DNA of 54,865 bases, the filler included, from Jimgerdemannia flammicorona (Eukaryota), in assembly GCA_003990765.1 (NCBI GenBank). It is 3 parts of 3 records of this genome, joined end to end, with 100 filler letters (N's around TTAATTAATTAA, not from the genome) between each part and the next. Parts side by side here need not be neighbours in the genome. Positions count along the whole stretch, not along the records: positions 36,645 to 54,865 come from RBNJ01002259.1; 2 more parts are not named here. One strand, written 5' to 3'. Below are positions 1 through 54,865 of this stretch, one piece after another. The notes beneath the pieces were generated by a model. The model was not told the origin of the DNA. It saw only the letters and a list, made by a program, of their open reading frames with translations, and searched no databases. Within the stretch, counting starts at the first letter, position 1; the number at the start of each line of letters is the position of its first letter. The position numbers were made by a program, and so were the translations under genes.

Positions 1-40
<40 letters not shown>

Positions 41-99
41 GTCCCTTGGACTCCATCTTTATTACCAGTCTATGAATAAGTATATAATATCCTCACCCA

Positions 100-3000
100 C
101 TATCCGATCCCCATCGGGGGGCCCCTCCCTACCTCTTCACATATAAAGACCACCCTCTCACCAACAACTCCAACTCTCCCACCACTCTGACCACAGATTT
201 TCACTACCAAATGGCACCTCCGACCCCCCTGCAGCCCCCAACCAAGCCACCAGCCTGTCAAGATATCCTCCATAAGGCACTGCCACTGTGATAACCAGCT
301 CTCCAAGCTCTGTCACCTCTCCTTCTCAAATACAAATAGCCAGTGACCAGCCAGCCCAACCCAAATAGCCAATGCTCAGCCTAGAGTAATCCACTCCTCC
401 CCTACCCCTCCTATCAATCGATCCCTTAGGTTCTCCCACCTCCCCCATACATTATCACCCCTACGCCTTACCCCCAAGTGGTCCCCAATGGCCTGCCAAA
501 AGTCTCCCAATACTCCACACTCTCCTAGCCAATGTTCTGGCATCTGTACAAATCCCCCTTCCTGCCCTACATTATGGCACTCCTCGCAGTCAAAGCAGTC
601 CCCTTCAACAAGGTATCCTGAGCAGAAGTTAAGCATCACATTCCTCCTCAGCATGCGCCACCAGACCACCCAGTACTTCAGCAGTATCTAATTTTTCACT
701 GTGGCACTCCAGGTCCAAACCTCATACCAGTCCCACTCCTCACCAATTCCAACTCTTTGTCAACCACTAGGCCACAGATCCTAGCCTGGTCTCCTTTGGT
801 ATTCAATTCCATCACCAATATTGAACTCAAGTAAAGGCATGCCTCCCAGAAGAATGCCATCCCATCTCTACATCACCGGGCCCCAATTCCTCTCCCCCTT
901 ATCCCCTCGCCAGTGAATACCAATGCGGTGTGCCCCCTCAGCTATCCCCCACCAGAAGCCTTTATATTGCAGTTGCGCAGTGTTCTGAAGCCCAACTAAT
1001 AAAAGAAGATCACCAGTCAAGCCTCTTGGTAATGTCCACCTCTCCCATACCTTCTGCAGCAGGGGAACCCAGCCCCCTCTACGCAACTCCACCACCCTCC
1101 TAAGCCACCATGCCCTCAAGCAGTGTAGTCATTTGGGGAAGTCCACCAGCCCAAGACCACCTCTCGCCACCAGTAGGAACAAAGTCTCCCAACCAATCTG
1201 ACTCTGTCTGCCAGCCCAAATCTATCCCTTGGCCACCTTCACTAATCTCTTCACCACCTAGACTGGGAAGTCCAGATGATAAGCCAAATACCACAGCTTT
1301 GGCAGCCAGTATACATTCAAAATCGAGATCCTTCCTGCCAGAGAGAAGTGTCTTCCCCCCCAACCCCACAGGTCCTCCTCCCAAATTCCAATCCTCTGCT
1401 CTCACCACAGCCTGGGCAGAACAGATCTATAGACCGACAAATAGATGCCCAAGTACTGCACTGCCTCTCCAGTGGGGACAATTGTTCCAATAACTTCTCC
1501 ACCCATCAGGCCATTGCCCAGCACTATTGTTTTGCACTTGTGCCAATTCAGCTTTGCCCCAGAGTTCTCCTCATACCACTCCACTGTCTTCTTGAGCTCC
1601 TTGACATCTGCAGTCACTCCCAAACCAAACACTATGTCATCTGCAAAGGCTCCAACTTTCCAGCCAACTCCATAGATAGAGAGCCCTACTATCCTCCACC
1701 GGATCCTGTCCATTAGAGGTTCCAAGGAAAGAGTATACAAAATGGGGGACAGTGAGTCCCCCTGGGGCACTCCCCTATCTAGAGGGAATGCTACCCCTCT
1801 ATGCCCATTATATATGATCGCAGCCCTACTTCTTTCCAGTAGGCTGACCATCGCCAACCGAAATGGGACTGGAACTCCAATTCTATCTAACACTTTTGCC
1901 AGCCAGACTCACTGCACCCAGTCATAAGCCTTCTCCTGGTCCAAGAAGATAAGACGCTCATCCAGTCCACAGGCTCGAGCACCTTCAATAACTCCATGTA
2001 TCCAGGCCATGCCATCTCTAATAAGCTGACCCCCTATGAAGCCTCTCTGCTCAATACCCACAATTTGCTGGGCTACCTTCTGTAGCCTTGTGACCACCAC
2101 CTTAGTCACCAACTTTCTGTCCATATCTAGCAACATTATCGGCTGCCAGTTCTTCCAATCCTCTTGCCTTCCTTTGTTCTTATAAAGCAGCATCACCAGC
2201 CCAAGATCCTGCTCCCCCACCCATCTCCCTGACTGCAATATAGAGTTACACAGTGCTGTCAACTCCCCCAACATGCCTGGGACTCCATCCTCCCCAGGCA
2301 CCATACCCAAGGCTGTTGCAGCAAGAACCTGGTGAATCTCGTCCTCCTTTACAGGCATCACCAGGTCCCCTAATCCCTCAGCTTGTGGTGGGTGCCAATC
2401 TTCTAATGTTTGGTCAATAGCTGTAGCATCCACCCCACCCTCCTCCTCACTCCACAATCTACTCCATCGTGCCTTCAGCATTCCAAGGATATCCTGTACA
2501 CTATGCACTAGTATACCATCTGAGTCAAGTACCCCTTCCCACCGCTGCTGTACCCTTCTCGCATGAAGTGTCCTCATGAGAAACTTGGAAGGCCTCTCCC
2601 CTTCCTCCAGCCCCTGCCAATGAAGCCATGCCACCAGGCCTTGTATCCTTGACTCTTCCTCTTCCCGCAGTACCTGTTGTAGTTCCCCAACCTCCATCTT
2701 CACCCTTGTTATTCTCCAATCCTCATCTCCCTCCACTACTGCCAGTCTCGCCCACTCCTCCAGGAGCCTAGCCAATCTAGTAGAAGCCCAATGCACTCTC
2801 CACCTTCGCTGCTTCCCAGCCACTCTGCCAGCCTTGCTCTAATACATCCTGGCCATCTCTTTCATCCTCATCCACCTAACCCCAATTGCAGCCCCTTCCT
2901 GCTGCCAATTTGCCACCTTCAGCTGAATGTCTTTCACCCACTCCTCTCACCGGGACTCATCATCCAACATGGAGGAATTTAGGCACCAATGTCCAGGCCC

Positions 3001-3716
3001 ATCACCACTTCCCCCAAAACACCCCTGTCCCAAAAGGCTCCAGTGATCTGACCACGGACACCATTCTACCTCTAGCACCTTCCAAACATTGCGGCCCCAA
3101 CAGTTGGCCATCAGAATCCAGTCAATTCTTGTTTCCAGACCTCCAGCCCAATGCATATATACCCTCCTGTCCCCCCAGTACTCCCTACCAGCATCCACCA
3201 GTGCTCCTAGCCTTTCGACCTCCTCCCACATTGCCAGCCCCCCACTCCTGCTCTCAGCATCTCATCCTCCATCAGTTCTATCCAGCTGTACATCTCGAAC
3301 CATATTGAAATCTCCTCCAAGCATATCCAATCCAGCTTCAGCAAGGATCCCACTCTCCAGGAGCCCTTTCACCCAATCCACATACTACCCCCGCACTGCA
3401 AGGCAGTAACAGGAACCAACTGTGACTGGCTCCCAACTTGCACAAATCCACTCACCCCAGACCAGTCTCTCCCCCCAGCTCCTCACATCCCTTATCTCCC
3501 CTCTGCCTTTCTGAACCAGAATCCTGACTTTGTTGTTCCAAATCGCCATGCTACTCCATTCCTTAGTCCATTCCATCCTATCAGAATCATCCTTGCACCT
3601 GACATCCTGCAAGAGTTGGCCTCCAATCCCTTTAACCAAATAAAAATGTTCCTGTATCTAACTGTGCCCCTAAGCCCATTCACATTCAAAGAAAAAATAT
3701 TGGTTGTACTGTTCAT
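100..3716 (-). pseudogene. LINE ORF2 (APE endonuclease + reverse transcriptase + C-terminal Cys/His motif), disrupted by stops and frameshifts
   Basis: APE motifs NIFSLNVNGL, RIDWIL, WSDH; RT motifs IFLDQEKAYDWV, GVPQGDSLSPILY, FADD; C-terminal CEEC...EHWLGEC. Split over several ORF-track fragments. Confidence 0.9.
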
Positions 3717-3746
3717 AATGAAATACAGTTTGTTCTCAATCAATCC

Positions 3747-5767
3747 CTACTGCTCCATGTCCATCTCCTCCTGTGCCATGTCCAGATTATATTCAGCCAT
3801 CACCTCCTCCTCTTCAGCCCTCTGAGCTTCTAGTCCAGCCAACAGCTCATTCATCTCCTCATCAGCCTTCTCCTCAAACTCCTCTCTGTACTCGATGCAA
3901 GCCTCCTGCCAAAGCTGCAACCCATGACACCTGTTCCAACAGTACTCAGCCTTCTCCCCAGCAACAACCACCAACTCTGCCTCCCTCTCCTTGTTCACCT
4001 CATACCCTTCCTCCTCCAGATACACTATGAGAATTTCCGCCTTCAGCACCATCACCACTCCTTCCCCCTATAAAATTCTCATCCAGTGCTCGTCACCCAT
4101 CCCATGCAAGTCCACCTCCCCCAGCTCTTCTGCTGCCAGGTTATTCATCATCTGGCACACCCAAAGTAGGTTCCCCACCTCTTTCCCACCAGGGGTCACC
4201 AGCCTCCCTCCATCCATCATCGTGGTATCAGCTCCAGCACTCGTGTCCTCATCCCACACCCCTGGGATATCCACCAGTTCCTCCTCCCCAGCCACCACTA
4301 CTTGGTCCCCATCCATTACCTCCAGAATGCTGAATTTCACCTACTGGGTTCCCAGCATCATCACGTTCTCCCCAGACTTGTTCCTGGAAGCCAGGCCATG
4401 CCTGATAAGAGGAGAAGGGGTGGGGGAGTTCTCCCAGACTTCATCCCAAACCTCCAAGATGCCATCAGCATATGGATCGCTAATCTTCACCTCTTTTGCC
4501 TTCCCTGTCTTTGCCCCATCATTCCCACTCCTCTCACCAGCCCAGACACTTGCTCCGGCCCCTTCTGTACCTGTCTTCATGCTCACATCCTTCTGTGGTC
4601 TACCCCCTAGTTTAGCCAGCAGATCCTTCTGCCTCTTCTGCCCCTGAGCCCTTTCCCACTGTACTTTGTCCACTCGAATCCTCTTTCCATCCACCACCTC
4701 CAGGTGCATCAACTCCTCAAAAGTCTTCCAGGCCTTAGCTCGCTGTTCCACAGCCCCATCCAGCTCCTCCAGCACTTCCAATAAATCTTCCTTCTCTTCT
4801 TCACTTCCTTTCACCTGCATCACCTTGCACAGGAATGCTCCCCAAACCATCCCCGAAGGCCAGTCTCTTGTCTTCCCAGTAGCCTCTTTCCCAGCCAGCC
4901 AAATCCTCACATCCACGTCCCCAGTCCTGAGTGTGGTCCCTTCCCAGACCCTGAATCCGATATCCACTACCTCTCCATACTCCACCATGACATCCTCCAC
5001 TCTCTTCCTCATCTCCATCACCATCACCATGGGTACTCCTTTCACCAGCAGTTGGACCACCCTCGGATCCCATTTCAAACACCTCGCTATCAGAACACAC
5101 ACCTCCCCAACCACCAACCCAACCTTCAGTGTCTCCTCCAGTGGTTCAACCTCCTCAAAGCCCACCTCCACCCCCTCCAGTCCCTTCAGAAACTTCACCG
5201 AAGCCGCTCCTGCCACCTACTTAGTGATAAGCCCCAACACCATTTTCGCCATCACTGCTAAGCCCCAGAAGTACAGCGTGACCATGAATGCTGAGGTCGA
5301 CTTCTTGAGTAACAGAGCCACTGCCAGTCCCATTACACCATCCGTCAGGTCCCTGAGCCTCATGCCCTTCCTACTGCTCAGCTCACCATCAGCAGTCCTA
5401 TCTAGATTTCTTTCCAGATCACCCATCACACCCCTATCAGTAGTCCCTGCCCCAGCTGCTACCCCCCCAGCTCTACCCCTATGGCCCTCCAGAGAGGTAC
5501 CCCCAAGAGGTTGCTGCCTGGTAGCCTTTACCAGTACCTTCCCCCCTCTCAGCTAGCTCTCTAGTCCAGCTCCCTGCCGACCCCCCTACACCTTCTCCGC
5601 AAAGCTCACCCTGCCAGACCCTTGACCTTCAGCTCCACCCCCTCCTCCACCATGGCCTCCTGCCAGCAGGCCCCTCATACTTCCCCCCAAGCCAGGGCCT
5701 CTCTCCACTTGCTGCCATTCAAATGCTCCAGGGCCACCCTGCCCAGTATGCACCTCTGGATACTCAT
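3747..5767 (-). pseudogene. LINE ORF1, disrupted
   Basis: Co-oriented acidic ORF fragments 3747-4058, 4068-4340, 4341-5216 and 5217-5429 directly upstream of ORF2; homologous text recurs in LINE copy 3 (48234-48641). Start ATG at 5767 is inferred. Confidence 0.75.
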
Positions 5768-5856
5768 TGGTCGCTATGATACTAGTAGCTTTTCTCCAGA
5801 AACTGTGTTGAAAGTGTTGCCAAAAGCTTGTGTAACCTGAATGTTACTGAAGAAAG

Positions 5857-6618
5857 ATGTTCGCTTAATCAGGATCTTTGGCTGAGCAGTTGGCAAGCAG
5901 TAAGAATTGGTGAGAACTGAGATTGGGCAGAAGTCTGGACATAGAGTGCTGAGGTATGGAGGTGGCTTTCTCCCAAGTACTGGATAGTATGGTGGCAGAT
6001 TCTATGGAGGAATGTCATGTTAAATTTCTATGCTGAGCATCTGATGGATGGTGGCCTACTGGAATGCAAAGCATGCTACAATGTTGGATTTGTGCAGATG
6101 TCAGAATATTGGCTGGGAGAGTGTGAGGTTCTGGGGGACTTTTGGATAGCAGTAGGAGACTGGCTAGGGGTAAAGAGGAGACCAGAGGAGGAGAGAGATC
6201 ACTGGAAAGATTTGAGAACTAGGTTGGTAGATAGAGTGGGTAATGAATGGCTCACTGTAGGGTGGGTTTTAGCTGTATAGATAGGGCTAGCTGGACATTG
6301 GCTCTTTATTTTTAAGGAGGAGCAACAGCTGGGTCTGTAGGAGAGGTTGTTAAGATGAGAGGGATTGGTGGGAGATACATATACTGATAGGGTGGTGAAT
6401 TGGATGAGGTCCCCAGGGTGGGTGTCACCACCATCTGGTGGAAGTAATCTGTAGACAGAGTAGTGGGCAGATGGAGGTGATTAATGGCCTAGTGGTCTTT
6501 AATTAAGAGGGAGTGGGGGAGTGAGGGCCCCCTAGAGGAATCAGATAGGGGTGGGCTTAGTATATTATATGTATATGGGATAGATGGCTGTATTAATAAA
6601 GGAAGAAGTCTAAGTGAC

Positions 6619-6650
<32 letters not shown>
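5857..6650 (+). mobile_element. 3' fragment of a related LINE (copy 2) with poly(A) tail
   Basis: ORF 6017-6280 (CKAC...EYWLGEC) is homologous to the C-terminus of copy 1 ORF2; AATAAA at 6595-6600; A-run 6622-6650. Confidence 0.88.
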
Positions 6651-6653
<3 letters not shown>

Positions 6654-8178
6654 AGGCTATCTAGACTATGCTAAATATGGATATAGCACTTAGTGCCTTA
6701 CTGAGTCAGAATGTGGTTATGTAGTACAAGTGTAATCTGATATATTAAGAGATCACCTAACGTTCACAGTCATATTATACAAAGCTAATCTAACTATACT
6801 AATGACTGCTAAGCTATCTATAGGTTTAGGCACTGTCTGGGTAGTCTTTAATAACATCACCATCAATGATATCATCTCTGATAAAGTAATTATCTAGAAA
6901 GAGTGGTTCTCAGATTACTTCTCTCTGTTTGCTCAGATAATAATATATACATTGAGACCTCATCACCATTCTACAGAATAGTATCATCTGTCTCATATAC
7001 TAGATATGGAGTTGGTGGGCAAAGGAGGGGTATATCATCTTTGCTTTCATTGGATTTGCTGTCTGCATATCTTCTATAAGTTATAGTACTATGTATTGCT
7101 AGATTGTAGTAAGTAGTTCATTTTATTTATACTCAGGAGGTAGAGTGGTTGATTCAATCTTAAAGGTTATCTAGAGATATAGGTTGTATTCTCTGGTCTC
7201 TTCATTGTAGTTGAAGTAATCAGGGGTAAATGTGGGCTAATATTCATACCAGTAGTCATTGTCTCAATAAGTGGTTATGAACTATTGTAAATTTATCAGC
7301 AAGGTTGGCAGGATGATCAGAGTTAGCAGAGATCTCTGACTGGAGGTCATGTTGGTGTTAGAGAGATCATTATCTTCTGCTTTGTCATCATCAAATTAGA
7401 TTATATCATTGATATCCTTCATAGCATATCCAACTTGAGGCATTTGTAAGATATGGTCATCAGGGTTTGGGAAGGTTCTGTCTGTAGTTTGAATGTACTT
7501 GATATACTTGTAGTTGAGTTCTTATATTATGTACATCATCAATTTAGCCATAGGATAGAGTGGTAATCATTTTGATAGTAGTAACTTAGAGGTAGGGAAT
7601 AAAAGAGCTGTACTTGTAGAAGAGTTCTTAATGTTTACAAGTGATGAGTTTCTGGTATTGAGACATTTGAGTAATATCTGTATCATAGTAGTATTTGACT
7701 ATATCTTCCAGGAGACAGCTGATCTAATAGTAGCTTGAGATTTATCTGATTTAGTGAGTCTCACTAAGTATATTCAGGGCATTCCATCAGGCTTCCACAA
7801 AGTAGAAGAATACTAGACTATAGATATTTATGAGAGACAGAGAGAGTGTGGCTCAGTTGACAATAGCATTCCAAATGTCAGTACAGATATAGTTATAGAT
7901 CTCAGTAATCATATTTGTATATATATTTAAGAGTTGTAGTTATTTGTTTGGATTGTTATAGTTCTCTGTTTTGATGTATCTGAGTACTTAGTATATATGT
8001 ATTTAGTCCTAATTGATAAGGTTCTGTTTGTGTAAATCTTATATTCTGTGACTTTGAGTTAACTCAGCTTTGTGCTCTGTGACTTTAGTTTGACTCAGCT
8101 TTATAATCTTGATGTGATTTTCAAATTTATTCAGAGGGTGATGTGTGATTTCAGTAGCTTAGAGATTGTGTACTTACA
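6651..8178 (-). repeat. 3' LTR of copy A (U3 part), interrupted by the LINE poly(A) just before the TATA box
   Basis: Begins TGTAAG on the minus strand at 8178; aligns to the solo LTR up to about its position 11860. Confidence 0.9.
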
Positions 8179-8192
8179 ACTCTCCCCTTTTT
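8179..8192 (-). other. Polypurine tract of copy A
   Basis: AAAAAGGGGAGAGT immediately 5' of the TGTAAG LTR start; a near-identical tract lies at 27928-27941 in copy C. Confidence 0.85.
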
Positions 8193-10576
8193 AGCTTTCA
8201 ATATCCTCATCAAGATCTTCTAATTTTGGTCTAGTGTTGTTACACTATTTAGATGGTCAAAAGTCCAGTAATATATATTTTTCTCTAAAAGTGGTATACT
8301 AATAGTATAGTTGCCTAATGCATTAGATTTACACATTAAAGAGTTGTATATTCAATGTTATATACCAGAAGTGATTCTGATATTATTCACTACTGGAGAA
8401 TTTCCTCTAAGGAATCTTCTTAAATATCTATATCTCATTTCTCACCAGTAGTATAGAGATAATAGGCTGGCTTTCAGTTTTATTAGTTTTCTAGAGAGTT
8501 AGTATTCTTTTTGTCTTGATTTACTGAGTTCTTGATTTTGTTTGTATAATTATAAGGGTACTTCATGTTTGGGAGGGATAATATATATTATAGACTGATA
8601 GATACTAGAGTATATAGCTTCAGTTGTTCAAGAAATCATATTCTTGAACTAGGTCAGTAGCATTCTGGAGATTGATCTTTGGTTCCCATGTTGCATCATA
8701 GATCAGATAACTTTTCTATTTGATAAGATATTCTAGATAGTTCTTGTAGCCATATTTGTTGAGAATTTGTTCAACTTTGTATTCTTCTTAGTCATTAATA
8801 ATAATAGGTACAGGTGGTTTTATAGTCCAGTTTGGAAATAGCTCATCATTATTATTATTATATTGCTTGAGATGTTGGATATTGAAGACCAGGTGAATCT
8901 TAATGGTGTCTGATAGTGCTAATTTATAGAAAGTTGGAGAGACCTGTATGATGACTTTGAATGGTCCAATAAATTTACTGTTCAGCTTTGTAAATGGTCT
9001 GTACTTGAGATTGTCAACTCAGTATCCTTGGATATCTAGTAGAACTTTTTCTCTGATGTCAAAAGTTTCTTCTTGGTAGTACTGGTTGACATACTATAAC
9101 TGTTATTCTTGAGCTCAGGATAAGTTCTTGATTGCAATCTGGCTTAAGTTGTATATTTGGAACAGAAATTCTTCAATAGCTTCAATAGTAGAGAGTTTAT
9201 CAGTAGTTTAGATAAGTGTCAGAGGAGTATTTGGGTTTTGTTCAATATTGGTAAAGAATTGGGTCATTCTAAGAGAGACTTACTTATTGTTATTATAGGC
9301 AAACTCAACTACAGTGAAATATTCATGCCAATCATCTTGTCTATAGGAAATATAGTTCCTTAGTATTTGCTCTAGAGTTCAGTTCATTCTTTCAGTTTGA
9401 CCATCAGTTTTAGAGTAAAAGGTTATAGATAGCATGAGTTTCATTCTAAGGTATACATAGAGGGCTTTCTAAAAGTGGCTGGTAAATTTTGGATCTCAGT
9501 CACTAATAATGATCTTGGAGAGACTATGATAGTAGAAGATATTGTCAAAAAAGAGTGTAGCTATATCTGGTACTATGGCAGTATTAGTAGTTAGCACAAA
9601 ATGAGCTTGTTTACTAAGATAGTCTATGAAGACAACAATTGCATCTTTTTCATTCTTAGTCTAAAGTAGTTATATAATAAAGTCTATAGAGATTTGTTCC
9701 CAATTAGCAGATAGTACTGAGATAGAGTATAGTAGGCCAGGTTTTGCTAGTATTGAGGACTTGTTGTATTGGCAGATATCATAGGAAGTAATGTAGGTCT
9801 TTAGCTGATCAGTTATATGGGGCCAAATAGAAGTTTCAAGAAATAACTTCATAGTATTTGTCAAATTCTAAATATCTGACTATAGGGGTATCATGACATT
9901 TGAATAGGATAGTTCTTCAGAGATCTTAATTGTTTGGAATATATAATTTATCCTTATAGTAGATAGTATTATTCTTTAGTTAGTATTAGTGATACTGGGT
10001 GTATATGCTAATATCATCACTGCTCAGGATTTCTTAGAGTACTTGAGCTTCTTTGTTATTAGTATATACTATGATAATTTATTTCATAATAGAGTTGGTA
10101 ACCAAGATAAGAGTTTGGATAACTTCTTTAATTGGTAGTCTAGAGATTGTATTGATAACAATATTCTCCTTGCTAGGATGATACTGGATTTTATAATCAA
10201 AGTTGGTGAGGACTTTTATCTATCTGACTTACTTTTGGGAAAGGGTAATGATTTGTGGTCCATTAAAACAGTAAAGTGTGTATCTTCTTGTAAGCACACA
10301 ACCTCCAAGCCACCAAAATTATATGTCACCCTCTGAACAAGCCACTGAAATCACATGTGACCTCCAAACAAATCAGGAAATCACCTACTTGATCACAAAG
10401 CTGAGTCAAACCAAAGTCACAGTGCACAAAGCTGAGTCAATATGAAGTTACAGAACACAAGATTTACATAAATAGAATCTTACCAATTAGGACCAAATGC
10501 ATATATACCAAGCACCAAGATGCATCAAATCAGAGAACCAAAACAAACAACAACTATAACTTCCAAACACACAAAC

Positions 10577-11674
10577 ATGAGTACCGAGATCTACAACTGT
10601 ATCTGTACTGACATTTGGAATACCATTGTCAACCAAGCTACACTCCCTCTGCCCCTCATGAATATCCATAGCCTGGCACCCCTCTACTTTGTGGAAGCCC
10701 GATGAAATGCTCTGAACATGCTTAGCGAGGCCCACCAAATTGGACAAATCTCAAGCTACTACCAGATCGGCCACCTCCTGGAAAACATGGTCGAATACCA
10801 CCATGATATAGACATTACCCAGATGTCTCAACACCAGAAGCTCATCGCCTGCAAACATCGAGAACTCTTCTACAAGTATAGCACCATTATTCCCCACCTC
10901 CAAGTTACCACAGCTGAAATAGTTGCTATCCTATCCTATGGCCAAATTGACAACATGATACAAGAACTCAACCACAAGTACCTCGAATACATCGAAACCA
11001 CAGACAGAACCTTTCCACACCCCAATGATCACATCCTGCAAATGCCCCAAGTTGGATACGCCATGAAGGATATCTACGATATAATCTACTTCAATGAAGA
11101 TGAAGCAGAAGACAATGACCCCTCCAACACTGATATGACCTCTAGCCAAGGATCTCTACCAACCCTGATCACTCCACCAACCTTGCTGATGAACTTACAA
11201 CAGTTTATAACTGCATATGAGACTTATTAGGACAATGACCACTGGTATGAATACTAACCCGCATTTACCCCCAATTACTTCAACTACAATGAAGAGACTG
11301 GAGAACACAACCTGTACCTCCAGACCATCCTTGAGATCGAACCAACCACTCCACCACCTGAGTACAAGCAATATGAACTACAGCCATCAGCTTACTACAA
11401 TCCTGCAACTCATAGTGCTGTAACCTATAGAAGGTATGCAGACAGCGAATTCGATGAAAGTGAAGACAATACACCCATCCTTCGTCCACCAACACCTTAT
11501 CTAGTATACGAGACAGACAATGCTATCCTGTGGGACAGAGATGAAGTTCCAATATATTATTACCTCAGCGAACAAGGAGAAGTAATCCGCAAACCATTAT
11601 TCCTAGACAACTACTTCATCAGAGATGATACAATTGATGGTGATATCATCGAAGACTACCTAGACAGTACCTAA
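10577..11674 (+). pseudogene. LTR (U3)-encoded ORF of ~365 codons, unknown acidic Tyr-rich protein; three nonsense lesions in this copy
   Basis: One frame from a conserved ATG (MSTEIY) to TAA 11672-11674, with stops only at 10703, 11228 and 11255. The last two read W and Q in the copy C 5' LTR (TYETYWDNDHWHEYQ); the first is TGG in copy C LTRs. Confidence 0.8.
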
Positions 11675-11863
11675 ACCCATAAATAGCCTAGCAGTTATAG
11701 TATAGTTAGATTAGCCTTGTACGATGTGACTGTGAACTGACTCAGCAGCCAGACGATCTCTTGACATGTCAGATCACACTTGTACTATATGACTGCATTC
11801 TGACTCAGTAAGGTACTTAGTGCTATATCTATATCTAGCATAGTCCAGATAGCCCCTCACTAG

Positions 11864-11870
11864 TATAAAT
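11864..11870 (+). promoter_or_regulatory. Putative LTR TATA box (TATAAAT)
   Basis: Conserved in the LTR copies that cover this region; lies downstream of the U3 ORF and ~120 bp upstream of an AATAAA (11987-11992). Confidence 0.6.
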
Positions 11871-14800
11871 ACCCCCTCCCCCAGACCTCAGAATCTCAGA
11901 CTCGAATACACAAGAACATTCCTGAATACTTCCCCACAATACCCCTTCACACAACTACTCCTAGTACAGCAATATCATGAATAGCGAATAAACCTATTTA
12001 ATAACCCATAAACTACTCTTAAGTAAATCTACTTCCCATTAGGTCCTACTCCTAACCCCATCACGAAATTTCCTAATTGGGTATTGTCTGCAGTGATACA
12101 CCAATTCAACTAAGCTGGTCTTAGTTTCTTGAACTTTCTGAAATACGGAAAATCCTGAACATCCAGAACAAGTCCGAAGAAGGACTTTGGTTGAGATGTC
12201 AACCTGATCTTGAAATCAATAAGCATAGAGGACATACTCCATATGAAATTGATCTTGACCATAAGAAAACAGTCTTCCAGAATATCCAGAACTTCCAGAA
12301 AACCCTTCTAGAACTACATAATGGCTACCCTAAAAAGTAACCCTCTTACACTTCTAGATATGGTTGCTATTTGATCAGGATATCTACAATGACTAGCATT
12401 TCCTTCTCATGGGTTATATAGTTAATTTTGGTATCATTGAACTTATAAGAATGATAGACTACAGAGTGTCCTTCTTGTATGAGCACTGCTCCAAGAGCTA
12501 GATCTGAGACATTAGTGATAACTTTATATAGTAGAGTAGAGTTTGCCACTTGAAGTACTGAAGTGGTTATCAAGATATCTTTTAGTACTTAAAAGGCTGT
12601 ATCTTGTTTGGGTCCCCTATTTATAAGATTGTTAAAGTCTTTTTCTTATTTCATGGTCCAGGGCTGTTCTTCTTTCTTACTATGCTTGGTCATTTAGGTA
12701 AGAGTGATAGTGATCTTGACAAAGTTGGCAACAAATCACTAGTAATAGTTTGTTAGTTCTAGAAATGATTAGAGGTCTTTCAACTTCTTGGGTCTGGGCC
12801 ATTCCTTAATTGCAGAGATTTTACTGGAGTCCACTTTGATTCTATTAGGAGTGACAATGTGTTCAAGAAATTGAATTTCCTTCAAGAGGAATTTACACTT
12901 GCTGAGTTTTGCAAAGAGTCAGTTTTCTCAGAGTTTTAATAGTACTAGTTCAAGATGTTTGAGATATTCCTTCAGAGTTTTGCTAAAGACTAGGATGTCA
13001 TCAATGTAAACAATAATGAATTTGTCTAGATATAGGTGTAGAATGATATTCATCAGGGTCTGGAAGATTGCAGGAGCATTAGTTAAGCCAAAGAATATAA
13101 CTAAGAACTTAAAATATCTATAGTAAGTTTGGAAGAGTGTTTTGTAGATATGTATCTTCTTCTTTTATGGCAATTTGCCAGTAACCATTCTGTAGGTCAA
13201 AAGAGCTCATGAACTATAGATTGGTAAGCCTATCAAATATTTCATCAATTCAGAATAGTAGGCAACAGTTCTTGATAGTTTGTTCATTGAGATCACAGTA
13301 ATCAATACATATTTACAGGTCTCCTCTTTTCTTGAACTAGTGCACCATAGGGTGATATATTGGGTCTAATGAATTCTTATTTTAGGAGTTTATTAATTTC
13401 TTTCTTGAGTACATCAATTTCTCTCAGAGATATGTGGTAGATTAACTTGAAGGCTGGCTTGGCATCTGGGATAGTCTTAATGGTATGGTCTACTGCTTAT
13501 TTAGATGATAGGCCTTTTGGAAGTTTCTTTGAGAATATGTCTCAGAATTTCTGGAGTAGAGGTCTAACACAGCTGTCAACTTTGGAAAAAATCTTCTTCA
13601 GGGTTCTCTGGTTCTTCTTTGGATAAGCAGATAGAGATAGCAAATAGAGGGCATTTCCTGGCTAATTTCTTAAGTTGTAGCTTATTGATGTGGGTGATCT
13701 TTAATCCAGAGTTACTAGAACTGAGTGAGTCCTTTTCACCTTGCAGTTTGAAGTTGTGGCATCCTTTCTTAATAGTCAGAAAATAGTTTACCCAATCAAT
13801 CATAAGGTTCTCTTATTTTAACCATGGGGTTCCAAGGATGATTTTATTGTCAGAAAGTAGTATAATTTGAAATGTAATATATACTCAGTAGTCACCAATT
13901 CAGAAGGGCAGATTGCAGACTTCCTTGCTAATAATATAAGAGATTTCATCAGCTGTAGCAACTGCTTAAGTCTATTGTACTGGAGAGGTCAGGACCTTGA
14001 GTCTATTAACTGTTTCATTATTGATTAAGTTGCCTGAGGCACTACTGTCTATTATAATCTTAATAGATGCTCAGTTGACAAAAGCTTGAAGTATAAGTAG
14101 TTTGTCTAATCTAATAGTAGTGATTTTGGTTATAGAAACTTTCTTTCTGTTGATTCTTCTTTGGGTCAGTTCATTGATACAAAAGAAGCAATTATTGATT
14201 ATTCAGGAAGAGTACATTCCAATACCATGGGGGTATTGGCCACTTAGTATAAATCTATCTTCAATTTTCTTCTTCTTTATTTATAGTAGGTTGAGCTGAG
14301 GTCTTATTTGATGAGCCAAATTCTCTGAATCCTTAGATAGTAGGCAGTAGTTCAGAGACTTTCTTGACTGTTAGAGTTGATTTGATTTTTTCAAATAGGA
14401 TCTGAGTAATGCAAAAATCAATAGAGATCTTGAAGGGTATTCTATTATGGTTTTGGATGAGAATAATGATTTTGCCTATATAATCCTCATCAATGACTCC
14501 TCTTTCTACTGAGAGTCCTTTCAATACTAGGCTGCTGTAACAGTATATTCTTCTAATATATCCTTCAGGAATTTGAATACTGATTCCTGTGTAGACTTAC
14601 TTAACTTCTCAGTTGGAAACTATAGCTTCTTCAGCTATATATAGGTCATATCTTACTGCTTTTTGACTTCCTTTGGTTGGGATCTTGGCCATTTGTCTTA
14701 ACTTGACAAAGTCCAGTATTTTGGTAGTCAGGTTATTGAGGTGATACAGAGTAGTAACAGTTACTTATATTGCTGTTCAGGGGTTTCAGTTAGGGTAGGT

Positions 14801-16732
14801 ACTAGTCATATATTCTGTCTTTCAGTAATAGAAGTATGCTCCACTTCTATGAAGTTTGTTTCTTTCTCCTTCAGTGAGTTTCTTAGCTGAGAGAGTTTAG
14901 GATTTTGGGGTGTCCAAGAGGTAGATGTGGAGAGAGCTTGGAATGCTTCATACTTGGGTTCTTCTTTCTTAGTTTAAGTTTTTTCTTATTGTTGAATTGT
15001 CTTCATAGCAGAATTGGTCTAGCTATTAGGATTCATTTGACCATAGTCTTGATTCTTACCAGGTACCATTATTAGTTATCACAACTAACTGGGCATTCTT
15101 GTTCTCAGATCTTTCTTATAAGTTACTCAGATAGTGCATTAAATAAATAGTCTGCTTTTATACCATTTTATGCTTTATCATTAGTGATATATCTTAGGCT
15201 AATGGTGTTTAGGAGTGACTCAAGTTTTGTACAGAAGGTTTTGAATTCCTCTTTGTCATATATATCAAATTTGAGATTGTGGAGTTTAACTCAAGATTCA
15301 GTAATTAGGGTTTTGCTGAAATATTGAGTAATTATGAGTTGTTTGAGTCCAGGGGCTACAGGATGGGCTTTATATTTTAGAGCATTATTTGCTGCATTTT
15401 GGACAACAACTGTAGGTCAGGTGTCCTATATGAGGAGTTTTTCAGGAAGAGTTTGTCACTATTCTTTGGCAGATCCTTAGAAGAATGTAATAACTTGATA
15501 GACATAGGCCATAGTAGTAGCAAAGAGTTGTTTCAGAGTGTAGTCTTGATTGTTTATCAGATGGTAGTTAGCAACTCACTCATTTGTCTATTGGTTGATC
15601 TCAAAATTAGTATCAACTATACTAATGAAGTATTAGACTTCTTGTATAGTACTATTGAAGGTAGGTAGGCTCAGATTTTTTATTGGTTGGATCTGTTTGG
15701 CTAGGGCAGTAATGGTTGCTGCCATTATAGCTACTTAGGCTATAAGGTCTAGAATCTGTTAATTTACTATATTATTTACTAGAGGCAGTTAGACTATTAA
15801 TAAAGGTATTACTAATATGACTTGAGATACTGGTATAGAGTATGATGGTGTTCCTTGAGTTTGTGTAAGTTGCTAAAGTAACTATTATGGATCTGGAGTA
15901 AGGGCTTGATAGATAACTGTCTATTGCTATGTAGAAGTGTTTTGTCCTAATGAAGGTGTATCTCCTTCAGTAGTATATCTAGGATCGAATTTACTGAGAT
16001 ACTCCTCCTCCTCTTGGCTTTAGTCACTGTATAATTGGGTTTGTTTGGTATCGAAGTAGATAGAATCAGTTATATATCAGATTTTGAATGGACTTAATTC
16101 AAAATTCAGTTCCGGTTCAATATTAGTCTTGGTTTCAGATAGAGTTGTAGCTGGGCCTACTTCTGGTTCAGAGTCAGATTATTGATGAAGAATTTCTCTT
16201 GCTTTTTCTTTAAGAATATAGTGGGCCTTGTAATTCTGGAAATAGTAATATAAGGCAGTCTTGGTCCTTGTATGGTGAAAGTTGGTAAAGTTGAGCTACT
16301 TGACTATGGAGGCTTGTACTTCATGAGAAACTAAGGCTAGAAAGACTACTGCTGGTTGTCCTAGGTCACTCAAGTTTGTGGAGCTGATAAAACTCTTATT
16401 GAGAAAAGTAAAGAAGGCTTTTATAAGACCTTCTTCATCTTGACTTATAGGGTATAGAGCAAAGAGTTTGGTGTATAGGGTTTTGCCTATCTGCTGATTT
16501 AATTAGAGTACTTTTTTTTGTGAATAAAGTCTGTTCCACTTATTATAGGTGTGGAGGTCAAATTGTCCTTGTATATCAGATTCAATTCTCTCCAGATTAT
16601 CAGATGGTTTGGGATAAATTCCAGTACAGAGATTGTGCTTTATACCAACTTATAGGAATTCTTGTAGAGATTTATAGTGGAGTGAGGAAGCATCTTGAAG
16701 CAGAATTGGATTGTAAATCACTACTACTAAGT

Positions 16733-17356
16733 TGTAAAAGGGTTACTTGTTAGGATAACTGTTATGTAGTTCTGGAAGGGTTTTCTGAAAGTTCTGAATA
16801 TTTTAGAAGACTGTTTTCTTAAGGTCAAGATCAATTTCATATAGAGTATATCCTCTATGCTTATTGATTTCAAGATTGGGTTGATGTCTCAACTAAAGTT
16901 CTTATTTAGACTAGTTCTGGATGTTCAGGATATTCTATATTTCAGAAAGTTCAAGAAACTAAGACTAGCTTAGTTGAATTGGCATATTGTTACAGACAAT
17001 ACCTAATTAGGAAATTTTGTGATAGGGTTAGAAGTGGGACCTAACAGAGAGTAGATTTACTTAAGAGTAGTTTGTGGATTATTAAATAGATTTATTTGCT
17101 ATTTGTGATATTACTATACTAGGAGTAGTGTGTGAAGAGATATTGTGGAGAAGTATTCAGGAGTTGTATTTGGATTATTCTTATCTGTTTAAGTCTGTTC
17201 AAGTCTGAGATTCTGAGGTCTGGGAGAGGAGATATTTATACTAATAGAAGGCTATCTGAACTATACTAAATATGGATATAACACTTAGTGTCTTACTGAG
17301 TTGAAATATAGTTATATAGTATAAGTGTGATCTGACATGTTAAGAGATCATCTGAC
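16733..17356 (-). repeat. Truncated 5' LTR of copy A (end of U3, R, U5)
   Basis: Aligns with the last ~620 bp of the solo LTR; followed on the minus strand by the degenerate PBS. Confidence 0.88.
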
Positions 17357-18189
17357 CCCTCTTTCTCTACTATCTTACCAGTCACAATGATTTGATAGAC
17401 AACTTTCTAAGTCTACTTTCTACAATTATTATCTCCTCTACCTCAGGTTGGTTTGCTGTATCTATTGCAGAGCAGTGGGAGGGGGGCAAAGGTGATGAGT
17501 TGCCCCTTTATCAGTGTCAGATTGGTATCTTCTCCACTTTTTTGCAGTTTCTGATACCTTTGGCTATATCTGGAGTATACTTATTTTGATATGACACCTT
17601 CTTTCTTTTACTGTCATCAACAAGATATTGTCTTAGTACATCATAGACTATATAGATAGTTGGCCAACCTTGGGCATCAAGTGCCCAGTGTAGGTTACCT
17701 ACAGGTCCTCGGTGTCTGTGGTGGGGCCCTCTGGCTTTGGCAAGCTTCTCAGTAAGTATGGTTCTGATATAGGTGACTGTTTTTCAGGTGTTGTCAGGAT
17801 GAGAGGGGAGATGGCCATCACAGATAGGAGGAAGGGTGATTATGGTGAATCAGTAGAGTGCCAGGCTGGGGACAGTCATCAGAGCTGGGGCAGGTGCTGC
17901 TTTGGTGGGGCCTTTTGATTGGTGCTAAGTGGTTAGGTAGTAGGTGACACTCTTGGCTTCTTTTGATAACTCAGCAGATTGGGCCCCAATTGTTGGGAGG
18001 GGTCAGAGGGCCTGAGGCTACTCATTTCAGGTATCTTGACTATACTTAACTAGAACTGAGAGCTGATATGGTAATGTAATTAAGGTCCATAGGCTTGAGT
18101 AGTGGGGTATTGGAGGTCTCCTCCTACCTCATGTATAAGTTCTTTACTCATCTCATCTGAGAGAACTAGGTTCTACTCACTATGAGGTA

Positions 18190-18191
<2 letters not shown>
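17357..18191 (-). mobile_element. Degenerate fragment, possibly the gag C-terminus of a second LTR retrotransposon family
   Basis: Minus-strand translation has PMDLNYI, a Pro/Ser-rich stretch and DAQGWPTIYIVYDVLRQY, compatible with a mutated zinc knuckle; CpG-depleted. Weak evidence. Confidence 0.35.
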
Positions 18192-18222
<31 letters not shown>

Positions 18223-18322
18223 NNNNNNNNNNNNNNNNNNNNNNNNNNNNNNNNNNNNNNNNNNNNTTAATTAATTAANNNNNNNNNNNNNNNNNNNNNN
18301 NNNNNNNNNNNNNNNNNNNNNN
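18223..18322. other. Assembly gap (100 nt) with artificial TTAATTAATTAA linker
   Basis: N44-TTAATTAATTAA-N44, preceded by a T-run at 18192-18222 that is probably another LINE tail. Confidence 0.97.
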
Positions 18323-18604
18323 TGGGGCAGAGGGGGGAGTAGGCAGAGAGAGTGTGCAAAATTTATGGTCTTCTACTAGCAGCAAGAGGTAGCCCTAAGC
18401 TATCAGTACTTAGGTCAGTAGATGGAGTTAGTTGGCAGAGTTGGTAGACACAGAGTCAGTAGAGAGAGCATGCAAAATTTGCAGCCCTCTGCTGGCAGCA
18501 AGGAGTGCCCCAAGCTATAAGTATCTGGGATAGGCAGAATAGGTAGTAGTACAGAGACAGCTCTAAGCTGCTAAGGAGTCTGGGGTGAAGGGTGCTCCTA
18601 GCAG

Positions 18605-18684
18605 TCAGAGGGTACTTCTGGTGGTCAGGAGGTACTTCTGGTGATCAGAGAGTATTTCTAGTGATCGGAGGGTACTTCTGGCAG
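18605..18684. repeat. 20-bp tandem repeat x4 (TCAGAGGGTACTTCTGGTGA-like)
   Basis: Four adjacent degenerate units, visible directly. Confidence 0.85.
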
Positions 18685-18876
18685 TCAAAGTCTATTATAA
18701 ATTCAGGCTCCATCACCAGTTCAGATCTCACAGGCACCCTGGCCCTACACTGCAGTACCACACTGACAGTACTGTAGAGTAGAGCCAAGGGGCTAGTAGG
18801 GCTCTGTATAATGACTAAGCTAGTACTACAGAAGAGACACTCAGCCCAACCCCCTATATAAGACTACTCAACTCAC

Positions 18877-21348
18877 ATAAAATAACTGTCTAACTCTTAT
18901 GAAAAATTGCCTAACCCTCATGAAAGATTGCCTAACCCTCACAAAAACTGCTCCACCCACTAGTCCCAGGTCTTGATGAGTCTATTATCTATTGTGAGTA
19001 TGATGACTGTTATATCTGAGCTCTTCTCAAAGGTAACAGTACCATGATAATTGTGTAGTTAGAAGAGGATAGCTGTGTTGGCTACAAATGGGACCCCAAA
19101 GCTATAGGTGAGATCATACTAGACTCCACCACTATCCTCTCAAGTTGGGCCCTTCCTTTTCAGAATATAAAATATTACCAGAGTGATATTGTTATCTATA
19201 TATGTGGGCAGAGAAATGTTATACCTGATATATCCTAATGTGATATAAGTATATAGTTGGGTAAACCCTTGGCCCAGGACCTCATACTGCCAGGCTATAC
19301 TGGTGAATGCCTACCCTTGGTCTAGCCCTGGGAGCCCTGGCTTAGAAACCTGCCAAAATAGATGGCAACTGATCAGTCCTTTTTATATATAGGGGAGCAG
19401 AAAACTCCTGGGCCACAAAAACCCCCCAGACTGTAGCACCTCAAAAAAGTAGAGCTCCTCACCTCATATAGCATGCTAAATTGTACCAAGAATGTACATA
19501 CAGCTATGCTGAGATCACCACCAAGCTGGCCTACCATATGCTCTACCAATCTACTCAAAGAACCCCAGATTATAGCTGCCATTGCCACATAGGCCATGTT
19601 ATGCTTGTGTACAGTTTGCTCTTTGATAGCACTTCTAAAGTTCCAGTAGGGGTACAGAATCTTATATATCTCTGGAATTATATCAAAAAAGAGTATATTG
19701 GCAAAAAGTGTGATTTATCTAGGAAGGAGTAAAAAAAAAGAGAGATGAGTACAGGAGATTTCAGAACTCTGAAACCCACCCTTCACCAGTATTACAGTAT
19801 ATCTGATTCCCATCCAAAACCTCCCTTCTTACTTTTTTGCCCCCTCTTTTCTGCCACCCAGTATTTGATATAATTCTTATAAATCTCATTAATATAGTGG
19901 TGAAGCTTGTCACCATAGAGATTCCTTACCACCATCATAACTACCTCTCTGCATTTATTAATAATGATATAGTTCTCTTCATCATTGGTTACTCCTGCTG
20001 GCCAATAGACTTCTTGGTTAAGAATGATTAGCTCTAATTCAAATATAGACCCCCAAGCCTTAATAACAATACTGGTACTGCTCATGCTGAATATCTTGCT
20101 CTCAAATTTCTCTATTTTATCAGATACCAGACATGGTTGAACTTAGGTAACTTTGAACTCTTCTTTCTAATAGAACTGAGCCCTGATCTAAGAGACTGAG
20201 ATAAGTATACAGATAGGTTGTATGTGGACAGGTTGTATGTAGATGGGTTACATGCAGACAGGTTGCATATGGGTAAGTTGTATGCAGATAGGTTATATAT
20301 GGATGTGGGTGTTTTTTAGAGGGAGACCATGTAAAAAATGAAATTAAATAAAATATAAAGATGGGTATTTCAGAAAAAGAGCATGAGTGAGTAAGTGAGT
20401 GAGCTGTATACTAATGAGTTGCATGCTGATGAGTTGTATAAGTTGTACAAGATTGCTCATGAAGGCTTGCTTCTGTTCCTTTTGAGACCTCTACCATATG
20501 ATGCATTGACTCAACAGCTCAGCCACCAAAGGCATGCCCTATAACATCTGCCAGCCTTTCTTCATCTTGACCAGATGTTGCAAATAAAGTCAGCAGATCT
20601 CACCATAAAGCTGTAGACCCTAAGAAAAGCATGAAGTAAATTGGATCATGCTGGGGAAATTTAAATAAACATAAGTAAATAAGTAGTAGCTGAGTGAGCA
20701 ACCTACATCTACTATTGGCTACTTCAAAAAGACTACTATATATATAGTTGTGAGGTCTATAAATTCTGAGGTCTAAAAGACTGCTGTGAGTTATTGCTGA
20801 AATTCTCCCTTATTCCTACTATTGCCACCACTATTATTACCACTATTACCACCACTATTGCCATTGCCATCACTACCACCATTACCACCACCATCACCCC
20901 TTTGGCTCTTGATAAGCAGCTTATGTACTGCTTATATAAGAAAGAATCTAACATTGTCAGTAGAGAGTGCATTTTCACCTTGAATACTTCCTCTTTTAAT
21001 GATTATTACAGAGTAAAAAATGAGTAAACTGGACCAATATACAAATTAAGAGCTGCCATTTTGTTTGCTTATAATGTGGTAGGAAAGAATAAAGAAAAGA
21101 ATAAAAGAAGAGAGAGAACAAAAGGAAAGGGTGATGTCACCAAAGTGTAGCAGAGAAAAAAAAACAAGAGCAAAATAAACAAAAGAAAGAGTGATATCAC
21201 TAAAGATTTCAATCCAGATGGATCAATCCAGATGGATTATTCTAGATGGATCAATCTGGATAGATCAATCCAGATCAATCTAGATCAGATCATGAGATCA
21301 ATCTGAATTGAATCTCATCCAGGTCAACTCTATCTATTCAGAGTACTA
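18877..21348 (-). mobile_element. Cargo-carrying repeated element D, copy 1 (heavily C-to-T mutated); left limit may extend toward the gap
   Basis: Reverse-complement homolog of 52247-54865 over its whole length; homology stops sharply at ...GAGTACTA (21348). Confidence 0.88.
18939..21006 (-). pseudogene. Mutated copy of the TET/JBP-like dioxygenase gene
   Basis: ORFs 19792-20085 and 19373-19597 match exons 3 and 4 of the gene at 52683-54761; start ATG changed to ATA; HTD changed to YID by transitions. Confidence 0.75.
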
Positions 21349-21392
21349 TCTATCTTTAATTCCTTTAATCTAACTCAAAATTATATATCACC

Positions 21393-23427
21393 TATAAGTA
21401 TACAATCTCTAAACCACTGAAATCACATATCACCCTCAGAACAAATTTAGAAATCATATATAAGATTATGAAGCTAAGTTAAATCAAAGTTATAGATCAC
21501 AAAGCTGAGTTAACTTAAAGTCATAGAATATAAGATTTATAAAAACATAATCTTACTAATTAGAACTAAAAGTATAGACTGAATATATAGATATATCAAA
21601 ATAAAGAACTACAATAAACTAAATAAATAACTATAACTCTTAAATATATATAAATATGACTACTGAAATCTACAATTATATCTATACTGATATTTAGAAT
21701 ATTATTATCAATTGAGTTATAGCTTTCTACTTCTTATGAATATCTATAGTCTAGTACTCCTCTATTTCATAAAAGTCTGATAGAATGCCCTGAACATACT
21801 TAGTAAAGTTCACTGAATTAGACAAATCTCAAGCTACTAGATCAGTTACCTTCTAGAAGATATAGTTAGCTATTACTATAATATAGATATTATCAAAATG
21901 TCTCAATATTAGAAACTCATTATGCAAATACCAAGAACTCTTCTATGAGTATAGCACCTTTATTCTCTACCTCTAAGTTACTATTACTGAAATAATTCCT
22001 ACTCTATCTTATAGCCAAATCAATGATATAGTATAAGAACTCAATTATAAATATACACCTAAACTATAGACAGACTCTTTCTGTACCCTGATGACCATAT
22101 CTTGCAAATATCTCAAGTTAAATATATCATAAAGGATATCTATAATATAATCCAATTTGATAATAATAAAGCAGAAGATAATTCCTCTGATACTAATATG
22201 ACCTCTAGCCAAGGATCTCTACTAACTCTAATTACTCCACCAATCTTACCAATAAACTTATAATAGTTTATAACTATCTATAAGATTTATTAGAATAATA
22301 ACTACTGGTATAAGTTTCCAATCTACATTTATATCTGATTACTTCAACTATAATGAAGAATCAGAGAATATAATCTATATCTCCAGACAACTCTCAAGAT
22401 TGAACTAACAACTCTACCTTCTAAATATAAATAAAATGAACTACAGCTATCAGTATACTATAACCCTACAACTTATAGCACTATAACTTATCAAAGATAT
22501 GCTAATAGTGAATCCAATAAAGGTAAAGACAATGTATCTCTTCTTTATCCATCAATACTCTATCTAGTATATAAGATAGATAATATCATTCTATGGGATA
22601 GTGATATGGTTTCAACTTACTACTATATAAATGAATAAGAAGATATTATCCAAGAACCACTCTTCTTAGATAACTACTTTATCAGAGATAATATCATTGA
22701 TGGTAATCCCATTGAAGAATATCCAGATAGCCTCTAAATCTATAGATAGCTTAATAGTCATTAGTATAGTTAGAATAATCTTATACTATATATATGACTA
22801 CATACTGACTCAGCAGTTAGATGATCTCTTGATATGTCAGTTCATACTAGTACTATATGACTATATTCTGATTTATCAAAGTACTAAGTACTATATCCAT
22901 ATTTAATATAGTCTAGATAGTCTCCCATTAGTATAAATACCCACTCTTCCAGACCTCAGAAATTTAGACAAAAATATAGACAATAAGTCAAGAATACTTC
23001 TCTATACAAATATCTCTTTATACACTACTCCTAGTATAGCAATATCATAAATAGTGAATAAACCTATTTAATAATCCATAAACTACTCTTAAGTAAATCT
23101 ATACCCTATTAGTTCTCACTCCTAACTAGATCTTGAAATTTTTTAATTAGGTATTGTCTGCAGTGATACATATACTAATTCAACTAAGCTGATCTTAGTT
23201 TTTTAAACTTTCTGAAATACAGAAATTTCTGAATCTCCAGAATAAGTCTAAAAAGGGGACTTTGATTGAGATATTAATCTAATCTTAAAATTAATAAACA
23301 TAAAGAATATACTCCATATAAAATTAATCTTAACCTTAAAAGAAAATAGTTTTCTAGAATATCCAGAACTTCCAGAAAACCCTTCTAGAACTATGTAACA
23401 GTACTCTAATAAAGTAACCCTCTTACA
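21393..23427 (+). repeat. 5' LTR of copy B
   Basis: Colinear with the solo LTR, with many transitions. Confidence 0.9.
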
Positions 23428-25847
23428 ACTTAGTAGTGGTGATTTAAATCTAATTCCACTTCAAGATACTTCCTCACTTTACTACAAATCTCTATAAGAA
23501 ATTTCTACAAGTTGGTATAAAGTCCAACCTCTGAACTGGAATTTATTCTGAACTATCTGATAATCTGAAGTGAATTGAACCTGATGTATAAGGACAATTT
23601 GACCTCTATATCTATAACAAGTAGAATAGACTTTATCTATAAAAAGAAGTACTCTAATTAAATCAGCAGATAGGTAAAATCCTATATACTGAACTCACTC
23701 TATACTCTATAAGTCAAAATGAAGAAGGTCTTATAGAAGTCTTCTTTATTCTTCTCAATAAGAGTTTTATCAGCTCTACAAATCTGTATAATCTAGAATA
23801 ACTAGCAGTTATCTTTCTAGTCTTAGTTCCTTATAAATCATAAGTCTCTATAGTCAAGTGGCTCAACTTTACCAACTATTACCATACTTAAACTAAGACT
23901 ATCTTATACTACTGTTTCCAGAATTACAAGACCTGCTATATTCTTAAAAAAGAAGTCAGAGAAACTCTTTATCAACAATTAGACCCTGAGTCAGAAGCAG
24001 GTCTAGCTATAACTCTATCTGAAACTGAAATCAATACTGAACTAGAACCAGCTTTAGATTTAAGCCTATCTGAAATTAATATATAACTGATACTATCTAC
24101 TTCAATGCCAAACAAATCCAACTACACAGGGACCAAAGTAAAGAGGAGAAGAAGTATCTCACTAAATTCAATTTTAGATATATTACTAAAGGAGATATAC
24201 CTCTCTTAGGATAAATATATTTATAGGACAATAGATAGTTATCTATCAAGCCCTTATACCAGACCCATAAAAGTTACTCTAGCAACTTATACAAACTCAA
24301 AGAACACTATTACACTCTACACTAGTATCTCAAGTCATATCAGTAACCCTACTACTAATAGTCCAACTACCTTTAGTAAACAATATGACAAACTAACAAA
24401 TTCTAGACCTTACAGCCCAGATAGCTATAATGGTAACAACTATTACTACCTTAGCCAAATAGACCTAACCAATAAAAAGTCTGAGTCTACTTATCTTCAA
24501 TAGTACTGTACAAAAAGTCCAAAGCTTTATTAGTATAGTTGATAACAATTTTGAAGCCACCTAATGGACCAACAAATGAGTTTCTGACTACCTCTTGACA
24601 AATAACTAAGACCACACTATCAAATAACTCTTTACTACTACTATAGTCTATATCTATTAAGTTGTTATATTTTTCCAAAGATCTGCTGAAGAATGATAGC
24701 AAACTCTTTTTAAAAAATCTCTCATATAAGATATATAACCTATAGTTATTACCTAAAATATATGTAGCAAATAATACCTCTGGATATAGAGACCACCCTG
24801 CAGCCCCTAGACTCAAACAACTCATAATTGCTCAATATCATAGCAAAACTCTAATCACTGAATCCCAAGTAAAACTCCACAACTTTAAATTCGATATATA
24901 TAGTAAGGAGAAATTTGAAATCTTCTATATAAAGCTTGAGTCACTTCTGAACACTATTAATCTAGGATATATTACTAATGATGAAGCATAAAATGATATA
25001 AGAGCAGACCATTTGTTTGATATACTACCAAAATAACTTATAAGAAAGATCTGAAAACAAGGATGTCTAATTGGTTGTAATTACCAATAATGATACCTGA
25101 TAAGAATTAAGACTATAGTTAAGTAAATTCTAACAGCTGGACCAATTCTGCCTCAAAGACAATTTGACAATAAGGAAAAATCTTAAACCAAGAAAGAAAA
25201 CCCCAAATATAAAGCATCTCAAGCTTCCTCTACATCTACCTCTTAGATATTCCAAATTCCAAACTCACATAGCTGAGTATCTTTAAGAGACTTACTGAAA
25301 GAGAAAGAAATAAACTTTAAAGAAGCAGAACATACTTCTATTACTGAAAGATAGAATATATGACTAGTGTCTGCTCTAATTGAAAACTCCAAATAACAAT
25401 ATGAGCAACTAATACTACTCTATATTATCACTAGACTTTGTTAAGTTAAGACAAACTGCTATGGCCCCAATTAAAGAAAGTCAAAAGCAGCTATATATGA
25501 TCTATATATATGTGGTTGAAGAAGCTACAGTTTGCAATTAAGAAGTCAAGTAAGTCTATATAGAGATTAGCATTCAAATTCCTAAAGAATATATTGAAAA
25601 AATATACTATTACAGTAGTCTAGCATTAAAAGAACTCTTAGTAGAAGGATAAAGATTATATAGATAAAATCATTATCTTCATTTAAAACTATAGTTGGAT
25701 ACTATTCAAGATTCCTATTAGTTACTATATTGCTCAGATCTTATTTAAGAAAATTGAGTCAACCCTGATAGTCAAGAAAGTCTCTGAACTACTGCTGACC
25801 ATCCAAGGATCCAAAGGATTTAGCTTATCAAATAAAGCCTCAGTATA
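21393..25847 (+). mobile_element. Gypsy copy B (5' LTR, gag, dUTPase), most mutated copy; interrupted by copy C and resuming at 36449-36521
   Basis: LTR 21393-23427 (TATAAG...CTTACA), degenerate PBS, gag and dUTPase ending TIQGSKGFSLS; sequence after 36448 continues the same region. Confidence 0.9.
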
Positions 25848-27927
25848 TGTAAGAGGGTTGCTTTTTAGGATAACTGTTACATAGTTCTGAAAGGGTTTTC
25901 TAGAAGTTCTGAATATTCTGGAAGACTGTTTTCTTAAGATCAAGATCAATTTCATATGGAGTACATTCTCTATGCTTATTAATTTCAAAATTAGGTTGAT
26001 GTCTCAACTAAAGTCTTTTTTCAGACTAGTTCTGAATGTTCAGGATTTTTTATATTTCAGGAAGTTCAAGAAACTAAGACCAGCTTAGTTGAATTGGCAT
26101 ATTGCTGCAGACAATACCCAATTAGGAAATTTCGTAACAGAGTTAGGAGTGGGACCTAACAGAGAGTAGATTTACTTAAGTATGGTTTGTGGATTATTAA
26201 ATAGGTTTATTCGCTATTCATAATATTGCTATACTAGGAGTAGTTATATATATAAAGGGATATTGTGAGGAAGTGCTCAGGAGTTGTGTTCAGATTGTTC
26301 AAATATTCAAGTCTGAGATTCTGAGGTCTGGGGGAGGGGATATTTATACTAGTGAGAGGCTATCTGAATTATGTTAGATATGGATATAGTACTTAGTACC
26401 TTGCTGAGTTAGAATGCAGTTATACATATAGTACAAGTGTGATCTGATATATCAAGAGATCATCTGACTGCTGAGTCAGTTCACAGTCACATTGTACAAG
26501 GCTAATCTAACTATACTATGACTGCTAAGCTATTTATAGATTTAGACACTATCTAGATAGTCTTTGATGATATTACTATCAATGACATTATCTCTAATGA
26601 AGTAGTCATCTAAGAAGAGTGGTTTGCAGATTACTTTTTCTTATTCACTGAGATAATAATACATTGGAACTTCATCACCATCCTACAGGATAGCATCATC
26701 TGTTTCATATGCTGGGTAAGGTATTGGTGGGCAAAGGAGTAGTACATCATCTTCACTTTCATCAGATTCACTGTCTGTGTATCTTCTATAGGTTATAGCA
26801 CTATGAGTCACAGGATTGTAGTAAGCTGGTGGCTGTGGTTCATATCACTTGTACTCAGGTAGTAGAGTGGTTGGTTCAATCTCAAGGGTTGTCTGAAGGT
26901 ACAGATTATGTTCTCCTGTCTCTTTATTATAGTTAAAGTAATTGGAATTAAACATGGGTTAGTATTTATACCAGTTGTCATTGTCCCAGTAGGTCTCATA
27001 GGTAATTATGAACTATTGTAAGTTCATTGGCAAGGTTGGTGATATGATCAGGGTTGGCAGAGATTCTTGGCTAGAGGTCATATCAGCATCAGAGAGATCA
27101 TTGTCTTCTGCTTTGTCTTCATCAAATCAGATTATATCATAGACATCCTTCATCATGTATCTGACTTGAGATATTTGTAGAATATGATCATCAGGGTGCA
27201 GGAAGGTTCTGTCTGTGGTCTGAATATATTCAAGATACTTGTGGTTAAGTTCTTGTATCATGTCATCGATTTGGCCATAAGACAGGGTAGCAACTATTTT
27301 GATAGTAGTAACTTGGAGATGGGGGATAAAGGTGCTATACTCATAGAAGAGTTCTCAATATTTGTAGGCAATGAGTTTCTAGTGTTGGGATATCTGGGTG
27401 ATATTTATATTATGATGGTATTTGACCATATCTTCTAGGAGATAGTTGATCTGGTAGTAGCTTGAGATTTGTCTGATTTGGTGGGCTTCACTAAGTATGT
27501 TCAGGGCATTCCACCAGGCTTCCATGAAGTAGAGGGGTGCTAGACTATGGATATTCATGAGGGGCAGAGAGAGTGTAGCTCAGTTGACCATAGTATTCTA
27601 AATGTCAGCACAGATATAATTGTAGATCTCAGTGGTCATATTTGTGTATATTCAGAAGTTATGATTATTGTTTGTTTTGGTTCTCTATTTTGATGCATCT
27701 TGGTACTCAGTATATATACATTTAGTCCTGATTGGTAAGATTCCATTTGTGTAAACCTTGTGTTCTGTGACTTCATATTGACTCAGCTTTGTGTGCTGTG
27801 ACTTCAGTTTGACAGCTTCATAATTGAGCAAGTGATTTCCAGATTTGTTCAGAGGTTGTATGTGATTTCAGTGGCTTGTTCAGAGGGTGACATGTGATTT
27901 CTGTGGCTTGGAGGTTGTGCACTTACA
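25848..27927 (-). repeat. 3' LTR of copy C (2080 bp)
   Basis: Termini, adjacent PPT (27928-27941) and homology to the solo LTR. Confidence 0.95.
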
Positions 27928-28284
27928 ACTCTCCCCTTCTTAGCTTTTGATATACTCATTGGAGCCTTCTAATTTGTTCTAGTGTTGTTACACCATTTGG
28001 GAGATCAAAAGTCTGGTAAAGTCCATTTTTCTCAGAAAGTGGCATGCTCATAGTACAGTTGCCTAATGTATTGGATTTATATATTAAAGGGTTGTATGTT
28101 CAATACTGTACACCAGAAGTGATTCTGATATCATTCACTGCTGGAGAATTTCCTCTAAGAAATCTTCTTAAATATGTATCTATATGTATCTTGTTTTCTA
28201 CCAGTGGTATGGGGAGAATAGGCTTGCTTTCAGTTTTGTTATTTTTTTCTAGAGGGTTGGTAGTGTTTGGGTTTTAGTTGTTTA

Positions 28285-28443
28285 AGAAATCATATTCCTG
28301 AACTAAGTCAATAGTATTCTGGAGATTGGTCTTGGGTTCCTATATTGCATTGTGGATCGGATAACCTTTTCATTTGATAAGATACTTAGGGTGGTTCTTG
28401 TTGTTATGTTTGTTGAGGATTTGTTCAACTTCATATTCTTCTT
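28285..28443 (-). other. Integrase C-terminal chromodomain
   Basis: EEYEVEQILNKHNNKNHPKYLIK*KGYPIHNAI*EPKTNL, i.e. the YEVExI...YLIKWKGY...TWEP consensus with both W codons mutated to stops. Confidence 0.9.
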
Positions 28444-31400
28444 AGTCATTAATAATGATAGGTGCAGGTGGTTCAGTGGTTCAGTTCAGAAATAGCTTAT
28501 CATCATTTTTATTATATCACTTGAGATATTGGATATTGAAGACTGGGTAGATTTTAATGATATCTGGTAGCACTAATTTGTAGGAAGTAGAAGAGATCTG
28601 TGTAATGACTTTGAAGAGTCCAATAAACTTGCTGTTCAGCTTTGTAGATAGTCTGTGCTTGAGATTATCAACTCAGTATCCTTGGATGTCTAATAGAACT
28701 TTTTCTCTAATATCAAAAGTCTCTTCTCAGTGGTATTGATTGATATACTGTAACTATTGTTCTTGAGCTTGCAATAAGTTCTCAATTGTGATCTGGCTTA
28801 GATTGCATATTCAGAGCAGGAATTCTTCAACAGCTTTGACTGTGGAGGGTTCGTCAGTGGTTTGGATAAGTGTCAGAGGAGTGTTTGGGTTTTATCCTAT
28901 ATTGGCAAAGAATAGGATCATTCTCAAAGAGGCTTGCTTGCTATTGTTATAGGCAAACTTGACTGCAGTGAGGTATTTATGCCAATCATCTTGTTTGTAG
29001 AAAACATAGTTCCTTAGCATTTGTTCCAGAGTTCAGTTCATTCTTTCAGTTTGGCCATCAGTTTCAAGGTAAAAGACTGTGGATAGTATTAGTTTTATTT
29101 CAAGGTGTGTATAGAGGGCTTTTCAAAAGTAGCTGGTGAATTTTGGGTCTCAGTCACTAACAATAATCTTGGAGAGACTATGATAGTAGAAGATATTGTC
29201 AAACAAGAGTATAGCTATATATGGTGCTGTTGCAGTAGTAGTAGTTGGCATGAAGTGAACTTGTTTGCTGAGATAATTCACAAAGATAATAATTGTATCT
29301 TTCTCATTCTTGGTTCAGGGTAGTTGTATAATAAAATCCATAGAGATTTATTCCCAATTAGTAGATGGTACTGGGATAAGGTAGAGTAGGCCAGGCTTTG
29401 CTAGTGTTGAGGACTTGTTCCATTGGCAGACATCACAGAAAGTGATATAGATCTTGAGCTAATCTGCCATGCAGGGCCAATAGAAGTTTTGGGAGATAAC
29501 TTTATAACATTTGTCAAATCCTAAATGTCTAGCTGTAGAGATATCATGACATTCAAATAGGATAGTTCTTCAGAGGTCTTGGTTGTTTGGAATATACAAT
29601 CTGTCTTTGTAGTAAATAGTATTATCCTTGAGTTAGTATTAGTTGAACTGGGTATGCTTGTCAGTATCATCATATTTCAGAATTTCTTAGAGTGCTTGAG
29701 CTTCTTTATCATCAGCATATGCAGTGATAATTTATTCCATGATGGAGTTTGTAACCAAGGTGAGGGTTTGGATAACTTCTTTGATTGGTGGTCTGGAGAT
29801 TGCATCAGTAATAATATTTTCCTTGCCAGGGTGGTACTGGATTTCATAGTCAAAGTTAGTGAGGACTTTCATCCATCTGGCTTACTTTTGAGAAAGGGTA
29901 GCCTGGATCTTGATGTTGACTAATGACTTGTGATCAGTCAATACAGTGAAGTATACTCCTTCTAGGTATAGTCACTATTTGATCAGAGTATCTACAATAG
30001 CTAACATTTCCTTCTTATAAAGTTATATAGTTGATTTCAGTATCATTAAACTTACAGGAATGATAGGCCACAGGATGTCCTTCTTGTATAAGCACTGCTC
30101 CAAGGGCTAGATCAGAGACATCAGTAGTAACTTCATATGGTAGGGCAGGGTTTCCTACTTGAAGTACTGGAGTGGTTATCAAGGCATCCTTTAGTGCTTA
30201 AAAGGCTGTATCTTATTCAGATCTCCAATTTACAAGATTGTTGAAGTCTTTTTCTTGTTTCACGGTCCAGAGCTGCTCTTCTTTCTTATTGTGCTTGGTC
30301 ATTTGGATAAGAGTAGTAGTGATTTTAGCAAAGTTGACAACAAATTGCCTGTAGTAGTTTGCTAATCCTAGAAATGACTGGAGATCTTTCAGCTTCTTGG
30401 GTCTGGGCCAATCCTTAATTGTGGAGATTTTGCTGAAGTCCACTTTGATTTTATTTAGTATAATAATATATCCAAGAAATTGAATTTCTTTTAAGAGAAA
30501 TTTGCATTTGCTGAGTTTTGCAAAGAGTTGGTTTTCTTGGAGTTTCAGTAGTACTAGTTTGAGGTGTTCAAGATATTCCTCCAGGGTTTTGCTAAAGACT
30601 AGGATGTTATCAATATAGACAACAACAAATTTGTCCAGATATGAGTGCAGGATGGTGTTCATCAGTGTCTGGAAGATTGCAGGAGCATTAGTTAAGCTAA
30701 AAGGTATAATCAGGAACTTGAAGTGTCTATAGTGAGTTCAGAAGACTATCTTGTAGATGTCTTTTTCTTTTATGACAATTTGTCAATAACCATTTTGTAG
30801 GTCAAAAGAGCTTATGAATTGTGAGTTAGTGAGTCTATCGAATATTTCATTGATTTTGGATAGTGGGCAACAGTTCTTGATGGTCTGTTCATTGAGATTG
30901 CAGTAATCAATATACATTCGCAAGTCTCCTCCTTTCTTTATAACAAAGAGGACTGGTGCACTATAGAGTGATACACTGGATCTGATGAAGCCTTGTTCTA
31001 GAAGCTTATTGATTTTCTTCTTGAGTGTATCAATTTCTCTTAGAGATATGTGGTAGATTGACTTGAAGGCTGGCTTGACATCTGGAATGGTTTTGATAGT
31101 ATGGTCTACTGCTCATTGAGGAGGTAGGCCTTTCAGAAGTTTCTTTGGGAATATGTCTTAAAATTTCTGAAGTAGGGGTCTGACATGACTGTCAACTTTG
31201 AAAAAGTCTTCTTTGGAGTTCTCAGGTTCTCCTTTGGATGGGCAGATGGAGATAGCAAAGAGAGGGCATTTCTTGGCTAATTTCTTGAGTTATAGCTTAT
31301 TGATATGAGTGATCTTTGGTCCAGAGTTACTAGAGTTAAGTGGGTCCTTTTCTCCTTGCAGTTTGAAGTTATGACATCCTTTCTTAATGGTCAGAGAATG

Positions 31401-31934
31401 ATTCACCCAATCAATCATGAGGTTCTCTTGTTTTAATCATAGAGTTCCAAGGATGATCTCATTGTCAGGAAGTGGTACTATCTGGAGGGTAATATGTACT
31501 CAATAGTTACCAATTCAGAAGGGTAGGTTGCAGACTTCCTTGCTAATAACATGTGAGGTTCCATCAGCTGTGGCAACTGCTTGAGTTTGTTGTACTGGAG
31601 AGGTGAAGACCTTGAGTCTGTTGGCTGTTTCTTTATTGATGAAGTTGCCTGAGGCACTACTGTCTATCATAATCTTGACAGGTGCTCAGTTGACAAAAGC
31701 TTGAAGTGTAAGCAGTTTGTCTGATCCAATAGTGGTGATTTCAGTTGTAGGAGTTTTCCTTCTGTTGGTTCTTCTTTGAGCCAATTCATTGACACAAGAG
31801 AAGCAATCATTGATCATTTGGGAAGAGTACATTCCAATGCCATGGGGGCATTGGTCACTAGGTATATATCCATCTTTGATTTTCTTATAGAATTGTTCAT
31901 CTTTATTCACAGTAGGCTGGGCTAGAGCCTTGTT

Positions 31935-32345
31935 TGATAAGCCAAATCCTTTGGATCCTTGGATGGTAGATAGTAGTTCAGGGACTTCCTTAACTGTCAG
32001 AGTTGACTCGATTTTCTCAAATAGGATCTGGGTGATGCAGAAACCAATGGGGATCTTGAAGAGTGTTCAACTATGGTTTCAGATGAGGACAATAATTTCA
32101 CCTGTATAATCTTCATTAATGACTCCTCCTTCTACTGAGAGTCCTTTCAATACTAGGCTGCTGCAACAGTATATTCTTCTAACATATCCTTCAGTGATTT
32201 AGATGCTGATCTCTATATAGACTTGCTTGACTTCTTGGTTGGAAACTGTAGCTTCTTTGGCTATATATAGGTCATATCCAGCTGCCTTTTGACTTCCTTT
32301 GGTTGGGGCCTTAGCAGTTTGTCTTAACTTGATAAAGTCCAGTGT
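31935..32345 (-). pseudogene. dut: Trimeric-type dUTPase domain inside gag-pol
   Basis: All five motifs recognisable: AAGYDL; RI..(R)SSL.LKG; GGVINEDYTGEI; (R)ITQI; TIQGSKGFGLS. Also present in copies A, B and (partly) E. Confidence 0.92.
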
Positions 32346-34355
32346 TTTGGTAGTCAGATTGTTGAGATGGTGCAGAGTAGTAACAGTTGCTCATATTGCT
32401 GTTTGGGGTTTTTGGTTGAGGTAGGCACTGACCATGTGTCCTGTCTTTTGGTAATAGAAGTATACTCCACTTCTTTGAAGTTCATTCCTTTCTTCTTCAG
32501 TGAGTTTCTTAAAGGTACTTGGCTAGGTGGGTTTATGATTTCTGGGTGTTCATGAGGTGGATGTTGAGGGAGCTCGAGATACTTCATGCTTGGGTTCTTC
32601 TTTCTTGGCCCAAGTCTTTTCCTTATTGTTGAATTGTCTATGAGGCAGAATTGGTCCAGCTGTTAAAATATGCTTGACCATGGTCTTGATTCTTACCAGG
32701 CACTATTTGTTGGTAGTTACAACCAACTGGGCAGCCTTGTTCTCAGATTTTTCTAGTAAGCCATTCAGATAGTACATCAAATAGATGGTCTGCTCTTATA
32801 CCATTTCATGCTTTGTCATTAGCAATATATCCTAGGCCAACAGTGTTCAGAAGTGACTCAAGTTTTGTATAGAAAGTTTCGAATTCTTTCTTGTCATATT
32901 TATCAAATTTGAGGTTGTAGAGTTTTACTTGAGATTCAACAATCATGGTTTTGCTATAGTATTGGGCAATTATGAGTTATTTGAGTCCAGGGGCTACAGG
33001 ATGGGCTCTATATCCTGGGGTATTGTTTGCTGCATTCTGGGCAATTACTGCAGGTCAGGTGTCCTATGTGAGGGGTTTTTCAGAAAGGGTTTGCCACCAT
33101 TCTTCAGCAGATTCTTAGAAGAATGTAACAACTCAGCAGATATAGGCTGTAGTGGTAGCAAAGAGTTGTTCCAGAGTGTGGTCTTGGTTATTTGTTAGAA
33201 GGTGGTCAGCAACCCACTCATTGGTCCATTGATTGGCTTCAAAGTTAGTGTCAACTACACTAATGAAGCTTTGGACTTCTTGTGTAGTACCATTAAAGAT
33301 AGGTAGGCTCAGATTTTTGATAGGTTGGGTCTGTTCCACTAAGGTAGTAATGATTGCTGCCATTATGGCTACCTGGGCTGTGAGGTCTAGAATCTGTTGG
33401 TTTGCCATGTTATTTGCTAGAGGTAGCTGAACTACTGGTAATAGTGTTACTAGTACTATTTGAGATATTGGTGCAGAGTGTGATGGAGTTCTTTGGGTCT
33501 GTGTAAGTTGCTAGAGTAGTAGTTATGGGTCTGGAGTAAGGGCTTGATAAATAGCTATTTATTGCTGTGTTGGTATATTCTGTCCTGATGGAGATATATC
33601 TTCTTCGATAGTGTATCCGAGATCAAATTCACTGAGATACTCCTCCTTCTCTTCAGTTTGGTCCCCATGTAATTGGGTTTGCTCAGCATTAAAGTAGACA
33701 GAATTAGTTGTATATCTGATTTTAGATGGACTTAATTCAAAGCCAAGTTCTGGTTCGATATTGGTTTCTGGTTCAGATAGGGCTGTAGCTGGGCCTGCTT
33801 CTAGTTCAGAGTCAGGTTGTTGATAAAGGGTTTCTCTTACTTCTTCCTTAAGAATATGGTGGGCCTTGCTATTCTGGAATCAGTAGTATAATGTAGTCTT
33901 GGTCCTGGTATGGTGAAAGTTGGTAGAGTTGAGCCATTTGGCTACAGAGGCTTGGGCTTCATGAGGAACTAAGGCTAGAAAGACTGCTGCTAGTTGTCCT
34001 AGGTCACTTGGATTTGTGGAGCTGACAAAACTCTTGTTGAGAAGAGTAAAGAAGGCTTCAATAAGACCTTCTTCATATTGACTTGCTGGGTGTAGAGCAA
34101 GGAGTTTGGTGTATAGGATTTCACCTATTTGCTGATTTAACTGGAGTATTTCTTTCTTCAAATGAAGTTTGTCCTACTTATTATAGGTGTGGAGATCAAA
34201 TTGTCCTTGTATGTTAGGTTCAATTCTCTCCAGATTGTCAGATAGTTCAGAATAAATTCCAGTTCAGAGGTTGGGCTTTATACCAACTTATAGGAATTCT
34301 TAAAAGAGTTTATAGCAGAGTGAGGAAGCATCTTGAAGCAGAATTGAATTGTAAA

Positions 34356-34367
34356 CCACTACTACCA
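34356..34367 (-). other. Putative primer-binding site (TGGTAGTAGTGG), 3 nt after the 5' LTR; compatible with initiator tRNA-Met after C-to-T decay
   Basis: TGG start at the expected position; TGGTAGC is the usual start of an iMet PBS. The tRNA identity is an inference. Confidence 0.6.
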
Positions 34368-34370
34368 AGT

Positions 34371-36443
34371 TGTAAGAGGGTTGCTTTTTAGGGTAACCAT
34401 TAAATAGTTCTGGAAGGATTTTCTGGAAGTTCTAGATATTCTGGAAGACTGTTTTCTTAAGGTCAAGATTAATTTTATATGGAGTATATTCTCTATGCTT
34501 ATTGATTTCAAGATTGGGTTGATATCTCAACCAAAGTCCTTTTTTGGACTAGTTCTGGATGTTCAGGATTTTCTATATTTCAGGAAGTTCAAGAAACTAA
34601 GACCAGCTTAGTTAAATTGGCATATCACTGCAGACAATATCCAATTAGGAAATTTCATAACAGAGTTAGGAGTGGGACCTAATAGAGAGCAGATTTACTT
34701 AAGAGTAGTTTGTGGGTTATTAAATAGGTTTATTTGCTATTCATAATATTGCTATACTAGAAGTAGTTGTGTGAAGGAATATTGTGGGGAAGTGCTCAGG
34801 AGTTGTGTTTGGATTGTTCAAATATTCAAGTCTGAGATTCTGAGATCTGGGGGAGGGGGTATTTATACTAGTGAGGGGCTATCTGGACTATACTAGATAT
34901 GGATATAGTACTTAGTACCTTGCTGAGTCAGAATACAGTTATGTAGTACAAGTGTGATCTGACATGTCAAGAGATTGTCTAACTGCTGAGTTAGTTCACA
35001 GTCACATCATACAAGGCTAATCTAACTATACTATGACTGCTAAGCTATTTATAGGTTTAGATACTGTCTGGGTAGTCTTTGATGACATTACCATTGATGA
35101 CATCATCTCTGATGAAGTAGTTATCTAGAAAGAGTAGTTCACAGATTACTTCTCCTTATTCATTGAGATAATAATATATTGAAACTTTATCACTATTCCA
35201 TAGGATAGCATTATCTGTTTCATATACTGGATAAGATGTTGGTGGGTAAAGGAGTGGTACATCATCTTCACTTCATCAGATTTGCTGTCTATGTATCTTT
35301 TATAGGTTACAGCACTATGAGTTGCAGGATTATAGTAAGCTGATGGCTGTGGTTCATATCACTCATACTCAGGTAGTGGAGTGGTTGGTTCAATCTCAAG
35401 AGTTGTCTGAAGGTACAGGTTATGTTCTCCTGTCTCTTCATTGTAGTTGAAGTAATTGGGAGTAAATGTGAGTTGGTATTCATGCCAGTGGTCATTGTCC
35501 CAGTAGGTCTCGTAGGTAGTTATAAACTGTTGCAAGTTCATTGGCAAGATTGGTGGTGTGATCAGGGTTGGCAGAGATTCTTGGCTGGAGGTTATGTCAG
35601 TATTGGAGGGATCATTGTTTTCTGCTTCATCTTCATCAAATCAGATTATATCATAGATATCCTTTATCATATATCTAACTTGAGGTATTTGCAGAATATG
35701 GTCATTGGGGTGTGAGAAGATTCTGTCTATGGTCTGAATATATTTGAGGTACTTGTGATTGAGTTCTTGTATCATGTCATCAATTTGACCATAGGACAGA
35801 GTAGTAACCATTTTGGCAGTAGTAACTCAGAGATGGGAGATAAAGGTGCTATACTCATAGAAGAGTTCTTGATGTTTGTAGGTAATGAGTTTCTGGTGTT
35901 GGGACATCTGGGTGATATCTGTATCATAATGGTGTTCAATCATATCTTCCAGGAGGTAGCTGATCTAGTAGTAGCTTGAGATTTGTCTAATTCAGTAGGC
36001 TTCGCTAAGTATGTTCAGAGCATTCCACCAGGCTTCCATGAAGTAGAGAGGTGCTAGACTATGGATATTCATAAGGAGCAGAGGGGATATAGCTTGGTTG
36101 ACCATGGTATTCCAAATGTTAGCACAGATGTAGTTGTAGATCTCAGTGGTCATATTTGTATATGTTCAGAAGTTATAGTTATTGTTTATTTTGATTCTCT
36201 GTTTTGATACATCTCAGTACTTGGTATATATGTATTTAGTCCTGATTGGTAAGATTCTGTTTGTGTGAATCTTGTATTCTGTGACTTCATATTGACTCAG
36301 CTTTGTGTATTGTAACTTCAGTTTGACTCAGCTTCGTGATTGAGCAGGTAATTTCCAGATTTGTTTGGAGGTTGCATGTGATTTTAGTGACTTGTTCAGA
36401 GGGTGATGTGTGATTTCTGTGGCTTGGAGGTTATGTGCTTACA
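34371..36443 (-). repeat. 5' LTR of copy C (2073 bp)
   Basis: Termini, TSD and homology to the other LTR copies. Confidence 0.95.
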
Positions 36444-36544
36444 GTATAACTCACTGTAAATAAAGAAGAATAATTCCATAAGAAAATTAAAAGATAGATT
36501 TGTACCAAGTAGTTAATACTCTTTTTTTTTTTTTTTTTTTTTTT

Positions 36545-36644
36545 NNNNNNNNNNNNNNNNNNNNNNNNNNNNNNNNNNNNNNNNNNNNTTAATTAATTAA
36601 NNNNNNNNNNNNNNNNNNNNNNNNNNNNNNNNNNNNNNNNNNNN
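36545..36644. other. Assembly gap (100 nt) with TTAATTAATTAA linker
   Basis: N44-linker-N44, preceded by a T-run at 36522-36544. Confidence 0.97.
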
Positions 36645-37008
36645 GGATGGGCCGGGCCGGTGGGAGGGGGGATTGTTGTTTTGGGTAATTGCGTGCGTGG
36701 TGTTGGATGCAATGTAGCCTGTCTGGGGCTTGGGGTGTTCATGGGATCTTTTTCGTTTGACACCTGCCGTCAAAGCCACATGTTCTGGAGGATGACGTAA
36801 GGAGGCGAGGGTGCAAATTATAATGGGTCGTGACAAAGACGCATGGGCAACCACACGTGATCAAGTGATGAAGGATGACGTGACGTGATTATTTATCTGT
36901 CGAGAATGTCCCCCAAACCCCAAACCCACCCTCCTCCCTCCCTTCCTCCCTCCCTTCCTCCCTCCCTCCCTCCCACTCTTTGACCTCCTCTGAGCCCCCA
37001 AAATCACA

Positions 37009-37481
37009 ATGGTAGGAAAGGGCGCCCAGAAATGCAGCAAGTGCCACCAACCACGCAAGGGCCACATCTGTCCTCTCGCCAACCAGTTCCCCCCCGGCAT
37101 GGCATCCAGCTCAGCCTCCCTTTCGGACTTCGTCGGCGGCCCTGGCGAACCCGTCGACATGACCAGCATGGAGACTGTGAACGCCGTCGCGGAGATGTTG
37201 GTTGCAACCACTAACGTCGCGAGTAACACTGGCCTCGCCGGGCCAAAACCACCGCGACGTCGCAAGTACAACACCGGTAGCAAGGCAAACCGCAACCAGA
37301 ACCTCGTCACCGCCCTAACAACAGGCGCGAATGATGATCTCGTGGGTGTCGGCGTCATCGCCAACGGAAACACTCTCGGTTCCTCCGCCGCAACCACGAC
37401 AAATATGCTGCTCGCAACTCAGAATCACCAGCAGACTGCCCAGTCAATGCACCAGCAGCAGCAAAACCAGCACCTTCAGGT

Positions 37482-37544
<63 letters not shown>

Positions 37545-37559
37545 GCAACAGCTCCAGCA

Positions 37560-37594
<35 letters not shown>

Positions 37595-39068
37595 TGGCGG
37601 CGGAGTTACTCGGGCAAAGTTTTATGCAAAATGGCGGTATGGATAACGGTCTCGGCGGGAATATGACAATAGGAGTTGCTGGTGATGATGGGATGAGTGA
37701 GGAGGATATGGAGGAGGACGATCGCGGTATGGATATGAACGGGAACGGTGACATGAGCGGAGGCGACGGCGTGGGGTTGCAGGAAGAGGTGTTAGATAAT
37801 GACGGTGGCATCCTCGAAGAAGATGGAAATTATGCGCATTTCAGTAAGTATAATAAACTTTCGATTGTTACTCCTCTGGTTATTGGTGGAGCGATTTTAT
37901 ATTTTATTTTATTTTTTTAAACAAAAAAACAAAAACAAAAAACAAAAAACAAAAAACAAAAACAAAAACAAAAACAACCCCCCCCCCCCCCGAGCTGATC
38001 CCGGCTACCTGATGTTGAGTAAAGAAGGAAACCTTGACGAGCTTTGAGCAGTTGATACAGACGTCGGGAAATTCCTTTCGTGGGGCCAGTTGTTCTTACC
38101 TGTCAGCCTGGAAAAAGAGATGTGATGACCACAAAGAGCAAAGAGGAGCGAGCGAGCAAGGAGGAGGATTGACGACACCAACCACCCCGACCCTATGCAC
38201 TCATGACACATATAGGCTGGAACTATTGCAGGATGCAATCGTAAATGGGCTCCACATTTGAGGAAAAGATAAACTGTCTTTCCGTGGCTTCTTGGCACAA
38301 TGGCTTCGAGGTGCACCTATATATATTTAGCATGATGGCATATCCGCTGACTAAATACCGTCTCTTTCCATTTTTTATTTTATTTATTTTATTTTATTGT
38401 GGAACAATATCCACTCCTACCGTCATTGTCAGGCGGCCGAAAACGAAAGAGAATCCTTACATACGTGACGTCGAACGCGAAACGGCGGCAAAAATATTTT
38501 GACATGTCAAAATCATTATTGCAAAAGGTTGGTGCGTCAAGATTATCTAACTGCGCCCCATATCCTGGGCGCCGATCATGTGCGCTCAGGATCGTTAGAG
38601 CATAGCTATATTCGGTTATTCTCACGTGTGCGATCCCTGACACGTTTCCTTTTTCCCACGGTCCCGCCCCGCATCGCCAACTATGTCCACCACCTCGTGC
38701 CGGAACCTCAGGCGGAGGACATTGCGACCACAACAGGCGCCCTCGTGCTCCTCTACCTGGCGCGGCCCGAGACGGACCCACAGATGGTGCAGACGAACGG
38801 GGTCAAGCACTTCGCCACGCCCGTGCTGCAGCGTCACCACGCCCAGTTCCAGATCGCCGATCAAGCCGCCAATGCGCTCATCAATACGCACAAGGAGGAG
38901 CTCGGCCGCGAGCAGGTCACGTCACAGCTCGAGGAGACGAAGCGCGAACTGGAAAGGTGTCGCGAGCGTGTCCGCACGCTCGAAAGGGAGGCGACAATAC
39001 TACGCGGCATGGGCCAGATGCCGGTGATTGGACCGCCAGGAGGTGGGGGTGGAGTGGGAGGACCGTAA
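37009..39068 (+). CDS. Divergent SRF/Mcm1-type MADS-box protein with N-terminal CxxC...HxC motif and polyQ tract (~430 aa)
   Basis: Predicted exons 37009-37843, (possible 24-nt exon 37995-38018), 38433-38527 and 38712-39068 with GT..AG introns in matching phase. Spliced text GRKRKRILTYVTSNAKRRQKYFDMSKSLLQKAEDIATTTGALVLLYLARPE...VKHFATPVLQ follows the SRF MADS pattern (KAYELSxLTGxxVLL...FAT). Confidence 0.75.
37483..37593 (+). repeat. CAG microsatellite encoding polyglutamine
   Basis: About 20 pure CAG units, a short interruption, then about 10 more, in frame in exon 1. Confidence 0.97.
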
Positions 39069-40205
39069 GATGGTAGGGAGGACGGGGAGGGGAGCCGGTC
39101 CAGGCTGCGATTGCTGTCATTAATATTCCCTTTGGGCGATATCTTTGATAAAGGGTACCGCAGCAGCAGGGACCGTGTTTTTATTGGTGCGAGTCGGCGA
39201 TGTGATAACTCGGATGCAGCAAGGCAGGGACAAAAACGGTATGGGGCATGAGCGCTCGTGGACAATCATTTTCGATGTACGTGCGCGGCCTTAGATCGAT
39301 ACTGTGGCGAAAAGCGAAAAACGCAATTGATCTTTCTTCTCGATCATCCACAACGAAGTTTTTATGAAGGTGGTCTTGAAATCAACGTTGGGATTCCCCG
39401 AAAGATTTCTTTTGTACATACATGTCATTCATATCATATACCGCTTTTTTTTTTTTTTTTTTTCTCTCTCCATTCAATATTCCCCTTCTTTAGTCTGCTT
39501 GTTCGTGTCAGATCTGTGTTGATTGCTGTGAGCCACACGTGTTCTTTCCTTACTTCTACGAATTTTGGTCAATTTACCGCGTTCACGTTTGAAATACAAT
39601 GTACGGGCGATATCGTTCACAATTTGGATGAAAGTACGTCGTTATGAAAATTCATCGATACGATCGAGTTCAAAACCCACATCACAGGTATTAACTATAC
39701 TGTTATCTTGGCAGGATTTTGACGGCTCGTGGTACCACAATCAAGGGATCTATGACCATGCGCTGGGTGATGAAATCGGGCATGTAAGGAGCGAGGGGAA
39801 TCGCGGAGGAAACGTGGATGCTGTCAACACGAGCTCATTAGGAGAGAGATGTATTAGCATACTTTTTTGACTCATCTTTCAGTCCTCGAGGTTTTCGACT
39901 ACACGCTATGTATCTTCAGCATCCAATATACCAAAAATGGCTCCACGCGCCAAGCTAACAATCCCCTTTCCGCTCACCTTTTGACAAACCAAATGGACCT
40001 CCGATCCTGGCTGGTTTATAAAAACTCGTGTTTATTTTACAGTGACTAGGCCCATGCACAAATCCACAATAGTTTACTATGACACATCAAAACCGAGATT
40101 TCCTTGTACCACAGAGCCAATCCTCTCCGACGTTCTCAGTCTTGCGCCACCCCCTCCCCTACCTCCTACCCCCTTCCCATTTTCGCACTCCGCACTCCGC
40201 CCTCC

Positions 40206-41010
40206 TTACGTCAATCTTAGCCTGAACCCGTACGACTCGGCAGTCTGGTGCTGGTCAAAGATGGTCCCCTGAAACGTCTGGTCCTCCTCGTCCAGCCCTT
40301 CAAGGGCATGTGACGCCTGCGGCGCAGAGGGGCTGACGTACGTTCGTTTCCTATGCAATTGCGATTGGGAAGACGTATAATCATGAGATGGGAATGGAGA
40401 ATGTCCATGTGCATATTAGGATAATATGTGAATAGAGCACAATTTGAGAATCCTTACTTCTCGCCAGATCCTTTCGACGGCCATGTCGGAAACATGGACG
40501 GATCCTTTGGAGGCGGGCTCTCGCTAAAAATTACAAGGAGGAGGGCAATTAACTCAATGCATCGTTAGCATACGCCTGCAAAAAATGTTGAGTAAATTCA
40601 ACAATAAACCGACCAAACCAATTACTCACATAAAATATGGATGCTTGAGCGCCTCCTCTGCAGATATGCGCCGGGCCGGGTCGTATGTCAGCAGCCGCGA
40701 GAGCAGGTCTAGCCCGCTTTCGGTGAGGTACGGGAAACGGCTACGGAGGTTGTTGTACCTGAATCGATGGGATTGAAGAAGATGTTCACAGTGAGGTGAG
40801 ATGTGGTATTAGCAACGGGAACAAAAGCGAGAAAAGGGATAGACGGAACGATGGGAAAGACAAAGCCAACCCAAAAGCTTACGGCTGGCTCGAAAAGGTC
40901 AGGTTTGCAGTATGAGGGAGCTTTGAGAAGCCAGGCCAGATTTTCTCGTTGGGCATGCCCAATAGTTTGAATATCTGTCCAGCAGAAGAGAGTACCAAGG
41001 ATATATGAGC

Positions 41011-41044
<34 letters not shown>

Positions 41045-42327
41045 CTACTCTCAACGACTCCAGGCGCTCCTTTTTAGTCGAAACTCGAGACTCACCTTGT
41101 CCAATTGATCGAGTTCGCTTCGCCCCGGAAGCAGCGGCTCCTTGTTGACGAGTTCGCCAAAGATGCACCCAATGGACCACATGTCCACGGCGGTGGAGTA
41201 TTCCTTGGCCCCGAATAGGAGTTCGGGTGCCCTGTGGAAGTATCGAAAAGGAGAGATGGGAGATTTGAAAACGACAGACGGAAATCATCTTGTCACATAT
41301 AGTGACTGGCTTCTCGTGCTAGAATGCCCGCACATTCACCCTCTCGATACCCAAAGGAAACCAATTCCCAATGTACCTGTACCACAGGGTGACGACCAGC
41401 TGAGTCATGGACCCCAGCGGGCTGCCGTACTTCCTGGCCAGGCCAAAGTCGGCGACCTTAATCTCGCCGCGGTTGTTGAGCAGCAGGTTGGAGGTCTTGA
41501 GATCGCGGTGGATCATCCAGTTGTCGTGCAGCAGGGCCACGGCGGAAAGCAGCTGAAGCATAATGGTCTTGACCTCGGACTGGAGGAAGGGCGTACGCAT
41601 GCCCTCCATGAGGGATTTGAGGTCATGCTCGATGAAGTCCATAACGATAAAGATCCTGAAGGGTTGGTTAGGCGATAAGGATTAGGAATTGTGAAAGGGT
41701 ACGATCGCGGGTCATCCGGAAGGCAAAAATGGAAGGAGGTTGAAGAGATAGTACGTACTGATCGAGCTTGTCGCCCACTACGATTTCACGCACATTGACA
41801 ATATTGGGATGCTTGGCCAACATGAGAGTATGCACCTCCCGCAAGCTCGTGATGGGGAACCCGTTCTTCTCCTTCTCAAGCTTGAGCTTCTTGAGCGCGA
41901 CGATCTCGCCCGTAGCGCGGTCGCGTGCGCGAAATACCACGCCGTATGCGCCTTCCTCAATGCGATTCAACTTCTCGTAGTTATCCACGTGACGGCACCC
42001 AGAGAGAGTGGGTGCTTGGGGCGGAGGGGGGGCACGGAGAATGCGGCGCACGGGCGAGGATGGGACGGGGGTGCCGGTCTCTGAGGGTGGTAGGTGCGAA
42101 GTGGGCGTCGGGGCGTCGGGGGTGTTGGTGTCAGGTACGGGGGAGGACGAGCGAGACAGGACGTTATGAATGGAAGGGGAGGAGTGTGGGTCGGGGTCAG
42201 GGTCGGGGTCGGGGTCGGGGTCGTCTGGGAGAAGCAGCTTTGGTCTCTTTGGAGGGTTTCTAGGTGTGTTTTCATTGTCGCTGTTGTCTGATTCCCACTT
42301 TGACTTCTTCATTGCAGGGATGCACAT
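40206..42327 (-). CDS. CDK11: Cyclin-dependent kinase of the CDK11/PITSLRE (Ppk23-like) family, 7 exons
   Basis: Exons 42327-41759, 41655-41377, 41231-41096, 40974-40883, 40758-40630, 40523-40458 and 40350-40206, all GT..AG and in phase; motifs [50 protein letters not shown]. Confidence 0.95.
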
Positions 42328-42468
42328 TGACTGCTAATGTGGCGGTGTATATATATTCCCCTCCGTGATGACATCATTACATCTCATGAGCCTTTTTCAA
42401 ACCACTGACGTCACGTGGATGATAATCTCTTTTGTGTGGGCTCCCTCTCCTCCACCACGAGACACGCC
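42328..42468. promoter_or_regulatory. Very short shared (bidirectional) promoter between CDK11 and ARG7
   Basis: 141 bp between divergent start codons; contains ATGACATCAT (42368-42377) and overlapping TGACGTCA (42406-42413) and CACGTG (42412-42417). Confidence 0.6.
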
Positions 42469-43916
42469 ATGTTGTCTGCCATTTCAAAACCAATGTCGAC
42501 CGCCGTTCGTATTGGTGCCCAATTCTACTCTACTTCCACAAAGTACGCCCACCTTTCCGCCCGCAAGCAATCCCTTATCCCCACAGCAGGAACATACCCA
42601 TCCGGCTTCCGCGCTACTGGCATCCATTGCGGAGTCAAGAAGAAAGCGGGAGTTAAAGATCTGGCCCTTATTGTCTCCGAATACCCTTGTACTGCCGCTG
42701 CCGTCTTCACCACCAACGTCTTCAAAGCTGCTCCTGTCATTGTATCCCGTGAAATCCTCGACAAGAACCGTGGTCAAGGTATCTACGGCGTTGTCACCAA
42801 TTCCGGGTGTGCCAACGCTGTCACTGGTACCGTGGGCCTCGAAAATGCCCGTCGCATGTCCCAAACCGTCGATACCCTCACCGGCCAGCCCAATTCCTCT
42901 GTGGTCATGTCCACAGGTGTGATAGGCCAGCACTTGCCCATCGCCAAGATCGAGAAGGGCGTCCAAGACGCAGCTGCCAGCCTCGCGTCTGACCACGATG
43001 CCTGGTCCCGCGCCGCAGAGGCCTTCATGACCACCGATACGTTTCCCAAACTGTGTTCCGCAACCTTCACTCTTCCCTCCGGCACGTCCTTCCGCATGGC
43101 CGGTATTACTAAGGGCGCTGGCATGATCCATCCCAACATGGCTACGCTCCTAGGCTTCATCGTCACGGACGCACGGATCGATGCCACATTGTTGAACAAG
43201 GCGCTCAAGCATGCGGTCGATCGGAGCTTCAACGCGATCAGCGTGGACGGGGACATGAGCACGAATGACACAATCGCCGTGTTGGCGAATGGCGCGGCTG
43301 TGACGGATGGGAAAGGAATCGTGAATGAGCAGAGTGAGGATTTCAAGAGTTTTCGCGATCGGTTGGCAGATTTTGCAGCGAATTTAGCGCAATTGGTGGT
43401 GAGAGATGGCGAGGGCGCGACGAAGTTTGTCACCGTAAATGTGCAAGGAGCCAACACTTTTGAAGAAGCGAAACAAGTCGCTTCTACCATCGCAACTTCC
43501 TCACTTGTCAAGACGGCCCTGTACGGTCAAGACGCCAACTGGGGTCGGGTATGTGATATTACTCTATGCACATTTCGCATTTTCATTCTCCCCGGCATGG
43601 ATCCTCAGCTTCTCTACCTCAAACCTTACTTTTTCCATTCTCACAGATCCTCTGTGCTGTCGGCTACTCGGGCGTCTCCAGCATCGATCCCACGCGCGTG
43701 AGCGTCTCTTTTGTCCCGACCGATGGCTCTACCTCGCTACCATTGCTGGTCAAAGGGGAGCCGGAGAACGTCGACGAGGCGCGGGCAAGCGAAATCTTGA
43801 AGATGGAGGATCTCGAAATCCGCGTGGAGTTAGGGCTAGGCAAGGAGGAGGCTAAAATGTGGACGTGTGATTTGAGTCACGAATATATTTCCATCAACGC
43901 AGATTACAGGTCGTAA
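42469..43916 (+). CDS. ARG7: Mitochondrial ornithine acetyltransferase (ArgJ family), 449 aa
   Basis: Exons 42469-43548 and 43647-43916; motifs [35 protein letters not shown] (autocleavage), [23 protein letters not shown]-terminus resembles a mitochondrial presequence. Confidence 0.96.
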
Positions 43917-44828
43917 GTTATCACATCGGATTGTAGAATGAGATCGGATCTTTGAGATTGTAAAGTACGGATTCAAGATGCCATTAAACATGGACAACAA
44001 AAAACAAACAAACCTTCTTCATTTTTTGATTTTTGAGAAAAGAACCGAATTTTAGTATGCGAAACGCTTGACCTAGCAAACAGTATGAACAAAACCAAGT
44101 ATCCATAAATTTCACGGAGTAGATCGGATAGAAATTGTATAAATCTCCTCTATTTGGGCAGACCTTGCAGATGCAACCATAAGTTGGACTGCTTGCTAGC
44201 GGTGGGAGATATTTTCAGACGCGAAAAAAATTGAAAGGTGATTCAATGTTGACGTGCCAGGAGCACTTTGCTGAGAAGGACCTATTCAAGTCAGACAAGA
44301 GATATAGAATGTTTGAAGTGCGGATCAGCAAAGGTAAGGAAATCGACATTTCCTAACCGTGGAGCATCCCCTTCCTTGGGACCCAACCCTGGCTCGCGTG
44401 GACGTACTTCCTTCGTGCACATGCCGGGCCCATCCTTGACGCAGCTGTTAGTGCTGCTTTCTCCACTGCCCCGATCACCACAGACGTACCATTTAGACTG
44501 TGCAAATAGAACGTTCACAGAATGAAAATAAAATAAAAATGTAATCACTTTGTGGTTGTCCCAAATCCGTAAACAGCTTCTCCAGTTTTGCGAGCTTTTT
44601 TTATTTTCAACTTCCACAAGTAGATGTTGGGAAAGATGAAATAGAACTTTCATCCATATGAGATGATGCAATCGTATTGGAGAAGTACAAAATATGTTGC
44701 CTTCCGCAGGCGTTTGTTGGCAATGCAAGTTAAACGAAAAACACAGTGCATGAGTTGTGGTCAACAGAGTACAGAGACTCTAGAGGCCTTCCTGATTGTC
44801 AACTATGGCAATGGCTTGGGCTTCCATC

Positions 44829-45114
44829 TACAAGAAATGGTTCAACTATCCTGAATGCCACTCGGAGGTGTCCGACCACCTGCACAAAACGGCGGAGATG
44901 GTCTTCGCTTATAAAATGTGCAAAAAGATCTTCCGCAAAGCTCTATTGCCACGCAGCGTTCCAATCGAAGTATACATCCATCTCACCTCTTACGTATCCA
45001 TTTCCGTCGGGTTACTAAGGAAGACGAATACTGTCCGCATTGCGACAACAAGTATACGTCGTAGACGCCAAGGTACCCGTGCTCGGCATCCGAGGATCCA
45101 CGTGTGGATTCAAG
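44829..45114 (+). pseudogene. Probable pseudogene of a small fungal CHY zinc-finger protein
   Basis: Pieces across frames: YKKWFNYPECHSEVSDHLHKTAEMVFAYKMCKKIFRK / EDEYCPHCDNK / YVVDAKVPVLGI / EDPRVDS; several expected Cys read as Tyr and frameshifts are needed. Confidence 0.55.
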
Positions 45115-45744
45115 GTAATATTCGACAGCCTTTCGGGATGGAACATGGCCAGGAAAATCGTCTATGTAGAAATAGCCGCCAAAATATTCATTCAAGTGGT
45201 GTGCAGGTGTCCTGGGCTAGGTTTCATGGCAGCGAGTTGATCAGAGTGGGCAAACGTTGTTGTCAATATCAATTATTCGCGCTCTCCGATCCTTGATCTA
45301 TCGTGACCTCCATCTTTGGCATCGATGGTAACCAGACATATATATGGACGCCAAGTCGGCTGAGTCCGGTGATTTCACTTCTGAAAGAGGTATATACGAG
45401 TTTCTTGCCCATACTCATTATCATGGTGACATTATCATGGTGAAATATATTAATAATTCGAAATTACCCTACAAAATAATAGGCACAAGAGCTTGCTGTT
45501 GTAATTCTGACAAAATACTTTTGTGTGGAAATGCAAAAACTTCATTACGAGGGCGTGGGACGGTTTTGTTTATATCTCAACGAAATGACGTCCAATATTG
45601 ATTTTTGTAGACTTTTTAGAAAGCCCTAAATCGTGGCTTTCCAACAGGCCTAAGTACGTCAAAATCAGACATCATTTAGCCGAGATATAATGTAATTAAG
45701 GGTATTATGAAACATAATATGGGCCGGTCGATTTTGACAATACC

Positions 45745-48700
45745 CATAATATCTCCTCACCCAGCACTGGCTGCCCAAGCTCCCCAGTCCTATAGCTGGA
45801 CTCGGGTGCCACTCCTCCAGATGCCACTCAATGTCTCTTGCATTCTCTCCTCCCTCCTCCTCACTTCAAAGATTACTCCACCTGGCACTCAATTGCCCCA
45901 GGATCTCCAGTACCCTAGTAACCATCACACCCCTCTCATCCAACACCTCCTCCCACTGGTGCCTTGCCCTTCTAGTATGAAGAAGTCTTAACAAGAACTT
46001 CATAGACTGCTCACCTTCCTCCAACCCCTGCCACCACAATCTTGCAGCCAATGCCTGTACCTCAATGGCCTCCTCTTTCCTCAATATGTCTTATAACTCA
46101 GCAATCTCCAGCTTTGCCTGCTGTACTCTCCAATCCACTACCCCCTCCTCTTCCAGTAACCCTGTCCATTCCAACAGCAGTCTTTCCAACCTCTGAGATA
46201 TCCATCTGATATACCTCCATCTCTTGGCACCCTGTCTCTTACTGGCCTCTCCCTAGAAGTACTGGGCCTCAGACTTCAACTTCTTCTACTGATCCTTTAT
46301 CTCAAGACCTGCCCTCCTCTAGGCACTAATGTAGGATATAATATGACTCTCCCAGGAATTCCACTGAGTGGTATCATCTAATAGAGAGGTATTAAGGTAC
46401 TAATGTCCAGACCCCTCACCACTATCTCCAAACCTCTCTACTACCTAGATACTCTAGTGGTCAGATCAGGGACACTATTCCACCTCTATAGACTTCCAGA
46501 CTGTAGTGCCCCAGTACTCTGCAGATAGAACTCAATCTATCCTAGACCCCAGACCTTGAGCCCAATGTGTGTACAGTCTGTAGGCACCATCCTGTAGCCT
46601 TACTGTGTCCATCAGAGATCCAAGTCACTCAATCTTCTCCCAGACCTCTATACTCCCACTTCTCCCAGTCATTTCTCTTTCCCTGTCAGTCTTGTCCAGC
46701 CAACTCTCTCTGACTATATTAAAGTTGCCACTTAGACAATCTACTCCTGTCTCCACCAGAGCACTGAAGTTCTATAATTTCTGAATTCAAGTCACTCTAA
46801 CATCCCTTTTAGCTGGGTAATAGCAAGACCCAACCACTAAAGCACCCCATCCAGGCCTCCTCTATGCACTCCAAACTAGTCTACTACCCTAATGTCCAAT
46901 ATCTACAATATCTCCTTTTCTCTTCCTAACTAACATCTCCACTTTTTCCCACCAAACCACCTCTCCCCCCCACTCTTTTGTCTAATCCAAACCATCAGCC
47001 TTGACCTTATACCTGACATCCTAAAGTAGAAATAGATCAGCCTCCTGCTTCCTAAGTCAGTAAAAAATCCTACATCATCTCTCTGCTTCTCAAAGCCCAT
47101 TGATATTCAAAGATAAAATTTTGGTTATACTGTTTATAATGAAAGATATATATAGGTAATATACAGACTCTACTCTATAACTCTATACTCACTTTCTTGC
47201 TAGCCAGATCCAGAATCCTCTCTACTGCCACCTCTGCATCTAATTCCTATTATTCATCTAGAGCTGCCAATATCTCTGCATAGTTCTCTCTATCCACTAT
47301 CTCTATTACCACACAATGCTCCTCACACACCACCTACCATTTTGCTTGACTATTTCTAGGCTTTCACAAATATACTACTCTTTCATTTGCAATATTCAGG
47401 AGAGTTACTTCTCTGGCCTTGGTCACCTCATACTCCTTCTCCTCTAATAGTACTGCCATTATCTCATCTTGTAGTTTCCTGACCACCTTCTCTCCCCACA
47501 ATACATGGTCCCAGAAGTCCTCACTGATCACTTGAAAGTCAATCTCTCCCAGTTTCTCTACTGCCACATTCTGCAGTACCTTCTATAGCCATTTCTCCCC
47601 CCCAACTACCTTCTCTACCTGTGCCAACATGGGCCCTCCACCTGTCCCCTTCTCAGTCCTGACTGACTCATCCCACCTATTCTTAGATATATCCTACAGC
47701 TCCTCCTCCCCAACCTCCAGAACTCTATACTGAACAGGTCTCATCTCTCTCATCTCCTCATCTATTACTCCCTCAGCTGGCCCAGATATCTGGACCTTCT
47801 CCATTCCTCCCCCCTATCAGCCATCATCTACCCAGATACTAGCTCTGGCCTCAGTCTCTACAGTTACCTCAGCTCTCTTTGGACCTCTCTCCAGACTTGC
47901 CAGTAAGTCTTTCTGCAGCCACCTCCCTTGTGCCCTCTCCCAGACAGCCCAATATAGCTATACCTTCTTGTCATTAACAATCTCTACAATAATCTCCATC
48001 TCATATTCCCACCAAGTCTTCTTATGTCTTGCCACCACCTCCTCTAGATTCTCTAATACTTCCAGCAGATCCTCCTCTTCTTCAGCCATACTCTTTACCC
48101 TGAACACCTTGCACTCCACCAGACCTCACTTTAAAACCACTGACCAATTCCTCCCCTTACCAATAGCCTCCATACTTACCAGTTGAACTCTCACATCCAC
48201 ATCATCTATCCTAAGCTCTATCCCCTCTCAGACTTAAAATCCAACATCCACAATCTCTCTATACCCTCTGATGATATTGCTAATCAACCTTCTGGCATCC
48301 TCCTTCTTGACTGTCAGCACAATCACCAGATAGACCACTTGCAGATCCCAATATATACATCTTACCATTGGTATTATCACCCCACCCACCACTAGTTCCT
48401 TCTCTACTGCCTTTAACATTAGATCTTCATCCTCAAATCTAACCTCCACAGCCTCCAACTTCTTCAGAAACTTCACTGATGCTATCTCCTTAACCTCCTT
48501 AGTCAACAGCCTCAGTACTATCTTTACCATTACTACTAGGCCCTGAAAGCACATTGTGACAGCAAATTCAGACCTTGACTTCTTAAGTAATAGTACTGTC
48601 ACCAGCCCTGTCACACCATCTGCTAAATCGCTAGGCCTCATATCAATCCCACTACCTGGTCTACCATCAGCAGTCCTATCTTAATTTTTTTCCATCTCCA

Positions 48701-49140
48701 CCATTACACCACTATCAGCAGTTATCTGCTCAGCTACCACTCTCTCTACCTCACTATACTGACCTCTTGGAGAGGCTCCCCCCCCTCCCCAGTTATTGCA
48801 GACCTCTTCCCCAGCTTTCCCAGCTCCAATTAGCTATTCAGCTCAGTCACTTGCTTCCCTATCCTGATCTTATCCACAAAGGTCATCCTTCCGACTCTCT
48901 GTCAATCTGCTCCACCTCTTCCACTACTACCAGCCCCTTGACCCTATACAGAAGCACTCAGCAACCCCAATCCAGCACCTCCACCCCTCTCTATATGTTG
49001 CCAATTGAAGGCACTAGGGCCCCCCTATCCAGTATACTTACCAGTTTATTCATTGCTCACCATATAGTTATTACCTTTTTATGGAAAACATTGTCAGAAG
49101 TGTTGTAAAGCTTGTGTAATGTGAATAGTAGCCGAGAAAG
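45745..49140 (-). mobile_element. LINE copy 3 (5' end, ORF1, endonuclease; RT and 3' end missing), diverged subfamily
   Basis: Fragments 48234-48641, 47364-47567 and 45866-46084 are homologous to copy 1 ORF1/ORF2; shared 5'-terminal sequence. Left boundary approximate. Confidence 0.85.
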
Positions 49141-51670
49141 GTCATGCTTGAGCTTCTTTATCATCAGCACATGCTACAATAATCTGTTTTATAATAGAGT
49201 TAGTAACCAAGGTGAGAGTTTGGATAACTTCTTCAATTAGTAGTCTGGAAATTGCATTGGTAACAATATTCTCCTTGCTAGGGCAATACTGGATTTCATA
49301 GTCAAAGTTGGTGAGGACTTTCATCCATCTGGCTTGCTTCTGAGAAAGAGTAGCCTGGGTCTTAATATTGACTAATGATTTGTAATCAGTCAAAACAGTG
49401 AAGTGTGCTTCTTCTAGATATGGTCACCATTTGATCAGTATATCTACAATGGCTAGCATTTCCTTCTCATAAGTTACATAGTTAATTTTAGCATCATTGA
49501 ACTTGTGAGAATGATAGGCCACAGTGTGTCTTTCTTGCATAAGTACTGCTTCAAGAGCTAGGTCAGAGGCATCAGTAGTAACTTTGTATAGTAGAGCAGG
49601 GTTTGTCACTTGAAGTACTGGAGTGGTTATCAAGATATCTTTTAGTACTTGGAAGGCTATGTCTTGTTCAGGTCCCCAATTTACAAGATTGTTGAAATCT
49701 CTTTCTTACTTTGCAGTCCAAGACTGTTCTCCTTTTTTGTTATGCTTAGTCAATTGAATAAGGACAGTAGTGATCTTGGCAAAGTTTGCAATAAATTGTC
49801 AATAGTAGTTTGCTAATCTCAGAAATGACTAGAGGTCTTTCAGCTTCTTGGATCTGGGCCAATCTTTAATTGTAGTAATTTTGCTGAGATCTACTTTGAT
49901 TCTATTTGGTGTGATAATATATCTAAGGAATTAAATTTCATTCAGAAGAAATTTGCATTTGCTAAGTTTTACAAAGAGTCAGTTCTCTCAGAGTTTCAGT
50001 AGTACTAATTCAAGATGTTTGAGATGTTCTTCCAGGGTTTTGCTGAAGACTAAGATGTAGTCAATATAGACAATAATGAATTTGTCCAGGTATAGATACA
50101 GGATAGTATTCATCAGTATCTAGAAGATTACAAGAGCATTAGTTAAGCTAAAGAGCATAACCAGAAACTCAAAATGTCCATAGTGGATTCTGAAAGCTGT
50201 CTTGTAGATTTTTTCTTCTTTTATGGCAATTTGCTAATAGTTATTTCATAGGTCAAAAGAGCTTATAAACTGTAGATTGGTAAGCCTATTGAATATTTTA
50301 TCAATTTGGAGTAGTGGGTAATAGTTCTTGATGGTCTGTTCATTGAGGTCTTGGTAATCAATATACATTTGCAGATCTTCTTCTTTCTTGACAACAAAGA
50401 GGACTGGTGCACCATAGGGTAATATACTGGGTCTAATGAATCCTTGTTCCAGAAGTTTATTGATTTCCTTCTTAAGTACATCAATCTCTCTCAGAAATAT
50501 GTGATAGATTGATTTGAAGGCAGGCTTAGCATCTGGGATAGTCTTGATGGTATAGTCTACTACTTATTTAGATGGTAGGTCTTTTGGAAGTTTCTTTAGA
50601 AATATATCTCAGAATTTCTAGAGTAGGGATCTAACATAGTTGTCAACTTTGGAAAAGTCTTCTTTGAGGTTTTCAGATTCTCCTTTGGATAGGCAGATAG
50701 AGATAGCAAAGAGAGGGCATTTCTTGGCTAGTTTCTTGAGTTGTAGCTTATTGATATAGGTGATCTTTGGTCTAGGATCACTCAGATTGAGTGAGTCTTT
50801 TTTGCCTTACAGTTTGAAGTTGTGGTATTCTTTCTTGATAGTCAGAGAATGGTTTACCCAATTGATCATAGGGTTCTCTTATTTCAACCATAAGGTCTCA
50901 AGGATAATTTCATTATCAGAAAGTAGTACAATCTAGAGAGTAATATATACTTGGTAGTCACCAATTCAGAAGGATAGGTTGTAGACTTCCTTACTAATAA
51001 TATGTGAGGTTTCATTAACTATGACAACTGCTTGAGTTTGTTGTACCAGAGATATCAGGACCTTGAGTCTATTAGCTGTTTCTTTATTAATGAAGTTGTC
51101 TGAGATACTACTGTCTATCATAATCTTGACAGGTGTTCAGTTGATAAAAGCTTGAAGTATAAGTAGTTTGTCTGATCTAATGATAGTGATTTGGGTAGTA
51201 AGAGCTTTCCTTCTGTTGATTCTTCTTTAAGCTAGTTTATTGATATAAGAGAAGTAATTATCAATCATTCAAGAAGAGTACATTCTAATACCATAGAGGC
51301 ATTGACCACTTGGTATATATCTATCTTTGATTTTCTTATAGAATTATTCTTTCTTACTTACTGTAGGTTGGGCTAGAGCCTTGTTTGATGAACCAAGTCC
51401 TTTGGATCCTTGGATAGTAGACAGTAGTTCAGAGACTTCTTTGACTATTAGGGTTGATTTGATTTTCTCAAATAGAATCTATATGATACAGAAGCTAATA
51501 GAGATCTTGAATAGTATCTAACTATAGTTTTAGATGAGAATAATAATTTTGCCTATATAGTCTTCATTGATGATTCCTCTTTCTACTAAGAGTTCTTTTA
51601 GTACTAGACTACTGTGGCAGCATATTCTTTCAATATATCCTTCAGGGATTTGGATGCTGATTCCTGTATA
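49141..51670 (-). mobile_element. Gypsy copy E, internal fragment (part of dUTPase, PR, RT, RNase H)
   Basis: Colinear with copy C ~29690-32220; RNase H TDASDLAL and EKEMLAIV. Confidence 0.9.
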
Positions 51671-52246
51671 GAGCCCAACCTCTGAACTGGAATTTATCCT
51701 GAACTATCTGACAATCTGGAGAGAATTGAACCTGACATATAAGGACAATTTGACCTCTATACCTGCAACAAGTGGGACAAACTTCATTCAAAAAAAGAAG
51801 TACTCTGATTAAATCAATAAATAAGTGAAACCTTATTCACCAAACTCCTTGCCCTATACCCAGTAAGTCAAGATGAAGAAGGTCTTATTGAAGCCTTCTT
51901 TACTCTTCTCAATAAGAGTTTTGTCAGCTCCACAAATCTGAGCGACCTAGGACAACCAGCAGCAGTCTTTTTAGCCTTAGTCCCTCATAAAGCCCAAGCC
52001 TCTGTAGCCAAGTAGCTCAACTCTACCAACTTTCACTGTACCAGGACCAAGACTGTATTATACTACTGATTCCAGAACAGCAAGGCCTGCCATATTCTTA
52101 AAAAAGAAGTAAAAGAAACTCTTCATCAACTATCTGACCCTGAACCAGAAGCAGGTCCAGCTATAGCCTTACCTGAATCTGAAACCAATACCAAACCAGA
52201 ACTTGACTTTGAATTAAGTCCATCTGAAATCAGATATACAACTGAT
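51671..52246 (+). mobile_element. Opposite-orientation fragment of the Gypsy gag N-terminal extension
   Basis: Matches copy B ~23520-24090 and the reverse complement of copy C ~33705-34280. Confidence 0.88.
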
Positions 52247-52268
52247 TAGTGCTCCGAATGAATGGAGT

Positions 52269-52480
52269 TGATCCGGATGAGATTCGATTCAGATTCGTCA
52301 TGTGATGGATTCGAATCAACTCGGATTGGTCTCGTGATCTGATCCGGATTGATCTGGATTGATCCGGATTGATCCATCCAGATTGATCCATCCGGATTGA
52401 TCCATCCGGATGATCCATCTGGATGATCCATCCGGATGATCCATCCAGATTGACCCATCTGGATTGATCCATTTGGATTG
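52269..52480. repeat. Subterminal array of GATCC(ATCC)GGAT-type motifs
   Basis: About ten 9-13-bp units, several containing the palindrome ATCCGGAT; degenerate counterpart at ~21205-21330. Confidence 0.85.
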
Positions 52481-52682
52481 AAATCTTTGGTGACGTCACT
52501 CTTTCTTTTGTTCATTTCGCTCTTGTTTTTTTTTTCTGCCGCACTTTGGTGACATCACCCTTTCCTTTGTTCCCTCTCTTTCTTTGTTCTTTTTCTTTGT
52601 TCTTTCCTACTGCATCACGAGAAAACAAAACAGCAGCCCTAAATTTGTACGTTGGTCCAGTCTACTCATTTTTCACCCTGCA

Positions 52683-54761
52683 ATGATTGTCAAAAGAGGG
52701 AGTATTCGAGGTGGAAACGCACTCTCTGCTGACAATGTTAGATTCTTTCTCATATGGACAGTACACAAGCTGCTCATCGAGAGCCAAAGGGGTGACGGCG
52801 GTGGCGGTGGCGGTGGCGATGGCGATGGCGATGGCGATGGCGGGGATGAGGGAGAATTCCGGCAACAACTCACGGCAGCCCTTTGGACCTCGGAATTCAC
52901 AGAACTCACAGCTATGTATGCGGCAGCCTTTTTGGAGCAGCCGATAGTAGATGTAGGTTGCTCACTCAGCCGCCACTTGTTTACTTGTGTTTATTTATTT
53001 AAACTTCCCCAGCACGACCCAATTCACCTTGTGCTTTTCTCAGGGTCCACAGCTCTACGGCAAGATCTGCCGACTTTATTCGCAACATCTGGTCAAGATG
53101 AAGAAAGGCTGGTGGACGTTGCGGGGCATGCCTTTGGTGGCTGAGCTGTTGAGTCAATGCATTGCGTGGCGGAGGTCTCAAAAGGAACAGAAGCAAGCCT
53201 TTGTGAGCAATTCTTGTGCAACTCGTGCAACTCGTCGGTGTGCAACTCGTCAGCATGCAACTCATTGGCATGCAGCTCACTCACTCGTACTCTTTTTCTG
53301 AAATACCCATCTCCGTGTTTTATTTAATTTCATTTTTACATGGTCTCCCCCTAAAAAACACCCACACCCACACGCAACCCGCACACAACCTGTCCGCACG
53401 CAACCCGCCCGCCCGCATACAACCCGCCCGCATGCCACCCGCAACCTGCCCGCACACAACCTGCCCACACGCAACCCGTCCGCATACTTATCTCGGTCCC
53501 TCAGATCAGGGCTCAGTTCCAGTGGAAAGGAGAGTTCAAAGTTACCCTAGTTCAACCACGTCCGGCGTCTGATCAAATAGAGAAATTCGAGGGCAAGATG
53601 TTCAGCATGAGCAGTACTAGCATCGTCATCAAGGCTTGGGGGTCTACATTCGAATCAGAGCCAATCGTACTCGACCAAGGGGTCCATTGGCCAGCAGGAG
53701 TAACCAACGACGAAGAGAACCATATCTTTATTAACGAATGTGGAGAGGTGGTTGCGATGGTGGTAAGGAACCTCTACGGCGACGAGCTTCGCCACCACAT
53801 CAATGAGATTTGCGAGGATTGCGTCAAATACTGGGTGGCAGGGAAGAGGGGGCGAAAAAAGCAAGGAGGGGGGGTTTGGACGGGAATTGGGTATACTGCA
53901 ACACTGGCGAAGGGTGGGTTCCGAAATCCCCTGCACTCGTCTCCCTTTTTTTTTAACCCCTCCCCAGATAAATCACACTCTTCGCCGACATACTCTTTTT
54001 GATACAATTCCAGGGATGCACAAGATTCTGTACCCCTACCAGAACTTTAGAAGTGCCGTCAAAGAGCAAACTACGCGCGAGCACGACACGGCCTGTGCGG
54101 CAATGGCGGCTATGATTTGGGGTTCTTTGAGCAGATTGGTAGAGCGTACAGCAGGCCAGCTTGGTGGTGACCTCGGCGCAGCTGTACGTACGTTCTTGGC
54201 ACAATTTAGTGTGCCGTATGAGGTGAGGAGCTCCGCTTTTTTGGGGTGCTGCAGCCCGGGGGTTTCTGCAGCCCAGGGGGTTTCTGCAGCCCGGGGGGTT
54301 TCTGCCCCCCGAACGCAAAAAGGACTGACCGGTTGCCATCCGTTTTGGCAGGTTTCCAAGCCGGGGCTCCCGGGGCTGGACCAAGGGCAGGCATCCACCA
54401 GCACAGCCTGGCAGTATGAGGTCCTGGGCCAAGGGTTCACCAACCGTATGCTCGCGTCACATCAGGATATGTCGGGCGCAACCTTTCTCTGCCCACACAC
54501 ACAGACAACAACGTCACCCCGGTAATGTTTTACATCCCAGAAAGGAAGGGCCCAACCTGGGAGGACAGCGGCGGAGTCTGGTATGACCTCACCTATGGTT
54601 TCGGGGTCCCGTTTGCAGCCAACATGGCCATCCTATTCCAACCACACGACCACCACGGCACCGTCGCCTTCGAGGAGAGCTCGGACACAACAGTCATCGC
54701 ACTCACAACGGATGACAGGCTCATCAAGGCCTGGGACCGGCGGGTGGAGCAGTTTTTGTGA
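52683..54761 (+). pseudogene. TET/JBP-like Fe(II)-dependent dioxygenase gene (~474 aa consensus); this copy has a 1-bp deletion at ~54440
   Basis: Predicted exons 52683-52952, 53044-53202, 53505-53834, 53968-54222 and 54352-54761, all phase 0 (donor of intron 3, GTGGCA, is weak). Restoring the third C seen in copy 1 gives PYARVTSGYVGRNLSLPTHTDNNVTPVMFY...SGGVWYDLTYGFGVPFAANMAILFQPHDHHGT. Confidence 0.65.
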
Positions 54762-54854
54762 GGGTTAGGCAATCTTTCGTGAGGGTTAGGCAATCTTTCG
54801 CGAGGGTTAGGCAATCTTTCATGAGGGTTAGGCAATCTTTCGCAAGGGTTAGGC
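54760..54854. repeat. 21-bp tandem repeat (GAGGGTTAGGCAATCTTTCRY), ~4.5 units
   Basis: Directly visible; about 2.5 units in copy 1 (~18888-18941). Confidence 0.9.
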
Positions 54855-54865
54855 AGCCATTTTGT

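Follow-up and report, generated by a model that had tools for sequence, protein, structure and literature searches.

The window, by which we mean the whole stretch of DNA that was analysed (54,865 nt from the fungus Jimgerdemannia flammicorona, filler included), is a nest of retroelements that are heavily mutated by transitions. Self-comparison and a six-way alignment placed an LTR family of about 2.06 kb at six positions in it. The copy with the least mutation is a solo LTR lying within element A's internal region; an open reading frame (ORF) is found inside it and inside those of its relatives that cover the same part. The features of the locus, counted from the first letter of the window, are as follows.

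6651–8178, minus strand: 3' LTR of element A, ending short at 6651; ORF copy at 7912–6826 with 17 internal stops and 4 private indels
10284–10288 (left) and 12351–12355 (right), no strand: target-site duplication CTTCT of the solo LTR
10289–12350, plus strand: solo LTR, 2062 bp, TGTAAG...CTTACA, nested in the internal region of element A
10289–10576, plus strand: 5' part of U3 ahead of the ORF, candidate promoter of the ORF
10577–11674, plus strand: LTR ORF, 365 codons plus TAA
11864–11871, plus strand: TATAAATA, presumed promoter of the genomic RNA, with the U3/R boundary presumably shortly downstream
11987–11992, plus strand: AATAAA, presumed polyadenylation signal, with the R/U5 boundary presumably shortly downstream
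16733–17354, minus strand: remnant of the 5' LTR of element A, of which only the final ~620 bp are left; ORF absent
21393–23427, plus strand: LTR of element C; ORF copy at 21656–22737 with 14 internal stops and 7 private indels
25848–36443, minus strand: element B, complete, with two LTRs and TATAC duplicated at both ends
25848–27927, minus strand: 3' LTR of element B; ORF copy at 27639–26542, frame intact, 10 internal stops
27928–34370, minus strand: internal region of element B, with, in this order, gag-like frame, dUTPase, protease, RT, RNase H, integrase (H2C2, SH3) and chromodomain
34371–36443, minus strand: 5' LTR of element B; ORF copy at 36153–35057 with 6 internal stops and a 1-nt deletion

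The boundaries of the LTR were set by three independent criteria, and the ORF falls entirely within them. The TG...CA ends together with the 5-bp duplications (CTTCT for the solo LTR, TATAC for element B) revealed two independent insertions. A primer-binding site, TGGTAGTAGTGG, was found 3–4 nt past the 5' LTR in elements B, C and A, starting with TGGTAG in B, and the purine tract before the 3' LTR reads AAGAAGGGGAGAG in B and AAAAAGGGGAGAG in A. When element B was translated with X at stops, Pfam families were matched in the order dUTPase, gag-asp_proteas, RVT_1, RT_RNaseH_2, Integrase_H2C2, SH3_Tf2-1 and Chromo, the dUTPase being placed between a gag-like frame and the protease. Pfam recognised no gag domain in copies A, B or C; a gag-like coding frame ahead of the dUTPase was found by the transversion test described below (33 synonymous, 44 non-synonymous and 7 stop-making sites, p = 1.3e-6). 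This makes the carrier a dUTPase-bearing Ty3/Gypsy chromovirus, and the ORF comes on top of its gag-like frame and its dUTPase-containing pol. In the solo LTR, the ORF starts 288 nt from the first LTR base and its stop is separated by 190 nt from TATAAATA, leaving the whole frame upstream of this motif. Inspection by eye of the U3 segment ahead of the ORF showed two pairs of ~31-nt tandem repeats (~10310–10372 and ~10395–10456) and a TATATA-like box at ~10499–10507, about 70 nt ahead of the ATG. Indels shared between lineages are also present in this segment.

A first-pass annotation of the window had described a sense ORF inside the LTR upstream of the TATA box, present in every copy that covers U3 and interrupted in the solo LTR by single transitions only. 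This description was borne out: the ORF ends ahead of the box at 11864, and the alignment contained it in 5/5 LTR copies covering the U3 region (solo, B5', B3', C and A3'). Three stops interrupt the solo copy, at 10703–10705 (TGA), 11228–11230 (TAG) and 11255–11257 (TAA), and other copies have sense codons at each of them, namely TGG at 10703 in B5, B3 and A3, TGG at 11228 in B5 and B3, and CAA at 11255 in B5 and C. The same was seen for every in-frame stop in the five copies (3 in solo, 6 in B5', 10 in B3', 14 in C and 17 in A3'), since another copy always has CAA, CAG, TGG or CGA at that codon. The frame is kept only in the solo copy and B3'; B5' has lost 1 nt, and in C and A3' the frame is broken by several indels that no other copy shares. 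None of the five window copies is intact over its full length, three of the five carrying frame-breaking indels. A tblastn search of the window detected no similarity to the ORF outside the five LTR copies.

The damage to the ORF is due to transition hypermutation. The two LTRs of one element are identical at insertion, and those of element B now differ within the ORF by 0.130 transitions per site against only 0.002 transversions (13% versus 0.2%). The C>T changes show a context preference, with values of 0.55 for CpG, 0.35 for CpA, 0.24 for CpC and 0.11 for CpT. All five window copies have been inactivated by this RIP-like process after a period of selection, and every copy of the ORF in the window is dead.

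We examined selection on the reading frame using transversions only, which leaves out the hypermutation, at 50 variable sites among four independent lineages. These sites fell on codon positions 1, 2 and 3 in the proportion 16/5/29 (p = 0.00017), and the LTR flanks before and after the ORF had no such periodicity (p = 0.31 and 0.47). The transversions were synonymous at 26 of the 50 sites, non-synonymous at 24 and stop-making at none, giving a ratio of ~0.18; random transversions on the de-mutated consensus described below are expected to be 15.4% synonymous and 5.1% stop-creating, and the synonymous excess has p = 2.1e-9. No comparable signal appeared in the other five frames (p ≥ 0.029) or in the flanks (p ≥ 0.021). 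As a positive control, 753 pol codons from elements A, B and D gave 26/20/0 (p = 1.2e-9) and a ratio of 0.17. Codons 1–114 alone have just 3/2/3 transversions by codon position, too small a number for a test of their own and the lowest transversion density in the LTR, and their transitions are periodic (42/26/58). The de-mutated consensus, on which the selection test also rests, was built by a heuristic rule that reverses C>T and G>A column by column. Its sense frame contained 0 stops in 365 codons, compared with 12 and 19 in the other two sense frames and 2, 20 and 15 in the antisense frames, and the LTR after the ORF retained 12–21 stops under the same rule. Indels tell a similar story in the frame: each of the 12 found in the ORF is confined to one decayed copy (7 in C, 4 in A3' and 1 in B5'), and no stop or frameshift in the ORF is common to separate lineages. 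In the 474 nt of flanks compared, three indels (31, 6 and 1 nt) are common to two lineages. The substitution pattern indicates that, as the LTR subfamilies were diverging, purifying selection acted on the ORF at the protein level with a strength close to that on pol. The first-pass annotation had proposed looking for codon-level constraint with C-to-T sites excluded, and the outcome was strongly positive (26/24/0; ~0.18 against 0.17 for pol); fixed stops or frameshifts, which it had named as evidence against a gene, were absent from the five-copy consensus, with 0 stops and no shared frameshift.

Relatives outside the window were sought in ~5.8 billion clustered proteins by word-indexed searches (at near lengths, at shorter lengths and with a profile, using forms of up to 639 aa). 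Two were found, P0001 and P0002, both partial. HMMER with a profile of the 247 C-terminal positions over 1.84 billion representatives returned P0001 only, and no encoded relative was found on metagenome contigs, which were scanned twice, or on viral contigs. P0001 (247 aa, from an ENA contig of 998 nt) aligned to codons 115–364 with 154/250 identities (62%) and 201/250 positives, the only gaps being two of 2 residues each. Where the solo copy has two of its stops, P0001 has W and Q, and its last residue is aligned to codon 365, the final codon before the stop. In neutral-drift simulations of the ORF to the amino-acid identity of P0001 (400 runs per kappa), a frame with 0 stops had a probability of 0.005–0.007, and positives made up 0.26–0.28 of the mismatches, with a maximum of 0.43; the observed fraction was 0.51. 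The absence of stops in P0001 is partly a selection effect, as protein sets contain open frames, and the replacement pattern is unaffected by this.

P0002 (128 aa, from a JGI contig of 1180 nt, named 'hypothetical protein') starts at the Met of the ORF, and is identical to the solo copy at 102/128 positions and to the de-mutated consensus at 117/128. It has W at the first stop, and R where the window copies show C, Q or H. Judged by these residues, P0002 looks un-mutated. Its start and its identity to the consensus thus validate both the start codon and the transition-undoing rule. The ATG at 10577, which matches the first Met of P0002, is kept in 5/5 copies. Two in-phase ATGs further upstream were considered as starts and rejected: the one at 10442 is missing in C and A3 and, in the solo copy, runs into a TAA, and the one at 10520 is out of phase in B5 and B3 through 2-nt indels. 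Both are also disfavoured by the start of P0002 at the 10577 Met.

Other sources of the open frame were weighed. The undoing rule removes T and A, and hence stops in every frame, and might have created an open frame by chance or composition on an A/C-rich strand. However, the same rule leaves 12–20 stops in four other frames and 12–21 in the post-ORF LTR, and P0001 and P0002 are open without any correction, making such an artefact scarcely credible. A gene on the opposite strand deserves attention because one antisense frame, in register with the sense codons, has only 2 stops across the ORF region and is open for 283 codons, from 11602 to 10754, in the de-mutated consensus; fungal Gypsy elements do have antisense genes, such as brtn of Boty. 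Read in that frame, however, the transversions split 12/37/1 into synonymous, non-synonymous and stop-making (p = 0.23), and variability would peak at the first position of its codons. Its 283 open codons fall short of the 365 of the sense ORF, the sense frame is the one in which P0001 and P0002 were called, with the sense end in the former and the sense start in the latter, and a complementary frame that is in register and poor in stops is to be expected from sense codon usage. We regard a real antisense gene as extremely improbable.

Conservation could also have been imposed at the level of DNA or RNA, through U3 enhancers, RNA structure or packaging, with the open frame as a by-product. U3 regions are regulatory, and the ORF is known from sequence alone, none of the sequencing runs being recorded as RNA. 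Against this stand a period of 3 (16/5/29) in one frame, 26/50 synonymous changes in the sense frame only, conservative replacements relative to P0001 at 0.51 where simulations reached at most 0.43, and 0 stops in 365 codons, and we consider such constraint highly improbable. Selection on the encoded protein is the reading that we retain.

The predicted product was further characterized. The first-pass annotation had called it acidic, rich in Tyr and Pro and devoid of any obvious transmembrane segment, and our calculations agreed: the solo copy has a pI of 4.3 with 9.1% Tyr and 6.9% Pro, and the maximum Kyte–Doolittle value over 19 residues is 1.16 for the solo copy, 0.97 for P0001 and 0.57 for P0002, pointing to no transmembrane segment. 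An env-like third ORF was considered and rejected on the same ground, there being no hydrophobic segment (maximum KD(19) 1.16). The PPPEY string noted in the annotation as a PPxY motif is indeed present in the solo copy, but it is not conserved: PPEY occurs in the solo copy only, the corresponding residues being PLPEY in B5, LLPEY in B3, LPSKY in C and TPLSEY in P0001. A PPxY late-domain protein was accordingly rejected, the motif being conserved neither among the copies nor in P0001. Pfam at E ≤ 10 returned 0 families for the ORF, P0001 and P0002, and a four-row profile found 0 matches among PDB sequences at E ≤ 10. By these comparisons, the product appears to be an orphan protein with no Pfam or PDB match. 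In the ESM Atlas, P0001 had no usable feature match (its own model has a pLDDT of 0.39, and the best TM score was 0.30); the best rows for P0002 scored 0.93 with 145–155 features shared, under the guide of 170, and were taken as chance. AlphaFold2 with a three-row alignment gave a mean pLDDT of 30.4 and a pTM of 0.20, with helices predicted only in the first ~140 residues. The N-terminal third is weakly predicted to be helical, and the rest of the model has no confident fold.

Public sequencing runs were compared with the LTR by aligning their contigs at ≥80% likeness. Matching contigs numbered 3202 in X1 (a soil metagenome), 465 in X3 (organism A) and 431 in X7 (organism B), and raw reads of X24, likewise from organism A, gave 0 matches to the LTR. 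Indirectly, the soil and root metagenomes that contain the stretch point to a fungal host, as do the RIP-like hypermutation and the dUTPase chromovirus type, which is reported in fungi. None of the runs contains more than 0.20 of the words of the stretch, and none is recorded as RNA. The contigs differ from the LTR mainly by transitions. Among the differences listed, which cover one of the three solo-copy stops, position 11229 is G, which restores TGG, in all of the depth of X1 (750.6/750.6) and in 39.6/43.6 of that of X3; in X7, the single deep contig over this position (depth 368.7) reads A like the window and diverges from the LTR after 11483. The only indel rows in the ORF were a +1/−1 pair 5 nt apart in X7, compared with six rows in the non-ORF LTR. 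The depth of X7 is 0–22 across most of U3 and 4300–7500 over 11945–12150, jumping from 176 to 7498 between the bins 11876–11944 and 11945–12013; that X7 represents RNA is a guess. If it does, this profile fits a transcription start shortly past the TATA box and would support the placement of the ORF within U3. As to expression of the ORF itself, the depth of X7 says nothing firm.

LTR retroelements capture cellular sequence, and a host gene or gene fragment could have been taken up into the LTR and carried passively, its conservation reflecting selection on the cellular gene before capture. P0001 and P0002 are known as proteins alone, and either could be a cellular gene; the ORF is also without similarity to any other part of the element. 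Against this, the excess of synonymous transversions was measured among LTR copies of four separate lineages and so arose after the sequence had entered the LTR, the constraint on the ORF equals that on pol, and no frame-breaking indel is common to the lineages. In addition, the contigs of P0001 and P0002, at 998 and 1180 nt, are of lengths typical of repeats that break assemblies, and thousands of short soil-metagenome contigs match the LTR. Passive capture is improbable on these grounds.

Taken together, the ORF very probably is, or once was, a real accessory gene that encodes a protein of a Ty3/Gypsy chromovirus, and it is located wholly in the U3 of a 2-kb LTR. The first-pass annotation had suggested a U3 accessory gene that is duplicated with the LTRs and left behind in solo LTRs, and the constraint, the private nature of the indels and the existence of P0001 and P0002 support it. 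Because such a gene lies inside the LTR, reverse transcription copies it to both ends of each insertion, and LTR–LTR recombination leaves it in solo LTRs. On the genomic RNA, arranged as R-U5...U3-R, the ORF is the last gene, downstream of pol, and its protein would serve the element in trans. Expression could proceed by either of two routes, which we consider about equally likely. A promoter in the first 288 bp of U3 may act with the poly(A) signal of the LTR to give an mRNA of ~1.5 kb, a route that would turn every LTR into a self-contained gene, or the protein may be made from a spliced sub-genomic RNA. As to function, our low-confidence guess is a non-enzymatic adaptor that binds proteins or RNA of the element, or a host factor, and that might help in RNA export, in the assembly of particles, in controlling copy number or against silencing. 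A bolder model, which we find rather unlikely though worth stating, holds that each LTR is a self-contained gene in which the tandem-repeat enhancers of U3 and the TATA-like box drive the ~1.5-kb mRNA, which would stop at the poly(A) site of the same LTR. Proviruses would then have two copies of the gene, and even solo LTRs would go on providing the protein in trans, as a new and orphan class of retrotransposon accessory factor. Such a factor might be directed against RIP, methylation or RNA silencing, might determine copy number, or might serve in the export or packaging of the genomic RNA.

The closest parallel in arrangement is found in mouse mammary tumour virus (MMTV), which encodes sag in U3 and a dUTPase next to its protease. 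Like sag, the window ORF is a sense frame of a few hundred codons that precedes the TATA box in the U3 of an LTR of unusual length; it is likewise the last gene on the genomic RNA and is duplicated with the LTR. However, Sag is a type II membrane glycoprotein, whereas the window product lacks hydrophobic segments and matches nothing in Pfam at E ≤ 10, and the window element, unlike MMTV, has no env and is a chromovirus in a fungal genome. The likeness is one of arrangement, not of descent. Lentiviral nef and foamy-virus bel/bet are 3' accessory frames that reach into the LTR, overlapping U3 only in part and needing spliced mRNAs. The window ORF, in contrast, lies in the LTR complete, from ATG to stop.

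Additional ORFs are also carried by LTR retrotransposons, for example the plant Ogre/Tat elements and Boty-like elements, in which brtn is an antisense gene. As far as is known, the extra ORFs of LTR retrotransposons lie in the internal region, either ahead of gag, next to an LTR, or in the stretch that separates pol from the 3' LTR. An internal ORF of this kind is present once per element and is lost when a solo LTR forms, whereas the window ORF sits in the repeat itself. Among fungal chromoviruses, dUTPases are described in PosPlaTy3 of Postia placenta, in elements of Phanerochaete chrysosporium and in Tmt1 of Tuber melanosporum, in the portion of the paper at our disposal (PMC2864245). According to the same portion, these resemble the carrier in being Ty3/Gypsy elements with a chromodomain and a dUTPase of varying position, and differ in that its text gives no LTR-internal ORF, a legend mentioning an 'add. 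ORF' of unknown function. The accessible parts of two publications describe brtn as an additional ORF of Botrytis BcGypsy1 (10.1101/2021.04.13.439636) and an env-like ORF in Athila (PMC2864245). As far as those parts go, both resemble the window ORF as lineage-specific extra ORFs beyond gag-pol whose function is unknown or non-enzymatic. CERV of the C. elegans element Cer1 and the ORF3s of bdelloid elements are, in the excerpts available, similar as lineage-specific accessory ORFs added to gag-pol. We found no description of an LTR-internal ORF in a fungal or other non-retroviral element in the literature, within a coverage that was limited for subscription journals; in the papers found, 'LTR ORF' refers to MMTV, and the other uses were unrelated. 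To our knowledge, LTR-internal accessory genes are regarded as a hallmark of complex retroviruses, and LTR retrotransposons, particularly those of fungi, are portrayed as gag-pol elements whose LTRs are short and non-coding.

A U3 gene selected as strongly as pol means that a non-infectious retrotransposon can evolve a retrovirus-like layout. Should the bolder model of self-contained LTR genes be true, the element, with its dUTPase, would be a 'complex retrotransposon' whose gene layout has converged on that of MMTV. The genetics of such a gene would be unusual, with two copies per element that are homogenised in each replication cycle and that survive in solo LTRs. With two relatives among ~5.8 billion clustered proteins, the product may represent an untouched protein family. 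Repeat masking and hypermutation conceal genes of this kind from annotation, and the transversion-only test recovers them from dead copies. If the protein turns out to target genome defence or copy number, it would give a new way to study how transposons and RIP or silencing contend in fungi.

The nesting order of the Ty3/Gypsy chromovirus, present as copies or fragments A to D, was read over 6651–36443 and 49145–52247. The internal region of element A harbours the solo LTR, and the complete element B is inserted at 25848 within the internal region of C. The 3′ LTR of A is cut at 6651 by a LINE-like element, and fragment D is made up of two oppositely oriented pieces. The features concerned, together with those of the host, are as follows.

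Features of the window
1–6650, minus strand: non-LTR (LINE-like) retroelement, RVT_1 match (E 1e-24)
within 27928–34370, minus strand: dUTPase domain of element B (E 2e-25)
36994–37920: TFIIA-like, ordinary host gene
41668–42333, minus strand: protein-kinase N-terminal piece, ordinary host gene
42409–43701: ArgJ, ordinary host gene (E 4e-118)
51672–49145 and 51666–52247, opposite orientations: fragment D

The poly(A) run that forms the first bases of the window belongs to the LINE-like element, which also carries a T-run at 6620–6650 on its own strand. Its GC content is about 50%, and here the plus strand of the window holds 15% G versus 37% C, giving a GC skew of −0.3 to −0.5. Two further pieces (45828–46033 and 48430–48722) show weak similarity to it, at about 70%, and both are within a second C-rich stretch at 46000–49100. 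At either end, the LINE-like stretch carries one arm of an inverted repeat (9–782 and 5871–6650); the arms are about 780 nt long and 65% identical.

Within element B, the dUTPase domain follows a gag-like frame and precedes the protease. Located at B-internal nucleotides 108–1562, the gag-like sequence is not in frame with pol, indicating that the two are either joined by frameshift or separate ORFs; Pfam recognised no gag domain in any copy of the element.

In all copies of the element, hypermutation favoured CpG (0.55) over CpA (0.35), which differs from Neurospora RIP, with its CpA preference. Many of the stops originate from CGA, which, mutated on either strand, becomes TGA or CAA, varying by copy. 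The TFIIA-like gene, the protein-kinase piece and ArgJ all lie where the window is GC-rich and unmutated. Four non-ACGT runs of 44 letters each (18223–18266, 18279–18322, 36545–36588 and 36601–36644) are masked or withheld stretches that form two pairs with identical 12-nt spacing.

Opposite the 365-codon sense ORF of the LTR, and in exact register with it, an antisense frame of 283 codons (10754–11602, minus strand) is open in the de-mutated consensus. As a coding sequence, this antisense frame found no support in the transversion test. In X7, a public sequencing run, letters 1–362 of a deep contig (9601 nt, depth 369) match positions 11122–11483 of the sense ORF at about 81%, and the sequence past these letters is unlike the LTR. 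The contig may represent a relative in which the 3′ part of the ORF, or its neighbourhood, differs.

Follow-up and report, generated by a model that had tools for sequence, protein, structure and literature searches.

Positions 52683..54761 of the window, the 54,865-nt stretch of Jimgerdemannia flammicorona DNA analysed here, hold a real but broken member of what is probably a little-known TET/JBP-like branch. It lies in one of the copies of a repeat that is dispersed in this fungus-like eukaryote, and the gene in the repeat probably codes for a small TET/JBP-like oxygenase of Fe(II)/2-oxoglutarate type, with the PE type as its closest described relative and with HxD instead of HxE. The known picture is unchanged; as this copy is broken, it is the family, more than the gene itself, that is of value. 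The locus adds a TET/JBP-like branch missed by standard models and illustrates that introns and single-base breaks can hide such genes.

Two unequal copies of a dispersed repeat

The repeat is at least 2.6 kb long and occurs twice in the window, as copy 2 on the plus strand (52248..54865) and as copy 1 on the minus strand (21348-18887), with 79.5% identity. A blastn search of 52001-54865 against the window aligned 52417-54813 (+) with 21275-18887 (-) at 79.5% over 2443 columns, and an additional weak match paired 52247-52411 with 21348-21212; the extent of copy 1 (18887..21348) comes from blastn and MAFFT. Copy 2 starts at a sharp 5' boundary (52247/52248) and reaches the window end, and the 3' part of both copies lies outside the assembled pieces. 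The 5' subterminal tandem repeats (52322..52596, plus strand), which consist of 8.8 10/14-nt units ATCCGGATTGATCC and include a 59-nt unit present 1.9 times, are common to both copies. Directly past the stop codon of the gene there is a 21-nt tandem repeat, TTTCGTGAGGGTTAGGCAATC, with 4.9 units in copy 2 (54754..54855, plus strand) and 2.5 units in its copy 1 counterpart (18890-18941). Soil run X1 supplied 794 aligned contigs.

Copy 2 abuts a Ty3/gypsy fragment on the minus strand (49145..52247), whose RNase H was located at 49145-49705 by ORF scan and which is truncated at 52247, the start of copy 2. Three further copies of this retroelement are uninterrupted at the equivalent point (16064, 33702 and 24091, each internal to a longer match), so the gene is not cargo of the neighbouring gypsy element, a possibility that was considered and ruled out on this ground. 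The sharp 5' end of the repeat is found in two different gypsy contexts. The earlier note had placed the gene on a transposon and named KDZ and Plavaka elements as known carriers of such genes in basidiomycetes; no DNA-transposase family was found among 133 ORFs of at least 60 aa (6000-36500 and 44000-52554), which gave gypsy domains only, and the 3' end of the element lies beyond the window. The visible 5' end, AGTGCTCCG..., has no counterpart among the carrier termini quoted in the available part of PMC12730594.

The two copies differ greatly in their state of preservation. Substitutions between them number 439, and C>T or G>A changes in the direction from copy 2 to copy 1 make up 374 of these, with changes at 159 of 244 CpG and 138 of 359 CpA sites. 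No CpG is left in copy 1; the observed/expected CpG ratio is 0.77 in copy 2 (52247-54865) and 0.03-0.24 in the surrounding repeats. These counts bear out the earlier view that repeats in this genome are eroded at cytosines. Copy 1 has been destroyed by such C-to-T erosion: ATG has changed to ATA and the intron-2 donor from GT to AT, exon 3 carries a 1-bp deletion, and translation of the exon equivalents meets 25 stops.

A spliced gene with a single-base break

A phmmer search with the 113-aa frame of the gene against 1.84 billion representatives returned 12 proteins at E<=1e-3, five of which are family members (P0001, 4.7e-56; P0002, 1.7e-36; P0003, 1.4e-12; P0004, 2.5e-11; P0012, 9.6e-4). The accompanying domain scan covered these proteins other than P0007-P0010. 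P0005 and P0006 were rejected as WD40 proteins by hmmscan, the same artefact as the WD40 rows from the PDB described below, and P0011 was rejected for its fungal fucose-lectin domain, also by hmmscan. A metagenome scan yielded two loci only, L001 and L002, which share 99% identity across 2717 nt and have no nucleotide similarity to the window. All relatives found are metagenome proteins, and word-index searches for longer homologous proteins, with the 113-aa frame and exon 3 as queries, found nothing.

The proposed gene lies on the plus strand and contains five exons separated by GT..AG introns of 91, 302, 100, and 129 nt. The proposed exon 1 (52683..52952), whose open frame includes a Gly/Asp microsatellite, is covered by no homologue, and its coding status is therefore doubtful. 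Exon 2 (53044..53202, donor GTGAGC) has homologue support from the ATG at 53128, where the encoded Met (MPLVAELL...) corresponds to the start of P0003. Exon 3 (53505..53913) matches P0003 residues 91-166 by BLASTP (E 2e-13) and also by tblastn. It contains INECGEVVAMVVRNLYGDE, as the earlier note had read and direct reading confirms, together with a conserved GEVVAMVVRN strand and a GGGVWTGIGYT block. Exon 4 (54014..54222), the helical part ending in FSVPYE, matches P0003 residues 168-227 by BLASTP (E 1e-08) and has a phase-1 junction in Gly that is common to L001. Pairwise BLASTP and tblastn were preferred here to MAFFT, which put the ends of both these exons in the wrong place when it was given exon fragments. 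Exon 5 (54352..54761) carries the catalytic motifs, is broken by a 1-bp deletion and ends with the stop codon at 54759-54761.

The multi-exon model is colinear with the 374-aa P0003. When the break was filled with X, residues 124-479 of the read-through product aligned to P0003 7-363 (E 2.9e-50), and three of the four intron positions recur in L001, those named being at P0003 residue 167 and residues 226-238. Exon 1 apart, the spliced architecture proposed earlier is upheld by BLASTP, tblastn and the read-through alignment; the protein length of 474 aa is corrected to 485 aa for the read-through product of the model. In the suggested check of splice junctions in RNA, five contigs from a soil metatranscriptome run (X16), 88-97% identical, span parts of introns 2 and 3, and none of them lists a splice joint at one of the four introns; as this library may contain DNA, the contigs speak neither for nor against splicing.

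The earlier note was also right about the 1-bp indel that conceals the C-terminal part with HxD...H. By direct reading, copy 2 has CC at 54440-54441 and copy 1 has CCC at 19261-19259 on the minus strand (GGG at 19259-19261 on the plus strand); in the MAFFT alignment of both copies, GGGTTCA-CCAACCG of copy 2 faces GGGTTTACCCAACTA of copy 1. The frameshift site (54439..54441, plus strand) thus reads A-CC here and A-CCC in copy 1 and in some contigs of X1 and X3. The frame 53767-54525 closes with a stop, and the frame 54420-54761 reads ...PYARVTSGYVGRNLSLPTHTDNN...FQPHDHHGT.... The relatives match the restored frame only, not the assembled one, and P0001 (84% identical) reads ...GQGFTQPYAYVTSGYVG... 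straight across the site. A short intron was rejected as a remedy for the break, since the GT..AG pairs near 54440 are out of phase and lie about 20 nt from each other.

The product of copy 2 as assembled ends at about residue 406 and does not reach the HxD in its proper frame, which makes this copy a pseudogene in its assembled form. The frame is intact in copies elsewhere; the extra C behind 54439 accounts for a depth of 38.2 out of 130.6 in X1 and 9.68 out of 22.9 in X3. The pseudogene status of copy 2 is absent from the earlier note.

Two other accounts of this copy have to be weighed. The 1-bp deletion might stem from a faulty assembly or consensus, or from several copies collapsed into one, with the copy at 52683-54761 intact in the organism. 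The extra C is indeed present in contigs near-identical to the window (one X1 contig of depth 34.7, with 2 other differing letters in 108) and in two X3 contigs, and copy 2 closes an assembled piece, a position at which repeat copies mix easily. However, the majority reading by depth (92.4 of 130.6 in X1 and 13.2 of 22.9 in X3) is without the extra C, a run of two versus three bases is not a typical error site, and copy 2 departs from nearly all aligned contigs at numerous further positions, chiefly through transitions with A or T in the window; these many differences indicate a distinct, slightly eroded copy. An error is quite unlikely. It is very unlikely that the repeat is a segmentally duplicated member of a host gene family lying among retroelements rather than a transposon. 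Such a duplication would agree with the fact that neither a transposase, a terminal inverted repeat nor a target-site duplication is demonstrated and that one end of the unit only is visible, but the same 5' end adjoins two unrelated gypsy positions at which other gypsy copies are continuous, subterminal tandem repeats are located on both sides of the gene, hundreds of diverged contigs come from one soil run (X1), and copy 1 has undergone repeat-targeted erosion.

Metal-binding motifs and relation to TET/JBP proteins

The HxD...H layout described in the earlier note is confirmed by direct reading and by the family alignment. H-T-D (54498..54506, plus strand) contains the proposed Fe(II) ligands His (54498) and Asp (54504), and the distal His of H-G-T (54654..54656, plus strand), 50 residues past the Asp, is the proposed third ligand. 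Both His residues and the distal H-G are invariant in 6/6 aligned family sequences, and invariant G, T, V, Y, YG, N and F columns flank both His. The Asp is found in 5/6; P0004 has Asn at this position and otherwise closely resembles the product of L001, which carries the Asp. The N-x5-HxD context once read as typical of TET/JBP enzymes does not hold for the family, the Asn being replaced by Cys in P0002, P0003, P0013 and P0004. The Arg of DDRL, 21 residues after the distal His (54717..54719, plus strand), is a candidate 2-oxoglutarate-binding residue; it is present in the window, P0001, P0002 and P0003 and does not align in P0013 or P0004.

The earlier assignment to TET/JBP is favoured indirectly, by language-model neighbours and by a by-eye match to the PE type; a TET/JBP fold did not emerge from Pfam, HMMER against the PDB or two AlphaFold models. 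In the HMMER check that had been suggested, neither PF12851 (Tet_JBP) nor PF20515 (2OG-FeII_Oxy_6) was found by hmmscan at E<=10 on six window pieces. Unrelated sub-threshold rows aside, both were likewise missing at E<=1 from five family relatives and at E<=10 from P0001-P0004, P0013 and two exon pieces of L001. A PDB sequence search with the family profile and P0003 gave 0 matches at E<=10, and the PDB rows for the 113-aa frame were WD40 only, over residues 82-108 (TVIALTTDDRLIKAWD), and were treated as an artefact. In structure prediction with Foldseek, the other suggested check, the AlphaFold models of P0003 and P0001 had a pLDDT of 37.0 (6 alignment rows) and 46.9 (8 alignment rows), and from these low-confidence models Foldseek/VIA returned weak cupin/DSBH-like matches only.

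The language-model neighbours point to the TET/JBP group. Those of the 113-aa piece are Basidiomycota clusters at 0.92-0.95, and the next, both at 0.89, have Tet_JBP on 11% and 2OG-FeII_Oxy_6 on 72% of cluster members. For P0003 the first Atlas neighbour is at 0.96, with 209/256 features shared and PF20515 on 15% of its cluster's members; 12 neighbours at >=0.9 belong to the PF12851 set, and the ten best neighbours to which a family is assigned are all in PF20515 or its clan.

Among the types described by Kojima (2025, PMC12730594), as far as its available part extends, the PE type is carried by Zisupton, EnSpm, Plavaka, Helitron and IS3EU elements, with hosts in Agaricus bisporus, Laccaria bicolor, Gymnopus confluens and the Pezizomycetes. 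AlphaFold DB models of PE-type proteins are reported there to resemble CMD1, NgTET and CcTET (e<1e-5), with an HHpred E of 1.4 to CMD1, and HxE is the stated hallmark of the type. Like the window family, the PE type is located in repeats and is too distant from Pfam/HHpred models for easy detection. Compared by eye with the Table S1 sequences printed in PMC12730594, the two groups appear to share four blocks in the same order: VVIRNA in the PE type versus MVVRNL in the window family; RMDG.G versus LDGG or LPGLDQG; GGHF[YF]...YGI.V..AAN....W.P...HGT versus GGVWY...YGFGV.FAAN....F.P...HGT; and FVTSSRL versus ALTTDDRL. The apparent common pattern, again judged by eye and along about 280 residues, consists in this order of an N-terminal V-V-x-R-N/D strand, a G-rich G..G(Y/H)(T/S)A, [LM]DG.G, the metal motif, GG.[FW][YF]...YG..V...N....[WF].P...HGT and a C-terminal ..T..R[LV]. 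In 10/10 of the PE-type sequences compared, an Arg occupies the place matching the window Arg at 54717. The same ten have HxE, whereas the window and five relatives represent an HxD family, in which, by eye, the stretch from the conserved Arg to the first His is also longer by 4-5 residues. Because the HxE hallmark is absent, the family is classed from these sequences as PE-like and is not filed as PE type.

The remaining fungal types fit less well. The PU type of Pucciniomycetes and the AG type, which belongs to Kyakuja/Zisupton of Agaricomycetes and includes CcTET (available part of PMC12730594), are grouped here with PF20515 and PF12851. Both resemble the window family in having HxD...H with similar spacing and, according to the same portion of that paper, in being repeat-carried in fungi with repeats methylated or eroded at cytosines; they are its language-model neighbours, yet give no HMM match at E<=10. 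In the sequences printed there, the PU blocks (GG.MWA.GWRK, F.N..H.D and FTR.G.S.Q) and the AG block NR.TP.HRD match the window family more poorly than the PE blocks do. By counting, the counterparts of CcTET Gly331 and Asp337 in the window are Val and Tyr. NgTet1, CMD1 and human TET2 have a His-x-Asp...His triad, as does the window family, but share no detectable sequence similarity with it. In NgTet1 about 50 residues separate the HxD and the distal His ligands.

A cupin/DSBH-type or other beta-rich protein unrelated to TET/JBP, in which HxD...H reflects superfamily-level likeness or chance, is an unlikely identity for the gene; candidates would include hydroxylases acting on small molecules or on proteins, and transposon accessory proteins with no enzymatic activity. 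Against this, the similarity to the PE type in the printed sequences is ordered over four blocks and ~280 residues by eye, the metal-ligand blocks included, and the closeness of P0003 to a cluster carrying PF20515 (0.96), with its ten best neighbours sharing a family or clan, points the same way. A repeat in a cytosine-eroded genome is, moreover, the setting of known fungal TET/JBP genes in the part of PMC12730594 available.

Proposed role and lineage

Fungal transposons are already known carriers of TET/JBP-like genes, which are thought to undo silencing methylation, and according to the available part of PMC12730594 no enzyme of the divergent transposon-borne types has been assayed. The idea of an anti-silencing cargo in the earlier note coincides with this published hypothesis. 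Intact members of the window family would adopt a double-stranded beta-helix fold and would bind Fe(II) through the residues corresponding to His 54498, Asp 54504 and His 54654. Their substrate may be a modified base in DNA, with 5-methylcytosine the most likely one, and its oxidation could lessen methylation-linked silencing or deamination of the carrying element. As assembled, copy 2 cannot carry out the proposed oxidation.

A further possibility, put forward tentatively and with somewhat less than even confidence, is that the family forms a fourth lineage among the TET/JBP-like oxygenases borne by fungal repeats, one that is sister to the PE type and retains the ancestral HxD. Such a lineage would so far be known from soil metagenomes and this DNA only, invisible to Pfam, and borne by an element whose visible end is unlike that of any carrier superfamily in the available descriptions. 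If so, the near-un-eroded copy 2 would be a test case for an enzyme shielding its own element from cytosine erosion. A natural contrast lies within 55 kb, between one copy with its CpG almost intact and another from which every CpG has gone.

Gene model and the one-base break

The candidate oxygenase gene lies in the better-preserved copy of a repeat (copy 2, 52248–54865, plus strand) and is modelled with five plus-strand exons at 52683–52952, 53044–53202, 53505–53913, 54014–54222, and 54352–54761. All four introns (91, 302, 100, and 129 nt) have GT..AG ends. The joined exons come to 1457 nt, one base below a multiple of three, and the assembled product stops at about residue 406, upstream of the correct-frame HxD. 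The read-through product, with an X at the break, has 485 residues, of which 124–479 align with residues 7–363 of the relative P0003 (374 aa) at 28% identity (E 2.9e-50); it also matches the relatives P0013 (E 4.5e-38) and P0001 (85% identity). Exons 3 and 4, each by itself, match P0003 residues 91–166 (E 2e-13) and 168–227 (E 1e-08), respectively. The breaks in the P0003 tblastn alignment (residue 167; residues 226–238) fall at the same protein positions in the window as in the metagenome locus L001, which also shares the exon 2/3 break (...KLKKEF / ...ARHQF). Judged by sequence, the relatives support most of the five-exon model. The P0003 N-terminus (M-P-..-L-L...) aligns with a Met codon of exon 2 at 53128, which leaves exon 1 and the initial 28 codons of exon 2 open but without support. 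The copies differ by 30 nt in a GGCGAT microsatellite within proposed exon 1 (52797–52842; 20810–20898 in the second copy), which would encode a Gly/Asp run if translated.

A MAFFT alignment of the two copies gives a one-base gap, copy 2 GGGTTCA-CCAACCG against copy 1 GGGTTTACCCAACTA, at 54440–54441 and 19259–19261, respectively, the place to which the earlier note had assigned a frameshift hiding a spliced TET/JBP-like dioxygenase. The two frames are both present in the ORF table: 53767–54525 runs into a stop, and 54420–54761 holds ...PTHTDNN...FQPHDHHGT.... P0001 reads ...QYEVLGQGFTQPYAYVTSGYVG... across the break, the reading restored by an extra C. Contigs of four public sequencing runs were aligned to the gene region, with the break site uncovered in X2 and in the soil metatranscriptome X16. 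The extra C behind 54439 was found in two contigs of the soil run X1 (depth 38.2 of 130.6; one contig at depth 34.7, with 2 other letters in 108) and in two of X3 (depth 9.68 of 22.9). Its partial depth in X1 and X3 indicates that both forms exist, and these contigs speak against an HTD frame that is never open. Copy 2 differs from nearly all aligned contigs at many further positions, mostly by transitions, with A or T on the window side. Barring an assembly error at the break site, copy 2 as assembled is a pseudogene.

Proposed relationship to TET/JBP oxygenases

The family is tiny. A phmmer search of 1.84 billion representatives returned 12 proteins at E≤1e-3, five of them relatives; a word index added one more and JGI metagenomes two loci, and every relative is an unnamed metagenome protein. 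Both His of the HxD...H pattern are present in 6 of 6 family sequences and the Asp in 5 of 6, as well as in L001, flanked by invariant G, T, V, Y, YG, N, and F columns. The JGI metagenome contigs L001 (1–3666) and L002 (1–2870) are 99% identical over 2717 nt, have a GC content of 0.34, and carry the relative gene with introns placed as in the window gene. L001 keeps an open frame with HVD; L002 is interrupted by stop codons and shows a Cys replacing a conserved Gly-Arg, so that the metagenome copies decay as well.

The observation in the earlier note is confirmed and its interpretation partly supported. For the TET/JBP-like assignment the support is indirect: HxD...H conservation, language-model neighbours, and a by-eye comparison with a known type favor it, and the Pfam and PDB searches do not. 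In Pfam hmmscan, six window pieces matched neither Tet_JBP nor 2OG-FeII_Oxy_6 nor any other oxygenase family at E≤10, and no oxygenase family was found in five relatives at E≤1 or, in a further scan, in five relatives plus two L001 exon pieces at E≤10; the Tet_JBP profile proposed earlier as a check thus remained unmatched. PDB sequence searches with the family profile and with P0003 gave zero matches. The C-terminal ...TVIALTTDDRLIKAWD (54666–54746, residues 82–108 of the 113-aa frame) resembles the end of a WD40 repeat and draws WD40 proteins in HMMER with misleading E-values (1.4e-14 against PDB 2ymu); these WD40 rows, the sole PDB matches of that frame, fall on the C-terminal ...DRLIKAWD and are an artefact. 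AlphaFold models reached pLDDT 37.0 and 46.9 with 6 and 8 alignment rows, respectively. Language-model neighbours, which count as leads by the tool's own description, were for the 113-aa piece Basidiomycota 'hypothetical' clusters (0.92–0.95) and, both at 0.89, a cluster in which 11% of members carry PF12851 and a 'Tet-like 2OG-Fe(II) oxygenase' cluster in which 72% carry PF20515. The top match of P0003 (0.96; 209 of 256 features common) was a Basidiomycota cluster in which 15% of members carry PF20515; 12 matches in the PF12851 set scored at least 0.9, and the ten best named matches all belong to one family or clan.

Transposon-borne fungal TET/JBP genes were reportedly the subject of work in 2014. 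The phenomenon is already known and was surveyed in 2025, with the proteins divided into PU, AG, and PE types (Kojima, 2025; PMC12730594). The PE type is described there as very divergent (HHpred E 1.4 to CMD1), with AlphaFold DB models resembling CMD1, NgTET, and CcTET at e<1e-5. Inspection by eye, rather than by an alignment statistic, of the PE domain sequences in its Table S1 shows block-by-block agreement with the window family. The N-terminal strand is ...VVIRNA... or ...GMVVRD... in the PE type and ...AMVVRNL... (exon 3) in the window family; a Gly-rich block, preceding ...SAGSRS in the PE type, reads ...GIGYTA... in the window family; the block before the metal motif is RMDG.G in the former and LPGLDQG in the latter (RLDGG in L001 and P0013); the long block GGHF[YF]...YGI.V..AAN....W.P...HGT corresponds to GGVWY...YGFGV.FAAN....F.P...HGT, and the C-terminal ...FVTSSRL to ...ALTTDDRL. 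The window 4-mer MVVR occurs twice in the whole of Table S1, both times in PE entries and at the corresponding place. However, the metal motif is H-x-E, the hallmark of the type (PMC12730594), in 10 of 10 PE sequences compared and H-x-D in the window family, which is therefore filed as PE-like and not as PE type; other PE entries, from Pezizomycetes, may differ from these ten. The lineage of the window gene appears undescribed, and standard models miss it.

Erosion and dispersal of the repeat

Copy 2 (52417–54813, plus) and copy 1 (21275–18887, minus) are 79.5% identical over 2443 blastn columns, and a weak match between 52247–52411 and 21348–21212 marks a further repeat stretch. Copy 1 is dead: its start codon (ATG to ATA) and intron-2 donor (GT to AT) are lost, exon 3 is short of one base, and 25 stops interrupt the translation of the exon-equivalent sequence. 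Transitions account for 412 of the 439 inter-copy substitutions, and 374, read from copy 2 to copy 1, are C>T or G>A, with cytosines changed at 159/244 CpG, 138/359 CpA, 58/360 CpC, and 19/284 CpT sites. Copy 1 retains no CpG and copy 2 has 126 (o/e about 0.75–0.77); the ratio is 0.03–0.24 in other repeat-rich stretches versus 0.97 in the genic stretch 36645–44000. The cytosine erosion of repeats noticed earlier is thus borne out in this DNA.

A His/Asp/His pattern is conserved in a beta-rich C-terminal domain, and the gene lies on a repeat among cytosine-eroded repeats. The established chemistry of 2OG oxygenases, together with the resemblance to PE proteins, suggests a function. In intact members the three ligands would bind Fe(II), and 2OG or another co-substrate would be bound with help from the Arg at 54717. 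Such proteins could oxidise 5mC or another modified DNA base, which might weaken methylation-linked silencing or deamination of the carrier. The CpG retention of copy 2 relative to the remaining repeats is compatible with either such protection or youth; since copy 1 is fully eroded, protection, if any, is not general.

The repeat is dispersed and probably transposed. Its 5' end is sharp in two unrelated contexts: copy 2 begins where the Ty3/gypsy fragment 49145–52247 stops, three other copies of that element being uninterrupted at the equivalent point (16064, 33702, and 24091), and copy 1 adjoins another part of a gypsy LTR at 21395. Tandem arrays flank the gene on either side, units of 14 and 59 nt lying upstream and units of 21 nt directly after the stop, and X1 alone yielded 794 aligned contigs of varied identity. 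Carriage by a KDZ or Plavaka transposon, raised in the earlier note, is not established, because the 133 ORFs of at least 60 aa in 6000–36500 and 44000–52554 contain no transposase or helicase family (matches were to the gypsy domains RVT_1, RNase H, integrase, SH3_Tf2-1, and dUTPase only), the 3' part of both copies falls outside the assembled pieces, and the visible terminus AGTGCTCCG... is unlike all termini quoted in PMC12730594.

Surroundings of the two copies

The three pieces are separated by two spacers, N44-TTAATTAATTAA-N44, at 18223–18322 and 36545–36644; they are joined artificially, so neighbourhood across the spacers is meaningless. The candidate gene stands at the extreme end of piece 3 and the inverted second copy close to where piece 2 begins. 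Piece ends carry A or T runs of about 30 (2–37 and 18192–18222). Nested Ty3/gypsy retroelements with RT, RNase H, integrase, and SH3_Tf2-1 domains occupy 6001–36500 and 44000–52247, all strongly CpG-depleted (o/e 0.03–0.24), and include dUTPase domains at 14336–14596 and 32202–32390, both on the minus strand. The stretch 36645–44000 is an ordinary gene island (CpG o/e 0.97) with ArgJ (42409–43701, plus; Pfam E 3.5e-118), a protein-kinase N-terminus (41668–42333, minus), and a Gln-rich ORF (36994–37920, plus) that matches TFIIA weakly. GC skew is strongly negative (-0.28 to -0.49) in 1–6000 and 46001–50000, where GC is about 41–54%; these stretches may represent another retroelement class with strand-biased composition, and a weak RVT_1 match lies within the former at 1909–2838 (minus).
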